Shown: in pieces, positions 1 through 64,000 of the stretch
How the letters are laid out: the number at the start of each line of letters is the position of its first letter
Numbering within the stretch: position 1 is the first letter of the stretch
Source of the DNA: Nemertoderma westbladi
Taxonomy: Eukaryota; Animalia; Xenacoelomorpha
Assembly (NCBI GenBank): GCA_032718475.1
Contig: JAUCBJ010005734.1
Location: 1 to 64,000 of the forward strand
DNA length: 64,000 bases
Reading direction: 5' to 3'
Made by a program: the position numbers and the translations under genes
Notes under the pieces: generated by a model
Database searches by the model: none
What the model was told of the DNA's origin: nothing
What the model saw: only the letters and a program-made list of their open reading frames with translations

Positions 1-1008
1 GTCGAGCGTTACGGGGCGGCGTGTGAGGCCGTATACGGTAAAGGGGGGATTCGTTTCACTTTCGAATTCTCGAACACCAGTTCAGTGTTCCTGGACTTAG
101 AGTTAGTTTTGGAGCCGGGTCGGGGAATAGTGAGTTCGGTTTATTTTAAACCGCTCACTAGAAGGTTGCCCATTCCTGGATCCAGTTTGCACGACCGAAA
201 GGTTCTGCAGGGTGTGGTGAAGGGCCAGCTGACACGTTTTGCGAGGTTGACAAGGACAACCAGGGAGTATGAGAGTGCGAGGGACCGTTATTTAACGGAT
301 TGCTGGGTGTCCGGGTATAGTGAAGGGTTTTTGAACGAGGCCCGGGGTTGGGACCCGGAACGGTTACGGGACTCGACTGGTGTCAACCGGGAGGGCAGGG
401 TCCAGGCGGAGAAGGACAAGTTTTACTTTGGGGTAGACCGTAGGTTCGCTGAGGTCGTTAAGCCGGTCATGCGGCGGTATCGGCGGGTGTTGGGAGAGAG
501 TGGGATGGGAGTTGCGTGCAATCTTTACGCGGGTCGGAGTTTGGGTAATATGTTGGTTCAGAAGCGGCCGCCGGCTAAGGGGAGGGGAAGCAGTAGATGC
601 GGGTCCCGGGCGGGGTGCAAAACATGCGACGCCATGTTCGACATGGCCCGAACCCCATGGGGTGAGAAGATTAAAGGGGTTTTCACGTGTTTGTCCCACG
701 GGGTACTTTATCTGTTGACCTGCACCAACCACCCGGGGGGGTATTATTTGGGCCAGACTGAGCAAACCATTAGGGATAGGATGACGGGACACCGATCGGC
801 CATGGGCAGGTACGTGAAGGAAGTGCACCCTGACCAAGAGAACATGGGGGAGTATGTGCTGTTGGATCACTTTGCCCAGTGCGGGTTAGGGTGTCTCAGG
901 GTCACGGGGTTTAGGAGCTACAGGTCGGACGAGGATAGGATCCACGCCGAGGCGAACTATATTTTCAAGTTTAGGCCCCCATGGAACAGAATGGTCCCGG
1001 CGGTTTGA
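1..1008 (+). CDS. 3' part of PLE ORF (RT thumb + GIY-YIG endonuclease), upstream copy
   Basis: Same frame and sequence as the C-terminal part of 2359-5709. Confidence 0.9.
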   Translation, partial: VERYGAACEAVYGKGGIRFTFEFSNTSSVFLDLELVLEPGRGIVSSVYFKPLTRRLPIPGSSLHDRKVLQGVVKGQLTRFARLTRTTREYESARDRYLTDCWVSGYSEGFLNEARGWDPERLRDSTGVNREGRVQAEKDKFYFGVDRRFAEVVKPVMRRYRRVLGESGMGVACNLYAGRSLGNMLVQKRPPAKGRGSSRCGSRAGCKTCDAMFDMARTPWGEKIKGVFTCLSHGVLYLLTCTNHPGGYYLGQTEQTIRDRMTGHRSAMGRYVKEVHPDQENMGEYVLLDHFAQCGLGCLRVTGFRSYRSDEDRIHAEANYIFKFRPPWNRMVPAV

Positions 1009-1024
1009 CACGGTCGGGGTTATA

Positions 1025-1888
1025 GTTTGGTGTTTGGGCGCGATTTGTGCCGTTAATACTGCCATGTGCCTTTTGTACTGTATATACAAATTTAGTTTCA
1101 GTTAGATTTGCCTCGATTTAGCTTTAGTATCAGTTACCTGTTGGTTCTTTGGTTTGGTGTTTGGGCGCGTTTTGTGCCGTTAATACTGCCATGTGCCTTT
1201 TGTACTGTATATACAAATTTAGTTTCAGTTAGATTTGCCTCGATTTAGCTTTAGAATCAGTTACCTGTTGGTTCTTTGGTTTGGTGTTTGGGCGCGTTTT
1301 GTGCCGTTAATACTGCCATGTGCCTTTTGTACTGTATATACAAATTTAGTTTCAGTTAGATTTGCCTCGATTTAGCTTTAGTATCAGTTACCTGTTGGTT
1401 CTTTGGTTTGGTGTTTGGGCGCGTTTTGTGCCGTTAATACTGCCATGTGCCTTTTGTACTGTATATACAAATTTAGTTTCAGTTAGATTTGCCTCGATTT
1501 AGCTTTAGTATCAGTTACCTGTTGGTTCTTTGGTTTGGTGTTTGGGCGCGTTTTGTGCCGTTAATACTGCCATGTGCCTTTTGTACTGTATATACAAATT
1601 TAGTTTCAGTTAGATTTGCCTCGATTTAGCTTTAGTATCAGTTACCTGTTGGTTCTTTGGTTTGGTGTTTGGGCGCGATTTGTGCCGTTAATACTGCCAT
1701 GTGCCTTTTGTACTGTATATACAAATTTAGTTTCAGTTAGATTTGCCTCGATTTAGCTTTAGTATCAGTTACCTGTTGGTTCTTTGGTTTGGTGTTTGGG
1801 CGCGTTTTGTGCCGTTAATACTGCCATGTGCCTTTTGTACTGTATTTACAAATTTAGTTTCAGTTGGAGTTGCCTCGATTTAGCTTTA
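1025..1888 (+). repeat. 127-bp tandem repeat (~6.8 copies) in PLE 3' UTR
   Basis: GTTTGGTGTTTGGGCGCG... recurs at 1025, 1152, 1279, 1406, 1533, 1660 and 1787. Two shorter derived units follow at ~1890 and ~1972. Confidence 0.95.
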
Positions 1889-2286
1889 ACATAAGGCTCT
1901 CTGTTGTTAATACTGCCCTATGCCATTTGTACTGTAAATAGTATTTCGTACTGTAGTTGTTATCTCGCATACATAAGGCTCTCTGTTGTCAATACTGCCC
2001 TATGCCATTTGTACTGTAAATGGTAACGCACGGCCCTGCCTGATCACGTCTCGGTGCCAGACTGATTGATTTGTTTCTATGACTAAGAGTTCAGTTGTTT
2101 ATTTATGTTGTCAGCTCTACGGACCGGTGCTGCACGCTTCTTATAACCACATAGCAACCGTACTGCCGTAGGCGGAGTGTTGTTATTTGTACTGTACATA
2201 TACATCGGTTTTATACATCGACTGGTAGTCTATTTCAGTATTTGTTAGTGTTTTCTGTTTGGCCTAACTGTAGTGCAGTAGTTTTT

Positions 2287-2323
2287 GTGCTGATGATGCC
2301 CCAAAGGGGAGAAATTAATCCAC
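2287..2323 (+). ncRNA. Minimal type I hammerhead ribozyme in PLE pseudo-LTR
   Basis: GTG-CTGATGA-T(G)CCCC-AAA-GGGG-A-GAAA-TTAA-TC-CAC: core CUGAUGA/GAAA, stem II CCCC/GGGG, palindromic stem III ATTAAT, UC cleavage site, stem I GTG/CAC. This is the typical PLE hammerhead form. Confidence 0.85.
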
Positions 2324-2358
2324 TGTTTACATAATTATACTGAAGTGTTTATTGGGCG

Positions 2359-5300
2359 ATGAAACTCCTTGTTGTTTTAATAACTGTCACGATGTATACA
2401 AACGCCCTGAAGTCGGCATGTCACTTTACTAATAATTTCAATGTTAATACTGGAGTGAAACGTGACATCCGCACGTGGTTCGTGACCAGACAGAAATTAA
2501 TTAGATTACCCTTGCAAATAGACTTTATGAAACGATGTAGGTCCAAAAATCTAACTCCAGCTTACCTAGCAGGGGTAGGTGGCCGAGGTTTAACGCGGCA
2601 TGCGGGTTTGATGGACAGGTACGTGAACAGAGCGCTGACAATGGATATCGCTTGGTACCACGATATCCTGAGGCGTGAACGCGCGCGGGAGGGTCGGCTA
2701 TCAAGAGGTTTTACGCAGTTCATCCAGGGGAAGATAGGAGCCGGTGTAGACAAGACGGAGGACTGGACCTGTCTGTCGAAGTTCGTCGAATTTTGGGTAC
2801 GTCGGATCGGGGCCCAGGAGGAGGTTGAGAGAAAGCGAATTCTCGATCGGAAGCTAGGAGCGCTTTCGGCGACTAGTTCAAGACGAGTTAGGGAGGAGAA
2901 GGTTCCGTGGCTGGTACCCGATAGGATTGCACATCGACCTTTCGTGGGCCGGGACGACCTCGTGGGAACCGCGAAGGAAGTCGACAACGTAGTCAATCTC
3001 TCCTCCAAACCCATCTCGGAGGAGGCTAAACGGGTGTTATCTTTAGGATTTAGTTTTGTGCCGAGAACACGCGTTGTGGAACAGGACCGGATGGACGCAC
3101 ACACGTCGATCTCCAAGTTGGGAACGAGAATCCGTAATGCGATCAGGCGAAGGAACGCCAGACTGGAGGATACAGTTCAGGTAGAGAAACCCAGCCGGGA
3201 TGAAGCCGCGAGCGGGGCGGTTGGACCGCGGAGTAGTGATGAGGAGTCGGTTATTTCATTTGCGGTCACGCCGGGAAGGGGTCGCCGGTCGGGCCCGGAG
3301 TTGGGAGCTGCGCCGAGTGCGACAATAGAAGACTGTACGGCAGCGTTTGGGGCTTTAGTTTTGGGTAACCCGCCAACGGGAGTGGCCCGCAGACTATTCG
3401 CATGCTCCACCCCTGTGACCCCGCCGAGCGGGGAAGGACCCGGGGCGGGTTCCGGTTCTAGGGAGTGTTTAGAGATGTGCGATGAGGTTTCGAACGGTTT
3501 ATCGACAGCTGCGGGGTGTGTCAGCACCCCGTCGCGGAGCGTGGGGGGGGTATTTCCCAAACGTGGAGGTGGCCCGCACGTCCCGATGGAGCGACGTATC
3601 CCCGAGCTAGGGGCGACTAGAAATAGGGATGGTGAGGGCAGTGGGAGGGCGCCATTGGACTATAGGCAATTATACGTTCCGAGGAAGTTCCGGTACGTCG
3701 CACCAAGGGTCGAGGACGAGGCGGTGGAGGGATTTATGGCGGAATTACATAAGGCGATCGACGGTGCCGACGGGAGGGCGAGCGGTGTTGGCCGAGGCGG
3801 GGAGGGTGTGGGTATCTCAGAGAAGGATTTGAGACTGCTGCGGGAACTTAGGGGGGATAAAGAACTCGCTTTCGTTAGGGGAGACAAGACAGGAAACGTC
3901 GTTGTTGTAGACAGGGAGCTGTTGGATTTAGAGATGAGGAGAAACGTTGGCGACCGTGAGATGTTCGAGAAGTTGGACGGTGATCCGACTTCGAAATATC
4001 GGGATGAACTCTATCGGACGGTACAGAACATGGCGTTAGAAGATAAGGACTTAAGTTCATACCTGGTTCCGAAGAACCCAACTCAGGGTTATGTGTTCCC
4101 TTTAGTTAAGGACCACAAACCGGTTTCTGAGTGGATCGACTGGGGAGGGGGCAGGAAGTTCCCGAAGGTTAGAGCTATCGTATCGTCGAGAGGAACCCTA
4201 GCGGAGAGGGCCGGGAAGTGGCTAAACTCGGTCCTTCAGCCTCTAATGTTGAGGATGCCCCACTACGTGCAGGATTCGCGTTCGGCAAGGGAGGCGGTCC
4301 CGAGCCGCCCATTGTCCACGGCAACGTTCATGTCTTTGGACGTCGTGGACATGTACCCCTCTGTAGACCACGATGTCGCCGTGCGCGCGATCGAGGCGGT
4401 GATTGGGGAGAATATGGAGATTTTGGAGGACTCTGGGTTTACTTTGGGGCAGGTTATGCTTATATTAAAATTTGTGCTGACTCGTGCATATTTTGGGTTT
4501 GAAGGTGCTTTTTATGTTTTAGTAAAGGGTCTAGGGATGGGAGGCCCCTCGGGGAAGGTTCTGGCGGTCCTGGTGGTAGACCGTATCCACACCCACGTGG
4601 GTTTGGTTGCCAGGTTCAGCGCCATATATTTCAAAACGTTTGTGGACGATGGCGAGGCTATTTGGGATGGGGAATTGGACGACGCCGTGAAGGAGGCGAT
4701 CGTCGAGCGTTACGGGGCGGCGTGTGAGGCCGTATACGGTAAAGGGGGGATTCGTTTCACTTTCGAATTCTCGAACACCAGTTCAGTGTTCCTGGACTTA
4801 GAGTTAGTTTTGGAGCCGGGTCGGGGAATAGTGAGTTCGGTTTATTTTAAACCGCTCACTAGAAGGTTGCCCATTCCTGGATCCAGTTTGCACGACCGAA
4901 AGGTTCTGCAGGGTGTGGTGAAGGGCCAGCTGACACGTTTTGCGAGGTTGACAAGGACAACCAGGGAGTATGAGAGTGCGAGGGACCGTTATTTAACGGA
5001 TTGCTGGGTGTCCGGGTATAGTGAAGGGTTTTTGAACGAGGCCCGGGGTTGGGACCCGGAACGGTTACGGGACTCGACTGGTGTCAACCGGGAGGGCAGG
5101 GTCCAGGCGGAGAAGGACAAGTTTTACTTTGGGGTAGACCGTAGGTTCGCTGAGGTCGTTAAGCCGGTCATGCGGCGGTATCGGCGGGTGTTGGGAGAGA
5201 GTGGGATGGGAGTTGCGTGCAATCTTTACGCGGGTCGGAGTTTGGGTAATATGTTGGTTCAGAAGCGGCCGCCGGCTAAGGGGAGGGGAAGCAGTAGATG

Positions 5301-5709
5301 CGGGTCCCGGGCGGGGTGCAAAACATGCGACGCCATGTTCGACATGGCCCGAACCCCATGGGGTGAGAAGATTAAAGGGGTTTTCACGTGTTTGTCCCAC
5401 GGGGTACTTTATCTGTTGACCTGCACCAACCACCCGGGGGGGTATTATTTGGGCCAGACTGAGCAAACCATTAGGGATAGGATGACGGGACACCGATCGG
5501 CCATGGGCAGGTACGTGAAGGAAGTGCACCCTGACCAAGAGAACATGGGGGAGTATGTGCTGTTGGATCACTTTGCCCAGTGCGGGTTAGGGTGTCTCAG
5601 GGTCACGGGGTTTAGGAGCTACAGGTCGGACGAGGATAGGATCCACGCCGAGGCGAACTATATTTTCAAGTTTAGGCCCCCATGGAACAGAATGGTCCCG
5701 GCGGTTTGA
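2359..5709 (+). CDS. Penelope-like element polyprotein, 1116 aa (RT + Cys linker + GIY-YIG endonuclease), intact
   Basis: VVNLSS..LSLGFSFVP, RGDKTG, SLDVVDMYPSV, GLGMGG, FVDD, FLDL, YFKP; Cys-rich linker RCGSRAGCKTC; GVLYLLTC...YYLGQT...R...H...E...N endonuclease. Confidence 0.95.
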   Translation: MKLLVVLITVTMYTNALKSACHFTNNFNVNTGVKRDIRTWFVTRQKLIRLPLQIDFMKRCRSKNLTPAYLAGVGGRGLTRHAGLMDRYVNRALTMDIAWYHDILRRERAREGRLSRGFTQFIQGKIGAGVDKTEDWTCLSKFVEFWVRRIGAQEEVERKRILDRKLGALSATSSRRVREEKVPWLVPDRIAHRPFVGRDDLVGTAKEVDNVVNLSSKPISEEAKRVLSLGFSFVPRTRVVEQDRMDAHTSISKLGTRIRNAIRRRNARLEDTVQVEKPSRDEAASGAVGPRSSDEESVISFAVTPGRGRRSGPELGAAPSATIEDCTAAFGALVLGNPPTGVARRLFACSTPVTPPSGEGPGAGSGSRECLEMCDEVSNGLSTAAGCVSTPSRSVGGVFPKRGGGPHVPMERRIPELGATRNRDGEGSGRAPLDYRQLYVPRKFRYVAPRVEDEAVEGFMAELHKAIDGADGRASGVGRGGEGVGISEKDLRLLRELRGDKELAFVRGDKTGNVVVVDRELLDLEMRRNVGDREMFEKLDGDPTSKYRDELYRTVQNMALEDKDLSSYLVPKNPTQGYVFPLVKDHKPVSEWIDWGGGRKFPKVRAIVSSRGTLAERAGKWLNSVLQPLMLRMPHYVQDSRSAREAVPSRPLSTATFMSLDVVDMYPSVDHDVAVRAIEAVIGENMEILEDSGFTLGQVMLILKFVLTRAYFGFEGAFYVLVKGLGMGGPSGKVLAVLVVDRIHTHVGLVARFSAIYFKTFVDDGEAIWDGELDDAVKEAIVERYGAACEAVYGKGGIRFTFEFSNTSSVFLDLELVLEPGRGIVSSVYFKPLTRRLPIPGSSLHDRKVLQGVVKGQLTRFARLTRTTREYESARDRYLTDCWVSGYSEGFLNEARGWDPERLRDSTGVNREGRVQAEKDKFYFGVDRRFAEVVKPVMRRYRRVLGESGMGVACNLYAGRSLGNMLVQKRPPAKGRGSSRCGSRAGCKTCDAMFDMARTPWGEKIKGVFTCLSHGVLYLLTCTNHPGGYYLGQTEQTIRDRMTGHRSAMGRYVKEVHPDQENMGEYVLLDHFAQCGLGCLRVTGFRSYRSDEDRIHAEANYIFKFRPPWNRMVPAV

Positions 5710-5725
5710 CACGGTCGGGGTTATA

Positions 5726-6589
5726 GTTTGGTGTTTGGGCGCGATTTGTGCCGTTAATACTGCCATGTGCCTTTTGTACTGTATATACAAATTTAGTTTC
5801 AGTTAGATTTGCCTCGATTTAGCTTTAGTATCAGTTACCTGTTGGTTCTTTGGTTTGGTGTTTGGGCGCGTTTTGTGCCGTTAATACTGCCATGTGCCTT
5901 TTGTACTGTATATACAAATTTAGTTTCAGTTAGATTTGCCTCGATTTAGCTTTAGAATCAGTTACCTGTTGGTTCTTTGGTTTGGTGTTTGGGCGCGTTT
6001 TGTGCCGTTAATACTGCCATGTGCCTTTTGTACTGTATATACAAATTTAGTTTCAGTTAGATTTGCCTCGATTTAGCTTTAGTATCAGTTACCTGTTGGT
6101 TCTTTGGTTTGGTGTTTGGGCGCGTTTTGTGCCGTTAATACTGCCATGTGCCTTTTGTACTGTATATACAAATTTAGTTTCAGTTAGATTTGCCTCGATT
6201 TAGCTTTAGTATCAGTTACCTGTTGGTTCTTTGGTTTGGTGTTTGGGCGCGTTTTGTGCCGTTAATACTGCCATGTGCCTTTTGTACTGTATATACAAAT
6301 TTAGTTTCAGTTAGATTTGCCTCGATTTAGCTTTAGTATCAGTTACCTGTTGGTTCTTTGGTTTGGTGTTTGGGCGCGATTTGTGCCGTTAATACTGCCA
6401 TGTGCCTTTTGTACTGTATATACAAATTTAGTTTCAGTTAGATTTGCCTCGATTTAGCTTTAGTATCAGTTACCTGTTGGTTCTTTGGTTTGGTGTTTGG
6501 GCGCGTTTTGTGCCGTTAATACTGCCATGTGCCTTTTGTACTGTATTTACAAATTTAGTTTCAGTTGGAGTTGCCTCGATTTAGCTTTA
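5726..6589 (+). repeat. 127-bp tandem repeat, second PLE copy
   Basis: Same array as 1025-1888, offset by 4701. Confidence 0.95.
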
Positions 6590-6987
6590 ACATAAGGCTC
6601 TCTGTTGTTAATACTGCCCTATGCCATTTGTACTGTAAATAGTATTTCGTACTGTAGTTGTTATCTCGCATACATAAGGCTCTCTGTTGTCAATACTGCC
6701 CTATGCCATTTGTACTTTAAATGGTAACGCACGGCCCTGCCTGATCACGTCTCGGTGCCAGACTGATTGATTTGTTTCTATGACTAAGAGTTCAGTTGTT
6801 TATTTATGTTGTCAGCTCTACGGACCGGTGCTGCACGCTTCTTATAACCACATAGCAACCGTACTGCCGTAGGCGGAGTGTTGTTATTTGTACTGTACAT
6901 ATACATCGGTTTTATACATCGACTGGTAGTCTATTTCAGTATTTGTTAGTGTTTTCTGTTTGGCCTAACTGTAGTGCAGTAGTTTTT

Positions 6988-7024
6988 GTGCTGATGATGC
7001 CCCAAAGGGGAGAAATTAATCCAC
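6988..7024 (+). ncRNA. Minimal hammerhead ribozyme, second copy
   Basis: Identical to 2287-2323. Confidence 0.85.
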
Positions 7025-7094
7025 TGTTTACATAATTATACTGAAGTGTTTATTGGGCGATGAAACTCCTTGTTGTTTTAATAACTGTCACGAT

Positions 7095-10000
7095 AAACGA
7101 TTGTGCTATAACTGCCTCAGGCGAGGACATCAAAGGAAAACCTGTTACTCCGACGCGAGGTGTGCTAAGTGTGGCGCGAAACATCATATCTTGCTGCATA
7201 CCGAGTTTGATAAGACTCGGACGAGCCAGGTGAGTGAGCCCGAACTACATGTACAATTCAGTGATGTGAATGACACTGACCATAATTCGGAGATGGAAGG
7301 ATTCTACACAGATGAATTTTCTGACGAAAATGAATCCTGTTATATGGTCAACATAACCATATATCAAGCACTTACGTATGAGACCGAAACGGAGGGAGAA
7401 GACCACCGACTGTCTATTCTGGATCGACAGCTCTCATGGAAAAGTTCAACACCATCTGTCGGTATCCAAGAGTTCCCCATGGTGCAACTGAGAGTACATG
7501 GAATAAGGAAGAGCTTAATAGTGAATGCCCTCCTTGACTCCGGCAGTACAGGCACCTTTATTGACAAACACCTAGCCGAAGATATCTTTGTTGGTCAACC
7601 AAAGTTCCGAACCAAACTGAACCTTTCCAGGATTATGCAGGTTTGGAAATCCATGGTATCAACCGACTACTACGTTGGATCATTGTCTACTCCCCAAGAT
7701 GAACTAGTTGAGAATAGTGTAAGGTCAGTTAAAATGGTGGCTATAAAGAACTTTGCTACTAGCCAAGTGGAGCCTTACAACTGGGATGAAGACCATTTTA
7801 CCCAGCAATATAATATACCTAGATTCAGTACCGATTATCCAGGAGTACAGATACTACTCGGCCAAAACACGCACGAGGCGCTTGAGACAATAGAAAAACA
7901 GCCTGCTCGACCGCAACCACTCCAGACCTACACGGGAAGAACGAGAGTAGGTTGGTACTTCACGGGACCTTCCCACAGGACTTTGCAAGAAAGACTTCCG
8001 AGAGAGCAAGTCCATCAGGTAAGTGAGTGTGAGGAAAACCTAAGTGAAGAGGAGATCCCAGCTGAGGAAACCCCATGCTCCTCAGATAACGATGGTATAC
8101 AGATTCTGTATGATGAGGAGAATACTATTGAACTTCTCACTGAGAATCAAACTTGGTCAAACCAAGTTAATTTGTGTAACCTTATCTGTCAAAACAGCGA
8201 ACGAATGACTTACGACGACGAACTAAATGAAGCGGTAGAGCAGTACAATAGTAAGATACGTGATGAACACACAGTACGATTCTTTACTCAAGAAGCTGTA
8301 GAGCCTAATTCCTACGACAAAGCGTTATCCGTCAAGGAAGAGAGAGCCAAGCAGATTCTGGAAACGACTACACGTTATCTGAAAGAGTAGGGTCGTTATG
8401 AAATTGGTCTGCCTTTCAGACGGAGAGAACCCAGCTTCGTTAATAACCGACTTTTAGCGGAAAAAAGAATCGCACAACTACATCGGCGTTTGACGGCTAA
8501 CGATCGAGCCAAAGAGATGTATAAGACTCAATTAAAGAAGTTCATAGACAAGGGGTACGCGGAGCGAGTTCCAGAAGAAACACCCATAACGGAGAGAACG
8601 TATTACTTGACACATCATTACGTTTCCAAGCCGGTAAACCAAACAAAGTCCGTGTAGTGTTTGACGGCTCCGACCTTTATATGGGACAATCCCTAAATTC
8701 AGAACTGTTACCGGGACCCAACTTACTCCAATCTTTGTTGGGAATATTATTACGACTGTGGCAATATTCAATAGCCTTCGCTTCCGACATTGAAGGCATG
8801 TTTCGACAAGTTAAAGCGTTAGCTAGGGATCGAGATAGCCTACAATTTCTGTGGTAGCCTGAAGGAGACCTCAACCGAAAACCGGTGGAGTACTGGATGA
8901 CAATCCAGGCTTTCGGGATCATATTGAGCCCCTCGAACGCTTGTTCGGTAGTGCGCACCACTGCCGATGATAATAGAGACGCCTTCTCTAAAGAGGTTAT
9001 CGATAACATTAAACGGGATATTTACATGGACGACAATCTAAAGTCCCTCCCATCGGTAGAAGAAGCAATCGATGTTACCAAGGGAATGGTAGAGTGCTTA
9101 CAATGCGGTGGATTTCGCCTAACCAAATTCACTAGTAACTCCCGTGAGTTCCTGGAATCGATCCCAGTAGAAGACTGAGGTGTTAAAGACCTTGACCTCA
9201 TTAAGGACGATCTTCCAGAAACCAAGACTCTTGGACTGAAATGGGACACGGAGAGAGATATTTTATTATTTCAACTGAAGCAACGAGATTAGTAGAAATT
9301 AGATTAGCAGTTAGAAATAAACGGATTTGTCTGAGTATTCTGAGCACTTTCTTTGATCCGTTGGGATTCATTAGCCCAGTCATACTATTTGCTCGGAGCT
9401 TAGTACAACAAATATGGCTCGAAAACCACTCCTGGGATGATCCACTCAAGGGAGAACTGCTAAAGAAGTGGATGAAATGGGAGGATTCTTTTCCATCTAT
9501 CGAGAACTTTAAGATTTCCCGCTCGTATTTCGGCCACGTTCTCCCCACGTATTCCTATCAACTCCATGTTTTTGGAGATGCCAGCGATATTGGAATAGGT
9601 ATAGTAGCCTACCTGAGGGTTGAAACTCCCGATGGAATTAAAGTTTCATTATCCGCCTCCAAGGCCCTAATAAACAACAAACTGCAGGTTCCCAGAGCGG
9701 AGTTAAAGGCGGCTCTATACGCTACAGCCATTGGCCGGAATGTAACGGAACAGATCGACTACCCACTAGCGAAAACTGTCTATTGGACTGATGCTTTACT
9801 CATTCTGGAGTATATCACTAATGAAGTCTGTCAGTTCAGCGTCTTTGTTACCAACAGAGTAGCCATTATACTCAGTCACTCTAATATAGATCAATGGAGA
9901 CATTGCCCTGGGACGATTAATCCAGCCGACATCGCTTCCAGAGGAACAACTCCTCAAGAATTGATAGATACTCCAGACTGGTTAGGTGGACCCGACTTCC

Positions 10001-11380
10001 TAGGTAAAGAAGAGGAGGAATGGCTCCCTCATCTCACCACAGGGGAGATTAGACAAGCCAAGGGAGCAGAGAAAGGTAAACCGAAAACCCGGACGAGTAA
10101 ATCAAAGCTGTTTAAGCCAGCGATAGATCTGTCTGTTCTACACAACGCCGGTGATGCCACTGTGGATCTAAATTCATACATGGATGTTACTCTAACTATA
10201 AATAAATCCATTATAGAAATAAGGGAAAGAGACTGGAAATATGGAACACCAGACGTCTCCCAAGGACTCTCTCCTCTCATACACTGGAATCGGCTTTGCA
10301 AAGCCATTGTGTATTTGAAAAGATATTTCCATCATCACTATTCCAGGATGAAGATTGCTAATGATATCGCTCCAGTAGTAGCTGAAAAGGTCCATGCTAC
10401 TAAAGACCTTCCCACTTATCGGCTGCCTGATAGGTTTCTGACTGAGAAGATCAGTTACCAAGAACATGATGATACTAACAAGCAGATACTGAGACTCCTA
10501 CAATGTTACGAGGATTCCGATAAGTATTTCCTGTTGTTAAGAAATCCACAGATGCGCTTAAGGGATCGTTTCTCTAGCACAATGATAGATGGGTTAATAC
10601 GTGTCGGAGGGAGATTAACCAATGCTCCATTGTTCTTTGACACTAAGTTTCCCATACTCATTAGAAATCTTGAAATACAAATCAAGATGATTGTAGATGT
10701 TCACAGTAAGCTTTACAACGCTGGTAGAGAACGAGTTCTTAACGAAATTTGAACTCACTATTATTTCCATAAGCCCCATAGAGCTCTAAACCAAGTTCTT
10801 AGGAACTGTATACCCTGTAGGAAAGCATTTAGTAGGCCTTTAACACAGCGAGAGGCAGAATTACCTAGGGAACGAGTAAGCTGTTATGAACCACCCTTTA
10901 CTAATACTGGTGTAGATTTATTTGGCCCTATTGAAGTATATCGTGCTAGGACTATAGTCAAGCGATGGTGCGTCATCTTTGTCTGTAGAGCTTGTAGAGC
11001 GATCCATCTCGATATGGTGAATGATCTATCTACCAACAGCTTCATACTGAGTTTACGCCGACAAATCGCTCGTTTTGGGACTAGCAACATTTCATTGGCG
11101 CCAATAACGAGATCAAAGCTTATGTGAAGGATTGGAACCAAAGACAGGTGGACGATCAGCTAAGAATAACAGCATCTAGCTGGATCTTCAACTTTGGTTG
11201 GTGGTTGGTGGGGAGGAAGTTGGGAGAGACTCATACGTAGCATAAAGACCGCATTTCACTTTATAGTGCCGTGCAGCGCGTATCTCACCGACGAACTTTT
11301 GCGTACGTTAATGGAGGAAATCGCCGCCTATCTCAACGAGAGACCGCTTATGCCAGTCTCATCGAGTCCCGACTCCCTAG
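7095..11380 (+). pseudogene. BEL/Pao element A gag-pol (Zn knuckles, protease, RT, RNase H, truncated integrase), decayed
   Basis: CYNCLRRGH..C..C..H, LLDSGS, YMDD, FDPLG, VFGDAS, NPADIASRG, TGVDLFGP, GGSWERL; many stops and frameshifts; domain order PR-RT-RH-IN. The 5' part is displaced by the PLE array. Confidence 0.92.
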
Positions 11381-11898
11381 AATATATATATATAATATTT
11401 GATAAATATTTACAACGTTTGTTATAACAAATGTTAAAATAGAGGAAATGCTAACAAATCTGTTAAACCTTTAGATCCTCTAAAATTTTAGTCGATTAAG
11501 ATATCGTAGTACTTACCGATACTTTTAAAAGACAAATTTCTGGAATTAAGGATCCTAGTCCCCAGACATGTTCTGGAATAAAACTATGTCTATTTACAGT
11601 ATACAGGACTGGGCTATTTTCCGTGCACCAGGACTGGGGGGGGGGGGGGGGGTTGATTCCACCCTCCCTTCCATTTTGGATAATTACAGGCCATTTTTTT
11701 TTAAAATTGGTAGTAATGTGAAAAAATAAATACCTAGCTCGTGTGTGATAAAAAATTTTATTTTCGAGTTATGGGTGGCACCGAAACGGCACTTTTCATG
11801 CACCCACTAAAAAAAATAAAATTTCAGTAAAACAAGTCAAAAAGTCACTTTCCGCCCGGTTTTATGGGTTTTCGACCCCACTGAATCCTACCTGATGG

Positions 11899-12980
11899 TC
11901 CTATCTGCTACCCGGAGGTAGGGGTGGGCGCTACTCCTATCTGCTACCCGAGGGTAGGGGTGGGTGCTACTCCTATCTGCTACCCGGAGGTATGTGTGGG
12001 CGCTACTCCTATCTGCTACCCGAAGGTAGGGGTGGGTGCTACTCCTATCTGCTACCCGGAGGTAGGGGTGGGTGCTACTCCTATCTGCTACCCGAGGGTA
12101 GGGGTGTGCGCTACTCCTATCTGCTACCCGGAGGTATGTGTGGGCGCTACTCCTATCTGCTACCCGAAGGTAGGGGTGGGTGCTACGCCTATCTGCTACC
12201 CGAGGGTAGGGGTGGGCGCTACTCCTATCTGCTACCCGGAGGTATGTGTGGGCGCTACTCCTATCTGCTACCCGAAGGTAGGGGTGGGTGCTACTCCTAT
12301 CTGCTACCCGAGGGTAGGGGTGGGCGCTACTCCTATCTGCTACCTGGAGGTATGTGTGGGCGCTACTCCTATCTGCTACCCGAAGGTAGGGGTGGTGGCT
12401 ACTCCTATCTGCTACCCGGAGGTAGGGGTGGGCGCTACTCCTATCTGCTACCCGAATGTAGGGGTGGGCGCTACTCCTATCTGCTACCCGAAGGTAGGGG
12501 TGGATGCTACTCCTATCTGCTACTCGAAGGTAGGGGTGGGTGCTACTCCTATCTGCTACCCGAGGGTAGGGGTGGGTGCTACTCCTATCTGCTACCCGAA
12601 GGTAGGGGTGGGTGCTACTCCTATCTGCTACCCGGAGGTAGGGGTGGGCGCTACTCCTATCTGCTACCCGAAGGTAGGGGTGGACGCTACTCCTATCTGC
12701 TACTCGAAGGTAGGGGTGGGCGCTACTCCTATCTGCTACCCGAGGGTAGGGGTGGGCGCTACTCCTATCTGCTACCCGAGGGTAGGGGTGGGCGCTACTC
12801 CTATCTGCTACCCGGAGGTAGGGGTGGGCGCTACTCATATCTGCTACCCGAAGGTAGGGGTGGACGCTACTCCTATCTGCTACTCGAAGGTAGGGGGTGG
12901 CGCTACTCCTATCTGCTACCCGAGGGTAGGGATGGGCGCTACTCCTATCTGTTACCTGAAGGTAGGGGTGGGCGCTACTC
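11899..12980 (+). repeat. 36-bp G-rich minisatellite (~30 copies)
   Basis: Unit CCTATCTGCTACCCGRAGGTAGGGGTGGGYGCTACT. Confidence 0.97.
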
Positions 12981-13040
12981 GCCCCTACATGGACCATATA
13001 TTATACGCATATGGCTACATATATTTTTTAGAAGCACCCA

Positions 13041-13400
13041 AATTTGAAATTTTCATGCCGCACCCACTTCTAGGATCCCCCGAAAAATACCATCCCACTT
13101 GTCTGTGACATCTATCTATCGGTCAAAATCGATTCAGCGACCTCGAAAACCTTTGTACACAGAAAATTGACCTTTGGAAATGTGTACTATTGAAAGTGAA
13201 AATTTGAAATTTTCGTGCCGTACCCACTTTTGTAGGACTCCCCGAAAAATACCATCCCACTTGTCTGTGACATCTATCTATCGGTCTAAATCGATTCAGC
13301 GACCTCGAAAACCTTTGTACACAGAAAATTGACCTTTGGAAATGAGTACGATTGAAAGTGAAAATTTGAAATTTTCGTGCCGCACCCACTTTTGTGGGAC
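13041..13400 (+). repeat. ~161-bp direct tandem duplication (2.2 copies)
   Basis: AATTTGAAATTTTC.TGCCG.ACCCACTT at 13041, 13201 and 13363. Confidence 0.9.
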
Positions 13401-14571
13401 CCCCAAAAAATGTATTCAGGGAAGTTTTGACGTAAAATGGACACCATTGTTCGATTCGGTATACCAAAAAACCTTTATAAACGAGAAACTGGCTGACAAC
13501 ATCAATCCTTTCAAAAGTTGCAAATTTTAGCTTGAAAAGTGCTGACATGTGTTTTTTACACCCCCTATAACTCGACAACTAACAGAGCTATAAAGTTCTC
13601 GTTTTTTTTGTGAGATTCAGAGATAAATTTTAGGAAAACTCAGGAAATTTCAGCTTACTGCGATCAGTGCTTCTGCGCAGATCAGTAGATAAACTTAAGG
13701 GGGGGGGGGGTGGATTCAACCCCCCCCCCCCCCCCCCCCCCCAGTCCTGTAACGGTTAATATCAAATAATAAAATTCACGGGAATAAATTATAAATTCAT
13801 ATCCTCTCATGAATTTAATAAATTGTCATTTTATACAATTTATAAACATTCCCAAAATTCCGTTAATTAATAGATCATGGGAGCGGAGATTCACCCTATT
13901 AAGTATATCAGTGTGAGAGTATCTCCAGTGTATAGTCAATAGCCGATAAAATTCATAAAATCATGTATAAAGGGAATATTGACAATTAAAGAGTCACTAT
14001 TAAATAGCATCCCAGATCTGTATGCATGAGAAATACCCTAATTCTACCGCTAGCTTTGCATAATGTCACCATAGTAACAACCACGCTAGAATTAGAAGTG
14101 AGTTAAAAGAACAATAGAAAGCTTGCCCCATTGAATAGCATGCGTAATAAATAGCACTTGCTAGTATCTAGGGATACATAATAATAACGTGGCATTCTGG
14201 AAGGCATCTGACTAACGGACAAATGGCCCTAATTTGTACAAATTGTGACAGGAATGTGGAATTTGTGTATTTATAGGTGAATATTGCTACTAAAGTGTGT
14301 TTACAGCGAGTAAGCGAGTCGCAATTGTGAAAATTACCTTACATCTGTATCAAGTACCTCCAGTATATTCAAACCTTTGGGACGGACAGTGGAGTGACTC
14401 GCGCTGGTTATTGTTGTCGTTGTGTGGCTACTACATTGGCGAGTGGCACAGCGACGACAGTACATCAGCGCTGAGGATCTCAGGGATGTCCGGGGGCAGA
14501 GAGGGGAAGGCAGCGACGCCCGCTAGCCTTATTATTATTAACTATAATATCGATAAACTCATATAGCAGCT

Positions 14572-15190
14572 ATGACTGAGTTGATAGAAGATGATCTTGG
14601 TATTTGGGAGCGATATACCCTACCACTGCAAGCATTTGTTGATAGTTTGATAAGCGGCGACGGAAGACACACGACGGAAGACGATGGCCATTATATCGAA
14701 CCGCCAATATCAAAGGAATAGCTCAAGCATGAATTGGACTATAGAAAATTAACCGCTCACTATACGCATCGTAATGGTACGTATATGGACCTCTTAACTG
14801 CTGGTCATCCTATCGATTTACACGATATGGACGATGTAGACACCGAAAGGGAAATGATTATATTTAAATATCATGCCCAGCGAAGTCGGAATGATCAACT
14901 GAGAATTGAACATGAAAATTATATTCGAAACCGACTCGAAAGAGAAGATGTTGAAGAACCGGACAAACGTAATGACTTTAACAAATATTTAGAGTTCTTG
15001 AGAGAAACTTATCTCAATGTAGCTAGTCAGCAAAATCTCGAAACTCGATATCCTCAAGTTATACATCACAACCCTATGATGGAGCTTAAACGACTCTATT
15101 TTACTATGATGTATCTTACCGCCGATCGACCACTACCTGTTGTACCGGATAGCTTCGAACAGATGGAGGAATATTGTAAAACTGGAGAAT
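14572..15190 (+). pseudogene. N-terminal part of extra 3' ORF (ORF3) of BEL/Pao element A
   Basis: ATG 14572, in-frame TAG 14719. ELKRLYFTMMYLTADRPLPVVPDSFEQMEEYCKT aligns with EISRLYHTMQYLKAHEPMPAVRDEFDGMHLYRRT of element B ORF3. Confidence 0.8.
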
Positions 15191-16689
15191 GATCAAGCCG
15201 CTCAAGTTTGCCCTTAGCAGTGCGGCCGAGCGGTCGCCCCGGCAGACGCGACACCTATCGATCATTTCAGAATTCACGACGGACCTGCAGCACGTCTCCG
15301 GCAAGGACAACATGGTCGCAGACGCTCTCTCCCGCTCGGGGGACCCACCATGCTCCATCGACATGCCGCGCTCCGTCGCCGCCCTTCTCTCTCCCGCCGT
15401 GGAATTCGCTGCGCTCGCCGCAGCGCAACGGACGTCCGCCGAGATCGTCGCCTACCGCACCACCGTCACTGGCCTCCGCTTCGCCGACATCCCGTTCGGC
15501 GACACCACTGTGCTCTGCGACATCTCCACCGGCAAGGAGCAACCCGTAGTGCCCATCGAATGGCAGGGCCGCATCTTCGAAACCATCCACGGGCTGTCAC
15601 ACCCGGGACCCCGCCCCACCATCTGGGCGATCTCCTCCAAGTTCGTTTGGCACAACTTGAAGCGAGACGTCAAACGTCGCTGCGACGAATGCCTTGCTTG
15701 CCAGTCGTCCAAGGTCGCCTGTCACGTTCGGGCTCCCCTCGTCAGCCGTGCCGCCCCCGACAACCGCTTTGAGAACCTCCACGTCGACTTGGTCGGCCCC
15801 CTCCCATTGTCCGAAGGGAACACATACCTCTTCACTGTCATCGACCGGTTCAGCCGCTGGCCGGAGGCGCTCCCACTCGCCGACGCCACAACCGCCACGT
15901 GCGCACGTGCACTCCCACTCCCGAAACGGCTGGATCAGCCGTTTCGGGGTGCCCACACCCATCACCTCCGATCGCGGCCCCCAGTTCACTTCGCACCTCT
16001 GGACGGAGTTGAACAAGCTGCAGGCGAATGGGATGGTCGAGCGGCTGCACCGCCAGCTCAAGGCCGCACTGAAGGCCCGACTCACTGGACCCGGGTGGAT
16101 GGACGAGCTTCCCCTGGTGCTGCTGGGCATCCGCACTTCGTGGAAGGAAGACCCAGAGTGCTCTCTGGCGGACATAGTTTACGGCACCAAGCTGCACGTT
16201 CCCGGCGAGTTCGTCGAGCCCGCCACATCCGCCGTTTCACCCCCGTCGTCGTCCTTCGTCGCCGACCTCCGCGACCGCCTCCGCTCGTCCGCCCTGCCGC
16301 CGGCGTATCATGGCTCACCGACATCCACCTCTCTGCCGCCGCAGTTGACTACGGCCTCTCACGTTTTCGTGCGCCGTGGCACCCGCTGCGGCCCCCTCGA
16401 CCGCCCGTACGTTGGCCCGTACCCGGTTGTCTCCCGCCACGCGAAGCACTTCGTGGTGGACCTCGACAGCCGCGAGAACTCCGTCTCCATCGACCGGCTC
16501 AAGATCGCCCACATACCAATGGCTGCATCAGGTCTACTTCCCCCTGTCACGTACGCCCACGCCGCAGCTTCGCCACCTTCGCCCCAGCCCATCGCGTCAT
16601 CGTCCACGCCGCCGCTGATCCCGGACTTGGCCAATTTCTCCCAGTTCGGCCGCCGCCTCCGCCCACCGGCCACCTTCTCTCCGGGCTGA
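15191..16689 (+). pseudogene. Ty3/Gypsy pol 3' half (RNase H end + integrase), frameshifted near 15920
   Basis: KPL...HVSGKDNMVADALSR, H..H/C..C zinc motif, HVDLVGP, SDRGPQF, ANGMVER, GPY motif; GC-rich. Confidence 0.92.
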
Positions 16690-16717
16690 TCGCGTTTGCA
16701 CGCTGGAGGGGGGGTTA

Positions 16718-16859
16718 TGTAGGGTAGAGACTTCGGCGGGATATTCAAACTCTCTATCTACCTTTGACTCAGATAACATTTCACTTTACCGGTACAGTTC
16801 TCTTGTTATCATTTCGCAAACAACTCTACTATAAGATTATACTATCGTTGACCGCTACA
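16718..16859 (+). repeat. Gypsy 3' LTR (142 bp)
   Basis: PPT GGAGGGGGGG immediately upstream; termini TGTAG...CTACA. Confidence 0.8.
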
Positions 16860-17066
16860 CACGCACTGTTAGTAGGCCAACTTTCAGATAAGACTCAAGG
16901 ATTATATAGTTTCTCTAGTCGCTTCCTACTGTCTGTATAGAATTATATTCTCATAAATGCCGTGGATTTTCAAAATTTTATTTTGTTCGAATTAACTTTG
17001 CTATAAAGATTACATTAAGTCCTCATTTGTATTTACTATATCTATTTGTACGATGATTATTCGAGT

Positions 17067-17150
17067 GGTTCAGTAGCTCAGTCGGTAAAGCGTTGGAAAT
17101 TATATGTAGTAGGTATCGAGTTCGAATCCTAGTAGGTGCGAATTATTTTT
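17067..17150 (+). promoter_or_regulatory. tRNA-derived Pol III A/B-box cassette inside 5' LTR
   Basis: A box TAGCTCAGTCGG (17074-85), B box GTTCGAATCC (17120-29), T5 run (17146-50). The acceptor stem does not pair. Confidence 0.7.
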
Positions 17151-17216
17151 GTGCTAAGTTTCAACTCATTTAAATTAACCGCTACAAATTAAATTGCATT
17201 TGCTCGAAGTAGATTA

Positions 17217-17365
17217 ACCAATGGGATTGCAGTTATTAGATAGTAACCAATGTCGTGCAAGTTATATATTCGCTGGACCAATAGTTATCTTTAAAAACCT
17301 ATTAGAACTCATAGAACAATCGAGAATTTTCTCGATTGATTGCAGCACAAATTTGCTATAAAAGG
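17217..17365 (+). promoter_or_regulatory. Candidate Pol II promoter in LTR (3 CCAAT boxes ~30 bp apart + TATA)
   Basis: ACCAAT at ~17217, 17246 and 17277; GCTATAAAAGG at ~17355-65. Confidence 0.55.
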
Positions 17366-18832
17366 TGCGATTTGTTCATTAGTTATTAGTATACATCATT
17401 ATCATTCTTGCTTATCCTAATATATAACTTTACTAGATTATCACTTATTAGTTATCTATTAGTTTCTTGTTACGTTTACGTATATCTTTTGTAATAAAAG
17501 TTAGAAATACTTGTTACATCTGCCCTTTTCCTATCATGTTTTACCACGGTGAACTTAACTGAGGGACAGGATGGCAGGCTAAACATCGGGCCACAGCGAT
17601 GAACGGGAACATCTGAGGAATGTAGAAGGAGACAACCCGCAATATCATTCTTAGTTATTCGCCCATCGCCTGAAAGGTTAGACAGCGTTCAATGCCTCGC
17701 TACCTAAGTGTAAGACCAAAGATCGAAGGTAGAGGTAGTGACACGCTGTGCGCTAAAATTTACATGTAGGGACTGTACTGTCTTAATTCAGAGAAAAAAC
17801 CCGCAGTAGACCTTCATATTCCTACGGGGGGAGAGGAGATCAGGCAGAGATACTAGTACACAGATAGGACGCAGGCACACCGGTACAAGGCATACACATT
17901 GGTAGGGTGCAGCAAACTGTACGCCTAACTCTTGCTAAGTATAGGTGCGTCTGTGACTGTTTGTAGTACAACGGTGTCCATTGCATTTGAACTTGTAGGC
18001 TAGAAGGGTTACTGTGTTTTACCTGAATTAGGATTGTACCGTTCAGGCGGTAGGGCAGTTTACAACTAGGCGCAAATAAATTGAGGCTATTTAGGGATAC
18101 TAACATCTACCGTGTCCCCACCAACACGTACCCATCTAGGCAACCAAAATTCTAGATAAGAACACCAGGCTAGCTATTAGTAACAGTACGCCTACTGTAG
18201 TAAACTAACACATTTCTTCTTAGTATTAGGGACCTGGTAAATTAAATTGCCGAATTCTGGGCGTAGTATTAACCTTATGCCTGAATTTGAGTCCTGGAAA
18301 TACACAAAAGGGGAAGGAGCCTTATCATTCGTGAGTATTGGACCTACAAGTTACAAAATTAGAATATTTGTAAAATGCACACCGGACCCAGTAATTATAT
18401 ATGTGAAGGAGCAAAACTGACTTTGACTGTTTAGAATCAAGACACGCGCGCGTTAGAAATTATTTACACCTCAAAATATATAAAATTAACTTTTGTCCGT
18501 ACTGCGCTTTGCCCGCTAGTTAGACATCTCTGCACCTAGCTAGCATCTCTCTATCCCAACCATATAAATCACACCGCGGCAAAGTATACGAGCCCCTTAG
18601 TCCATCAGTGAGTCAGCCTGATTTTAGGATTCGCTGCGCGGGATTTTGTTTTATCGAAGTTTGTCCGTTCGTAGACTGTTTTCTGCCTCACCGGTTATAA
18701 GAGACAAAATACTGCAATATATATTCGCTTACTTTGAGTTTACTGTTTTGGTGAGAAGGTCGGATTTATGATTTGATTCACAAACTTTACAGTAAGATAT
18801 TGCAGGGTATTTTGTTACTGTCTCTTCGCATA

Positions 18833-18918
18833 GTAGGAATATGTATTATTTAACATATTTCCTAGAGAAGTAGGAATATGGTATTATTTAACATATTTCC
18901 TAAAATAGTAGGAATATG
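18833..18918 (+). promoter_or_regulatory. Non-tRNA primer-binding region: three GTAGGAATATG copies abutting the 5' LTR
   Basis: Copies at 18833, 18870 and 18908; exact complement CATATTCCTAC at 17815-17825; no TGG-type tRNA PBS. Confidence 0.7.
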
Positions 18919-19715
18919 TTTTACTGAACTACGGTTCGGTAGGACTAAAGTTATTTGAAAATTTTGTATTTTGAGGTAAAAGTTTATATTTGATTAGCTA
19001 AGTGCTAATTTTTTGAAATAAAATTTTGATTTGAACCGCGTGTAAAATATTTTGGAATTGAATACTGGTGTTTAAAAGGGTTTAAATACCATATTGTACC
19101 GGTACAAAATTTTCGTAAAAGTAAAACCTAACTCTTTTGTTTTTCAGGATTCAGAGCTCATTTCTAGACTGTAACGAGAGCAAGACCGTGTTTAGCAAGT
19201 TTGGGAGATAGATAACTCAACAACTTTGGTTGGGAAAATCGCACTTCGTCCGCAACGCTGGAAACGGAAAGGTTCACGTCCGGTTTGTATCTGGGAATCT
19301 GTTTTTCTGGAGAATCATTGGAGGGGGTGAGTTCGAAAAGTTGCATAAATAAGTTAGGCATTACCGTATTAGTTAAAATTATTGTGGGTTCCACTGTCTC
19401 AAGTATTTATGCATTCCGTATGATTTCTTTGTTTATTGCTGAATTAGTCCGTATTATTGTATTTAATCTACCTTTTGATAACGTATATCGTTATCTGATT
19501 TATTTGTCGTAAAATTGGCCGGTAGGCTAATTTTATTATATACTTACTCCGTGACATTTATTTGCATAAAATTGGCCGCTAGGCTAATTTTATCCATCTG
19601 CTATAAAATCGGCCGGTAGGCTAATTTTATATGACTGTAATTAATACCGTTTTGATATAAAATACGGTAAGTTTGATATTTTGACACTCACTTTACTTGA
19701 CTTACAACTACCGAA

Positions 19716-22700
19716 ATGAGTGACAAACAAGACTATACGAAGAATACACAAACCGACTATGACTCATGCGACGCGGATAAGTCAGAAGCGGAAGAACCAC
19801 AGGGGAAGACTCGTGAGCCTACCGAACCTACACCGTGCGCGTCACCAGTACATCCAACGGGAGTACCGGATGCCGTAGTATGAGGCGACGGCAGGACCGA
19901 CGATTTCCTAATGTTCCCGCAACCTAGACATAGAGAAACGGACATGGTAAGTTCAGTAGGAAGCCAGGAGAGTGTAGTTAGAAGCGTCGGAGGATACATG
20001 GCGCATATTACCAGGAGTATTGGAGAGGGCCAACGCATATTAGACGAGTTAACCGCTCCGATGTCTCGGTTCGAGTTCTACACCCTCCAGGTTAGAGTAC
20101 AGAGTAAAGTACATAAGTCTGTAGATAATCTAATTGGTCTACAAGATCTAGCTAGACAGAGACAGGATATGGACACACAGTTTAGAATCCTCGAGAAATT
20201 AATGATCGCTAGGGAGAAACTGATTCAGTTTAAGACAACCGTTAGACAGATACAACAGGAACAAGCGGACCAGTTATTAGGTGAGTCGATTTCCGACGAG
20301 TTATTACAGCCCGAGGAAGAACAACTGTACCGACTGGATGGACAATTGAAACATCTGACGGATCACTTACGTATGTGCGGCGAAGACGTCGGCGATTTGG
20401 AAACCGTGCCGGAATATACGAGGGAAATTTCACCCGTACAAATCGAATCGGCACCGGGAATACTGGACCAGTCATTGGTGAGTATTCGCAGCGAAATTGG
20501 CGAGGTAAGTATAGTGACGTCAGAAATTTCTCGACAGCAACAACAGTACTATAGACAACAACGAGAAATTGAGGAACAAACTCAACTGTTAACGGTACAA
20601 GCAGCGGTAGATGAAGAGAAGCTACGCGTTGCGAATGTTGCGAGAATCTCTCATCTGCAAGAACAAGCCGAACTGGAAGCAGCTGAGATGGAAAGGTTAG
20701 AGCTAGAAATAGCACAGCGAACAGCGGCAGCTGAGTTAGCGCAACAAGCGGCAGCAGCTGAGTTGGAACGACAAATGGCAGCAGCTGAGTTGGAACGACA
20801 AGCAGCAGCAGCTGATTTAGAGCGACGAATTACGAGCAGCAGAATTGGAAGAACACAAGCGAGTTTCGGAAGCGAGAGCCGAGTTGAAAAAACGACAGAT
20901 AAAGGCTCAATCAGCTATACGACTAGCGGAGTTCGAGGCGCAACAACAACAGATGGAACAACGCGAGAAGGAAGTTAAACTTCATTTCGAACTCGAGAAG
21001 AAGGCGAGAGAATTAGCCAACGCTAAGGAAGATCTGGATCTACAAGCCCGCGATCGATCGATGAGATCTCGAGACGGACACGATCTAGACCGGTTGGAGG
21101 TAAGACATCGTCAAATTCAGGAACGAATGAAGGAAGGAAGCGTAGGAGCACCTGAGCGAGAACGGGAATTGGTTAAAGACTTATGTCAATGATTTCCGCA
21201 AGTAACTCCGATGTTCGCACTAATTACGAATAAAGGACCTGTTTCGATTGCTGGTAGTAGCAGTATATCTCCTATACACGATGCAACGGAACACAGGTAT
21301 GTTATTCCGGACAAGTTTGTACCGCCGAGAGCAATGTCATCGCCTATTCCGAGAGTTAAGGTAAGTAACCCACCGATTACCGATCGTAGTAGGTATTAGT
21401 CAGACCCACATTAATGACGACTAAACAGGTGAGTCAAACATCGACACCTAAACCTGTGACACACTACACAAACCACTTGATATTCAGGCCTTCAAGGCTG
21501 TTAGACTCAAACATTACGCGACCACGAATTCAGTTTACATCGCAATCTACGACTTCGAGGAAGACCTGCGAGCCTACCGAACAACGAAGACCAGTGGATA
21601 CGCGACCGCTTAACCAGTTTACATCGCAATCTACGACTTCGAGGAAGACCTGCGAGCCTACCGAACAACGAAGACCAGTGGATACGCGACCGCTTAACCA
21701 GTTTACATCGCAATCTACGACTTCGAGGAAGACCTGCGAGCCTACCGAATGACGGAAACCAGTAGACGATGTTCCGAAGCGGAATGTTAGAATTCGGACA
21801 ACCCAACGGACGCAAGCACGTCGGCCACCGTATCCAGGTGATAGTAGTACTTCGAGTGAATCGGATTACCCGGAACGCGAAGTGTTTAGAACAGGAGCGG
21901 CCGATGAATACAAATGCGAGCATTCAGACAATTCCTTTATAGACAATCCTCCACAAAATACACCAACACAGAAAGCGTTACAACCAATGGACGCTATCAG
22001 TACACAACAGTTCGCCGACATTCTGCGACCAGTTGTTAACAAGTTGGCTCAGATCGAGGAATGCTTGGAGGAAGTTCAAACAGATAGTTCGCGAAACACC
22101 GAATTCGAACACAATAGAAACCCGAAGGAACCTCAAAGAGTGATACCTTCAAGAAACACCTCGTATCAAAGAAAAGCGCCAAGACAGGAGAACATCAACT
22201 TGATTGCCAACCAAGGACGCGAAACTTTGAATGTAGCCGAGGAGATAGCCAAATTCGCAGCCAGACAAGGACTACAGATGCAACAACCACCTAAGTTTTC
22301 CGGTAATTCTAAACATTGGCACACGTTCATAGACTACATCGAATCTCAAATTGCGGCGTGCGCTTTTACCTCAAGGGAAAAGTTCAACTATTTGCTTCAA
22401 ACTTTGACGGGAGAACCAAAACGCTTAGCGGAGACTTCCGTTGGAGTACCAGATGCCTTCGAGTTAGCATACGATCGCTTAACTTCAATCTACGGAGGTA
22501 CAGTCAGTATGGCCAAGTCAGTGATAGAGGAACTCTGTAAGGGGGGGGGCTATTACTAAACCCGTCGACTTACTGAAGTTAGCTGACGAAATAAAAAACG
22601 CTATCACTACATTGAGATCTATTGGACAACTCGGTTACGGGAACACCCCTACAGTCCTATTAAAGATCATAGGAAGACTCCACCATCGACTTTGTCGGGA

Positions 22701-25700
22701 GTGGAGGAAGATCGAATACCAGCGGGAAGAACGGGGTGGATTCTTGAAACTGGAAGATGTGTACTTATTAATATCCAGGGAAGCGGTAGTGGAGACACGA
22801 TCCAACTACACTGACCAACACATCGTAGCAGAAGGAATCACCTTACCATCCTCAAACCGACAAAAACCCCAGACAACATCCACCAAGACGGCCACTTACG
22901 CCACATCGACAGAAACCCGACAATTTTCGGACGGTAGCCGCACCTATTGGGATCAAACAGACCAGACAACAACTGAGTGCAGATTGCCGGTTGCCAATAC
23001 TGCGAGCAGCTAGGCAAGCGGCACACCACTCACAAGTTAAGAGGTTGTCGGCTGTTTCGTGAGTTAAACTCGGAAGAACGACGGCTGCAGATACGGCCAT
23101 TGGACTCTTGTTGGCGGTGTACTCAACACGGACACGTCCGCAATGATTGTCCAAATACAGACACTTGTCCATCCTGTGGACGCAACCACGACGGTTTGCT
23201 CCATACGGACAGCCATACGCCGACCAAACGCTTCACTAGGGAACACCCAGAAGCAGCAGCGAAATGTAATACGGCCTACAAGAATCGTGAATCGAGAACG
23301 ACTCCAACGTTCGTGACGCATATTCGGGATTGTTTCCCAGAGCAATCCGGGTCTTCTGACGAAGAAACCGAGGACGACGACATATACTCAGATGGAGACG
23401 AACAACCATCGATCGCGCTTCTGACGACTGACCAACTAAAAGGTTTCAGCGTAATTCCTATTAAGATTACTGGCACCAAAGGGAGCAAAAGGATCTACGC
23501 TATTCTAGATTCAGCCTCATCTCACAGCTATGTGGATGAGAAGGTAGCTGATGTCGTGACGGATCTCCGACAAGGTAAGAACGTCAGTTACACCGTAAGT
23601 AGTATGCATGGACAACGTGCAATACCAGTGACACGAGTTAAGTTAAACTTAGACACTCTTCTTCCGAAATCGCAACACAGCGAAAAGGAGAGGTCTTTGT
23701 TACCCTTTAAGGATTTGACTTTTGCGGCCACCAAGGACTTTAGTAACCTACTGGGTCCAGTGCCGGAACAATCCCTAGAGGACCGTAAGTATTTCAGACA
23801 CCTTGGTGTACCTGAATGTCCTGTCAACTATAGATCAGTAGCAATGCTGATCGGGACGGATCAATTCAATTTACATCAAGTGTGGGAAACCAGACCATCG
23901 GTAGTCGTAGCAGGAAATGCATACGCCTGTCGAACTCCGATAGGTTGGTATACTCGAGCGCCTGTGCGCACACTAGATATAAGCGATGAGGAAGACGATG
24001 TACAAAGTACATGTAGTTTATTAACTACAACTTCAACTCATTCCTTTTCACACGACAAGGACTATACTACACTACGTTCGACAAAACACAACAACGTTAC
24101 AAGTACGACGTCTGTAGCTAATACGATAAGTCACAAAGAGCAGCCAATCCACCAGGTTAGTATAAAGATTGAGAAGGAGCGGAGTCAGGCAGAGGTTCCA
24201 TCAACGATAGATGATAACGCCGGAAGGCTTGTGAGTCTACCTCAACCAATAACTTCAACAACGCCCATCGATGAAGACGCGTTAAGAAATCATCAAGTGG
24301 AACAAGCTGCACTAGACAAGGAATTAACAGAGAAAACTATCAGGTGGTTAGAACAAGACACAGCCGAACCTGGTAGTTACGAACCATGTATGTCGGAACA
24401 AGAGAAACAATCTTTAAAGATCATGGAAGATACTATCCGCCAGACGAAAGACGGACATTATGAGGTAGGGATGCTATGGCGTAACCAACGTCCTAAACTT
24501 GCAAATAACTATCCGCTAGCCTTACGACGCTTACACTCAATACGACAACGTTTATTGAAGGACGAGAAAGCCCATCTGCAGTACAATACTCAGATGGAGA
24601 CGTATTTGACGAAAGGATACGCTATCAGAATGACAAACCCAGAGATTGTGACTGACCAGACATACTACTTGCCACATCACTACGTGAGACACCCCGATAA
24701 ACCAGACAAAGTACGTGTAGTCAATGACTGCGCGGCTCTGTTTGAGGGAATGTCTCTCAATAGTGAGTTGATGGATGGACCAAACATGAATAATTATCTC
24801 ATGGGGGTGATTATGCGCTTCCGTCAGCGCCAAGTAGCATTTACTTGTGACGTAGAAGCGATGTTTCACCAAGTGCGAGCGTTAGAGCGAGACAGAGACA
24901 GTTTGAGGTTCCTCTGGTACCCGGATGGAGACTTAAGTCAACCACCGGCGACTTACCAAATGCAAGTTCGCGTTTTCGGTGCCAGGGACAGTCCAAACTG
25001 CACTATGTACGCCCTAAAACAAACCGCTAGGGATCAGAAACATAAATATGACCCAGAGGTAATCCAAATCGTAGAACGAGACTTTTATGTGGACGATGGA
25101 TTACAAAGTTGTGACACAGTAGAACGTGCTATAACAGTAGCACATCAATTACGGGACTGTTTAGCAGGCGGAGGTTTTAACCTCACTAAGTTTGCCTCAA
25201 ACAGCGCCGAATTAGTAAATTCATTCGAAACGACTGAACGTGGGGGTGGGGACATTGACTTAGAGTTCGAACCACTGCCGACGACCAAGGTGTTGGGACT
25301 ATTTTGGGACCCGAACACAGACAACTTTCGAGTGAAAGTAAAACTGGACGCTGAAGGGGATTCTCTGACAAAGAGGTCTTGCTTGTCGAAACTAAGCAGA
25401 CTGTTCGATCCATTAGGTTTCATCAGCCCAATAATACTGCAAGCAAGAATATATATGCGCAGTATTTGGAAAGATGGACTGACATGGGACGAACCGATCT
25501 CATCCGAACAAGTGGACTTATGGAAGACTTGGGAGGCACAATTATCTTCGCTAGAGGATTATTCCATACTAGATATAGTCCGTTTTTACAGACGACATTT
25601 CCTGACAACTTAGAATTACATTGTTTTTCCGACGCCAGTGACAACGGCTTTGGTGTGACAGCGTATTTGCGCAGACAAGTAGACTCAGATGAGTTTGATG

Positions 25701-28354
25701 TATCGCTCATTACTTCTAAGGCTAAAACAATGCCTACTAAGTATATGACGACACCACGCGCTGAGCTACAAGCCGCAACTCTGTCAACGACAATTGTAAA
25801 CCTCATACAGACTGAACTACAGTCAAGTTTACAGATATTTTATTGGACTGACGCGACGTTAGTTTTATTTTATATAAACAACGACACACTTGAATTCAAG
25901 ACATTCGTAGCTAACCGTCGTGCAGAAATTCTAGACCGTTCAATAAAGGAAGATTGGCGACATTGTCCCGGACCACAAAATCCAGCTGATATTGCGTCGC
26001 GAGGAATGATGCCTGAGGAATTCTGTAAACCGGAAAACAAGAAATTTTGGCAACACGGACCACAATTCTTACAAAGAGCAACACAACATCGGGCCACTTT
26101 ACGATAACAAGTTTAATACTATTCCTAAGGACGCCGAAATTAAAAAACCAAAGAAAGGTAAAGCAAAGAAAAAGACAACGGCGAAACTTAAGAAGAAACC
26201 AAAGGCGAAATGGAAAAATATAACTTACAAAGTTAAGGCAGGAAGACTTGCGAGCCTTTCTCAACCAGACGTATCGCCAGACAGTCAACCAGACACGTTA
26301 CCAGACGGTCAACTAGACATTTTGCCAGACATGTCACTAGACGTTTCGCCGGATGTTCCGCGAAACATTTTACCAGACATTTCACAAGATGTTCTACCAG
26401 ACATTAGTAACGTAGCGACACATAGTAAAGCCGCAGTTTCCCTATTGGAGCGGCCTTCTATTGACAAACTACCAAACTTGACACCCTTGAGTAACCATAA
26501 GTACAGTGAAACCTCATGTATTACAGATGTGGGTAGTACCTACGCTAATGTAAATACAGGTGTTACTTTATGCTCAAGAGACATACCAACCTTACAACCT
26601 ACGGTGAGACCTGGGATTAATATCGGCAGAAAAACAAATTTACCGAAACCCAGCGATCCCATAGAGTTAAAACCACCATTACGAATCGACACACAAAGTA
26701 ATGACAATCAAGGTAAGAAGACAAAGAAGGACAAATTACTTGTAGACCCGGACGGATCAACAGTCAACAAGGGAATACTTACCGGCGGACTTGTGGGCCC
26801 ATCTAGTAAAACAAAACCTTCCAAATTCTCCATTGACTTACCTGATGACGTCACAAATACTTACGTCGACCGTATTGTAAATTTGACAGATTCTTGGACA
26901 AACGCATGCCGAAAATTAGCGTGGATTGTACGTTTTGTACAATACGTTAAAGGCAAACGCAACTTTACACGTCGACTCACATTGACTGAGATTGACAGAT
27001 GTGAAATTAAATTAATTCGCATTACCAATTGCGATATTTTGCACGCGAATTCACATCTATAAGTCAAGGTCAACCAATCAAGTCGTCACCAATACTGAGT
27101 TGGAGTCCGATAATTTATAATGGCTTAATTTGTCATAAATCTCGGCTTCAAAACATTGACTTTAATACTGATTTTAGATACCCGATAATAATACCACAAC
27201 ATCACGAATTACAACGTGCAATGATACTGGACGCACATTTACATCTAAAACACGCTGGAAGACACCACTGTCTTTCCTACTTACGTACAAGATTTGTATT
27301 AATTAGACCCAGTAAAGCGCTAAGTTCAGTGACACGTATGTGTCTTATTTGTAAAAAGGTACATTCTAGAATAAGTACCCAAGAAATGAGTGAACTTCCA
27401 CAAGCACGACTACAGGCATTCAGACCACCCTTCACAGAGACTGGAATTGACTGCTTTGGTCCCATACATACGAAACGTGGACGTATACTAGTAAAACGCT
27501 GGGGACTGATTTTCACATGCATGTCCAGTAGGGCAGTTCATCTTTCCACCAATGCCTTTATACTAGCATTGCGGCGATTTATCGCTAGACGCGGACTAGT
27601 GAAATGCTTGTACTCAGACCAAGGTACAAACTTCGTTGGTGCTCGAAATGAAATTGCTAGAGCCTTTAAGAAATTAGATCATGATCAAATCTCAAACGAA
27701 CTACGTCCTTACAAGATTGTTTGGAAGTTTAATCCTCCAGACAGTCCATGGAGAGGCGGAGTCTGGGAGAGATTGATTAGATCTATAAAAACAGCCATGG
27801 CAAAAGTAATTCCTGTAAACCACATCTTGACAGACAACCAACTGACGACATTGTTTGTTGAAATCGAGGCAATACTAAATACTAGACCAATAGTATTAGT
27901 ACCCGATGACAAACAATCCCAGTTTGCTTTAACACCGGCACACCTGCTGATGCAGGCACCGACTACATTAACGCCTATTTCTATTCCAATAGAAGGCGAT
28001 AGCTACGGTAGAAAAGCGTGGAAAATCACGCAACTACTAGCCAACAAATTCTGGGAAATATGGCAAAACCATTATTTGCCCTCTATTTCTGCCAGAACAA
28101 CTTGGTACAACAAAACTCGCGCTTTAAGAGCGGGAGATCATGTGCTGTTAGCAGAAGTGAATCTAAAAAGACGCTTCTGGATAACAGGTGTAATTTTAGA
28201 CACACATCCATCTATGGATGGAGTGACAAGGACTGTGACTGTACGGACAATTGACGGTCGTACAGTAGACAGACCGACTTAAAGTCTCGTACTTCTGGAA
28301 GAGACGCGAAACAAGTCTGGAGATTACAAGTCTCCAACTAATGTTAGTAAATAG
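19716..28354 (+). pseudogene. Element B gag-pol (coiled-coil Gag, CCHC knuckles, protease, RT, RNase H, integrase) with several stops and frameshifts
   Basis: PPKFSG..W..F, CWRC..GH, ILDSAS, YVDD, FSDAS, NPADIASRG, TGIDCFGP, SDQGTNF, GGVWER. Confidence 0.93.
21531..21770 (+). repeat. 84-bp in-frame tandem repeat in Gag (~2.8 copies)
   Basis: QFTSQSTTSRKTCEPTE repeated three times. Confidence 0.92.
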
Positions 28355-29016
28355 TAAGGAGTTTACAAATAGATTTCCACGTACCTGTACACTGTAGTAA
28401 ACACAGCGGTAGAATTCCATTGTCTTTATATGTGAACATTAAGGGTAGTACCCTTATGTGTCACATAGGAGCGGGATTTGTAGGTATAAGAAATGGAATT
28501 CTACTTGGAACTCACAATATTGAGACATTTTCAAAATTTTAGAAAATCCATTTGGATTTGAAAAAATTTTAAAATTTTCTCCAGTGAATAGATTTCAGGG
28601 TACAGTCGGGTGGAACTTAAAATTAGAGAAACAAGAGAACGGAAGACTCGCGAGCCTTTCTTAAATTTTAATAAAATTTACACGGTCTTGTTTCAATAAG
28701 TTACGTCAAATAATAGACTTCCCTATATTTATTACTAACTCTTGATTGCTTATTTTCTGATAATAGTTTGGGATCAAAAAGTGAGTATTTTAGACTCACA
28801 GCCAGTTTAGCCCAAATTCGTTTTTATTTCGGCAAAAAATTTTAGATAAGAAGCAGCGTGTCATTAAAGAAACCCTAGATCTTAGGCTATGGGTAGGAGG
28901 TTAGAGCATTGTCGAGCCAAAAGGGCAGACGAAAACTCTCACATCTCCTCACAACTAACAATAAACTCTGTTGTATTCCCTCTAGTAGCAATGATTATGT
29001 AACTACACTTCTAATA

Positions 29017-32000
29017 ATGGCGAAAGGGATACATGGAGAGACGAGATGGGGATATGATATCCAAGAGGAAGCAGCAGCGCCATTCGAACGATTTGGAGCT
29101 AAGGATTACACCATATTTGGAATAAAGGATTTATCAGAAAGTACAGCGAAACTCGCAAAGACCAAATATGACTCGAACGTATTAAAGAGAAGGCAAAATG
29201 CGTTAAATGAAAGAATCGAAAGTTTACGCAAAACCTTCAATGAACTTTACCCGTACGACGGTTTATGTGATACGGGAGATATTAGCGAAGATCCCGACAC
29301 CGAAATTAGTCGTTTGTATCATACTATGCAATACCTGAAGGCGCACGAACCTATGCCCGCGGTACGCGATGAATTCGATGGAATGCATCTTTACAGACGA
29401 ACTTGAGGGGACGATAGAGAAACAAAGGAAGCATTTTCAGTTTATAAACTTTATTATCAATGTGGTGCTTGTATGCGCGAACAACGAAATGCGATTCCGA
29501 TGCGTTTGAATAAGGAAAATCCCGAACCGATATTGGCGAGGTGTTCGAACCATCAACAACTACGCTACCAGGAAGGAGGGTATCCTTCATCGAATCCATA
29601 TCATTCATTCGCTATGACTGGACCAAAGGCGGGAGAAATTGTCGTTTACCCACCTAAGGTTGTTGAACCCGATGTATTTGAACTTACGCTGGACGAGGCG
29701 ACTCAGTCAACCCGCGAAAAGAAAGAAGCTCTTAGCCTATACAGAGCCTACAAGGCTTTCGAGAAAGGTGAGATGGAAGAATGGGGCGGAAGACTCGCGA
29801 GCCTACCTTACCATTGGACGTCACACGATCAAACTTCAGCTAAGGAGATGACACCGGAAGTTTTCGAGAGTATAAACTTTGCTCAAAACGTTATTCAGAG
29901 ACTACAGATTGCATCCCCGGAAAGGACAAGAGAAATGCAACCGTATAGTACTTCAACTACGAAACCATTGAGTACGACACTCAATTTCCCTATTAGTATA
30001 CCAGTTCGACAAGATACAACGTATGAAATACCTATTGTGGATCATCCGGAAATCATTTCGAACTTAGAGTTTCTTCCTGCAGTTGTTCTAAGCGATATGG
30101 TTAAGATATATGATTTACGTAGACATATTACACAAAAGGTCGTGCATAATGTCCGCCTCATATTCAAGACTTTAGGGAACTGGATAGAGCTGGCGCTGAT
30201 ATAGCTCCGAGTAACCTGAAAGGATATTTAACCAAAACAATTCGCTTATGGATTGGAACAGGAACCTTTGAGTCGGATACAGATATCGCTGCGGACTGGC
30301 AAGGTAAAGTCATTCGTTTCGAGGACGAGAAAGACATAGAGAAGATTTGGCAACCTTCGGAAGAATTATTGGATGAATGGAATAGGACGTTTAGATCTTT
30401 TCAGGAAAACGGTTACATGTTTTATGATAACGAGGGCGGCAGCCATCAGCAGAGTCTAACCTCCAAGACTATACAAATTAGAGCGGCAGACGGAGTTTTG
30501 CATGTTTTCAGTAGACAAAGGAGCGACAAGCGAATGCCGATACCTCCAGGAACTACCAAGCGGCACCATTTCATCACTAATATAGTAAAGAAAATGGACC
30601 AAGCTTGCAATATCGATGCTAGAATGTTACCAAAGATGGTGAGAAATATGATTTTAGATAAAACTGTTGTAAAGATTGGATCAGGAGTAAGAGAGGACTT
30701 AATTAGCGACTTCGCCGGCATGTCGGACAGTGACGACCAATTACCGACACCTTACGTCGACACTCGACCTCTTATACTGTGGTCTATAGAATAAGGATAC
30801 TTCCGTGAGTATGATACTCAGAAAACCGGAACTGGATACATTTCCTACTTGATGTTTAATTGGGATTACAAGGAAAGTAAAAGAACAAAGTATATCGAAA
30901 CGTATGGAGAAGGTGATACTCCAGATATAAATGAGTTTGAATCACAGCTCAAATGGAGAGGATGCGTATATTGGGCTATTACTTCACCTCCAAGAGCGGT
31001 ACTACAATATTATTTAGCGATAGAGTCATCAGTGAATGTTTGCTTAGTCGCCGACATTGTGTCTCGGACTCTTAAAAGACATCCACTTTGCCTCGGAGAA
31101 GATCATACATTCTATGCGGAAGGGAGAATTCATACCGATGTGTTTAGACGGTTTCTCGAACCCTTCTACAATTCCGACGCTCAGTGTAATGCCTTCACTC
31201 GAGCAGGATTTAGTATATTTCGAGACGTGTATCTTCGCTGTGCGGGATCTCTTATCGAAAGACCATCTACGTTTACATTGTTACCCTATGAAGGAGAACG
31301 TATCGTGGAGCTTACCGACGAATCACGGCACACGCGCGCGCCTATCGGTCACTTAGGTGATGATTTCGAAGTAACGACGACCATCGATGATCCTTTAGAG
31401 GAACTTCTTGAGATTGAAAGGAACCTCCCGAAGAAATCTCAGACGGAGATTCGACAATTAGAAGCAACAGATGCTGTAGTTTGCATACAACCTTCTGAAA
31501 CATACCAACCTATCGACCCAGACGATTACGACTATAGTGTGGGAGGAAGCGCTCGACCCATTGGCGATCTTATATATGAGCGAGTGTGGTACCCTGCTAA
31601 TACGATATGTGGTAAATGTGGCGTCGCTGGCCATCATTCGACAAAGTGCAGTGGAAAGCACATTACTACAACTCAACTAATCTGTGGATGGTGTGGAGAT
31701 CAAGGGTCCCATACATTTTATACTTGCTGGAGATTTATGGCTCAATGCACATACTGTAATATAAAGGGACACCGAGCATCTGAATGTCAATTGAGAGACA
31801 TACCTTACGAACACGAATCTGTAAAACTCGTGCGAAAACTATTTGATGATTGGGAAGATTTGGCTGATGAACATGTATCGGCGCAAAGAAGACGGTTCCC
31901 GATGAGAGCGCATCTTGGATTTTGGGCGGTAAATCCTCAAACTATGATGTCGGAAGGATATATCTCCGCTATGCCACAATATGACGAACTCATCGAGGTA

Positions 32001-32738
32001 GTTGATATTTTGCCTCACGATAGTGGATTCCGAGTTGTGCGCGAATGTTTGTTACAGATACACCCTGACAATAAGAATACATGGAATTTCCAGAAAGTCG
32101 TTAATCGTATCACGTATGGTGAATTTGATCGTTTCTGAATGGAAAAGCGGAACAAGGGAGCTTGGTTAACCGTCGCATGGGCGTACCGAGCCGCGTTCTA
32201 CCATAAACGTATACGAGCGAGCGTATTCGAGGAAGAGAAGGTCCTAGAGGCGACCAACATACCAGCTACTCCAGTCGCGCCGTCTGCACGTCACCCTCGG
32301 GAGGACGGACAGCACAGGATCATACGGGTTCAGAAAGTGGGCCAACAATTAAAGAAAACTATCAATGTTGAAGAACGAAGGGGATACGAACCGACTATTC
32401 GAATTACTCAGGATACGGTTTCGCTTCCCAGAGAACCGCAAGGAGGATCGGGACATATACCAGCTGATCAAAAGGGGGCGCAAGCTTCTCTTGGGTCTGC
32501 GTCGTCCGCTTCTCGCGCGTTCCCAGACGTTTTACCAGCGGTAGATACAACCGATCGGTCACGAGGAATTGGACGAGGATTTGGGATAACTAAGAGACGA
32601 ATATGTGAGACAATGGTCGTACCATCTCCCAACGTCCAAAGTAAACCAGTGGCTCGCCCCACAAGTCCCATATCACGAGCTAAATCACCGATACGCAGTT
32701 TTCGAGGACGTGGCAGGGCTCGATCCGCTAAGCGTTAA
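29017..32738 (+). pseudogene. Element B ORF3: novel N-terminal domain + DEDDy 3'-5' exonuclease + 3 CCHC knuckles + basic tail (3 stops, 1 frameshift)
   Basis: Reading through stops: WQGKVIRFED, YMFYDNEG (ExoI), IQIRAADG, LPKMVRNMILDKTVVKIGSGVREDL (ExoII), PYVDT, W...QYYLAIE (ExoIII-like); CGKC..GHHSTKC, CGWC...HTFYTC, CTYC..GHRASEC. Confidence 0.8.
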
Positions 32739-33620
32739 AGCGGGAAGGAAGGAGTGGACGGAAGACTCGTGAGCCTTTCTTATGAATTGTTTGTTTTATG
32801 TATTATTTTATGCATTGTTTAGGTAAATTGAATTGTTTATGTAAATTGAATTGTTTATGTAAATTGAATTGTTTGTGTAATTTGTATTGTTTAAAATTTA
32901 TATTGCTCTAAATTTATGCAATTTATATTGTTCTAAATTTATGCAATTCATATTATTCTAAATTTATGGAATTTACATTGTTCTAAACTTATGTATTTGT
33001 ATTGTTCCAATTTGAAATTTAGAAAGTTTATATTTAGAAGGAATTTATATTTGAAAGATTTATATTTCATATTTGAGATGTAAAAGGAGTTTATATTATT
33101 CTAAACTTATGCAGTATTATTCTAAACTTATGCAATTTAGTAAAGATTTATTTAGAAAGTGCTATATTTGTAGTCATTCCAAACTTATGCAATTTATTGT
33201 TTTGAATATTATGCAATTTATATTTTATAAAGAAGCAGTATTTGTATTCACAGTAAATAGAAGGCAAGAGCAGACGGAAGACTTGTGAGCCTTTCTTGTG
33301 ATTTATTTGAAATTATCCGAACTTATGCAATTTGTTTTATATTTAAGTAGTATTAGTATTTGTGATTGTTTGAATTTATGCAATATTTGAGATGCAATAG
33401 ATTTATTTTGGTGAATTTAATTTAGATTTATATTGTACTTACTTAATAAAGCCTTAAATACGTAAAGTTTGAATTTGTAATTATTTTGTATCGAATTATT
33501 ATGTAGAGGTATTATTGTTGAGATTTAATTTGTAAATATGTAAGTACGTCCCAAGTATTCCATAATTTGATTAGTATTGGTGAAAACCGTATATTTTATG
33601 CACGATAATATCCTGTTTTC

Positions 33621-33629
33621 ATGGAGCGG
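33621..33629 (+). promoter_or_regulatory. Polypurine-tract equivalent of element B (ATGGAGCGG)
   Basis: Directly abuts the 3' LTR start TATAGA. Confidence 0.75.
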
Positions 33630-35543
33630 TATAGAATTATATTCTCATAAATGCCGTGGATTTTCAAAATTTTATTTTGTTCGAATTAACTTTGCTATAA
33701 AGATTACATTAAGTCCTCATTTGTATTTACTATATCTATTTGTACGATGATTATTCAAGTGGTTCAGTAGCTCAGTCAGTAAAGCGTTGGAAATTATATG
33801 TAGTAGGTATCGAGTTCGAATCCTAGTAGGTGCGAATTATTTTTGTGCTAAGTTTCAACTCATTTAAATTAACCGCTACAAATTAAATTGCATTTGCTCG
33901 AAGTAGATTAACCAATGGGATTGCAGTTATTAGATAGTAACCAATGTCGTGCAAGTTATATATTCGCTGGACCAATAGTTATCTTTAAAAACCTATTAGA
34001 ACTCATAGAACAATCGAGAATTTTCTCGATTGATTGCAGCACAAATTTGCTATAAAAGGTGCGATTTGTTCATTAGTTATTAGTATACATCATTATCATT
34101 CTTGCTTATCCTAATCTATAACTTTACTAGATTATCACTTATTAGTTATCTATTAGTTTCTTGTTACGTTTACGTATATCTTTTGTAATAAAAGTTAGAA
34201 ATACTTGTTACATCTGCCCTTTTCCTATCATGTTTTACCACGGTGAACTTAACTGAGGGACAGGATGGCAGGCTAAACATCGGGCCACAGTGATGAACGG
34301 GAACATCTGAGGAATGTAGAAGGAGACAACCCGCAATATCATTCCTAGTTATTCACCCATCGCCTGAAAGGTTAGACAGCGTTCAATGCCTCGCTACCTA
34401 AGTGTAAGACCAAAGATCGAAGGTAGAGGTAGTGACACGCTGTGCGCTAAAATTTACATCTAGGGACCGTACTGTCTTAATTCAGAGAAAAAACCCGCAG
34501 TAGACCTTCATATTCCTACGGGGGGAGAGGAGATCAGGCAGAGATACTAGTACACAGATAGGACGCAGGCACACCGGTACAAGGCATACACATTGGTAGG
34601 GTGCAGCAAACTGTATGCCTAACTCTTGCTAAGTATAGGTGCGTCTGTGACTGTTTGTAGTACAACGGTGTCCATTGCATTTGAACTTGTAGGCTAGAAG
34701 GGTTACTGTGTTTTACCTGAATTAGGATTGTACCGTTCAGGCGGTAGGGCAGTTTACAACTAGGCGCAAATAAATTGAGGCTATTTAGGGATACTAACAT
34801 CTACCGTGTCCCCGCCAACATTCTGTTAGGAAGTTGCCGTACCCATCTAGGCAACCAAAATTCTAGATAAGAACACCAGGCTAGCTATTAGTAACAGTAC
34901 GCCTACTGTAGTAAACTAACACATTTCTTCTTAGTATTAGGGACCTGGTAAATTAAATTGCCGAATTCTGGGCGTAGTATTAACCTTATGCCTGAATTTG
35001 AGTCCTGGAAATACACAAAAGGGGAAGGAGCCTTATCATTCGTGAGTATTGGACCTACAAGTTACAAAATTAGAATATTTGTAAAATGCACACCGGACCC
35101 AGTAATTATATATGTGAAGGAGCAAAACTGACTTTGACTGTTTAGAATCAAGACACGCGCGCGTTAGAAATTATTTACACCTCAAAATATATAAAATTAA
35201 CTTTTGTCCATACTGCGCTTTGCCCGCTAGTTAGACATCTCTGCACCTAGCTAGCATCTCTCTATCCTAACCATATAAATCACACCGCGGCAAAGTATAC
35301 GAGCCCCTTAGTCCATCAGTGAGTCAGCCTGATTTTAGGATTCGCTGCGCGGGATTTTGTTTTATCGAAGTTTGTCCGTTCGTAGACTGTTTTCTGCCTC
35401 ACCGGTTATAAGAGACAAAATACTGCAATATATATTCGCTTACTTAGAGTTTACTGTTTTGGTGAGAAGGTCGGATTTATGATTTGATTCACAAACTTTA
35501 CAGTAAGATATTGCAGGGTATTTTGTTACTGTCTCTTCGCATA
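33630..35543 (+). repeat. 3' LTR of element B (1914 bp)
   Basis: Copy of the 5' LTR plus 17 extra bp (34821-34837); followed by GTCTG. Confidence 0.95.
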
Positions 35544-36903
35544 GTCTGACTGTCCTACATATTCTGGACCACTGTATTTTACTAGTCAGCTAGTCTGCTA
35601 GTACAAAATACCTACTACAGTACTAGGTACTGGTAACTACATATCCATAGTCTGGACCAATACTGGTACTTATCAGCTTATTGCATATTGTTCTAAGGAC
35701 GTTAGTCTGTTATTGTCTGATGGTGAAAATTCGCCCTGTCAGCAAATCCACTAAGAAGATTTAATTGCTTCTTGCTGCTTTTTCCCAAACGAGAAGCCTG
35801 TTATGATTATACCTTGTATAACGGTATAAGCGAATCGTTTGAAGGTAACTTGCAAGTTCAAATATTGGATCGCTTTGTTACATAGTTTGTATATAGGCCT
35901 ACAGGCCTACCATACTACAACTGTACTGGCATATGTAAGTTCTACTTTTCTACTGTCCTAAAGTAAGTACAACCATTTTAAAATTTATAAAGGAAAACGG
36001 AAAGAGGAGAGTTGTGAAGTTGTGAGAGAGCAAATAATAAGATAAGCCTATATTTAATATTACGATATCATTAAGTCATTAGGCTATAATCCTGTAATTT
36101 TATTATATAAATTCGAATTAGTGCTGCACCGGTACTGCTGTAGTGGCAATATGCATTGCATAGTGTTGCCTTAAATTAAACATCTGACATTATAGTGGTA
36201 GGCACGTGGATCCAGACCCAAATACTGGAATACCACTGGCTGATAATTTTACCCATAATTAATTACTACCGGTATACGGTGTACGGGAAACTTATGATAC
36301 GGTACTTTAATTAATACCCGGCTAGTATTATTAACACTAATATTCCTAGTTGAAGTAGCTTCATTTGGTCATATTGACATTACATGTATTGTACTGTTAT
36401 AGGCTATTTCTGTATTACAACCTTTTAGTAGGCCTGTTGGTAGGATATATAGAAATCATTGTATATATTTCAGATAAGTTTATATATATTTGAGTACCGG
36501 TATAACCTTTAGTACACTAGTACTGTAGTAGGCATATGATTTGTGCCCCGCTGTCCTGTATATACAAAGAAGCAGATAATACAATACAGATACCGGTATT
36601 TAAACTTTCTATAATCAGATAATAGGCTAGACCTATTTACTAAATTATCAGTTAAATTATCATAAATTAAATATTTTATAAACTCTATAGAATCAATAGA
36701 CCTCTGTACTGTAACTTGTTTATTTAAACACTATAAGTCACTGTTTATAGTCTGATAGTTATTAGGCCTAACACTTGACAGGACTGGTATTACCATTCAA
36801 GTGTACCTTTATTTATCTTTAAAAGCCTATAGGCACTGGCGCTATACTGTATAGTTTATCAGTACCCAGGTAGTATATAGGTACGTTTATTTCTCAATTA
36901 AAT

Positions 36904-39900
36904 ATGTCTGACATTACCCCGATGCCGACAAGCACTAACACAGACGTTACTACATATGAACGGGAATCTTTGTCCAATCCAACCATCATAGAAGGTCACG
37001 AGAATAATAATTTCCTTCTTACGAATGGCAAACAAGTTATTGACCATGATGTCTCCCCGACTGGCTCAACTACAGATAATGTTAATGACTTAGACGTTAC
37101 ACAAGTGACGACTATAGAAGGTGCAACAGCAGCACCCATTTTTAGTTCTACTATGAATGTAGAGGGGGAGCATATAGGCCTAGGCTTACCTGAATATATA
37201 ACTAAAATGGATAAAATGGCCCTTGAGGAACTATATGATCAAGGGGTTTCTCGCTCAAGTAATGCTACCACTTTTAAGCGGTCTTTGGCTGCTCATAGAG
37301 GTGTTTTCACTCGCACTCGTAAGGATATCAATGCAGCCATCATTGATAATCCGGAATTAGGTTGGAGTGAAGCTAATAAATTAATGTGTAGAGTACATTC
37401 AGCACGTGATAAATATTTGTTCTTAGCTCAAGCATATGAGGAAGTAGCAAACCGAAAACAAATTGCTCATATGCAAGAATATATTGATACAAAATTTGAT
37501 ATTACTCTCCATCAATTAGAACTCGAAACAGAAAATAGGTTAGCAAAGCAGCAGTCTGAGAGGAAGCGGCGGGCTAGAGCACAAGCTACACGTTTAGCAG
37601 ATGAAGATGCAGAGGAAGCTGTGGAAGAAGATTTGAGAAAGATTGCAGAATTACAAATAGAACGAAATAAACTGGAGACGATCAAAGCCATGAATACAAA
37701 AAAGGAAGAAATGGTAAGTCGGCACCAGCGAGAGCAATTGCAATGGCATATGTCTAATCCTGGTTCGGTAAATGGCTCCATAACCAGTAGACATAGCGGA
37801 GCTTCCAGAACCAGTCTCCGATCTTGCACTTCATTGTCAAATGGTGCATATATATATAACAGAGATAAATCTGATCATGATAAAGTAAAACAAAGTAATC
37901 CTACAGAACAGCCTTCTTATAGCTTAATCCAGATACAAAGTACTGCTACTGTTACTGAACCTATGGTTGTTAGACCAAAAATTCTGTCTGGTGCTGCTGA
38001 GAGTTCCAACATACAAAATACATGTCCAAATGTACAGAGACCTGCCATAAAAGGTACAAAAATATGTGACAATCCCTCTTTGGGGAAGGGTATATTATCT
38101 AAACCAAAAGCGTCACGTCAGTTGAATTTAGACAATAACGATACTCACCCTAGTCATAAACTAGCAGGTCAAGAATCAAATACTAGTAAAACTTATGTTG
38201 AGGTACCAGTATATAATGATAATAATAACCATAGTAAAGATTTCAGTAGGCAAGGCGATAATACAAATAGTAGGCCTACCCCACCTGACACCAAATCGTG
38301 TCCTTTCCTAAGAAAGGAACTTAAATTTGGAGCTGAAAGCCGTAGACCAACATCTTCTGATCGAAACTACTTAGTAAGTGTAGAAGGTAGTAATGGAGAG
38401 AAGTCTTATATTGCAAATGAACAGGAGGAAACAATGACCCGTGTGGAATTCTCAGACCCATTGTGTCAGCCACCTAAAGGTTTTTCTAGATCATTTTCAC
38501 AAATTGACGAGTATGACAACCTTATACAACCTCAGCACCTTAATCAACCAAGGTCATCCACATTTGTTAATCCTAGAATTTCATACTCCGACAATTGTCA
38601 TCAAATTGGCAGAACTCCAAGAGAAAACGATTTCCCAACTGGAAACCATCAGAGTAGTCAACACAGTGGCATTGGCTATTTGCATCAGGAACCCCAAAGT
38701 GATAATCATAAGGGTAACCATAACCAGCAAAGGTTTCAAACAACTAAATCCCGAGATGAAGTGAGAGAGGTTCCTAATTCTCAAATAACACAAGATCATG
38801 TGCTGTCTCAGTTGATGGAACGTCTCGATGGGATGGAACAGGAGTCTGTATTACAATGGGATCTATTGGGGTCTATCCAGAAACAAGTCACTGAATCTCG
38901 AACAAGATGTGTACCTACTGAACAATCAACAACACCACGTCATAATAATGGAGTACAAATACTGACGCCATCACCGCCATATAACGTAATCGGTCAACCA
39001 CCATCTTTTAGTTCTGTAACTAATTCAAATTTAAACACATCCATCCTCAATGAGAGTTTTGTAAGGATAATGTCCAGATCCGATGCAAGGGAGTCAGCCA
39101 CCATGGGTGGTACAGTGGCAAAATTCAGTGGGAAGCCCCTTTCTTGGCTAGCATTCCGTAATCATTGTTTGACTTCAATCAGTAGTTTCCCATTGACGCA
39201 AGAAGAGAAATTAAATTATTTATTACAATGTTTGGAAGGTGATCCCTATAATTTGGCCAAAGGATACCAGGGAACTACTAATGGATTTGATTCTGCCTGG
39301 GGTGCGATATGCCAACGTTTTGGAAATGAACGCGATATTGCACAGGAAATGTTTAGACATTTGACAAAGGCCAATAAAGTATCGGAATCTGGATTAATTA
39401 CATTTATTGATGAATTATTCACAATACGTCGACAACTTGAAACACTTGGAGCACTAGCAGAGTTCGATAATCCTATAACTATTGGACAAATTTCAGCTTT
39501 GTTACCCATGTCCGTAGGGAGACAATGGAGCAAACGACTTGTTAGATTCAATGAGAGTAAGCAAAGAGAACCAACAATGGATGATTTTCTTCAATTCTTA
39601 CGTCAACAGCAGACAATTATACTCAAGGAAAGGATGTGAGTTGGAGACGTCAGATCGAACCATGATGTATCATCTCAGTCACAACAATGTTATAGAAAGA
39701 TGCGTTCACAGAAGGCATGTTGTAACTCAGAATCAAGTGATACTGATAATGAAACAGAGGTCATTCAACAGGTTAAAACCAAGAAAGCATTCAAGTCAAC
39801 TCCATCAAAACAGCAGTTCGATCCAACCTCATTTAAGAGTACACCTAAGACCTCATCCAATGGTGAATCAAAATTTATAGTTGATCAATTTATTGAAAAG

Positions 39901-42900
39901 GTACAACAGTTGCGATAAGGAGATAGTAGGAATTCAGTGCAAAATGGTACTAGTACTGCACGCCCTCCACCAAAGTGTGTTCGTTGCAAAAAAGGGGAGC
40001 ATATATTGTGGAAATGTCCTCAATTCGCAGAAGATAACATAATATGGAGACGAAAGTTCGCAAGACAAAACAACTTATGTTACAACTGCCTTAGTAACAT
40101 GCACAAACAGCTACTGTGCAAAAGTACCCGGAACTGTGCGAAATGTCATAAATCACACCACACAATGTTGCACCTTGATGAGATTCCTGCAGAGGAAATC
40201 AGTTCACGGCTTGCTGAGGTTGAACAGGATTATGATGTGGGAGAGTACTCGAGCTGTTCGGATTTTTCAACAGATGAATTTGAGGAAGAGGAAGAAATTC
40301 AATCACAGTTCGCTTATAGAGCTTTGGTATTTGAAGCCAGTGAAGAATCTTCTCCCAAATCGAGCCCCAACCAATCACGGGAATTTCAAGTTGTTCAAAT
40401 ATTAATAAGAAGAACTAAGGAAAATATACAGTCAATGCATTGTTGGATACAGGAAGTTCAGCAACATTTATTGATGAAGATTTAGCTAAGAGATTATTTG
40501 ATAAACATTATCCAATAAATTTACGAATGTCTTGAGTTATGGACTTGTGGAAATCTAAGGTAAAAACTAGCTTTGTAGTTACAACGATTGAATCAGCTTC
40601 GGTTGGTGATTATGAACCCCTTCACAATGTTAGATTAATCTCTATACCCAATTTTGCTAGGAGTCAACCATTACCATACTTGTGGAATGATTCTGCTCTG
40701 GTTAAGAGACATCATGTACAGCTAGCAGATACTACAATCCCAGGAGTCCATGTGTTAATTGGTCAAAATGTGCATGAAGCCTTTGAAATCATTGAAAAGA
40801 TTCCACGTTCACCAAAACCATTATCTGACTATGCTGCACGGACGCGCTTAGGTTGGTTCTTTACTGGACCATCATGTAAAACATTACAACAGCGTAAACG
40901 AAGTAAACCAGCTATGACGATATGTAGAACTCTCGATGATGTGATCGACATGGCAAGTGAGGCTATATTTGAGGAGGGAAGTGAATTATCTGGGGACGAA
41001 AACGCTACCGGTATTAGATATGAAACACCCGAGGAGGCGATATGTCACTTGTTAAACATATCTGATAAAACCATGAGTTTTGATGATGCATACACAGCTC
41101 GACAACAAGACCCTTATAATGAAGAAATTGCAGAGATTTTACGCAACCGTGCAGAAATTGACCAAGCATTGGACAAAGCAGTAACCCGATGGTTAGATCA
41201 AGAATCTATTGAACATAATTACAATTCAAAAACCTTGTCAGCAGATGAAATACGAGCGAAAGAAATCCAGGATACTACACGCAAGTTATTACCTGATGGA
41301 CACTATGAGATTGGTTTGTTATGGAGAGATGATGAGCCGAGATTGATTAATAATCGTGTGTTGGTTGCTAAAAAACCCACCAGCCTTGGAAAAGTATAGA
41401 AACAAAATGTCTAGTTACCTGGAAGATGGTTATGCAGAAGAAATTCCTGTTGATGAACCTACAACAGTTAGGACTTATTATATGCCACACCATTTTGTTA
41501 CGCACCCAGGTAAACCTGGACAAATAAGAATTGTAAATAACTAACTGCGTAGCACTTTATAAAGGAATGTCCCTTAATACCGAAATTCTGGCAGGACCTA
41601 ATAGACTTCAATCACTTCCAGGAATTATTGCTCGATTTCGACAATTCAAAACAGCATTTGCTTCTGATATAAAGGCTATGTTCCTACAGGTTCGTGTGAT
41701 ACAACAGGATCGTGACAGTCTTAGATTCCTGTGGTGGCGCAATGGAGATTTAACCCGTGAGTTAAGAGAATACCGCATGACTTGTCAAGCCTTTGGGATT
41801 ATATCCAGCCCATCCAATTGTGGAGCAGTTTTAGAAGGAACTGCTGAAGACAACAAATCAGATTACACACCAGAAGTAATAAAGACAATTAAGGAGGATA
41901 TTTATTTGGACGATTGTATACGTTCCTTACCATCTGAGAAAATAGCGATTGAGACTGCAAAGGGCGTCCAGGATTGCTTGAAAAAAGGGGGCTTCTCTCT
42001 TCTAAAATTCACCCGCAATTCGAAGAACTTTCTACAAGCATTTCCGGAAACAGATAGAGCAAATGTAGATCTGGATCTCAATAAGGAACCAATACCAACC
42101 ACAAAGACTCTAGGATTGCGATGGAATCCGAAAACAGATGAACTCTATTTCACCATAGAGAGACGAAATGATGAAAAACGAAGTAAGAGAGTGTGTTTAA
42201 GTATACTTAGCTCTAATTTTGATCCTCTTGGATTCGTCAGTCCAGTGGCATTGTGGAAGTTACTCTTATGACAAGTAAATCAAAGGTAATTTCGAAATAT
42301 CTCAAGGATAAGATGCCTCGTGCTGAGTTACAAGCTGCAGTATATGCGACAGATGTTGCCAATAATGTCTTAGAGTATTTAGACTTTGATCTAACAGTGT
42401 TTTACCACACTGATGCGCTTCTGGTGTTCGAATACTTATCAAATACTAAATGTCAATTTTCTATCTTTGTTTCTAATCGAAGAGAGAAGATTTTGAACAC
42501 TTCAAAGTTCAATCAGTGGAGATATTGTCCAGGAGAGATTAACCCGGCAGATATAGCTTCGAGGGGTGCCACCGCCAAAGAGTTGAACTCAACAATTGAA
42601 TGGTTTAAAGGCCCATCATTTTTGCACTTACCACAAAGTAAATGGCCACGACAGCTAACAACTGAAGAACTACACAAGGGAGCCACGGGAGCGGAAATTA
42701 GAAAGAAAGGTAAACCAAGTAAATCAAAATTAATTACAGCAACAGAAAAGGTACAAGTTACTGAATCAGATAAAGATAACTCTGACAGAAACCATCTTTC
42801 ACCATTTTTGGAGAGGGCTTTGGATCATTACTCCTCATGGGAACATTTTTGCTGGGCTGTTACATACTTAAAACGGTTGTGGATGTGGCACATAAATGAC

Positions 42901-44299
42901 AAAAAAAGTTTCTGTGACAGAGAGAGAAGTTTTAGCTACAGTACAACGTCCTCAACAACCCCAAGATTACGATTTACTAAAGACGAAACCAAGGATGAAA
43001 CTCAATGATAGATTGACAACCATTAACCTAGATGGTCTGCTATGTGTTGGAGGCAGACTATCTCATGCACCACTTTCTGTCGCTGCGATATTTCCTATCA
43101 TCATCCGTGACCCTAGAATACAACGGATGCTGATACAGGATATTCATTACAACCTATTTCATATAGGTAGAGAACACATCCTTGGTCAACTGCGACGTAA
43201 ATATTTCTTAGTCCAGCCTAGAAAGGCTCTAAATTTTATTATCAAAGGATGCATTATGTGTAGAAAACGTTTCAGTAAACCACTCACCCAACGAGAAGCT
43301 GATTTACCAAAGAATCGTTTAAGTTGCTATGAGCCAGCCTTCACTTATACAGGCGTTGATGTATTTGGACCAATGCTAGTCACACGTGGTCGCATTACCA
43401 CAAAACGGTGGGGGTTGATTTGGACTTGCTTAACCTTCCGTGCAATATGTTTGGATCTCCTGAGCAGCCTTAGTACCAATTCATTCATTCTAGCAATGAG
43501 ACGGTTTTTTGGGCGATTTGGGACAAGCAAAGGGTTACGATCCTGACCAAGGAACTAACTTCATTGGAGCGTCGAAGTTGCTGAAGAAATCTATAACTAA
43601 TTGGAATCAAACTCAAGTTGATCATTGTTTACAAGTAAACAAAGTAGAATTTGATCATAACCCGCCTGAGAGTCCCTGGAATGGAGGTGCTTACGAACGA
43701 CTTATACGTAGCACAAAAACCGCCTTATTGAGTGTTTTACCAGCGAAAGTTTATGTGTCTGAAGAAGTTTTACGAACTCTATTGATGGAAGTAGAATGTA
43801 TAACTAACAGTAGACCACTTACTCCAATAAGTTCAGATCCTCATTCCATGGGTGTACTAACACCAGCTCATTTTCTGATGCAAAGGCCAGCTGTAATGGT
43901 AGCAGTATCAATCATCAAAAAGCAGACGATTATCATAAACAGCAATGGCATTTGACTCAGAAATTAGCTGATTCATTTCGTAGATACTTTATAGAGCAGT
44001 ACATACCTTCTAAAACATTAAGAACTAAGTGGTTCAGTGATAGCCGTAATGTAGCAGAAGATGACTACGTCCTTATTGTAGACGAGGGTTATCCACGTAA
44101 ATACTGGCTGACTGGCAGAGTCACCTGTGTGTACCGTAGCCCAGATAGCCTCGTAAGATCAGTAGATATGAAGACACTAAAAGGGAAAGTACTGACCCGA
44201 TCGATTCAACGCCTGTGTTTGTTGGAAATACCTAGAGAGCAGACGGGGAATTATGGTCAGCAATGTCCACCCCAGGTTCTCCAACACCCTATTAAATGA
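36904..44299 (+). pseudogene. BEL/Pao element C gag-pol, decayed; internal deletion removes the start of RNase H (~42250)
   Basis: AKFSGKPLSW, CVRC..H/CYNC..H/CAKC..H, YLDD, FDPLG joined directly to VTLMTSKSK..PRAELQ, TGVDVFGP, DQGTNF, GGAYERL. Its leader (16860-16935 + 35544-36903) is split by element B. Confidence 0.92.
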
Positions 44300-45282
44300 T
44301 ATTATATTTAAAATCTTTCAGCTTACGATATCAATAATGTATATATGATTATATATTTCCTTAATTTTCAGGACAGATAACCTGGCATTTATCGCCAACA
44401 TAATTTGTATATTTTTTAACCATTATTTACTTATTTTCTTCACAGGAAATGAAAATAATTTAAAATGTATTATAGATTTTTTCTGCGATGTTATATCTAT
44501 TGTTTATTTAATAGGAGTTGACGCTGAATAGATTTGGGAGCGGGAATTACTATCATTTTTATAGTTTGTTTTGTAAACTGTGCCTGGATGAATGAATCTT
44601 ACTTCGTGTATATATATGAAACGTGATTTACAATTTTCAATTTATGTGAATTGAATGAGAGAGGAATATATGAGCATGGGAGCGGTAATTACCATAGTCG
44701 ACGATTAGATCGGTGTTTTTTAGTTGAAAGGAGTCTATAAGTATAGGCTCTTAAAAGAATGAGTACAAATTAAATATATATACATTAAGAAAATTAATAA
44801 AAAATAGGCCCTAATTGAAAATTAACTGCAACAGGGTGAGCCCAGATCTGTATGTATTGAAATTATTGTATGTATTAAAAGTTATTACTGAAATCTATCT
44901 AACGCTCTACAGAACATTAATATATTTATTTTCTATCATTATTTGAACGGATATATATTTTCCTGCGGTAAAAGGGGATGTTACAGATTAATGTTCTGAT
45001 GAGCAAAAACCATATTATAAATTACTCTTTAACAGAACGATATCACCCATTATAACTTCAGGTCGATAACATACTTCTATCTCCGAATGTTTACTGTAGC
45101 GAATGCCGGTTTAGGGACTTTTATTGGTTTAACCGGGGACGCATAATGTGATCCGGCTGAACCCTTAAAAAAGCGGTGAATACTAACTATGCTAACACCA
45201 AAGATTTTAAGTTCCAGATATTGAATATAATCTGAGAACTGGAGAAGAAACTTATACCAACAGTGGTGATAATGGGATTTAA

Positions 45283-45805
45283 TACGGGACGTCTGGTTGT
45301 TTTCTCGCCACATTCGTGATGTGGTTAAGTTCCCTCGCCACACTCGTGATGTCTTGTTGTTCCCTCTACATGTACGGGATGTCTAGTTGTTCCCACGGGA
45401 CGTCTGGTTTTTCCCTTGACACGTCTGGTTGTTCCCACGCTATGTCTGGTTGTTCCCTCGATAAGTACGGGATGTCTGGTTGTTCCCACGCGACGTCTGG
45501 TTGTTCCCTCGATACGTACGGGATGTCTGGTTGTTCCCTCGAAAAGTACGGGATGTCTGGTTGTTCCCTCGAAAAGTACGGGATGTCTGGTTGTTCCCTC
45601 GATAAGTACGGGATGTCTGGTTGTTTCCACGCGACGTCTGGTTGTTCCCTCGATACGTACGGGATGTCTGGTTGTTCCCACGCGACGTCTGGTTGTTCCC
45701 TCGATACGTACGGGATGTCTGGTTGTTCCCACGCGATGTCTGGTTGTTCCCACGCGACGTCTAGTTGTTTCCTCGACCCTTACGGGACGTCTAGTTGTTC
45801 CCTCG
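45283..45805 (+). repeat. Composite 21/30-bp minisatellite
   Basis: Core GTCTGGTTGTTCCC with alternating TCGA.A.GTACGGGAT and ACGCGAC spacers. Confidence 0.9.
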
Positions 45806-46562
45806 CCATGTCAAATCACACACAGGTTTATTTGTTTGGAATATCTCTTGGGTTACTTTGGTGAACATTGTGTTTTTCAGGTATTGAAGTTAATAAAGAT
45901 TGCGTCAGTATCGTTTGTTTTATGTAGATGAGGAATTTCTCTTTGAATCTAAGTCTATTTATATTGAGTAATTAGCTAGGATGTCTCGCATAAGAAACTT
46001 TTTGTAATAGCGAGGCCATATTTTGTGACAATTTTTACCACCTAACCCTTTACTGCATGACTTTTATATGTTGTGAGAGAATATGAAGTATATTTAGTTC
46101 TACTGATATAAACGTTTAATAATTTATTACGTTTAGAAAGGTTTTTAGTAAAAGATCAATGACTCTTTATTTTATTGTTGTACACAATGTGTTTGTAATT
46201 GTGGTCTGGTGGCATTTCTAAGTATCGTGACGTACTATGTCGTGTTGTCGTGTTTTTTCTGTGGATATAATTTTTCATTTTTTGGAATATTCCCAGCTAT
46301 CTATCTCTATATTGATTATTGGTAATGTGCTGATTTATTTTAATGCATAATAATTGATTAAGATATGTTTAGGAGATTAATTTAAATCGCAATTAAGAAC
46401 AGATGTTATACGTATTTCAAGTAACCAAGTAACGATTGCCCGAAAATTGAATTCACTTCATTAGCGGTGGTAAACAAAAGGGGCTTCAGTAGGAATTACC
46501 CCTGGTTGAATCTCTTAAAAAGTTTACTATATTGATATATTGCTGTGCTAGTAGTGTCTGGT

Positions 46563-47318
46563 TTAGTATGTACGATCTTAGTATTTACGATCTTAGTATG
46601 TACGATCTTAGTATTTACGATCTTAGTATGTACGATCTTAGTATTTACGATCTTAGTATGTACGATCTTAGTATTTACGATCTTAGTATGTACGATCTTA
46701 GTATGTACGATCTTAGTATTTACGATCTTAGTATGTACGATCTTAGTATGTACGATCTTAGTATGTGCGATCTTAGTATGTACGATCTTAGTATTTACGA
46801 TCTTAGTATGTACGATCTTAGTATTTACGATCTTAGTATGTACGATCTTAGTATGTACGATCTTAGTATTTACGATCTTAGTATGTACGATCTTAGTATT
46901 TACGATCTTAGTATGTACGATCTTAGTATTTACGATCTTAGTATGTACGATCTTAGTATGTACGATCTTAGTATTTACGATCTTAGTATTTACGATCTTA
47001 GTATGTACGATCTTAGTATTTACGATCTTAGTATGTACGATCTTAGTATTTACGATCTTAGTATGTACGATCTTAGTATGTACGATCTTAGTATTTACGA
47101 TCTTAGTATGTACGATCTTAGCATGTACGATCTTAGTATGTGCGATCTTAGTATGTACGATCTTAGTATTTACGATCTTAGTATGTACGATCTTAGTATT
47201 TACGATCTTAGTATGTACGATCTTAGTATGTACGATCTTAGTATGTGCGATCTTAGTATGTACGATCTTAGTATTTACGATCTTAGTATGTACGATCTTA
47301 GTATGTACGATCTTAGTA
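46563..47318 (+). repeat. 15-bp minisatellite (~50 copies)
   Basis: TTAGTAT(G/T)TACGATC. Confidence 0.97.
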
Positions 47319-47638
47319 TACGTACGTCTGTAAAGATAATTTGAACTCTTATCTATAAATCGATGGAAAGTATAAGTACTATACGTAAAATTGTTAGTGA
47401 TCGAGAAGTTTATAGATAGTAGATTTGTATTAGTTATATACCACATATTTTTTGGAAATGTATAAGTTTATATTTTTTCTTCTAACTGATGTACGTCATG
47501 ACTATGTCTCTATTTTATATATATATATATTATGATGGTTGAACAAACATATAGAGCGTGCATTTTTTCTTGAGTTATTATTTAGGGAAATATTTATTAG
47601 TCCGAGTGCATTATAGCCTAAATAACAACTGGGAGCGG

Positions 47639-48445
47639 TATAAATGCCCGTATCCCTTATACTGTATACCAAATTTGTTTACATTGTTGGACTTGTTAAT
47701 TTCCTTTATATTACGCCACCTAGCGAGGTATGGCAATACTGCTTTTTACCGAATGTATATATAGTGCAATTTAAATCATAATTATCAGACTCGGTATTAT
47801 TTTACACACCCCACGTTGGGTTGCTAATAGGCCATACTTTTCAGCACTACACTACACTACACTACCGGTACATTTACGCTTACACACCAGCTCTCATTCG
47901 CACTCACGTTTCTGTTATTCTACTATTCTACTATTCTGTTTGATATTGTTATTATTATTGCTTTGATTGTTATACAATAAACTACTGTAACTGCTGAACT
48001 GGTTCAACCATCAGAAGAAGGGTTTTCCTCGATGTTATCCCCCAGTTAGATTACAGAGTACTAGAGTAGCAGACTGCCGCTACTGACTGACTGGAGAAAG
48101 TCACTGCAACGCCGCAATACTTCAGGTCGGTATCATATTTGCCAGCTGGTTACTGCCATTGACTGTCCCGAACTCCGGCATTCAACGCACTGAGTGTGAG
48201 TGTCTCCCCCCAAGTAACCTTATTGCAGTTGTGCTGTCCGTCCGCATTAGGCCTATACAGATCAGTTAAGCCTAATCGTCGTCGATGTTAAGACCCTACA
48301 GCCCTTTGCTTTGTGTGAGCGTGTGTCTGTGTGTAACAGTGTGGTAATGTGCCTGCGAATCCGCTAAACAACCCACGTAGGGCGCTAGAATCTCTCTAGC
48401 ACCAACATCTCCCTAGGTGTGCTTCTTACCGAGTGCTTCTCTATA
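47639..48445 (+). repeat. Probable 3' LTR of element C (right end uncertain)
   Basis: Preceded by GGGAGCGG (47631-38) and starts TATA, like element B; AATAAA near 47976; candidate end CTTCTCTATA (48445). No partner LTR in the window. Confidence 0.5.
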
Positions 48446-49009
48446 TGGTTGGACGTTACAGACCATTTTCCAATCTCCATGCATTGCTTATTTACAATGT
48501 GCTGCAGTATGTATACTATGTGTATAATGCCTACATAATTCTGCTCAATACATAAACCTAATAATTGGTGACATTGAGTTGTAGGATTATAGAGATTATA
48601 AATAGTTTTTGAGAGTGTCGTAAATTTTGATCCCTCTTTGGCGTAAATTTTTGAAAAAAATTGATCCTGGTCCTAAACTTGTTCCTTCACTCTCTTTATA
48701 ATGCTTCATGTTACAAGTAAGTATGGTGTTTAAATAACACAATTGTTCTAGAACTTGGCGTAAGAATAAAAAAATAATTTATTAAACGTTTTTATAATCA
48801 TAATGTTGTGCCATTTAAAGTATCATTAACATCAACTACAGTTTTAACCAAAAGACAGGCGTCTAGTCAACCACACATCACTTGGAATCCCATTCGGTTA
48901 CTAAGCGTTTTAGGTTGATGCTATTTGAGAAACAGAGACTCCCCGAGATCACAGTACTATATATTGTTTCACGATCATCGGATGATATAATAACGGAAAT
49001 GTAATTTTC

Positions 49010-49262
49010 TCATATAATAATTATTATGAATGGGAGAATCTTTTAGGCTCGTTAACTCAAGGAATGCATGTCACCCTTCCACTCTGTTTCCCAAGTTGCC
49101 TTGGTTCCCATTTATCCAACCCTTGATTATGAAAGCCCGGGTTGGGCTAGGCTGCAGCATTTAATGCACTGTGCACAAATAGTGCTGCCCCATCTAGGGA
49201 TCGAACCATGGCTTCCTAATTGGAAGCCCAGGAATGTCACCACTAGACTAAGATGTTGCTTG
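49010..49262 (-). mobile_element. tRNA-derived SINE, degenerate
   Basis: Minus strand: A box TAGTCTAGTGG, B box GGTTCGATCCC, then GCTTTCAT...GGGTTGGATAAATGGGAACC, resembling a conserved metazoan SINE core; AT-rich tail. Confidence 0.6.
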
Positions 49263-49659
49263 GTCTAAGATATAATATTATATGTGATATAATAATTGAT
49301 TATATTAGTAAAAAAATTCATTCGAGTAAAAATTATGTTACATGATCCTTTATGATGTATAATGTATATTCTTATTACAGGGTAATAATACACTAACACG
49401 CCTACACACTTGAACTTGATGTAAGACCTATGAGACAATGGGACTTACCTTATTTCAGTAGACTTAGCATGTTTGTTACAAGTTACTGGCTTTAAATGGT
49501 TGTAGTTCAGCTTTAACGTCAGAGAATACTTACTATGGTTCTGGTAACAGAGTGGATTTGACTTCAGCTTGCTATATGGCAGCAAAGTACTGGAAAAACA
49601 CTGTGAGCTATATTTCACTCTGTGAAATGAAATTTACTTAACATTAAATGTCAACAAAC

Positions 49660-49827
49660 CATAATACAAGCTTTTATCCAAAGGGCATGTAGGCAAATGT
49701 TCTCTTCCTTCGCAGCCACCGCCCCATCTTTCCCTAAAGCAACGCTTCCATCTTGTCGGTCCAAGGACTGAAGGCTCTTTGGGACACACACTATTATCCA
49801 AAGTCCACTCACTCCAAACACCAGCAT
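49660..49827 (-). CDS. Exon of host gene: TSP1-like repeat
   Basis: TTTTAG acceptor, phase 1; AGVWSEWTLDNSVCPK...TRWKRCFRERWGGGCEG. Donor position uncertain. Confidence 0.6.
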
Positions 49828-50542
49828 CTAAAACAACATATTATGTTGAGAATTTTCATAAGTGTTTTTCTTTTGCAACAGCAATACATCACAGGTTGTG
49901 TGTTGTATAAGGATATATATAAAATTAGTAACCCATATTAACTAAAACCCACAGTTCCTTAAAACCTAGCCAAGCTAGCATTTTTGGCTAATCACTTTTC
50001 AAACTTTTCTCCTGGTAATTATCGGGGATCCCTGTCCATATTTTTCTTTAGTGTATTTTAGTATAACTAGAACTCGTACGTTTGCCTGTTTACAATCGAC
50101 CTTCAATTCTGTATAAATTTATTTCTTCTGTCGCTATCGGGATGTTTGTTTATACTTTATTTCAGATGTACTTTCGTTTTGTTATATTTTGATGTCAAAA
50201 AATAAGTCAAATTCCGCTCTACTTGCATATGAATAGCTTTATTGTTGGACCGATAGAGAAACAGCTAGACTATATTCCACTAAACATAAAACTGACGTCG
50301 GAAATGAAATCACCGACCACGGAAACCCCACTAATGACAATTTTCTTTAAAATAACATTTTTTTAAATTGTGTGTGTGGTACTGTACATTTTACAGTGCT
50401 ATATATGTATAATAATAGTGTTTTATATATTAAGTAATATAATTTACTGGGGGTAAAGTAAGTCAATTTAATCTACCTACTTTCTTAAAATTACATGTCT
50501 TTTTTATTAATAATAAAAATTATAATATTATTAAATTTTTAC

Positions 50543-50624
50543 GTTTTTTTTCCTCCAAGGCACACATCTCCCTTTCCCTATCTTCTTTGCCTACTGCTTC
50601 TTTGCCTTCTTCCTCACATCCACA
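50543..50624 (-). CDS. Exon of host gene (linker)
   Basis: TTTTAG acceptor, GT donor, 82 nt (phase 0 to 1), joining the flanking exons in frame: CGCEEEGKEAVGKEDREREMCALEEKK. Confidence 0.55.
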
Positions 50625-51167
50625 CTAAAAATGAAAGGATCTCAATAAAATCTGTAATATAATATTATATTTTTTAGTGATATTTATACCTATGCCTATC
50701 ATTGTATTTTAATATTTTAATGTTAAATTATTTATTATTTAATGATATTAATGTTTTATTGCGGTAAAGAGAAGTGTCTTGAGGCACTTTGCCCTTTATA
50801 TTATTATTAATGTTTATATTATTTAGCATATTATATTTTTAAAAATAAAATTTCAAATTGGCACTTATCAGCCACAGTAACGTTGAAAGAAATAATTATC
50901 ACTGTGGAATAGTTTGTGTGTTTGATTTTTAAGTTTGTTTATAATTTTAGTTCATCCATTTACTTAGAGGAATTAAGGTAGTAGGCGCATACAAATATAA
51001 CTTTTATATTCTCATACAGTACATTCAACGGTTGCAGATAATGTAGGTGGTATATTACTGCGGATATCTACGAATGGGATGTTGCCCCATTACCTGCTAT
51101 AACGAAAGATTATTAATAAATCAGCTAAAATATAAATATCAAATTATTTATGAATGTAGTACATAGA

Positions 51168-51942
51168 GGATAGTTATAAAACCCGAAAATATCGACAAAG
51201 GCGAAATTATCAACGAAAATATCGAAATTATAAAACAATCTACAAAACCTGGCTTTCCAGTACGATCGGTATTATTAGAAGGCACACTTTACATTTTTTA
51301 ATTAATAAAATCAGATAATTTCGCTCATTTTCGCCCTTAAAAGTTATTTAATACCAAATACTTTCTGCTGGTTGGTTGTTGGGTGTTGACCAATGGCGGC
51401 TTGGATGAATCAATTCAGCATCAGCTGATCAGTGTTCTAGTGTATTACAAGCAAGGTACACCCTGAAGGGGTAAAGGAACCGCTCCGGTCAGCCGGTACC
51501 CTAACCCATCACATGCATACCCATTACGGCATACGGTGCCTCCGGGTTGCATGTGTGCAATGTACAGTGACTGCCAGGCAAGTGGCGCATGTGAACAGGC
51601 TGACTGGTGATCCTAACTACACAGAACTGCAGTGCAGCAGTCGCAATGCTGTAGGCCTACACTCTGACTGTGCTGTCCTAATTTGAGCGCCATCTTGTGG
51701 TGTTTTGCCATCATTGGATTACCCCTAAAAACCAATCAGCAGAAACAGTATGAGGTATTAAATTACTTTTAGGCTCGAAAATGGGGCGAAATTATCGGAT
51801 TTCATTAATTCAAAAATGTAAAGTGTGCCTTCTAATAATACCGATCTCACTGGAAAGTGAGATTTTATTTAAAGTTTTATAATTTCGACATTTTCGTTAA
51901 TAATTTCGTCTTTTTCGTTATTTTCGAGTTTTATAACTATCC
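51168..51942. mobile_element. Mutator-like (MULE) MITE with ~230-bp TIRs, intronic
   Basis: GGATAGTTATAAAAC... / ...GTTTTATAACTATCC; 9-bp TSD GTACATAGA at 51159-67 and 51943-51. Confidence 0.9.
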
Positions 51943-52275
51943 GTACATAGAAGTGTAGCTATGGAGCAACGGCAACGATTGGACGAATCATGGACTCTCA
52001 GACTTACAATTAAAAGATAGTTTTAAGATTCGAAATTGCCTTTTATAACGAAAATGATAAACAATGTTGTTACCAATTGGGGGGAAAGGAGCAGGTTACA
52101 CAGGTGTGCTTTTATAACCAATAAAATATGTAGTAGTACTTCGAATCCCAATGCCAATAAAAAATAGTCATGAATGAATTTTTTGTTATGTTTAAAGTTA
52201 TGAATTTTAGTTGATTTATGTTTAATTTAGTGAATTAATTTTAGTGATAAAAAAATTAATTGTGATAAAACTTAC

Positions 52276-52486
52276 TGGGGGTTTTGCATCAGAAGTGGCG
52301 CCATTAAGTGCATTTGTAGAATCATCACTAACAGATAAATAATCGTAAACATTATTTGCTATTAGATCAGCTGCAGCTACATCCTCCGCATACTCATCGT
52401 TTAACTGACAAGAATAGGTTTGTTTTCCATCTTTCATTAGAATGGTGTTGTCATTTCTGTAGTTAAGAGACTTGCACTTTTTATTG
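52276..52486 (-). CDS. Exon of host gene: second half of PAN/Apple domain
   Basis: CACAG acceptor, GTAAGT donor; (S)NKKCKSLNY...SCQLND...DLIANNVYDY. Confidence 0.8.
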
Positions 52487-53403
52487 CTGTGATAAAATAA
52501 ATTTTCATTTATTAATAATAGAAACTAGAATAAGTGTCCCCGAGAGCCAGAGTATTTTCCCCTGCACTATTACCCACGGGGGACAATAATTACCCCTTAT
52601 AAGCAATTGAACAGTTGAGGAAAATTTCCCCAACGATCTGAAGCAATTGCCGTGCAGAAACCCAAACGGAAGCATTATTAGCCATGTCAAGGCACTGATG
52701 TTACTTGTGAGAGAGAAATTCTTAATATAAAGAACATCTCAAGTTGATTACATCACCAGCCATAAGTAAGTTTAGGACAAAGGTGAATCAATTACAAATG
52801 CTGACATACAGCAACAGTCAAGATTTATTTACCTGAAAAACTGTAAATTAGGTATCTGTACAGAAATGTTGTGCCAAGGGCGCCTAAAAGCTGATAGTAT
52901 TGAAGAATGTGTTGGGAAATGGAAAGACTACTAACCTACAGTACATGGTCAGCCATCAAACATCGAGGTCAGCTATATGACAAGCTGCTACCCTGAGAAA
53001 TAGGGTAAAAAATACTGTATGAGACCAACTTAAAAGGGATACTGGGGACATGTGAGAAACGAAATTACGTTAAATATGGAGATTGGGAAATTCGAGGACT
53101 TCGTGTGGTGTTTTTGTGATATAAAGTTACACTATTATGCCAAAAAATATAGGAACTTAGGAAAACATAGGCCTATAGGTATACATATCTGATACAAAAA
53201 GCAAGCAAAGTCATGTCGCAATACTTGCTGGGGGTATCAAGTGGAATTGACTGGATATCACATTGCGATACTTGATGGTGACTGGATGTCTTCTCATAAT
53301 ACTTCCTAGTTGAGCCAATAAACATTAACATAAACATTAACCATTAAAAACAATTCAATGGTTTAATTTAATATGTATTTTTTTTATATATTTTAAAACT
53401 CAC

Positions 53404-53621
53404 CTGAGACACAAGGCACTGCACCGAATCCTCGAAACAGGCTTTGACACGTTCTTGATTACATGATTAATCAGCTGATGTTCTGCAGCATAGCCTTCGG
53501 TACCAGCACCAAAGGTTGTATCTCTGTAGCAAGTAATACTCTCTTTCCCCTGCAAACCATGAGTTTGTGCTGGCCAGTTCAGCACTAAGCCAAGTAGAAT
53601 CAAATGAAGATACCGAGTCAT
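53404..53621 (-). CDS. First coding exon of secreted PAN/Apple-domain protein
   Basis: ACCATG after a TTACAG acceptor; signal peptide MTRYLHLILLGLVLNWPAQTHG; RIRCSALCL; AG|GTGAGT donor, phase matches the next exon. Confidence 0.8.
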
Positions 53622-56530
53622 GGTCAACTGTAAATACAAATACCAACTATGGTTTTGGCTACAATTTGGAATGTGGTACCCAAGATGTTAAACGAACGAA
53701 TGAAGTGGTAGGCATTCACCAGCGGCAGCATAGTGTAAAGATGATAGAAAAAATAAAGTATTGAGGGTCTTTAGCTGGTTATATTATATTAGGTAAAGAT
53801 ACAATAGTAAACGTTTTCGACCTACCGGTCTGCATCAGACTGGCATGTACTGGCAACTAACAGGAAAAGGTGAGGGTTACCCAAGATGTTATTCTAGGGT
53901 GCACATTTTGTTATATTTTTATTTTTCAATATTTATTATTATTTACTACCAAACGTGGTTCTGCTTGAAACCATAGCGCTTTTACAAGTCTGAGTCTAAT
54001 TATATGTACGGTTTTTCTATTGTGATTGAGCAAGTTGTGGCATCATATCTATTATGAAATGAAAATTATAGGTGTATTTTACTAAGGAAGAATTATTTCA
54101 GAAAATTATGCACAGTTACTATACTATATAGACACTCGCATAAATTTTCGCTTCTGATACTAAAGGCTGCGAAGGAAAATACCTTTTTCTATTTATACTT
54201 CCTGTTGTTATATTTTTTCATATTTTAAGTTATTGCCTCTTACTGTTTATGTAATAGAATAGCTTATTACCATACCAGTATATTTCTACCAGTTTCATCG
54301 TCGTGTGCTAGTGCCCTACCATCGGAACAATAAACTACTTCACGCGTTTACCTGTTTCTAGGTTCCAACCTCCCTCAATGGAATCCACCATCCGACAACA
54401 GCGGGTCACTAGGAACAGTAGACCACGGGAATAACAACCAATCAGTCAACTACTAGCCGTCCAGGATAAGATCCTACCCTTACAGTTTAATGAGCCATTT
54501 AAACTATCCAGAACTAATACTAATACAGTATTATTGTTATAAGAACAGAGTGATTTTACAGTACTCTTCATCGTGTTTAAGTAACGCAAAATCGTTATTG
54601 ATTAATAGCCACAAGGCTATTATTACCCAATAGCCTACTGTATGATTGCGCATAATCCTCCATACACATTATTTTACGAAGATATTTAAGAGGTAAAACG
54701 TTCCATAGAAATAGTTATTATACAGAAAACAATAAGCAGATGGCCAAATTATTCTGGTAAAAAATCAATAATGATATGGGCCTACTTTATTATTCATTAC
54801 CTTTTCTGGGCTGTCAATCATACATTTTCAACCCAATATTCAGGTTAACAAGTTAACAGTTACGCAGTTAAACATTCCATAGAAAATAAAATAAGCAGTT
54901 TAACACAATGAGAAGGTGGTTTTATATAGGTAAATAATTAATGTTGTTACCAACCAATCCCGGAAAAAATAACATAATCGCAATAATAACCTATCTAAAA
55001 ATAGTGTTATTTTAGTCCTAGGAAAAAATAACACATTTATTTTTCAACACTCCTGTATCTGCAATCTGCATGTTGAAATTATATTTATGCCTGTTTGCCG
55101 TGTTGTGAATACAGTAGTTAGCTTACTTACGGTACCGGTACCTTTACTAACATGAGTGAAAGTGAAAGTTGTAAGAATAAGACTAGCGTAGGCCTATGGT
55201 ATGTTTTCAGTTCAGAGTGTAGGTAGACTGACTGAATGCATCGTACAGTACAGGTAGCGGTACCACAGCTTCCTTTAAGGTCTTAATCACATCACTGCCT
55301 TACAACTGCAGAACCTACCTGACCGGTAGGCCTACAGAACAGAGCATTGGGGAATAATTTAATGTACCAGTACTAGCAAACTAAACGGGAAATGCAGTAC
55401 TGGTAGGCCTACACTACAAGTTCAGATTGCACACTCAACTCAGCCTACTCTACTCAAAGATCTTTTACTTTCGGTATTTGACAATTATGGACAGCAGCAT
55501 CCTGATCATGGCAGGAATGCCATTCTCAACAGTTTCTACGATTCTACCGTAAAGACGGACGTACCAGACAGACAGACTTGTACCTACCAGTTGTAAATAA
55601 CGTAGGTTTACATACTGCACATGCACAATGCTGTAGAACTACGGTACCGGTACAACGATAATAAAATTTAAGAAATTACACCAAAAATATTATATTTTAC
55701 TTTTTCGTCAGGAAAAAAAGTTAAATGTTTTCTCCAGCTTTTGGTCTAAATTCGGGCGAAAAAGTAACAATTTAAGAATAAATAATTATTTATGGGAAAA
55801 AAATTAGAACTTTTTTTCATTATTCTCGAGGCATTTTATTTACCGAGCTTCAGCGAGGTTAATAAAGGGTTGATAGAATATTGAGAATCAAAATGTTCTA
55901 CTTTTTTCTCGTATACTGTAATACGTAGGTTTATTCTTAAGTTAAATTGGTACATCGTATACAGTATGGTAAGCCTACAGTACATTGGATAACGTACAGC
56001 GATATAGAGTTACAAAATAAATTCAGCTGTAGTATTTTACTATATTTGCTTCCATAGTTACTGCGATTAAAATTCTTGTACTCTGGGTTTAACTCATGAT
56101 TCTGATTACTCAACGTTAAATAATTCAATGTTCTCGAATATTTATTACGTAACTAGAGAGCCGATTAACAACATAAACCAATATTGGATATTGAGTTCCG
56201 TTTTGGAGTACGCCTTGTAAATACTAAAGTTACAATAACTTTTGAGTGCGTGCATAGATTTAGCACAAATTACTTGCAAACCTTTTCTACGTCGATGCTC
56301 TTGCAACACAATTAATGAAAGTTAAAAAATGACACCAAAAATATTTTATTTTCCTATTTTCGCCGGGAAAAAAGTAAAATTAATGCAATCGTATGGTTAC
56401 TATTTTCCTATGGAAAAAGTACCTCCTTTTCCCGATTTTTGGGTATACAGTATTCGATCGAAAGAGTACGTGTACGCTAACAATTTAAGAGTAATATTAC
56501 ATACAGTAAGTTGTGAAATCGGTATTACTA

Positions 56531-56820
56531 CCCTGCAAACATGGTACGTTAAATTTACGTTAATATACTGTAGGTGTGGATTAAGTTGGAAAATCACATG
56601 AATAAATAACATATTGTTCAACGTTTGATTAACGTTCCACTATGCTAGAAAAATTACATGTTTAAAATAAACCAATCATAGTCGTTAATTCAGCGTAAAA
56701 TTCGAACGTTAATTTTCATTGATCTCTAAATGTGTGATGACGTTTGATAGCAACGTTAATTCCGAGTTTAATTATAAACGTTAATTTTCAACTTTATTTT
56801 TAAGTGAAATAACGTTCACC
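56531..56820 (+). mobile_element. Probable EnSpm/CACTA-type left end
   Basis: CCCTGCAAACA terminus followed by many (A)ACGTT subterminal motifs; other end not found. Confidence 0.4.
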
Positions 56821-57210
56821 TTGTAGTTCTACAATGTGCCAGGCAAACGCCATGATACATTCCCATGTGGATGGATATTACAGTAGACACACTGCCCAAC
56901 AACACAATACCTGCCTGCCTATGGTGTTATAATATATTGCTTCTGATTGGTTACTTACACTATATTTGTCAGTATTATTCTGACTCACACTGCCATCTCA
57001 TTGTGTATTATTATATTATAGGATTTGAGTAAAGTTGCATATTACAGTATAATGTTTACTGTATTCACACTATTATTATATTATTCACATTATTTGTAAA
57101 TGCATCTACTTACCTAAAGAACATATATGCATGCAATACAAGTAGGTACTGAACTGTGATGGATATTATTGCATTAACAGTTTTATTGTTTTTTTTATTT
57201 CCTTAAATTC

Positions 57211-57514
57211 GCCCATGTGAAGAATACCAGGATTTCACTTTTCGGTCGACTTTTTATTGGAATTTTATATATGAAGATTTTTTTTAATTTTTTTTTTTAA
57301 ATTTTTTTTTGATTTTTAATTTATCTTTATTAAGTGTTTTATAGCTCTTATTTCTGCATTATAACCTGTACATATACTAATTCGTTTATTGTTTTGGTTA
57401 GATTCAGCCTTTCTGTAACCTGTGGTTTTGGTGAAAACCTGGTATTCTTCACATGGGGGGTAACTGCAAAGTGAAATATAACGATAGAAAGTCTGGTATT
57501 CTTCACATGGGCCC
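57211..57514. mobile_element. Small foldback MITE (PIF/Harbinger-like)
   Basis: GCCCATGTGAAGAATACCAG inverted against CTGGTATTCTTCACATGGG (twice, ~57439 and ~57493); right end GGGCCC-TTA. Confidence 0.55.
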
Positions 57515-57625
57515 TTAAATTTTTGTAATACATTAATTAAATTGCTGTCTGATTGGTAAACCTGAGCTAACTGTAATATTTCGATATTCTGTTTATATAC
57601 GATATTCTGTTTATATTCTGTACAT

Positions 57626-58187
57626 ATGGCTTATTGTGTTGTCATCTTCACGGGCCCGGGTGGCGTTGAGGAAGTTGCAACAATATGTAGTGGATGGTTG
57701 TCGGCCGATGGACTTACATCACCATATCCCATAAACACTAAACTTGCATCCAAGGCGCTGAGGGAGTCGTTACGTGCTGGTGACACTGCAGTTGGGCAAT
57801 GGGTATCTTGGCCTTGCACATTTATTCGAAACTCATGCAAAGGTATTTTAACGGTAGTATTCTGATAATTAGATAGGATCATCGTATATGAATATCTAAC
57901 AATCTAATAATTATTAATTCAAATAATAATTATATTACAGTACTGTAGACTAAATTTCAATGTTAATAATATTTTTCAGATGATCTATTGACAGCTAAGG
58001 CAATAGAGAGGCGCGTTGTCTGTGAGGGTTCGGACATTGCAAGTGCTAGCGATCAAGATGGGTATTCCATTGGTATCGCAACATGATTCAGAGGAAAGAA
58101 ACGGGTTGCGGTTGGAAATGAGAGTGATACTATGGATGAAGAAACAGCTGGAGTTCGACAGGACATTCAGTGCACTAGCAGCAGCAG
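57626..58187 (+). pseudogene. Spliced gene fragment resembling the N-terminus of DUF4806-type transposon accessory proteins
   Basis: Exons 57626-57842 and 57980-58187 (GT/AG, phase 1): YCVVIF..EVATICSGWL..YP..W...DLLTAKAIER..SDI; stop at 58084. Confidence 0.45.
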
Positions 58188-59152
58188 GTAAAATTTATAT
58201 CTTATTATTGTTCTCATTACCAATAATTAGTACAGTACATTCGAATTATTATGTAATAACTATTTACATACTTCTGTGTAAAGTAGCACTTTACAGTGTG
58301 ATGATCCGAGTGGCTTTGTTACACGAACGAACGTTAGTGAGTGAGTGAAAACAAAGCCACGAGGATCAGAACTTCGCAACGGATCAGTAAAGTACTTCGC
58401 AACAAGTATGTACTGTATATGTAGTTTTATGGAGTATATATGTACAGTACAGGCCACCAGAAAACGCAGATTTGTACAATTGTGAACACATTATATCAAA
58501 TGTGTACCAGTGTAATGTAATGTTGTTGAACGGGACAATTGAACATAATTGAACATACGGTAATTGAATTGGCAACAACCAAAATTTTTTCTCCAAAGGA
58601 TACAATTGAATACTTTTGAAACGCTTAGTAATCTGGAAACTCTCTGTAGTTTGCCGCCAACTGTCACTCACTGCAGCTGGAAATGCGATAAGGATTTTGT
58701 TTACCTTTATAGTGTGCGGTTACTAGTGTCTAGTAGGCAGGCCTATAGTTAGTGATGTTAAGGCATCTTCTGGTGTTTCTCTGTGCCCTCTCGGTGTCAG
58801 ACTAATGGCGCGACATCTCCCTGCACTAAATTAATTATTCAATGGTCTAGGCTCCTCCATCCATATACCCATCCACTCCATGAACCTCCATGTGGTCTTG
58901 TATGTAGTTATCTCTCTACCAATACAGCCCATGTCTACAATGTTACACCCTGGGGGCTCTCTCATCTACCTGATATCAGACATACAGGCGCACCGCACAC
59001 AAAGCCTTTGTCGGTCCCAGCAAGTTAGCCTCCTGCTGTGTGATCTAGAAGATAACTCGCCATAACCTGCTAATCAGATGAGTTGAACAAATGTGTTCAC
59101 ATGTGATCACATTGGATGAAATCTGCTTTTTCTGGTGGCCTGTACTGTAGTA

Positions 59153-59548
59153 TGGCTGGATGGCACATTCACAAGAATGATACGCCGGGTTCATTGTGTC
59201 AAGTACAATGCACACATCTCCAACCAGACACTATATAACATTGGAGGTGTCTCATTGGTTCCCCCAAGCTTGACACTAGAACAAAATCGCCTCCGCTTTG
59301 CAGGACATTGCTTTCGCCGTGAGGAACAGCCAGTGCATAATCTTGTACTTTGGCAGCCTCATGGAGTGAATAAGCATGGTGGACAGCCCATGACTTTCTT
59401 GAGACTCATCTTAAAGGACACTGGCCTTGAAGATGCGAATGATCTAGCAAATGTCATGGGTGATAGGGAGTTGTGGCGGCGCAATTTTGTCGACAAGCCG
59501 GCACAGCATTCTTAAAAATGCAGCATGCCGATACTAGTAGTAGTAGTA
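59153..59548 (+). mobile_element. 5'-truncated RTE-clade LINE
   Basis: LDGTFTRMIRR...SNQTLY...RLRFAGHCFR...VLWQP..G.P..F..DTG...DRELWR; (TAG)n tail. Confidence 0.85.
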
Positions 59549-59778
59549 TGTAGTTTTATTCCCAAATTTTAACATTACGAAATTATTGTATATACATTAT
59601 AAGTGATAGAAACTGCACAAATTATATTAGTTGCTGTATAAAAAATTTTAAAAATGACATAAATTATGTTAGAATAAATATAATATATAATATAATAGAA
59701 TAAATAAGTTAGCTTATATTTATGGTGGCGTTTGGAGCCATGTTATAATAATACAGCTAGGCCCAACTGGGGGAGTAA

Positions 59779-61823
59779 TTATGGGGAATTTGGTTAGTAC
59801 TGTAGGCCGACATTATTGGGGATTTGGTTAGTACTGTAGGCCTACATTATGGAGGATTGGGTTAGTACTGTAGGCCTACATTATGGAGGATTTTGTTAGT
59901 ACTGTAGGCCTACATTATGGGGGATTTGGTTAGTACTGTAGGCCTACATTATGGGGGATTTGGTTAGTACTGTAGGCCTACATTATGGAGGATTGGGTTA
60001 GTACTGTAGGCCTACATTATGGGGAATTTGGTTAGTACTGTAGGCCTGCATTATGGGGGATTTGGTTAGTACTGTAGGCCTACATTATGGAGGATTGGGT
60101 TAGTACTGTAGGCCTACATTATGGAGGATTTGGTTAGTACTGTAGGCCTACATTATGGGGGATTTGGTTAGTACTGTAGGCCTACATTATGGAGGATTGG
60201 GTTAGTACTGTAGGCCTACATTATGGAGGATTGGGTTAGTACTGTAGGCCTACATTATGGAGGATTGGGTTAGTACTGTAGGCCTACATTATGGAGGATT
60301 TGGTTAGTACTGTAGGCCTACATTATGGGGGATTTGGTTAGTACTGTAGGCCTACATTATGGGGGATTTGGTTAGTACTGTAGGCCTACATTATGGAGGA
60401 TTGGGTTAGTACTGTAGGCCTACATTATGGGGAATTTGGTTAGTACTGTAGGCCTACATTATGGGGGATTTGGTTAATACTGTAGGCCTACATTATGGGG
60501 GATTTGGTTAGTACTGTAGGCCTACATTATGGGGGATTTGGTTAGTACTGTAGGCCTACATTATGGGGGATTTGGTTAGTACTGTAGGCCTACATTATGG
60601 AGGATTGGGTTAGTACTGTAGGCCTACATTATGGAGGATTTTGTTAGTACTGTAGGCCTACATTATGGGGGATTTGGTTAGTACTGTAGGCCTACATTAT
60701 GGGGGATTTGGTTAGTACTGTAGGCCTACATTATGGATGATTGGGTTAGTACTGTAGGCCTACATTATGGGGAATTTGGTTAGTACTGTAGGCCTACATT
60801 ATGGAGGATTTGGTTAGTACTGTAGGCCTACATTATGGGGGATTTGGTTAGTACTCTAGGCCTACATTATGGGGGATTTGGTTAGTACTGTAGGCCTACA
60901 TTATGGAGGATTGGGTTAGTACTGTAGGCCTACATTATGGAGGATTGGGTTAGTACTGTAGGCCTACATTATGGAGGATTGGGTTAGTACTGTAGGCCTA
61001 CATTATGGAGGATTTGGTTAGTACTGTAGGCCTACATTATGGGGGATTTGGTTAGTACTGTAGGCCTACATTATGGGGGATTTGGTTAGTACTGTAGGCC
61101 TACATTATGGAGGATTGGGTTAGTACTGTAGGCCTACATTATGGGGAATTTGGTTAGTACTGTAGGCCTACATTATGGGGGATTTGGTTAATACTGTAGG
61201 CCTACATTATGGGGGATTTGGTTAGTACTGTAGGCCTACATTATGGGGGATTTGGTTAGTACTGTAGGCCTACATTATGGGTGATTTGGTTAGTACTGTA
61301 GGCCTACATTATGGGGGATTTGGTTAGTATTGTAGGCCTACATTATGGGGGATTTAGTTAATACTGTAGGCCTACATTATGGGGGATTTGGTTAGTACTG
61401 TAGGCCTACATTATGGAGGATTGGGTTAGTACTGTAGGCCTACATTATGGAGGATTGGGTTAGTACTGTAGGCCTACATCATGGGGATTTGGTTAGTACT
61501 GTAGGCCTACATCATGGAGGATTGGGTTAGTACTGTAGGCCTACATTATAGAGGATTGGGTTAGTACTGTAGGCCTACATTATGGGGGATTGGGTTAGTA
61601 CTGTAGGTCTACATTATGGGGGATTTGGATAGTACTGTAGGCCTACATCATGGGGGATTTGGTTAGTACAGTAGGCCTACATCATGGAGGATTGGGTTAG
61701 TACTGTAGGCCTACATTATGGAGGATTGTGTTAGTACTGTAGGCCTACATTATGGGGGATTGGGTTAGTACTGTAGGCCTACATTATGGGGGATTGGGTT
61801 AGTACTGTAGGTCTACATTATGG
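59779..61823 (+). repeat. 34-bp minisatellite (~60 copies)
   Basis: GTTAGTACTGTAGGCCTACATTATGG(G/A)GGATT(T/G)G. Confidence 0.97.
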
Positions 61824-64000
61824 CATCCATTCTGCTACAATATTACGCTCTGAAACAGTTTATCGCCATTGCATTAAATTGCAAGTAATTAATAAATTTG
61901 CGGTGCTGAGTACATACATACAGTACTTACTTACGTTATTACATTATTATTATACAGGGATTCGTTTACAGTAAATTGGTTGATTAATTAATTATTTTGT
62001 TTTTTTTAGTGTGGCTCCCTGAAAACCGAAAGAACGATGCAGCAAAGACGACGAGGGATCGACAATTAGCGATAATGAGGACGATGATGGTGACGATGCG
62101 GATGTGGACTTGTAATTTGTTTCAGTAAGACTTATTTTTGCCAATGCGAACTATAGACTGTATCTGTGCTGTCAACTAACTATCTGATTATTTTGTAATA
62201 ATAATTTCATTTATAATGTAAATAAATAAATGAATAAGTTTCCAGTTTCAAACATAAAGTTTACATTCATTTATAATTCACATAACATATTATAGGTGTA
62301 AAAGCTTTTGCGGACATAACAAGTCATTTTTCCCCGCAATGCGCAGTGTAGGTGCTTTAGCGGACATAACAAGTCATTTTGCCGCAATGCGCATAATACT
62401 CTAAAAGATTGGAGCTCAGATGACGATATCTGTCAGCTGATTTCCTGTAGACGTGGAACCTCCTTGTTCTGCTCAGCCAATCAGAGCGATTTTCACTTTA
62501 TTTCTGACAGAGGCCTATGGAAAACCGCGCAATGCATTACGGTCTTTGTTTACCTTTCTGAGCCTCAGAACCGGCTTGGAATTCTTCTGTACTTCTGTTT
62601 TGGAAGTTTCAGACTTTGGCTTAAACATCTGATGGCTTTGATTACAAGAACGTAAAACTATTAACGCATCACACCGCAATTCAACATTGCTGCACATGGA
62701 ACACTGCATAAGTAACACATACTGACTGTTCACCGCATTATTTTGCTTCTGTTATTAATTGTTGTTATATTGATGTATATTGCTGATATATTTGGAGAAT
62801 ACCGATAAATAATCATAAAACCCCCAATCTTCTTGATTACTGAAGGTGAGAGGAACAGGTTTACCGGTAGCAACTGCGACTTACATTATAGTGGTTTTTT
62901 GTGTGAATTAAATGCTATTTCATAATCCCTACATGTGTCAGTTGCGATCCTCCTTATATATGATCAAATTCAGTGACGGTCGGCAGATCAGTGCGAAGTA
63001 GTGTGAAGTAGTGTGAAGGTTAATAAAGCATCTCCTAAAGAATGCGCTTTTTACGAAACTCTTTGGCCATCTAGTTGTGATTAGTAAAAGTCATAACTCT
63101 GTTTTTATACTTAAAGCGCCACGTCCTAAAGGAACTGTTAATATTTCCCCGAAAGTAAATATATTGTCAGAGATTATATAGTAATGATCAATCGAATAAT
63201 ACAGTAGGTCTACACTGCAATCACTATCAAAGCATCCGAATCCAGTCTCCCTTAACTGTGGGTGAATGATCGCGCATAGACTGGCTTCGGCTGATGTAAC
63301 TTCAGTACATTAAATAATCGATATAGGCTAAAGTAGATTTATAAACAAAAGGACAACTAAAATTGGCAGGTTAAACTGCTAAAGGTCTAAAAACGCGAAC
63401 ATTAATAGTTTTAAACTCTTGATTGCACAGTAGGCAATAAAATATTTCTCTATTGTTCTGGTAAGAACAATATTAGATTTTCTAGTTCTTTATTGCACTG
63501 TAGGCAATAAAGTTTTGATAATTATATACCGGTAGGTCTTGATATTTAATCAGGGACTGCAGCCCTGGTTTTTTATCGGGATTTTACTTATTTCTGTCAG
63601 TTTTATTTATCTGTAAGTGTAATATTGAGCAGAAGGCGTGTAAGCCTGCTCAGATTGTACAAATGATTTGTAGGCCGAATTGTTGTCTAACTATTGTTAG
63701 GTCTGAAGCGATTGCAGTGTGTGTAGAGTGTCTGTCCGATAAAGTGCTAGTTAGGAAGGCCAGTGCTGTAAGGTAAATCCCCCCCGAAAGAATAAGTCGT
63801 ACTACTCGGTTAGAACGCCTACTAACTAACCATTTTGGAGTCTGCATATACTGTAGTTTATTTAGGCTTAGCGGTAGTCTGCCAGCATTTGGTCTGTATT
63901 TTGTTTGTATAGTCTGCACGGGTAGCGTAATATTTATTATTCAGAGTCTATGCGAGTATTCGCAACCACCAACTCCCCAAGTTTATTCCTGCAGTAATTG

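Follow-up and report, generated by a model that had tools for sequence, protein, structure and literature searches.

The open reading frame (ORF) that starts at position 14572 of the window, by which we mean the whole 64,000-nucleotide stretch of DNA analysed here, appears to be the broken front of a non-envelope third gene that is common to two divergent BEL/Pao families, has been under selection at the protein level and likely encodes an RNA-binding 3′-to-5′ exonuclease. We put the probability of this reading at about one in two. Nested retroelements fill the 64-kb window: two Penelope-like copies, the BEL/Pao elements A, B and C, and half a Gypsy element. The third gene, ORF3, and the block that its two versions share were mapped as follows.

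14572..15189, plus strand: just the 5′ portion of an element A-type ORF3 (206 codons, with a stop at residue 50, 14719-14721, and cut at the junction near 15190)
14965..15183, plus strand: shared block in A, predicted helical (helices 38-61, 76-90 and 103-112; model mean pLDDT 53)
29017..32738, plus strand: ORF3 of element B (some 1,240 codons, with stops at 29404, 30792 and 32136 and a frame change near 30200)
29191..29403, plus strand: shared block in B, from its alignment to the A block

The A and B blocks are identical at 26 of 73 residues (36%; BLASTP E 6e-10). By tblastn within the window the block match was returned at E 1-3e-8, and the next match at E 0.12 or worse. All the letters of the motif that the preliminary description had quoted as common to the two ORF3s fall in invariant columns, and the comparison with shuffled controls that it proposed was significant: the Smith-Waterman score of the A and B blocks is 106, while the shuffles had a mean of 36 and a maximum of 65, with 0 of 3000 as high. 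Its remark that there is no obvious DNA identity holds for blastn, which gave no A-B match, but does not hold codon by codon. In two ungapped blocks, codon positions 1-2 are identical at 68 of 110 sites (62%) and position 3 at 15 of 55 (27%, chance 26%; Fisher P 3e-5), and 15 of the 24 identical residues are encoded by different codons. Third positions at chance beside first and second positions that are 62% identical indicate that selection acted on the protein. The 37-codon core of ORF3 retains 18 identical residues (49%), and its divergence equals that of the A and B pol domains (RT 85/175, RNase H 71/147 and integrase 54/103 identical, or 48-52%). Such a pattern would be expected if ORF3 and pol had descended together under long purifying selection, and the suggestion that ORF3 is old and selected is thus borne out both by the third positions and by a core as conserved as RT, RNase H and integrase.

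The gene can be followed beyond the block in element B, for which we mapped the following features.

16936..18832, plus strand: 5′ LTR of element B (TA...TA ends; 13 mismatches in 1900 aligned bases against the 3′ LTR)
19884..28279, plus strand: element B gag-pol, with several breaks (Pfam Peptidase_A17, DUF5641, Integrase_H2C2)
29461..29553, plus strand: C-x2-C-x23-C-x2-H cluster, a possible zinc site directly after the shared block (a sequence pattern with no family match)
30297..31030, plus strand: DEDDy-type exonuclease-like domain, WRN/Mut-7-like (profile scoring and motif order)
30426-30434, 30696 and 31011-31025, plus strand: ExoI D-x-E, ExoII D and ExoIII Y-x3-E motifs in B ORF3
31608..31787, plus strand: three CCHC zinc knuckles (Pfam zf-CCHC E 0.005, below cut-off)
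33630..35543, plus strand: 3′ LTR of element B (LTR pairing)

Element B is complete (18,608 bases, with LTRs of 1,897 and 1,914) and is a BEL/Pao element by its Pao-type RT/RNase H, an integrase after RT, the LTR pair and a 5-base target duplication (16931-16935 and 35544-35548). It inserted into the 3′ LTR of the Gypsy element, which is interrupted at 16935 and resumes at 35549-35558. In its gag-pol domain order, its LTRs and the polypurine tract before its 3′ LTR it resembles the Belpaoviridae, but at 18.6 kb, with 1.9-kb LTRs and a predicted soluble third gene, it departs from their profile of 4.2-10 kb, LTRs of 0.2-1.2 kb (a typical range, not a strict criterion) and env-like third genes only (PMC8742986). 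B ORF3 has 1-2 stops in frame and 14-58 in the off-frames, and contains in order the shared block, the Cys/His cluster, the DEDDy-type motifs, three CCHC knuckles (two canonical, C-x2-C-x4-H-x4-C, and one with one extra residue) and a basic low-complexity tail. In four sequencing runs, which come from three studies, families A and B are both present in multiple copies; contig depth cannot rank copy number. Nearly all of this depth shows a different letter at two of the three stop positions of B ORF3, so these stops look private to this copy. Although the divergence between the two LTRs is only 0.7%, stops and frame changes are numerous in gag, pol and ORF3; probably the copy was defective already at insertion, or the assembly contains errors.

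The middle of B ORF3 is probably a WRN/Mut-7-type DEDDy domain with D-E-D-E as its acidic residues. The order and spacing of ExoI, ExoII and ExoIII fit, a K-x-G-x4-D stretch ends at 30696, and the last acidic residue is E, not D. A profile was built, without the query, from 10 short WRN-like proteins with full-length matches, kept from the PF01612 proteins of 36 bacterial genomes; we take PF01612 to be the WRN-exo/Mut-7/EXD family of DEDDy 3′-5′ exonucleases. Four scoring schemes were tried. Across the six frames of the window, HMMER reported a single domain, at this stretch of B ORF3, which also supplied the top two chunks (2 of 2000 shuffles as high). Semi-global alignment gave z 4.3 (0/1000 shuffles), unrelated control segments scoring z 2.8 and 2.6 in the same test, and an insertion-tolerant profile gave z 5.7 (0/1000), the stretch taking ranks 1-2 of 1,146 window chunks with scores of 46 and 45, the next being 36. 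RNase D and Pol A profile sets reached z 2.2 and -0.5, and the DnaQ/epsilon model of NCBIfam matched at ExoI with E 0.052. The domain is like the WRN-exo/Mut-7/EXD family in its ExoI-II-III order and the K-x-G-x4-D stretch, and unlike it in having long insertions, E for the last D and a similarity below the Pfam cut-off. The N-terminal domain, which the preliminary description could not assign, indeed has no assignable relative; the rest of B ORF3, however, is readable as an exonuclease-like domain with zinc knuckles. The A copy is cut upstream of any such domain, so that for A we can only infer it; on balance, we think that the A ORF formerly ran on into exonuclease-like and knuckle domains as in B.

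These parts allow a tentative mechanism, which as a joint proposal (own transcript, RNA grip by the knuckles, 3′ trimming of silencing or decay RNAs, and docking or self-association by the front domain) we regard as possible and would not call probable. The gene would have been captured once, between an old polypurine tract and the 3′ LTR, after which it would have descended together with pol and disappeared from some lineages, C among them. It may be expressed apart from gag-pol, from an internal or spliced transcript of its own, as a soluble protein whose knuckles would grip RNA and whose predicted exonuclease would trim 3′ ends. For such a transcript the spacers offer candidate acceptors at 28575 and 28976 in B and a TATAAA at 13966 in A. 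Mut-7-type enzymes trim the 3′ ends of small RNAs. The likeliest targets would be the small RNAs or RNA-decay intermediates by which the host silences the element; the helical front domain could be a self-association or docking module, and the result would be less host silencing or decay of element RNA. If this is true, a soluble exonuclease-like third gene extends the observation made in rotifers to a second LTR superfamily and would suggest that animal retrotransposons have repeatedly come to carry RNA-trimming accessory genes, perhaps to counter silencing. The basis for this is two families in one window, both as broken copies and known here from sequence alone.

No BEL/Pao exonuclease ORF3 was found in the literature, for which mostly openly accessible papers were covered and Repbase lay outside the scope. 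An additional exonuclease-like domain may be present in some BEL elements of nematodes, and this, if real, would lessen the novelty. The third genes named for BEL/Pao in the accessible parts of four papers (PMC3118150, PMC13524379, PMC9094657, PMC2774666) are env-like only, and the main texts of PMC3118150, PMC13524379 and PMC2774666 do not contain the word "exonuclease". A DEDDy-type ORF3 is known from the bdelloid rotifer LTR retrotransposons Juno and Vesta and from Athena/Terminons (accessible text of PMC5408684; restated in that of PMC5718144 and PMC6338049). The Juno/Vesta ORF3 is the closest known kind, and the BEL/Pao case is apparently new, as no case was found in print. Like B ORF3, the rotifer ORF3s are extra ORFs behind pol with no membrane domain and with DEDDy-type motifs in which one D is replaced by E; like the present gene, they are patchy across related families, the exonuclease being known in both only as a sequence prediction (PMC5408684, accessible text). 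In contrast, the rotifer hosts are not BEL/Pao and their ORF3 is RNase D-like with DEED, while the domain found here scores as WRN-like with DEDE, a comparison made by description only; the knuckles and a front domain comparable to that of B ORF3 are not mentioned for the rotifer ORF3 in the accessible part of that paper (PMC5408684).

The main rival to the exonuclease mechanism holds that the ORF3 protein is an RNA adaptor for export or packaging, like CERV of Cer1 or Rev, in which the exonuclease fold is an RNA-binding relic and the target is the 17-base motif GGAAGACTYGYGAGCCT. Allowing up to 2 mismatches, 10 copies of this motif (chance 0.02) were located, every one of them within element B and in sense orientation.

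19804, 21559, 21643, 21727, 24222, 26241, 28641, 29788, 32760 and 33276, plus strand: GGAAGACTYGYGAGCCT copies in the leader, gag, pol, spacer, ORF3 and 3′ region

A single 84-base tandem repeat accounts for three of these copies. The motif core GGAAGAC occurs 16 times on the plus strand of the window and 0 times on the minus strand, with 13 occurrences in B, two at the 5′ end of the A ORF and 0 in A pol. An adaptor would be consistent with the ten sense-strand copies and the two cores in the A ORF, with the E in place of the last D, and with the report that inactive DEDD derivatives bind RNA (PMC5408684, accessible text). According to the accessible text of PMC10309623, CERV of the C. elegans element Cer1 is likewise a large, lineage-restricted non-env ORF situated between pol and 3′ LTR, with a helical N-terminal part and a cysteine cluster, and this ORF in env position is needed for export. 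The two differ, if by description only: Cer1 is Ty3/Gypsy, and CERV contains a domain like that of G proteins, is joined to gag exons by splicing and has been shown to export RNA (PMC10309623). Against an adaptor, the four acidic positions and the ExoIII tyrosine appear to be present, the GGAAGACTYGYGAGCCT copies have no single predicted fold in common, the motif is absent from A pol and nothing ties it to the protein. We consider an adaptor unlikely. Quite unlikely, too, is a wider proposal in which an old BEL/Pao lineage would control RNA with a system of its own, corresponding to Rev/RRE or CERV and consisting of the exonuclease-knuckle protein and the recognised sense-strand 17-base motif, and trimming silencing RNAs or licensing RNA export. 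If it were true, the front domain and the repeated motif would be a concrete candidate protein-RNA pair.

The favoured reading, a third gene inherited with pol, also depends on how the A ORF came to lie where it does. The surroundings of the ORF were mapped as follows.

7020..11380, plus strand: element A gag end and pol, broken (Pfam Peptidase_A17 E 5e-36)
11604..13749, no strand assigned: inverted-repeat element flanked by TA, which contains a 36-base tandem array and lies between A pol and the A ORF
15191..16935, plus strand: 3′ half of the Gypsy element (RNase H end, integrase, PPT, 3′ LTR start; Pfam Integrase_H2C2, rve), which truncates the A ORF

Element A is BEL/Pao by its Pao-type pol (46-52% identity to B pol, besides the Peptidase_A17 match), but it is a fragment of which no LTR remains. 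What had been described as one ORF at 14572-15189 is interrupted by the stop at residue 50, although the frame contains only this 1 stop and the wrong frames 15 and 19. At its end, about 15190, the sequence enters the middle of the Gypsy RNase H without an intervening LTR, and the junction looks as after a deletion. On the other side, both a deletion and an insertion lie between A pol and the A ORF: the integrase stops at about 11380 with its last third missing (tblastn matched only B integrase residues 31-303), and the inverted-repeat element follows. That the ORF belongs to the same element as this pol, as its earlier placing after pol implies, we think likely.

The preliminary description had also placed GGGAGCGG between pol and ORF3. 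This motif is exact in A (13879), but in B only GGAGCGG is found (28468). The copies that bear on ORF3, with the element used for comparison, are:

13880..13886, plus strand: GGAGCGG, internal polypurine-tract copy in A, 692 bases before the A ORF start
28468..28474, plus strand: GGAGCGG, internal polypurine-tract copy in B, 549 bases before ORF3
33623..33629, plus strand: polypurine tract of B, adjoining the 3′ LTR
36874..44299, plus strand: element C gag-pol, comparison element, with post-pol GGAGCGG copies and no ORF3 match

GGAGCGG occurs 10 times on the plus strand of the window and 2 times on the minus strand, with 1.9 expected per strand. It adjoins the B 3′ LTR (33623) and the likely start of the C LTR (47632), and is thus the polypurine tract. 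Copies also lie 189 bases past the B pol frame and 241 past that of C. As C has two post-pol copies (44537 and 44679) without any ORF3 match, the motif is no mark of ORF3. In a plain BEL element from a metagenome, pol is followed at a short distance by purines and, apparently, by the LTR. We infer that the internal GGAGCGG marks a former element end, behind which ORF3 was captured; the internal copy is also possible as a second plus-strand primer. In C, the stretch 44300-47630, where ORF3 would be expected, holds the two internal copies of the polypurine tract and, after them, a pair of tandem arrays (45.2-45.9 kb and 46.5-47.3 kb).

Searched with the block profile, element C gave no match, and yet it is closer to A than B is (RT 56% and IN 59% identity to A, B having 49% and 52%), so the gene is patchy, having been either lost or exchanged. 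The idea that ORF3 is a component of a BEL/Pao clade gains little from the window, where two families only carry it and the closer relative of A does not match. Exchange is the substance of a second rival, to which we again give a low probability: ORF3 would be a mobile module passed between families, the 13.8-15.2 kb fragment coming from a third family, or the front domain being joined to differing fusion partners. The absence of the gene from C fits this, as do the deletion and insertion between A pol and the A ORF, the poor alignment of the A and B N-terminal parts (130 and 58 residues), and the distribution of GGAAGAC, present in B and the A ORF and never in A pol, which would suit a B-like origin of the fragment. 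Moreover, rotifer ORF3s move between retroelement types (PMC5408684, accessible text). It is opposed by the equal A-B divergence of the ORF3 core and pol, by the AATAGAT..GGGAGCGG that the A spacer has in common with C, A's closer relative, and by the fact that, but for the insertion, the cut integrase and the motif would be only about 350 bases apart.

It is improbable that the middle domain is no exonuclease and that ORF3 is an orphan zinc-knuckle protein in which the DEDDy reading arose by chance. Curated models and structure searches did stay below significance: Pfam and PDB sequences gave nothing at cut-off for the exonuclease-like part, hhalign gave a local probability of 12% and nothing in a global run, and a single-sequence fold model of the frame had a pLDDT of 33. 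A chance fit would nevertheless have to place the motifs in order and bring the stretch, with a query-free profile, to the top of 1,146 chunks and above all of 1000 shuffles. A divergent envelope gene is scarcely credible, for in spite of the env position and the env-like genes of some belpaovirids (PMC8742986), ORF3 has CCHC knuckles, no viral fold match (with a weak model) and no membrane segment in B, where the best 19-residue hydropathy window is 1.4 or lower in all seven pieces, which argues against env. On its predicted features, B ORF3 is a third gene in the env position without envelope character.

The front domain is without a relative in protein, contig, family and structure searches. 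The collections searched hold few animal transposon proteins and the shared-domain profile consists of two damaged sequences, so that this blank is no proof of novelty. HMMER with the two-sequence profile gave 0 matches at E 0.001 among 1.84 billion protein representatives. Word-based protein searches gave 0 of 6,192 (longer) and 0 of 4,589 (near) candidates for the A+B alignment, and 0 of 2,259 (longer) for the B knuckle frame. Of 134 pattern stretches in metagenome contigs and 168 in viral contigs, none was a homologue; the integrase was also sought in the viral contigs (0/4), and a plasmid search brought up 5 chance matches (E 5-9). A BEL integrase turned up in 1 of 73 metagenome stretches; the element that carries it has pol and PPT-like purines and no ORF3 match in the 830 bases downstream. 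Pfam, NCBIfam and PHROGs gave no family match to the shared front domain, PDB sequences no relative, and Foldseek with its model (pLDDT 53) no match at E 0.001 in PDB or BFVD. VIA-align of the same model was uninformative, its best Z of 5.5 being on generic helical bundles. In the ESM Atlas, the top result for the A frame (0.92, JetA; recognition 1811) was dropped since the families disagree, and the B Cys/His frame reached 0.77 with no family match.

Several other features of the window were observed. Rfam gave 0 matches over 13.7-35.6 kb. At 17064-17140, and in the 3′ LTR copy, B has close to the LTR start a stretch that resembles a tRNA, with look-alikes of an A-box and a B-box, for which ARAGORN and Rfam returned nothing. 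Just after the B 5′ LTR, at the expected primer-binding site (18833-18930), there are three copies of GTAGGAATAT... and an inverted partner. LTRs usually end in TG...CA; the 1.9-kb B LTRs have TA...TA termini, and the likely C LTR also begins with TATA after its purine tract (47639). The two Penelope-like copies (1-7094), in which RT and GIY-YIG-type motifs were identified by eye and no Pfam match was obtained, lie in tandem, are 99.96% identical and have an intact 1,121-residue frame and 127-base repeats. Finally, inverted-repeat elements were mapped to three places, 11604-13749, 51168-51942 and 58443-59149.

Follow-up and report, generated by a model that had tools for sequence, protein, structure and literature searches.

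A BEL/Pao retrotransposon of Nemertoderma westbladi likely primed by a segment of its own LTR RNA

How a BEL/Pao retrotransposon begins reverse transcription when the bases directly past its 5' LTR offer no tRNA site is the question raised by an element in the genome of Nemertoderma westbladi. BEL/Pao ranks among the main LTR superfamilies of animals, and its elements are described as primed by tRNA; the ICTV profile of the Belpaoviridae gives an 18-nt primer-binding site (PBS) for tRNA-Arg or tRNA-Gly, puts the LTRs at 0.2-1.2 kb and the genomes at 4.2-10 kb, and calls the replication of the group 'poorly understood' (PMC8742986). Comparisons within the window (the whole stretch of 64,000 nucleotides that was analysed, from contig JAUCBJ010005734.1) and among relatives suggest that the element likely primes reverse transcription with an 11-mer piece of its own LTR RNA.

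The BEL/Pao element measures 18.6 kb and is bounded by LTRs at 16936-18832 and 33630-35543; self-BLAST of the window returned a single long direct repeat, 16935-18834 / 33629-35545. Its parts are listed with the evidence for each.

16931..16935, plus strand: target-site duplication GTCTG, left copy (flank sequence)
16936..18832, plus strand: 5' LTR of 1897 bp, with termini TAT...ATA instead of TG...CA (self-BLAST, border resolution)
21753..22559, plus strand: gag fragment with DUF1759, PF03564 (ORFs, Pfam)
22977..26107, plus strand: protease-RT-RNase H region in two frames, with PF05380 in each (ORFs, Pfam, homologues)
27011..28282, plus strand: integrase fragment, with weak PF17921 and DUF5641 (Pfam)
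28897..32738, plus strand: extra interrupted coding region, whose sole Pfam match is a weak zf-CCHC (ORFs, Pfam)
33623..33629, plus strand: polypurine tract (PPT)-like GGAGCGG adjoining the 3' LTR (sequence)
33630..35543, plus strand: 3' LTR, carrying an anti-PBS copy at 34509-34519 (self-BLAST, border resolution)
35544..35548, plus strand: target-site duplication GTCTG, right copy (flank sequence)

Between the two LTR copies there are 13 substitutions and one 17-nt indel. Pao-type Gag and Pol domains between direct LTRs, the target-site duplication and the PPT are those of a BEL/Pao element, as is the Pfam order of DUF1759, Peptidase_A17, weak Integrase_H2C2 and DUF5641 (PR-RT-RH-IN); matches to DUF1759, PF05380 and DUF5641 were above cut-off, and that to PF17921 was weak. 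The RT region is 38-45% identical to BEL/Pao polyproteins among the 120 listed of 376 homologues, all 120 of which contain PF05380, and the named ones come from marine invertebrates. Together with the available part of PMC6238403, these matches make a placement in the Sinbad/Sailor lineage plausible; no named Sinbad, Sparrow or Surcouf reference was present among the same 120. Membership of the Tf1/sushi chromoviruses is not indicated, as Pol is Pao-type and Pfam returned no chromodomain match. Both gag and pol are broken over several frames and pieces, so that this copy is defective and would have to rely on others. Contigs of the family are plentiful in the DNA runs, with 4,481 in X1 and 1,956 in X3 (runs X1-X4 are assembled contigs, X4 not being on record as RNA), and a viral contig collection contained no relative of the element and no match to its conserved block. 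No family could be assigned to the extra coding region (28897-32738) with Pfam, and Atlas gave no usable match for it. Window positions 14965-15183 match the first piece of this region, 28897-29406, at 36% over 73 aa; going by this match, a relative carries the same extra ORF. The element itself appears to lie inside the LTR (TGTAGG...CCTACA; 16718-16930, 35549-35559) of a GC-rich Gypsy-like integrase fragment at 15180-16727.

The sites on which the priming question turns are the following.

17815..17825, plus strand: anti-PBS, the candidate self-primer CATATTCCTAC, with a cut predicted after 17825 from Tf1
18075..18080, plus strand: AATAAA downstream of the anti-PBS, with a 3' LTR copy at 34769 (sequence; use presumed)
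18833..18843, plus strand: PBS copy 1, abutting the LTR, without TGG (sequence)
18870..18880, plus strand: PBS copy 2 (sequence)
18908..18918, plus strand: PBS copy 3, also preceded by ATA (sequence, folding)

Border resolution and motif search confirmed the starting point of the sequence-only reading, namely that the 11 nt past the 5' LTR lack TGG and are the exact complement of a segment inside the LTR: GTAGGAATATG at 18833-43 has its reverse complement at 17815-25, with a further complement copy at 34509-19 in the 3' LTR. The 18-nt host-tRNA PBS of the ICTV profile was not found here, with no TGG in the first 7 nt past the LTR. GTCTG on both flanks makes 18833 the first base past the LTR, and with the LTR ending at 18832 the 11-mer stands in register 0, so that the 3' C of 17815-25 pairs with 18833, as that reading had also held. 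The complement that starts at 18833 is 11 nt at most. The 11-mer occurs five times in the window (plus strand at 18833, 18870 and 18908; minus strand at 17815 and 34509), where shuffled sequences give 0.01; the expected count of an 11-nt complement in the LTR is 6.3e-4 under an order-2 Markov model, and 46 of 59,972 other 11-mers of the window have an LTR complement, a chance of about 7e-4. ARAGORN and Rfam detected no RNA gene near the LTR (the one Rfam match had E 2.9). For this element, a primer formed across a splice junction was also tried and rejected, the best reaching 8 nt, below the contiguous 11 nt.

The triplication of the PBS 11-mer, in a unit of 37-38 bp, had been missed in the earlier reading. 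Copies 1 and 2 each precede a near-complement and are predicted to form local hairpins of -8.7 and -7.4 kcal/mol. Contig joints at 18766-18907 (X1 and X3) and 18847-18947 (X1) skip parts of this repeat region, which suggests that the family includes copies with fewer PBS repeats; no contig joint was listed within 17750-17890. Farther upstream, U3 positions 17064-17135 and their 3' LTR copy contain a tRNA-like A box (17074-85) and B box (17120-29). This stretch recalls the tRNA-like LTR segments of Helenus; ARAGORN and Rfam made no call for it, and it is not complementary to the PBS.

In Tf1 and Tf2 of Schizosaccharomyces pombe, in Tj1 of S. japonicus, and in the Tf1/sushi and Tcn1 chromoviruses of Ty3/gypsy, the PBS is complementary to LTR RNA of the element itself; in Tf1 the helix has 11 nt and RNase H cuts between bases 11 and 12, according to the available parts of PMC7175516 and PMC4600332. 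Self-priming is known in Tf1/sushi, Tcn1 and the copia TAR lineage (PMC6317226, PMC4600332, PMC3601003, as far as available). Like the Tf1 group, our element has a PBS that adjoins the 5' LTR, is complementary to its own LTR and would form an 11-nt helix. Unlike that group it belongs to BEL/Pao, its helix spans 1007 nt, an RNA start at the primer is only predicted, the corresponding segment is mostly splice-formed in its relatives, and the PBS of this copy is triplicated. In the TAR lineage of plant Ty1/copia (Houba, Osr-1), self-priming has been predicted from PBS-LTR complementarity; this lineage shares predicted self-priming outside the Tf1/sushi group, in another superfamily and kingdom, and the available text mentions no splice-junction primer (PMC6317226).

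The check proposed by the sequence-only reading, a comparison with related full-length elements, was run and came out in its favour: PBS letters differ among relatives, and 14 of 16 elements have a complement in their own LTR against none of 236 non-cognate pairs. From 103 collected loci, 21 had a direct repeat around RT and a defined 3' end, and 15 were kept after six with repeats lacking LTR-like ends were dropped (L036, L037, L058, L068, L090, L093). The LTR ends of L052, L092 and L099 were shifted 1-6 nt by eye, and for six loci with an undefined LTR start the 500-630 nt before the 3' end were used. Each element was scored by its longest perfect complement in the LTR, whether contiguous or spanning a GT-AG junction, with a threshold of 10 nt; the permitted offset past the LTR, at first 0-3, was widened to 0-4 after L035 was seen to pair at offset 4.

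TGG was absent from the first 7 nt past the LTR in 14 of the 15 relatives. A perfect self-complement of 10-15 nt at offset 0-4 was found in 13 of these 14 non-tRNA relatives (14 of 16 elements with this one included), and 0 of 236 non-cognate PBS-LTR pairs reached 10 nt at the same offsets. With the original range of 0-3, 13 of 16 elements had at least 10 nt, and the non-cognate pairs gave 0 of 236 under strict and 5 of 236 under loose splice sites. The match was contiguous in L001, L049 and this element; in 11 relatives only the joining of a GT-AG junction produces it, as a sequence that the DNA itself lacks, mostly with GTAAG or GTGAG donors and acceptors rich in pyrimidine. The helix measured 10-12 nt in 13 of the 14 positive elements, and pairing began 0-4 nt past the LTR in all 14. 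The negatives were L075, the sole TGG-type element (4 nt), and L086 (8 perfect nt, or 10 of 11 by eye).

By blastn the LTRs are mutually unrelated, save for the sister pairs L022/L099 and L082/L084. Between L082 and L084 three exon-1 junction bases differ, as do the three opposite PBS bases; complementarity is kept through sequence change across the relatives. In L049 one LTR copy contains the acceptor and the other the joined sequence, in copies that are 88% alike and on a possibly chimeric contig. When 11 loci lacking a defined end were scanned blind, five gave matches of at least 11 nt, against 5 of 220 shuffles; three of these fell in families already counted and two were new (L003, L091), and 6 of the 11 loci gave none. 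Of the 15 non-tRNA elements, 12 have AATAAA or ATTAAA downstream of the paired segment, a count for which no control was computed. A quick tree of 99 rows (L097-L103 excluded as too short) placed self-complementary elements on both sides of the midpoint, and grouped this element with the window's other two BEL/Pao elements, within a set of 12 rows that includes both L031 (self-complementary) and L075 (tRNA type), so that the priming mode seems, from these sequences, to have switched at least once. The position of the tRNA-type L075 so near this element, nested among self-complementary ones, counts against self-priming. Since no LTR pair flanks the other BEL/Pao elements of the window, they offer no internal control.

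Several further features of the relatives were recorded. The LTRs of L001 and L035 start with TGT and end with TATA, and L035 has a perfect 5-bp target duplication. With the PPT end set by eye, the gap from its final GG to the LTR equals the PBS pairing offset in L001 (3), L022 (2), L035 (4), L099 (2) and this element (0); in L060, L082, L084 and L086 the two differ by one. Twenty-three of the BEL/Pao loci (L081-L103) lie in contigs of bacterial MAGs, which are most likely misbinned host DNA.

Under self-priming, the genomic RNA of the element would start at or just before 17815, and 17815-25 would pair with the PBS. A cut after 17825, probably by the element's own RNase H as in Tf1, would allow RT to extend C17825 through 18832 down to 17826, a distance of 1007 nt, and the strong-stop product would then jump to the 3' R region closed by AATAAA at 18075/34769. 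The primer would be copied during plus-strand synthesis, rewriting the PBS in each cycle, and the two sites would thereby stay matched. In most relatives the primer segment would arise only once an LTR intron had been spliced out, this element representing the intron-less form. The strongest indication that the PBS is either templated by the element's RNA or selected against it comes from its match to a junction not present in the DNA. We lean towards a broader reading, in which self-priming has replaced tRNA priming in a large and widespread animal branch of BEL/Pao and the host spliceosome joins LTR exons into the primer in most members. If so, splicing would have to take out the intron in the RNA's 5' LTR copy and spare it in the 3' copy; splicing of the 3' copy as well would yield intron-less descendants such as this element.

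Less of the earlier proposal survives concerning where the RNA begins. The comparison argues for tRNA-independent self-priming, as in its Tf1-like mechanism, and leaves the start near 17815 unestablished. An Inr-like motif (YYANWYY at 17814) does overlap the segment, but the LTR holds 19 such matches, and the AATAAA at 18075 is present as described; another, at 17493, precedes the paired segment. The claim of a start at about 17815 is weakened by this one-in-19 Inr, by the lack of TATA within 150 nt upstream of 17815 in the element, and by the 11 relatives whose segment spans a splice junction, where an RNA beginning at that segment would have a first exon of just 3-9 nt. Among the 15 non-tRNA elements, TATA was found at -31 in one, at -49 in one and at -122 to -135 in three, with no constant spacing upstream of the primer segment. 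We infer that the genomic RNA would begin at 17815 or a few tens of bases before it, and the AATAAA at 18075 would then close an R region of about 270 nt.

Two predicted features bear on transcripts that start elsewhere.

17992..18016, plus strand: predicted competing arm, pairing with 17802-17828 for RNA starts at 17387/17600 (folding only)
17677..19147, plus strand: candidate GT-AG intron, the splicing of which would take out the self-primer segment together with every PBS copy (X4 joint, motifs)

In predicted folds of RNAs starting at 17780-17816 the segment pairs with some PBS copy at a summed probability of 0.8-0.98; with starts at 17387 or 17600, no segment-PBS pairing is predicted. These folds speak for a start near 17815, as do the helix lengths of 10-12 nt in 13 of the 14 positive elements. 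Against it, the in-register copy 1 takes about 0.1 or less of the predicted pairing and copies 2 and 3 take the rest, copy 3 forming the strongest predicted duplex with 17790-17825 (-21.5 vs -14.7 and -16.2 kcal/mol). Such long-range folding is weak evidence either way on the RNA start. The joint from 17676 to 19148 occurs in X4 alone, with 22 letters on its short side, and the candidate intron has a branch-like CTAAC, a pyrimidine tract and AG before 19148. This joint, a lead rather than an established splice, would imply a transcript from further upstream without primer and PBS. Such an RNA may serve as mRNA, an effect comparable to the non-replicating Tf2 transcript (PMC5341516, in the part available).

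The modelled folds also bring forward the best-surviving alternative, which we regard as improbable: that the LTR segment pairs with the leader for folding, packaging or control of splicing, and another RNA primes. A triple PBS with local hairpins and a competing LTR hairpin would resemble an RNA switch. However, the register fits a primer, lying 0-4 nt past the LTR in 14 of 14 elements with 10-12 nt in 13, no tRNA-type site is present, and pairing extended beyond the core helix, suspected by eye, was not significant (permutation p = 0.10; 0.17 without L084).

Priming by a host tRNA fragment (anticodon loop, as in copia, Ty5 and the fungal Helenus) or by a small RNA, with a merely secondary LTR match, is less probable still. 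Such priming requires no TGG (PMC10886601, in the part available), and one relative, L075, is of tRNA type; yet twelve unrelated LTR groups and this element differ in PBS sequence, and almost every PBS finds its match in its own LTR and not in those of the others, and a host primer would not track the element's splice junction. A chance match, or a single snap-back event that duplicated the site in this copy, is very improbable: the region past the LTR is indeed triplicated with internal hairpins, and family contigs skip parts of it, but the chance probability is about 7e-4, 13 of 14 non-tRNA relatives show the same relation, and the LTR segment is conserved in the family.

Conservation of the segment was assessed in contigs of the family, where it falls in the following block.

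17804..17830, plus strand: block with a single listed family substitution, 17817 T>C, bordered on either side by substitutions, indels and loose ends (contig comparison)

This LTR segment is conserved in the family: the comparison lists 14 substitution rows within 17750-17890, of which only 17817 T>C lies inside 17804-17830, and among the rows listed indels and loose ends are concentrated at 17792-98 and 17829-48. The exception falls within the primer segment and counts against self-priming. It accounts for 16-24% of depth in X1-X3 and for 774.6/820.3 in X4, and it is predicted to weaken the duplex with the PBS of this copy from -13.7 to -9.5 kcal/mol.

On balance, the element is a BEL/Pao member that lacks the tRNA PBS of its group and likely works like Tf1. 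It resembles the Belpaoviridae of the ICTV profile in its LTRs, PR-RT-RH-IN order, Pao-type Pfam domains, PPT and animal host, and differs in the lack of a tRNA PBS, the 1.9-kb LTRs, the length of 18.6 kb and the TA...TA ends. No report of BEL/Pao self-priming was found in the literature searched, a coverage lying outside subscription papers, Repbase reports and most supplements and comprising some papers in part. Among papers on BEL/Pao, the terms primer, PBS and tRNA are absent from PMC3118150, PBS and tRNA from PMC554778, and PBS from PMC6238403; the available part of PMC8220671 has general mentions without discussion of the PBS, and PMC10886601 and PMC13524379, as far as available, deal with tRNA primers.

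If 14 of the 15 sampled relatives indeed dispense with a tRNA site, self-priming would have arisen in a third superfamily, and in marine invertebrates it may be common. Self-priming would explain the failure of tRNA-based PBS annotation in these elements, would tie retrotransposon replication to host splicing, and could free the elements from tRNA supply and from silencing by tRNA fragments. The self-priming reading also predicts exact RNA ends, with a cut after 17825.

Elsewhere in the window, GGGAGCGG followed by TA, resembling the PPT and LTR start of the element, occurs at 44677-44687 and 47630-47640, the former after another BEL/Pao element (36874-44299); these sites suggest a local clade with TA-starting LTRs. 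Positions 1-7094 hold a tandem 4701-bp unit with a 1121-aa ORF, 127-bp repeats and no Pfam match, which looks Penelope-like from a GIY-YIG-type motif. Satellite arrays occupy 11755-13098 (36 bp), 46413-47340 (15 bp) and the region from 59642 onward (34 bp).

Follow-up and report, generated by a model that had tools for sequence, protein, structure and literature searches.

What, if anything, does a retrotransposon gain from repeating one short near-palindrome along its own body? The question is raised by element B, which lies in a window of 64,000 nucleotides from Nemertoderma westbladi (positions 1 to 64,000 of contig JAUCBJ010005734.1, forward strand). Element B is a BEL/Pao LTR retrotransposon, unusually long at 18.6 kb and equipped with an orphan reading frame, ORF3; within it lie ten copies of a 20-nt near-palindrome, all on the sense strand. 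The answer depends on whether the repetition is selected, on which nucleic acid would be read, and on what might read it.

Element B and its motif sites

Element B has a Pao-type pol and a gag in the order gag-PR-RT-RH-IN, all features lying on the + strand between direct long terminal repeats that are 98.4% identical (5' LTR at about 16932..18834, ~1.9 kb; 3' LTR at 33629..35545). Inspection of the ends led to no unambiguous assignment of TG...CA termini, a target-site duplication or a primer-binding site. The gag region (19716..23200) carries DUF1759 and three Cys/His knuckle-like motifs at ~22990-23200, and is interrupted in this copy by stops and frameshifts; pol (22977..28282), with protease, RT, RNase H and integrase of BEL/Pao type, is frameshifted here. 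It matches Peptidase_A17 (E 2.6e-16 and 7.9e-19) and DUF5641 (E 1.3e-19); its closest relatives are BEL-type (E down to 6e-110), at no more than 46% identity. ORF3 (29017..32738; ~1,240 codons) is broken into pieces in this copy. The genomic RNA would be oversized, at about 16.7 kb. Candidate splice signals were picked by eye in the leader and in the region before ORF3.

The preliminary description had placed the pattern GGAAGAC(TC/CT/TT)G(C/T)GAGCCT(TT/AC)C at nine coordinates, in gag, pol, ORF3 and non-coding spacers, and had not seen it in the LTRs or in elements A and C. All nine copies are present on the + strand; a tenth, missed there, was added at 24222; there are no copies in either LTR, in elements A and C or elsewhere in the window. 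Three copies (21559, 21643 and 21727) lie one per unit in a single 84-nt tandem repeat, so that the ten copies amount to eight independent sites. Site 1 (19804..19823; loop CGTG, end TACC) lies at the gag N-terminus and reads G-K-T-R-E-P-T; site 2 (21559..21746) is the tandem repeat in gag, its copies having the loop TGCG, a C at position 8 and the peptide R-K-T-C-E-P-T, in a frame inferred from the next ORF. Site 3 (24222..24241; loop TGTG) falls in the protease-RT linker (G-R-L-V-S-L-P), and site 4 (26241..26260; loop TGCG, end TTTC) in the RNase H-integrase linker (G-R-L-A-S-L-S). Site 5 (28641..28660; CGCG, TTTC) is non-coding, in the pol-ORF3 spacer; site 6 (29788..29807; CGCG, TACC) is within ORF3 and reads G-R-L-A-S-L-P; site 7 (32760..32779; CGTG, TTTC) begins 22 nt 3' of the ORF3 stop; and site 8 (33276..33295; TGTG, TTTC) lies in the AT-rich 3' UTR. 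Site 3, GGAAGGCTTGTGAGTCTACC, has G6/T15 instead of A6/C15; it can be read as inverted, at a cost of four changes against two.

Five sites are thus coding and three non-coding. As two reading frames are used and three sites encode nothing, the motif is not a protein constraint. The sites spread over 13.5 kb, roughly one per 2 kb, with a spacing more even than random at borderline significance (P 0.045-0.056).

Specificity, turnover and the case for selection

The pattern is not one that chance supplies. It matches 12 times in the window (the ten copies, two of which also match on the - strand); in 100 shuffles the mean was 0.00 and the maximum 0. A de novo search with shuffling, run to allow for post-hoc discovery, found nine dispersed clusters in the internal region as it stands (counting a half-site-like extra), vs a maximum of three in 40 shuffles. 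In a profile scan the true copies score 29.8-36.1 bits and the top non-motif site 12.1. Half-sites beyond the motif number 21 in the window (raw count), on both strands and with no evident pattern.

Nor is the motif general to the superfamily: it occurs in 0/79 other BEL/Pao loci (625 kb; top profile score 11.5 bits), at 37-46% RT identity and mostly of 5-11 kb, in which a sparse motif could escape. Some three-copy cluster turned up in 10/79 of these loci and a cluster of at least four copies in 3/79. The latter three were set aside as duplicated segments, judged by offsets; of six three-copy clusters that were read, five had copies sharing flanks and one was chance-like. Traces of the motif peptides were found in 0/120 related proteins, and Rfam covariance models gave no match at E<=1 across 16500-36000. 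The 20-nt pattern had no match in viral contigs and a stricter 22-nt pattern none in metagenome contigs, collections that possibly exclude the host. Other known kinds of signal (ADAR or m6A site, ribozyme, or a binding site of p53, Smad or BANP type) would fit in part, judged by consensus.

Among family copies, the sites behave in two ways. Contigs with loose ends at 32739 and apparently without site 7 number 11 in X1, 7 in X2 and 7 in X3, and motif copies of the 3' UTR appear to have been gained and lost between family copies; at the 84-nt repeat region in gag, other copies skip 91 or 175 nt. Site 6, by comparison, is kept: among variants listed at a frequency of at least 1%, none of ten falls in the 20-nt motif and all ten in the surrounding 34 nt (Fisher p 0.009, from one covered site with non-independent variants; 0.30 in the worst case, as differences near contig ends are apparently hidden). 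A divergent haplotype, pieced together from the depths of the records plus a single loose end, has at most two differences in the motif vs nine in the adjacent 24 nt. The whole-element comparison with family copies covers the 40 of 1,699 variants that were listed. The expectation that motif positions recur in other copies therefore holds for coding site 6 and apparently fails in the 3' UTR. Taken with the absence of the motif elsewhere in the window and among the 79 loci, retention at site 6 and turnover in the 3' UTR make the motif look selected.

One way to understand the repetition nevertheless dispenses with function: a palindrome spread by template switching of the reverse transcriptase and homogenised by recombination. 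A little of the flanking sequence is indeed common to some sites (GAAC follows sites 1 and 2; TCAAC follows sites 3 and 4; AC precedes and TT follows sites 5, 7 and 8), the coding sites fall in low-complexity linkers, deletions bring together points close to the motif, and copies in the 3' UTR seem to be gained and lost. We consider this passive origin very improbable. The motif has sharp edges within surroundings mostly unrelated between sites: 13/20 columns are invariant across 8/8 sites, the same 13 in every context, and flanking columns within 30 nt reach at most 7/8. Its CpGs lack G-to-A changes despite symmetric mutation, site 6 is retained while its flanks diverge, and neither the 79 other BEL loci nor elements A and C hold a copy.

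Symmetry, strand and folding

In the motif, 8-bp inverted arms flank a 4-bp centre; the stem has one mismatch, A6/C15, retained in 7/8 sites. Within the centre, YGYG, T stands at position 9 in four of the eight sites and at position 11 in four, and every site has G at the mirrored positions, 12 and 10; that is, C-to-T is tolerated, G-to-A never. All eight combinations of loop and end are present, one site each, which indicates that the changes were recurrent. The asymmetry has a binomial p of 0.008 for eight events, 0.03 for six and 0.125 for four; the family's mutations as a whole show no strand bias (231 C>T against 215 G>A in X1, and five of each separating the two LTRs). Such a pattern favours a one-stranded reading, at the RNA level, with two exposed guanines. 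The 20 nt 5' of the motif are purine-rich (0.71 vs 0.545, P 5e-5, post hoc), a second strand-specific feature.

We therefore lean, tentatively, to the explanation that the motif is a dispersed, selected tag on the element's own RNA for putative Gag or ORF3 knuckles. A short, weak stem, read on RNA, would present the Y-G-Y-G loop to an element-encoded zinc-knuckle protein, either the Gag nucleocapsid or the knuckle-bearing ORF3; sites placed about every 2 kb would mark the long genomic RNA lengthwise, for assembly and packaging; new sites would be born by short-patch copying or tandem duplication and then retained. HIV-1 NC favours unpaired guanines in loops, e.g. UG and GXG (PMC4100767, in part). 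The guanines of YGYG fit this zinc-knuckle preference, and knuckles in both gag and ORF3 lend the RNA tag support. The shared orientation of the sites lends less, being expected from copying alone; and should the acceptor candidate near 28767 prove genuine, three of the eight sites would also be in spliced ORF3 mRNA, which would blunt packaging selectivity.

The chief rival explanation, possible though on the unlikely side, locates recognition in double-stranded DNA: ORF3 or a host factor would bind the pseudo-palindrome and, in a VANC-like way, protect or activate the element. Invariant inverted arms without covariation are typical of DNA sites, and count against the RNA tag. The motif holds CpGs, in a host where 8/14 of the LTR-LTR substitutions are CpG-type transitions; the internal region of element B has a CpG o/e of 1.16 vs 0.63 in element C; and DNA readers are known that accept TG in place of methyl-CG on one strand. 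However, a symmetric DNA dimer site predicts mirror-symmetric tolerance, which is lacking at pairs 2/19, 3/18, 9/12 and 10/11; this speaks for strand-specific reading. The LTRs carry no site, no site is clearly inverted, element A, which has no such motif, retains CpG at an o/e of 0.96-1.17, and ORF3 looks RNA-directed, with knuckles, an RG tail and an exonuclease-like part.

The parallel behind this DNA explanation is the VANDAL/VANC system of Arabidopsis Mutator-like elements (PMC5735166, in part), in which a family-specific, multicopy motif is gained and lost through tandem repeats and an extra ORF is present; element B has the like, including tandem-repeat multiplication and turnover in non-coding DNA. 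VANC motifs, as that source has them, measure 8-9 bp, act as DNA sites and sit in the non-coding tandem repeats of DNA transposons, whereas the motif of element B is a 20-nt near-palindrome, mostly in single copies, coding at 5/8 sites and in a retroelement. No VANC-like family was found in ORF3.

Does the RNA tag have a structure? The preliminary description had drawn a hairpin for the best copies, GGAAG/CTTTC arms around CTCGCGAG. Those arms occur in 4/10 copies and the palindrome in 2/10, both together only at 28641 (site 5), also the one copy with a hairpin predicted in context: with 40-nt flanks, P>0.5 is reached by 1/10 sense copies vs 4/10 antisense. Isolated hairpins have energies of 0 to -4.9 kcal/mol, the RNAalifold consensus -0.55 kcal/mol, and 0/8 pairs are changed on both sides, a covariation score below all 500 shuffles. 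Several minimum-energy folds instead pair the 5' flank with the centre, though the register is not consistent among them, and this alternative was set aside. A stable hairpin is thus not borne out; the weak folding, the missing compensatory changes and the better folding of the antisense strand weigh against the RNA tag. What survives of the original proposal is a repeated signal that is element-specific and probably selected, with a strand-asymmetric tolerance that fits RNA.

Pairing between copies, rather than within them, is a further candidate, and gives the dimerisation idea of the preliminary description an extended form: the motifs would anneal as a 20-bp mismatched duplex, aligning two genomes or compacting one RNA. 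The mean pairwise duplex, at -18.7 kcal/mol vs -7.1 +/- 4.3 for random 20-mers, would weaken to -13.9 if the centre changes were mirrored, and YGYG is self-complementary when G-U is allowed; Ty1 dimerises via its PAL1/PAL2 palindromes (PMC6844567, in part). We hold such pairing decidedly unlikely, as the antisense duplex is equally good (-18.9), and the costs of single changes do not separate those seen (C9U 2.4, C11U 3.7) from those unseen (G10A 2.5, G12A 2.8). The A6/C15 mismatch persists, though one transition there would add 4-6 kcal/mol; and the Ty1 signals, in the source cited, are restricted to the 5' UTR. The first motif copy, at 19804, lies inside gag and so outside the 5' leader. The kissing loop through CTCGCGAG that was also proposed at the outset fares poorly: the strict palindrome is in 2/10 copies, and duplex energies fail to explain the changes.

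ORF3 as candidate reader, and known systems

ORF3 has three CCHC-like knuckles at ~31600-31790 and an Arg/Gly-rich tail. Its middle part has an atlas score of 0.93 to clusters bearing PF01612, a family found on 12-22% of cluster members; with atlas recognition at 2183, below 2300, this is a weak resemblance to clusters of DEDD 3'-5' exonucleases. The top cluster is mostly rotifer. By eye, against what we take to be the DEDD motifs, the catalytic motifs look altered. No homologues of ORF3 were found by word searches, full phmmer, PDB or Pfam; its C-terminal part had no atlas match and its N-terminal third no match in Pfam, the one resource searched with it. The single-sequence structure model (pLDDT 31.9) is unusable.

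The nearest likeness for ORF3 is in Vesta and Juno of bdelloid rotifers (PMC5408684, in part), which have a DEDDy exonuclease ORF3 after pol; element B differs in being BEL/Pao and in the length and three knuckles of its ORF3. The main text of that paper contains 'hairpin' 0 times and 'repeat' three times.

These features also admit an RNA-processing signal (for export of unspliced RNA from the nucleus, shielding from premature 3'-end formation or decay, or transport), whose reader would be either ORF3 or some host protein and not Gag. The candidate splice signals and the purine-rich upstream sequence would suit it. There are precedents: Cer1 genomic RNA export requires CERV, an accessory protein from spliced mRNA (PMC10309623, in part), and Egalitarian, which has a domain homologous to exonucleases, recognises stem-loops that serve as localisation signals, the I factor's among them (PMC13186709, in part). 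Yet the exonuclease likeness of ORF3 is weak and the stem has merely 8 bp with one mismatch, and we regard this role as very doubtful. A broader scheme, somewhat unlikely but worth stating, is a self-recognition system in which tags every ~2 kb and the orphan ORF3 as reader would package, export or shield the element's RNA.

Retroviral Psi belongs to the 5' leader. The HIV-1 SL2/SL3 Psi loops and Ty1 PAL1/PAL2 resemble the motif in two fixed guanines (GXG-type), self-complementarity and a knuckle-bearing Gag (PMC4100767; PMC6844567; both in part); PAL1/PAL2, however, are 5' UTR sequences of Ty1, while the motif is absent from the leader, repeats over 13.5 kb and has a much weaker stem. Dispersed packaging signals of ssRNA viruses (MS2, others and the HBV pregenome; PMC6281560, in part) are alike in being many short sequence-structure motifs with a shared recognition feature, dispersed over the coding parts of a genomic RNA; in element B the copies are on the sense strand at 8/8 sites. 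They are degenerate stem-loops read by capsid, as there described; the motif of element B is a near-invariant 20-mer in an LTR retrotransposon, and stem-loop support is lacking. The literature searched yielded no BEL/Pao packaging signal, and no family-specific dispersed tag-and-reader pair in animal LTR retrotransposons.

The known Ty1 and retroviral signals thus sit in the 5' leader, unlike the motif of element B. A near-invariant 20-mer superimposed on gag, on pol and on an orphan ORF offers a concrete way to test how the RNA or DNA of a very long retroelement is recognised as self, and it suggests what an accessory protein still to be characterised might bind. If the DNA site were the true one, element B would provide, in an animal retrotransposon, a counterpart to the anti-silencing that VANC brings about in plants.

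Anatomy and specificity of the motif

The 20-nt near-palindrome dispersed along element B, a BEL/Pao LTR retrotransposon, is present on the plus strand at all nine places where the preliminary description had put it, as a direct check of the coordinates established; position 24222 holds a tenth. Since one 84-nt tandem repeat accounts for three of the copies, one per unit, the independent sites number eight (19804, 21559, 24222, 26241, 28641, 29788, 32760 and 33276; sites 1–8), and with them the anatomy of the motif is plain. Thirteen of the 20 columns are invariant, the core being GGAAG(A/G)C(T/C)-YGYG-AG(C/T)CT(TT/AC)C, and the edge of conservation coincides with the palindrome ends: positions 1 and 20 agree in 8/8 sites, any column within 30 nt outside in at most 7/8. 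The 20 nt upstream are purine-rich (0.71 versus 0.545; P 5e-5, post hoc). Gaps between sites run from 0.5 to 3.0 kb, borderline evener than random (P 0.045–0.056).

Matches to the motif were absent from all 100 shuffles of the window, and a de novo search for dispersed motifs returned nine clusters in the real internal region versus at most three in 40 shuffles. Two sites lie in gag in one reading frame (peptide K-T-R/C-E-P-T), three in pol and ORF3 in another (G-R-L-A/V-S-L) and three in non-coding sequence; with two frames and non-coding sites involved, the constraint acts on nucleotides.

The motif had gone unnoticed in the LTRs and in elements A and C, the two other BEL/Pao elements (RT identity to element B 37–48%), and indeed none was found there or in the remaining window sequence. 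Among 79 BEL/Pao loci from metagenomes, none carried it, and none had a dispersed motif of a similar kind. Listings and abstract openings of the open-access literature mention no dispersed motif for any BEL/Pao element. The motif is real and element-specific, and probably functional.

Element A has features of its own. It starts with a 4.7-kb tandem duplication (1–7094; 1–2393 and 4702–7094 are 99.96% identical), either real or an assembly artefact; within the duplication lie a 127-nt array and an ORF of 1,121 aa without Pfam match. A 2.1-kb insertion interrupts element A at 11629–13749. Its terminal inverted repeats are G-rich, a 36-nt and a 162-nt array lie inside it, and it looks like a non-autonomous DNA transposon. 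Two homogeneous tandem arrays, in other parts of the window, lie at 46563–47319 (15-nt unit, 50 copies) and 59778–61823 (34-nt unit, 60 copies).

Folding and the asymmetric centre

The stable hairpin, and the kissing loop on its palindrome, that were first proposed find little support, because energies are low, covariation is lacking and the strict palindrome is rare. Isolated 20-mers have folding energies of 0 to −4.9 kcal/mol and the consensus one of −0.55 kcal/mol, with no compensatory changes and covariation below that of all 500 shuffles. When flanks of 40 or 80 nt are included, only the copy at 28641 forms the sense hairpin with P above 0.5; on the antisense strand, with 40-nt flanks, four of the ten copies pass that value. 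An A6/C15 mismatch is retained in seven of the eight sites (the remaining one carries G6/T15 through two synonymous changes), and the strict palindrome CTCGCGAG occurs in two of ten copies.

A second motif family occupies the element B leader, as 24-nt copies at 19511–19534, 19568–19591 and 19605–19628 whose 10-bp stem carries a loop of 4 nt. Two of them reach −10.7 kcal/mol sense versus −5.5 antisense, and two of the three contain an inverted half-site of the dispersed motif. Their place and their stability make these copies stronger candidates than the dispersed motif for a packaging or dimer signal of the classical leader type. A candidate splice donor and acceptor were seen by eye in the leader (18975–19148). 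The expected place of a primer-binding site, immediately after the 5' LTR, holds two 29–30-nt AT-rich hairpin repeats (18835–18901), and no clear primer-binding site was seen. Both LTRs contain a tRNA-like segment, at 17067–17150 in the 5' LTR and at the corresponding place in the 3' LTR. It has a B box matched at 17120, an A-box-like stretch seen by eye and a T run behind; an A-box pattern search, ARAGORN and Rfam gave no match. The segment may be a Pol III unit or derive from a SINE.

At the centre of the dispersed motif the strands differ. T stands at position 9 in four of the eight sites and at position 11 in four, and the mirrored positions, 12 and 10, are G throughout; the eight loop-by-end combinations are each seen once, so the central changes are recurrent. 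These positions are CpG, and element B decays at CpG (8 of 14 LTR–LTR substitutions). That decay is strand-symmetric: 5 A/G and 5 C/T between the LTRs; C>T 231 and G>A 215 family-wide in X1, one of the sequencing runs carrying other copies. Finding C-to-T only at the centre has p 0.008 if eight events are counted, 0.03 for six and 0.125 for four.

One explanation supposes an RNA–RNA duplex between motif copies. It accounts for YGYG by G-U pairs (mean −18.7 kcal/mol; −13.9 when the changes are mirrored). The energies of single changes and the retained A6/C15 mismatch nevertheless speak against stability as the selected trait, and the duplex is unlikely. DNA readers that take TG in place of methyl-CG on one strand are a known mechanism. 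An asymmetric reader of this kind would fit the centre but leaves the inverted arms unexplained. A DNA self-recognition site as in VANDAL/VANC is possible though doubtful. A symmetric DNA-bound protein dimer predicts tolerance of both C-to-T and G-to-A; a loop requiring two guanines, unlike such a dimer, would not tolerate both. HIV-1 nucleocapsid knuckles are described as favouring guanines that are unpaired within UG and GXG (PMC4100767).

Other family copies and turnover

Family copies came from four runs (X1–X4) and at most three samples, with very high summed contig depth. Around site 6 (29788, in ORF3), ten positions of 29740–29855 are listed as varying at ≥1%, none within the motif and the nearest at 29787 and 29810. 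In the well-covered 29771–29824, variants fall on 0/20 motif positions versus 10/34 outside (Fisher p 0.009), with eight of the ten stemming from two haplotypes and differences near contig ends apparently hidden. A divergent haplotype, which makes up 18% of depth in X2 and 37% in X4 but <1% in X1 and X3, has seven differences in 29760–29807, five of them placed at 29775–29784, and four more in 29808–29812; by deduction from the record depths and a single loose end, at most two lie inside the motif (p 0.01–0.30). Conservation of this one site of eight among family copies is suggestive, not conclusive; selection on the motif is partly shown.

The non-coding (3' UTR) copies, in contrast, appear to be gained and lost. 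Two joints in X2, with depths of 8036 and 1799, lead from 33400 via five extra letters into a motif start, for which the simplest account is a further copy missing from the window element; loose ends at 32739 continue without site 7 (32760) in 11 contigs of X1, seven of X2 and seven of X3; and an X3 joint skips 32786–33295. Constancy of position thus seems to hold for site 6, without a listed variant, and to fail in the 3' UTR.

This turnover resembles that of VANC motifs as described in PMC5735166, from which the motif differs in its mostly coding sites. In its proposed working, the closest likeness is to the dispersed packaging signals of ssRNA viruses, which by the account in PMC6281560 are stem-loops; the motif has no supported one. 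As it departs from each class in a defining trait (non-coding location; stem-loop), we assign it to neither.

Element B, ORF3 and the reading of the motif

Element B spans 18.6 kb, with LTRs of 1.9 kb that are 98.4% identical. Pfam assigns it to BEL/Pao; its closest protein relatives are at most 46% identical, the named top matches being marine invertebrates, and gag, pol and ORF3 are all broken in the window copy. ORF3 (29017–32738, about 1,240 codons) is an orphan: word searches, a full phmmer run and a search of the PDB gave no homologue. It combines an exonuclease-like middle with three CCHC-like knuckles and an RG-rich tail. A language-model search placed the middle (score 0.93; recognition 2183, weak) with clusters in which 12–22% of members carry the DEDD exonuclease family PF01612, the top cluster being mostly rotifer. 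ORF3 recalls the DEDDy ORF3 described for rotifer LTR elements (PMC5408684), and by role may be likened to CERV of Cer1 (PMC10309623) and Egalitarian (PMC13186709), as those are presented there. An ORF3 of this size and make-up is unusual for BEL/Pao and of interest by itself; before it, at 28725–28767, a candidate acceptor (branch-like sequence, pyrimidine tract, AG) was seen by eye.

Passive copying is an improbable account of the motif. Were the motif read on RNA, it might act in export or processing, which is equally improbable. We tentatively favour, and infer as to level of reading, reader and purpose, a dispersed RNA tag: an element-encoded knuckle protein would read it, and the tag would mark the oversized genomic RNA of element B for assembly and packaging.

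Follow-up and report, generated by a model that had tools for sequence, protein, structure and literature searches.

The 64,000-nucleotide stretch of Nemertoderma westbladi DNA analyzed here (contig JAUCBJ010005734.1, positions 1 to 64,000; hereafter the window) contains a BEL/Pao retrotransposon that carries a third gene, ORF3, and there is little doubt in our minds that ORF3 is a real, inherited accessory gene with a predicted DEDDy nuclease fold. The same element probably primes its replication from its own LTR RNA instead of a host tRNA. Including the third gene, the element spans 18,608 bp and is organized as follows:

16931..16935, + strand: left copy of the 5-bp target-site duplication, GTCTG (right copy at 35544-35548)
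16936..18832, + strand: 5' LTR, 1,897 bp, with the termini TAT...ATA, not TG...CA
19716..28282, + strand: gag-pol of the BEL/Pao type, with at least 10 breaks, read by eye from the three-frame translation
29017..32738, + strand: ORF3, 1,240 codons, interrupted by three stops and one frame change
33630..35543, + strand: 3' LTR, 1,914 bp, with a short purine-rich run just 5' of it

GTCTG is the longest duplication that fits both LTR ends; there are two 4-bp alternatives, one base apart. The LTRs differ by 13 substitutions over 1,900 aligned bases and one indel, and the element is a recent insertion that is now decayed. The gag-pol region encodes a capsid protein with DUF1759, zinc knuckles, protease, reverse transcriptase with the YVDD motif, RNase H, integrase and DUF5641. 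By sequence, the matches to Pfam families PF05380 (RNase H; E 2.6e-16 and 7.9e-19), PF18701 (E 1.3e-19) and PF03564 (E 3.3e-8), together with the order protease-RT-RNase H-integrase, place the element in BEL/Pao, in agreement with the first-pass annotation; the flanking LTRs and target-site duplication expected of this group are present as well. The element is similar to members of Belpaoviridae (Semotivirus) in the combination of a Gag with DUF1759 and a triple knuckle, the PR-RT-RH-IN order, PF05380 and DUF5641 (PMC8742986; PMC3118150, available portion), but is much larger (18.6 kb versus the usual 4.2-10 kb), has longer LTRs (1.9 kb versus 0.2-1.2 kb), lacks a tRNA primer site and possesses a third gene that does not appear to be env (PMC8742986). 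An Rfam search of positions 16700-35700 returned no matches. The element does not lie inside a BEL LTR, as was first considered; the LTR that surrounds it is that of a Gypsy fragment.

ORF3 extends from the ATG at 29017 to the TAA at 32736-32738, between the end of the integrase (28282) and the 3' LTR (33630), and is interrupted by stops at 29404, 30792 and 32136 and by a frame change within the overlap 30150-30204, precisely the frame of about 1240 codons described in the first-pass annotation. Its two parts contain one stop in 391 codons and two stops in 843 codons, compared with six-frame minima of 6 and 22 stops, respectively, in 2,000 base shuffles; the four breaks in 1,240 codons compare with at least 10 in the 2,855 codons of gag-pol. 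Because the best 19-residue hydropathy mean is only 1.39, no membrane helix is predicted, and no env family match was found for ORF3; to this extent, the earlier claim that the protein is not env is supported. Two sequences suggest that ORF3 could be expressed from a spliced RNA:

19667..19672, + strand: candidate splice donor GTAAGT just 5' of gag, one of 7 GTAAGT in the element
28955..28985, + strand: candidate splice acceptor with branch point, located 32 nt 5' of the ORF3 ATG

In 18.6 kb, three sites, 28955-28985 among them, combine an acceptor-like sequence with a branch motif (six without the branch requirement), and splicing would join the donor at 19667 to the acceptor at 28985.

A phmmer search over 1,835,955,588 proteins yielded two matches, only one of which, P0121 (E 4.4e-7), is a true relative; the other, P0120, is a plant protein that matches only in the knuckles and was dropped. 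P0121 is collinear with ORF3 over about 530 residues and shows 24% identity in 531 columns that run through the nuclease, linker, knuckles and C-terminal segment. The following domains are delineated in ORF3:

29191..29403, + strand: N-terminal helical segment, common to an ORF3-like fragment at 14965-15183
30285..31070, + strand: predicted DEDDy-type 3'-5' exonuclease domain (D-E-D-E plus Y), with insertions and the stop at 30792
31608..31787, + strand: three CCHC zinc knuckles, recognized by pattern (PF00098 E 0.003, below the curated cut-off) and also found in P0121
31820..32010, + strand: C-terminal segment conserved with P0121, with no family match
32139..32738, + strand: low-complexity tail with a basic end, belonging to ORF3 or forming a small ORF of its own, missing from P0121

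The stop at 32136 may be the natural end of ORF3, given that P0121 ends at about this point and that an ATG directly follows the stop. The nuclease motifs previously read from the sequence (FYDNEG, IQI, LP..VRNMILD..VVKIGSGVRED, YVD and W...QYYLAIE) were all found in that order, with the key residues at 30426 (D), 30432 (E), 30696 (D), 30759 (YVD), 31011 (Y) and 31023 (E). The knuckles (31608-31649, 31683-31727 with a five-residue spacer, and 31746-31787) and the Arg-rich tail, with R or K at 10 of its final 30 positions, were likewise as annotated. The domain thus contains the ExoI DxE and the ExoII D, whereas ExoIII is YxxxE rather than YxxxD, a deviation already pointed out in the annotation. 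Because D occupies this position in 40 of the 40 reference sequences that have the motif, the E may signify lowered or absent activity of the window protein. By contrast, P0121, with the motifs DTE, RQD and YLRGD, keeps all four canonical acidic residues. The W-to-Y spacing is 13 in the window and 12 in P0121, as in 39 of the 47 WRN-like references (one had 11, and seven lacked the motif). No paper on DEDE variants was found in the open-access literature.

Several lines of evidence support a DnaQ-like DEDDy fold of the WRN/EXD2/Mut-7 branch for this predicted domain, as originally proposed. Among the ESM Atlas look-alikes of the unbroken frame 30150-30791, 28 of 30 carry PF01612, the best one (score 0.93) belonging to a cluster that consists mostly of Rotifera; these comparisons stay somewhat below the respective thresholds (recognition 2183, bar 2300; shared features 164, bar 170), and every row for the window and P0121 is too low to name a family. 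In the structure comparison with P0121's Atlas model (pLDDT 0.44), all 10 rows are clusters with PF01612, and two stand-alone 3'-5' exonucleases align with it at TM 0.73 and 0.70. WRN-like profiles constructed from fetched sequences score P0121 above 1,000 of 1,000 shuffles (E 0.004-0.006) and, against the two-row family, score 29.0 and 34.5 (shuffle maxima 19.4 and 20.8, 100 shuffles each), compared to 10.4 and 20.6 for the RNase D and Pol I profiles. WRN exonucleases head the PDB matches of the WRN-like reference profile. The window domain alone matches the best profile only at ExoII (E 0.056), and its sole NCBIfam match is DnaQ at ExoI (E 0.05). Pfam, PHROG and PDB phmmer searches left the domain in the window unmatched, PF01612 included, with no PF01612 match for P0121 either, and hhalign in global mode found no match; AlphaFold2 models of the nuclease domain were unusable (pLDDT 31.5 alone, 29.2 with P0121). 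Evidence for an exonuclease fold, although indirect, was obtained for the domain in the region 30290-31050, and the anticipated PF01612/WRN_exo-like affinity shows in the Atlas look-alikes but not in a direct Pfam match. The domain shares with WRN, EXD2, Mut-7/Nibbler and EXD1 the ExoI-II-III order, the LP..L.D..K.G...D block, VD and, in P0121, W-x12-YxxxD, but the identity is in the twilight zone, and insertions stretch the ExoI-II distance to 90 (69 in P0121; median 58) and the ExoII-III distance to 109-111 (70-71).

BEL/Pao replication is tRNA-primed and poorly understood according to the ICTV profile (PMC8742986). A BEL/Pao hallmark is an 18-nt primer site that pairs with tRNA-Arg or tRNA-Gly; no such site was found in this element, judging by the lack of TGG and by pairing with its own LTR:

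17815..17825, + strand: 11-nt candidate self-primer, fully complementary in antiparallel orientation to the bases directly 3' of the 5' LTR
17831..17855, + strand: segment predicted to form a second duplex, with the end of the LTR (about 18806-18829), beside the primer duplex
18833..18843, + strand: primer-binding position, not of the tRNA type (no TGG), abutting the 5' LTR end

An 11-nt match was obtained in 1 of 5,000 dinucleotide shuffles at the same offset and in 10 of 5,000 at any of four offsets, and a match of at least 11 nt occurs at 15 of 14,700 internal positions. The self-primer starts within an initiator-like sequence (YYANWYY at 17814, a pattern with 19 matches across the LTR); together with the AATAAA at 18075, this match is compatible with a primer at the 5' end of the transcript, and there is a competing pair in the LTR, TATAAA at 17357 and AATAAA at 17493. 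The primer site recurs at 18870 and 18908, inside hairpin repeats, and with these downstream repeats included, the pairing probability of the first site drops from about 1.0 to 0.15. The second duplex is the best of 935 windows downstream of the primer, but in a wider test, its score was reached by 51 of 1,820 LTR windows and by 95 of 2,000 shuffles; the third duplex of the Tf1 'pretzel' ranked 67 of 977 and lacks clear support. Two other primers were considered. A tRNA-like LTR segment (ARAGORN, relaxed threshold) was rejected because the 11-mer fits the primer site better, and the polyadenylated 3' end of the RNA fits poorly, the nearest AATAAA lying 330 nt before and 250 nt after the primer. 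The geometry is that reported for Tf1 and Tj1 (PMC10085805, PMC4600332), and the available text on Tf1/sushi self-priming describes both a primer site that is complementary to the element's own LTR and abuts the LTR end and an adjacent LTR-LTR duplex (PMC10085805, PMC4600332, PMC6317226). As far as these accounts go, the differences are that Tf1 is a chromoviral Gypsy element rather than BEL/Pao, and that, in the present case, primer and site are about 1 kb apart, the third duplex lacks clear support, the ends are TA rather than CA, and the primer site is threefold.

The element also contains a short repeated sequence:

19804..33292, + strand: near-palindromic 17-nt motif in nine dispersed copies, at 19804, 21559, 21643, 21727, 26241, 28641, 29788, 32760 and 33276

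At up to 3 mismatches, the motif has 12 matches, all within the element, against 0.08 expected. The copies are spread over coding as well as non-coding sequence and do not keep to one frame; three of them lie in one 84-bp tandem repeat. As RNA, the motif folds weakly.

The best explanation overall, albeit a tentative one, is that ORF3 is an accessory exonuclease that binds the element's own RNA and trims 3' ends in replication. Under this scenario, the protein would be made from the spliced RNA (donor 19667, acceptor 28985); the transcript would start near 17815, and the RNA would fold back onto the primer site; cleavage within the short single-stranded linker that follows the 11-bp duplex would release the primer; and the knuckles would hold the RNA while the nuclease strips unpaired 3' bases, leaving a paired end for the reverse transcriptase. 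That the nuclease acts specifically on the element's own primer or RNA/cDNA ends is possible, with slightly less confidence still. We consider it doubtful that the element represents a giant BEL/Pao lineage in which a self-primer replaces the tRNA, a dedicated 3'-5' exoribonuclease matures that primer, and the knuckles recognize the 17-nt motif as a tag. The Tf1 primer is produced by an RNase H cut, and Tf1, which self-primes, is not known to have an exonuclease gene of the ORF3 kind. The self-complementary primer site, which the first-pass annotation had not noticed, lends circumstantial weight to primer trimming, a role suggested there along with anti-silencing; the link between nuclease and primer is their co-occurrence in one element, nothing more. 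In the RNase D of Trypanosoma brucei (TbRND), C-terminal zinc fingers confer RNA binding and increase 3' trimming (PMC7797062, available portion), and for the DEDDy ORF3s of rotifers, the accessible text reports no clear effect on copy number (PMC5408684).

A close second, although by itself unlikely, is counter-silencing, whereby the enzyme would degrade or over-trim host piRNAs, siRNAs or their precursors that are aimed at the element. The nearest folds include small-RNA enzymes (Mut-7, EXD1-like), TbRND, the closest in architecture, depletes guide RNAs when overexpressed (PMC7797062, in the part available), and the arenavirus exonuclease provides a precedent for suppression of defense (PMC7968707, likewise), but rotifer elements with a DEDDy ORF3 are still covered by small RNAs, according to the available text of PMC5408684. 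A separate, putatively spliced ORF would also suit a trans-acting factor.

Less likely still, ORF3 could encode a catalytically dead RNA-binding adaptor of the Egalitarian, EXD1 or Maelstrom type that packages or transports the element RNA, possibly via the 17-nt motif. The unusual E at ExoIII, the three knuckles with the basic tail and the ninefold motif confined to the element are all compatible with such a role, and EXD1 and Maelstrom have been described as inactive DEDD derivatives (PMC5408684, as far as available). Nevertheless, the four positions have all remained acidic, the tyrosine is preserved, the residue set of P0121 is canonical, and a D-to-E variant (DEED) is also present in rotifer ORF3s (PMC5408684, same portion). 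Proofreading or end-polishing of cDNA that would permit a long genome, by analogy with the nidovirus ExoN, which is linked to large nidovirus genomes, appears improbable: the size far beyond the family range (18.6 kb versus 4.2-10 kb; PMC8742986) and the affinity to the DNA-acting WRN exonucleases fit this idea, but a separate, putatively spliced protein that bears NC-type knuckles looks more like an RNA trimmer than a polymerase proofreader, and ORF3 and the LTR themselves supply much of the extra length.

ORF3 is probably inherited, not a one-off acquisition, because part of its N-terminus has a counterpart behind another BEL element of the window:

14572..15189, + strand: ORF3-like fragment 3' of another BEL element's integrase, ended by a Gypsy fragment before any nuclease domain

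Positions 29191-29403 and 14965-15183 encode segments with 36% identity over 73 aa (pairwise E 1e-8; 0 of 3,000 shuffles). The fragment lies about 3.2 kb from the integrase of the second element, with an insertion between them, and the pol of that element is 38-47% identical to that of the first; a third BEL element in the window has no ORF3 match. Sequences related to ORF3, namely this fragment and P0121, thus exist outside this copy, which addresses the concern raised in the first-pass annotation. Word-index protein searches (4,655 and 549 candidates) found no relative, viral and metagenome contigs contained no related loci, and a phage search produced no related locus and two chance matches. 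That ORF3 is a passenger without a role, derived from a host gene or a foreign fragment inserted into this one copy, is highly improbable: the lack of viral or metagenomic relatives and the third BEL element would fit, but the gene is intron-free, in sense orientation and with its own candidate acceptor, decays at a rate resembling that of gag-pol, contains a copy of the 17-nt family motif (29788), and has both a related fragment in another BEL element and a collinear relative. With rotifers as the source of the closest Atlas cluster and a sole relative at 24% identity, the sequence comparisons point to a long-standing accessory family and not to a recent capture.

Nuclease ORF3s have been reported in Gypsy-type elements of bdelloid rotifers, as the first-pass annotation stated, with no function shown in the text available (PMC5408684); its mention of a DEDDy ORF in nematode Cer1 found no backing in the open-access literature. 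In Juno, Vesta and Athena/Terminon, a non-env DEDDy ORF3 resides between pol and the 3' LTR (Rodriguez, Kenefick, Arkhipova 2017, PMC5408684) and, according to the available text, has one D-to-E change, no membrane helix and probable splicing; the members of the mostly rotiferan top Atlas cluster are unnamed. Compared by description with the same text, the present gene differs in its BEL/Pao carrier, in the change at ExoIII (DEDE, not DEED) and in its size (about 1,240 codons) and additional parts, namely the N-terminal region, the three CCHC knuckles and the C-terminal segment conserved with P0121 (PMC5408684). TbRND (PDB 7c42/7c45) similarly combines a DEDDy domain with subsequent CCHC zinc fingers, and, by features, P0121 comes closest to a Euglenozoan cluster with PF01612 and zf-CCHC (0.87, below 0.9 and hence only a lead); TbRND is a cellular mitochondrial enzyme with four fingers (PMC7797062, available portion), such that the resemblance likely reflects a shared design, not orthology. 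No report of a nuclease ORF3 or of self-priming in BEL/Pao was found in the open-access literature, a coverage that excludes Repbase and most subscription journals. This analysis delineates a new predicted family of DEDDy-knuckle proteins in which P0121, a natural member without breaks, is available for assay, and defines a candidate substrate, the 11-nt primer duplex; with both in hand, the function of a retrotransposon exonuclease becomes testable.

A self-comparison of the window detected one long direct repeat (16935-18834 versus 33629-35545). Among the boundaries compatible with both copies, the longest target duplication is the perfect 5-bp GTCTG, which fixes the ends of an 18,608-bp retrotransposon, hereafter the main element. 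Its LTR ends (16936 and 35543) read TAT...ATA, not TG...CA, and the insertion site lies within a Gypsy fragment rich in GC, in its 3' LTR; this fragment ends near 35559. The LTR copies differ by one indel and by 13 substitutions over 1,900 aligned bases, so the insertion is young. Given the Pfam matches (DUF1759, PF05380, integrase zinc finger and DUF5641) and the domain order gag-protease-RT-RNase H-integrase, the element, judged by its pol, is a member of BEL/Pao. Between its RNase H and integrase domains, pol also contains a long inserted stretch of low complexity, rich in lysine and proline (26100-26900), and the purine tract upstream of the 3' LTR is very short. The features discussed here are:

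14572-15189: ORF3-like fragment behind the integrase of the first other BEL element, truncated by the Gypsy fragment before any nuclease domain
15187-16935, resuming at 35549-35559: Gypsy fragment hosting the insertion, GC-rich and 5'-truncated (RNase H end, integrase, PPT, short LTR)
16936-18832: 5' LTR of the main element
29017-32738 (+): ORF3, between integrase and the 3' LTR
33630-35543: 3' LTR of the main element

The first-pass annotation had described ORF3 as a frame with three stops and one frame change that encodes ordered DEDDy exonuclease motifs, three CCHC knuckles and a basic tail, with no membrane helix; this description stands, and the ORF3 observation is real. Its frames contain 1 stop in 391 codons and 2 in 843, compared with at least 6 and at least 22 for the best frame over 2,000 shuffles. 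The break density, four per 1,240 codons, is not above that of gag-pol (by eye, at least 10 in 2,855 codons, one frameshift among which could be programmed), as expected if ORF3 was intact at the time of insertion. Of 3 sites in the element that combine a branch motif with an acceptor, one is located 32 nt upstream of the ORF3 ATG, and there is a GTAAGT donor directly upstream of gag; by analogy with env, we infer that ORF3 may be expressed from a spliced message. The N-terminal part of ORF3 includes a CxxC...CxxH pattern (29461-29553), possibly an additional zinc site.

The ORF3 nuclease domain produced no Pfam, PHROG or PDB matches, and its sole NCBIfam match was to DnaQ at the ExoI motif (E 0.05). 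An ESM Atlas search initiated with the unbroken frame 30150-30791 retrieved PF01612 clusters in 28 of 30 cases (best 0.93), mostly rotifer proteins, with the recognition score and the shared-feature count slightly below the bars of the tool. A phmmer search of 1.84 billion proteins yielded two matches, a plant knuckle protein, which was discarded as a relative, and P0121, a 558-residue protein encoded on a 7,460-bp ENA contig. The alignment of ORF3 with P0121 spans 531 columns with 24% identity, and the two share the layout of nuclease, acidic linker, three knuckles and conserved C-terminal segment; the first 400 and last 200 residues of ORF3 have no counterpart in P0121. Because P0121 terminates near the position of the stop at 32136, this stop may be the natural end of ORF3. 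The motifs of P0121 are canonical (DTE, D, YLRGD), and for its Atlas model (pLDDT 0.44) all 10 rows were clusters that carry PF01612, with TM scores of 0.73 and 0.70 to stand-alone exonucleases, although every row was below the tool's bar for family naming.

Profiles for the exonuclease branches were constructed from fetched sequences; the best PDB matches of the WRN-like seed profile were WRN, Mut-7 and EXD2. With the WRN-like profiles, the ORF3 ExoII block ranked first among 642 window tiles (E 0.056-0.7), the nuclease domain outscored 60 of 60 shuffles and P0121 1,000 of 1,000, and the ORF3-P0121 pair clearly exceeded 100 column shuffles; scores were lower with the profiles for RNase D and Pol I. 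The ExoIII register was set by the W-to-Y spacing; P0121 and 39 of 47 references have 12, and ORF3 has 13. We are highly confident that the ORF3 domain adopts the DEDDy exonuclease fold, but it departs from these enzymes at the last acidic residue, which is E instead of the D present in all 40 references that have the motif, and this variant may or may not have kept catalytic activity. Many bacterial proteins in the retrieved set P0001-P0102 contain a WRN-like exonuclease domain apparently fused to a galactokinase, methyltransferase or ThyX domain.

Two further BEL elements are present in the window, with pol 37-47% identical to that of the main element. The 14572-15189 frame resembles the ORF3 N-terminus, at 36% across 73 residues (E 1e-8, against 0 of 3,000 shuffles); the DNA sequences themselves show no likeness. 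Since it is truncated before the nuclease domain and separated from the integrase by approximately 3.2 kb, including an insertion, its assignment to the first other BEL element is likely, not proven. For the decayed third element (36874-44300), neither an ORF3 match nor an LTR pair was seen within the window.

According to the ICTV profile, BEL/Pao elements are primed by tRNA-Arg or tRNA-Gly (PMC8742986). No TGG directly follows the 5' LTR of the main element, and the 11 bases that do (18833-18843) match LTR positions 17815-17825 as a perfect reverse complement. In this pairing the 3' end of the LTR 11-mer lies at the LTR end, the orientation required of a primer. Such complementarity arose in 1 of 5,000 shuffles at the same offset and in 10 of 5,000 when any of four offsets was allowed; 15 of 14,700 internal positions show at least 11 complementary bases. 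The bases just behind the 11-mer are the best of 935 downstream windows as a partner for the last 27 LTR bases, with a less clear outcome in a wider test. Of 19 initiator-like matches in the LTR, one begins at 17814, and AATAAA is found at 18075, downstream of the 11-mer. The arrangement resembles Tf1-type self-priming, which requires three duplexes (PMC10085805), and makes this BEL/Pao element a candidate for self-priming; the third duplex was not found here. The 11-mer occurs three times within hairpin-forming repeats (18833-18920), and the two extra copies compete for pairing. Only at a relaxed threshold did ARAGORN call a tRNA-like stretch whose sequence resembles A and B boxes, at 17054-17139 and at the matching position of the 3' LTR; it had no Rfam matches.

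A 17-nt near-palindromic motif is present in nine sense-strand copies, seven of them independent, between 19804 and 33292, in gag, pol, spacer, ORF3 and the 3' region, coding and non-coding, and nowhere else in the window. Being read in different frames, it acts as nucleic acid, and one of the element's own proteins may bind it. Other repeats in the window include a MITE-like insertion (11636-13743) that has inverted ends of G/C runs and holds a 36-bp tandem array inside, and arrays of 15-bp and 34-bp units at 46413-47500 and 59640-62000. By eye, 1-7094 is a Penelope-like element, within a 2,393-bp near-perfect direct duplication with 127-bp tandem repeats; its 1,121-residue frame (2344-5709), without a Pfam match, contains motifs that we take to be RT-like and GIY-YIG-like.

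The gene, its motifs, its relative P0121 and the primer-site geometry are observed; the mode of action is a proposal. Tentatively, the ORF3 nuclease would act on the primer of the element itself or on its RNA/cDNA ends; its link to the primer is co-occurrence in one element only. Counter-silencing by the nuclease is only slightly less likely, and a role as a dead RNA-binding adaptor somewhat less likely again. Proofreading is improbable, and ORF3 being a passenger highly so. Under the primer-end reading, the knuckles would hold RNA and pass 3' ends to the nuclease, by analogy with the zinc fingers of Trypanosoma brucei RNase D (PMC7797062). The predicted RNA fold leaves five bases unpaired between the primer duplex and the following stem, so an imprecise cut in this linker could produce a tail open to trimming by a 3'-5' exonuclease.

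DEDDy ORF3s are known from the rotifer Juno and Vesta elements and Terminons (PMC5408684), and the rotifer case is the only one named for a nuclease ORF3 in PMC5718144. In the open-access literature searched, which does not take in Repbase or most subscription journals, neither a nuclease-encoding ORF3 nor self-priming came up for BEL/Pao, and the word 'exonuclease' is absent from the passages of PMC3118150 on this family. The ORF3 product would work like the rotifer accessory nuclease, in an element that agrees with BEL/Pao by its pol but departs from the family in primer, size and third-gene features.
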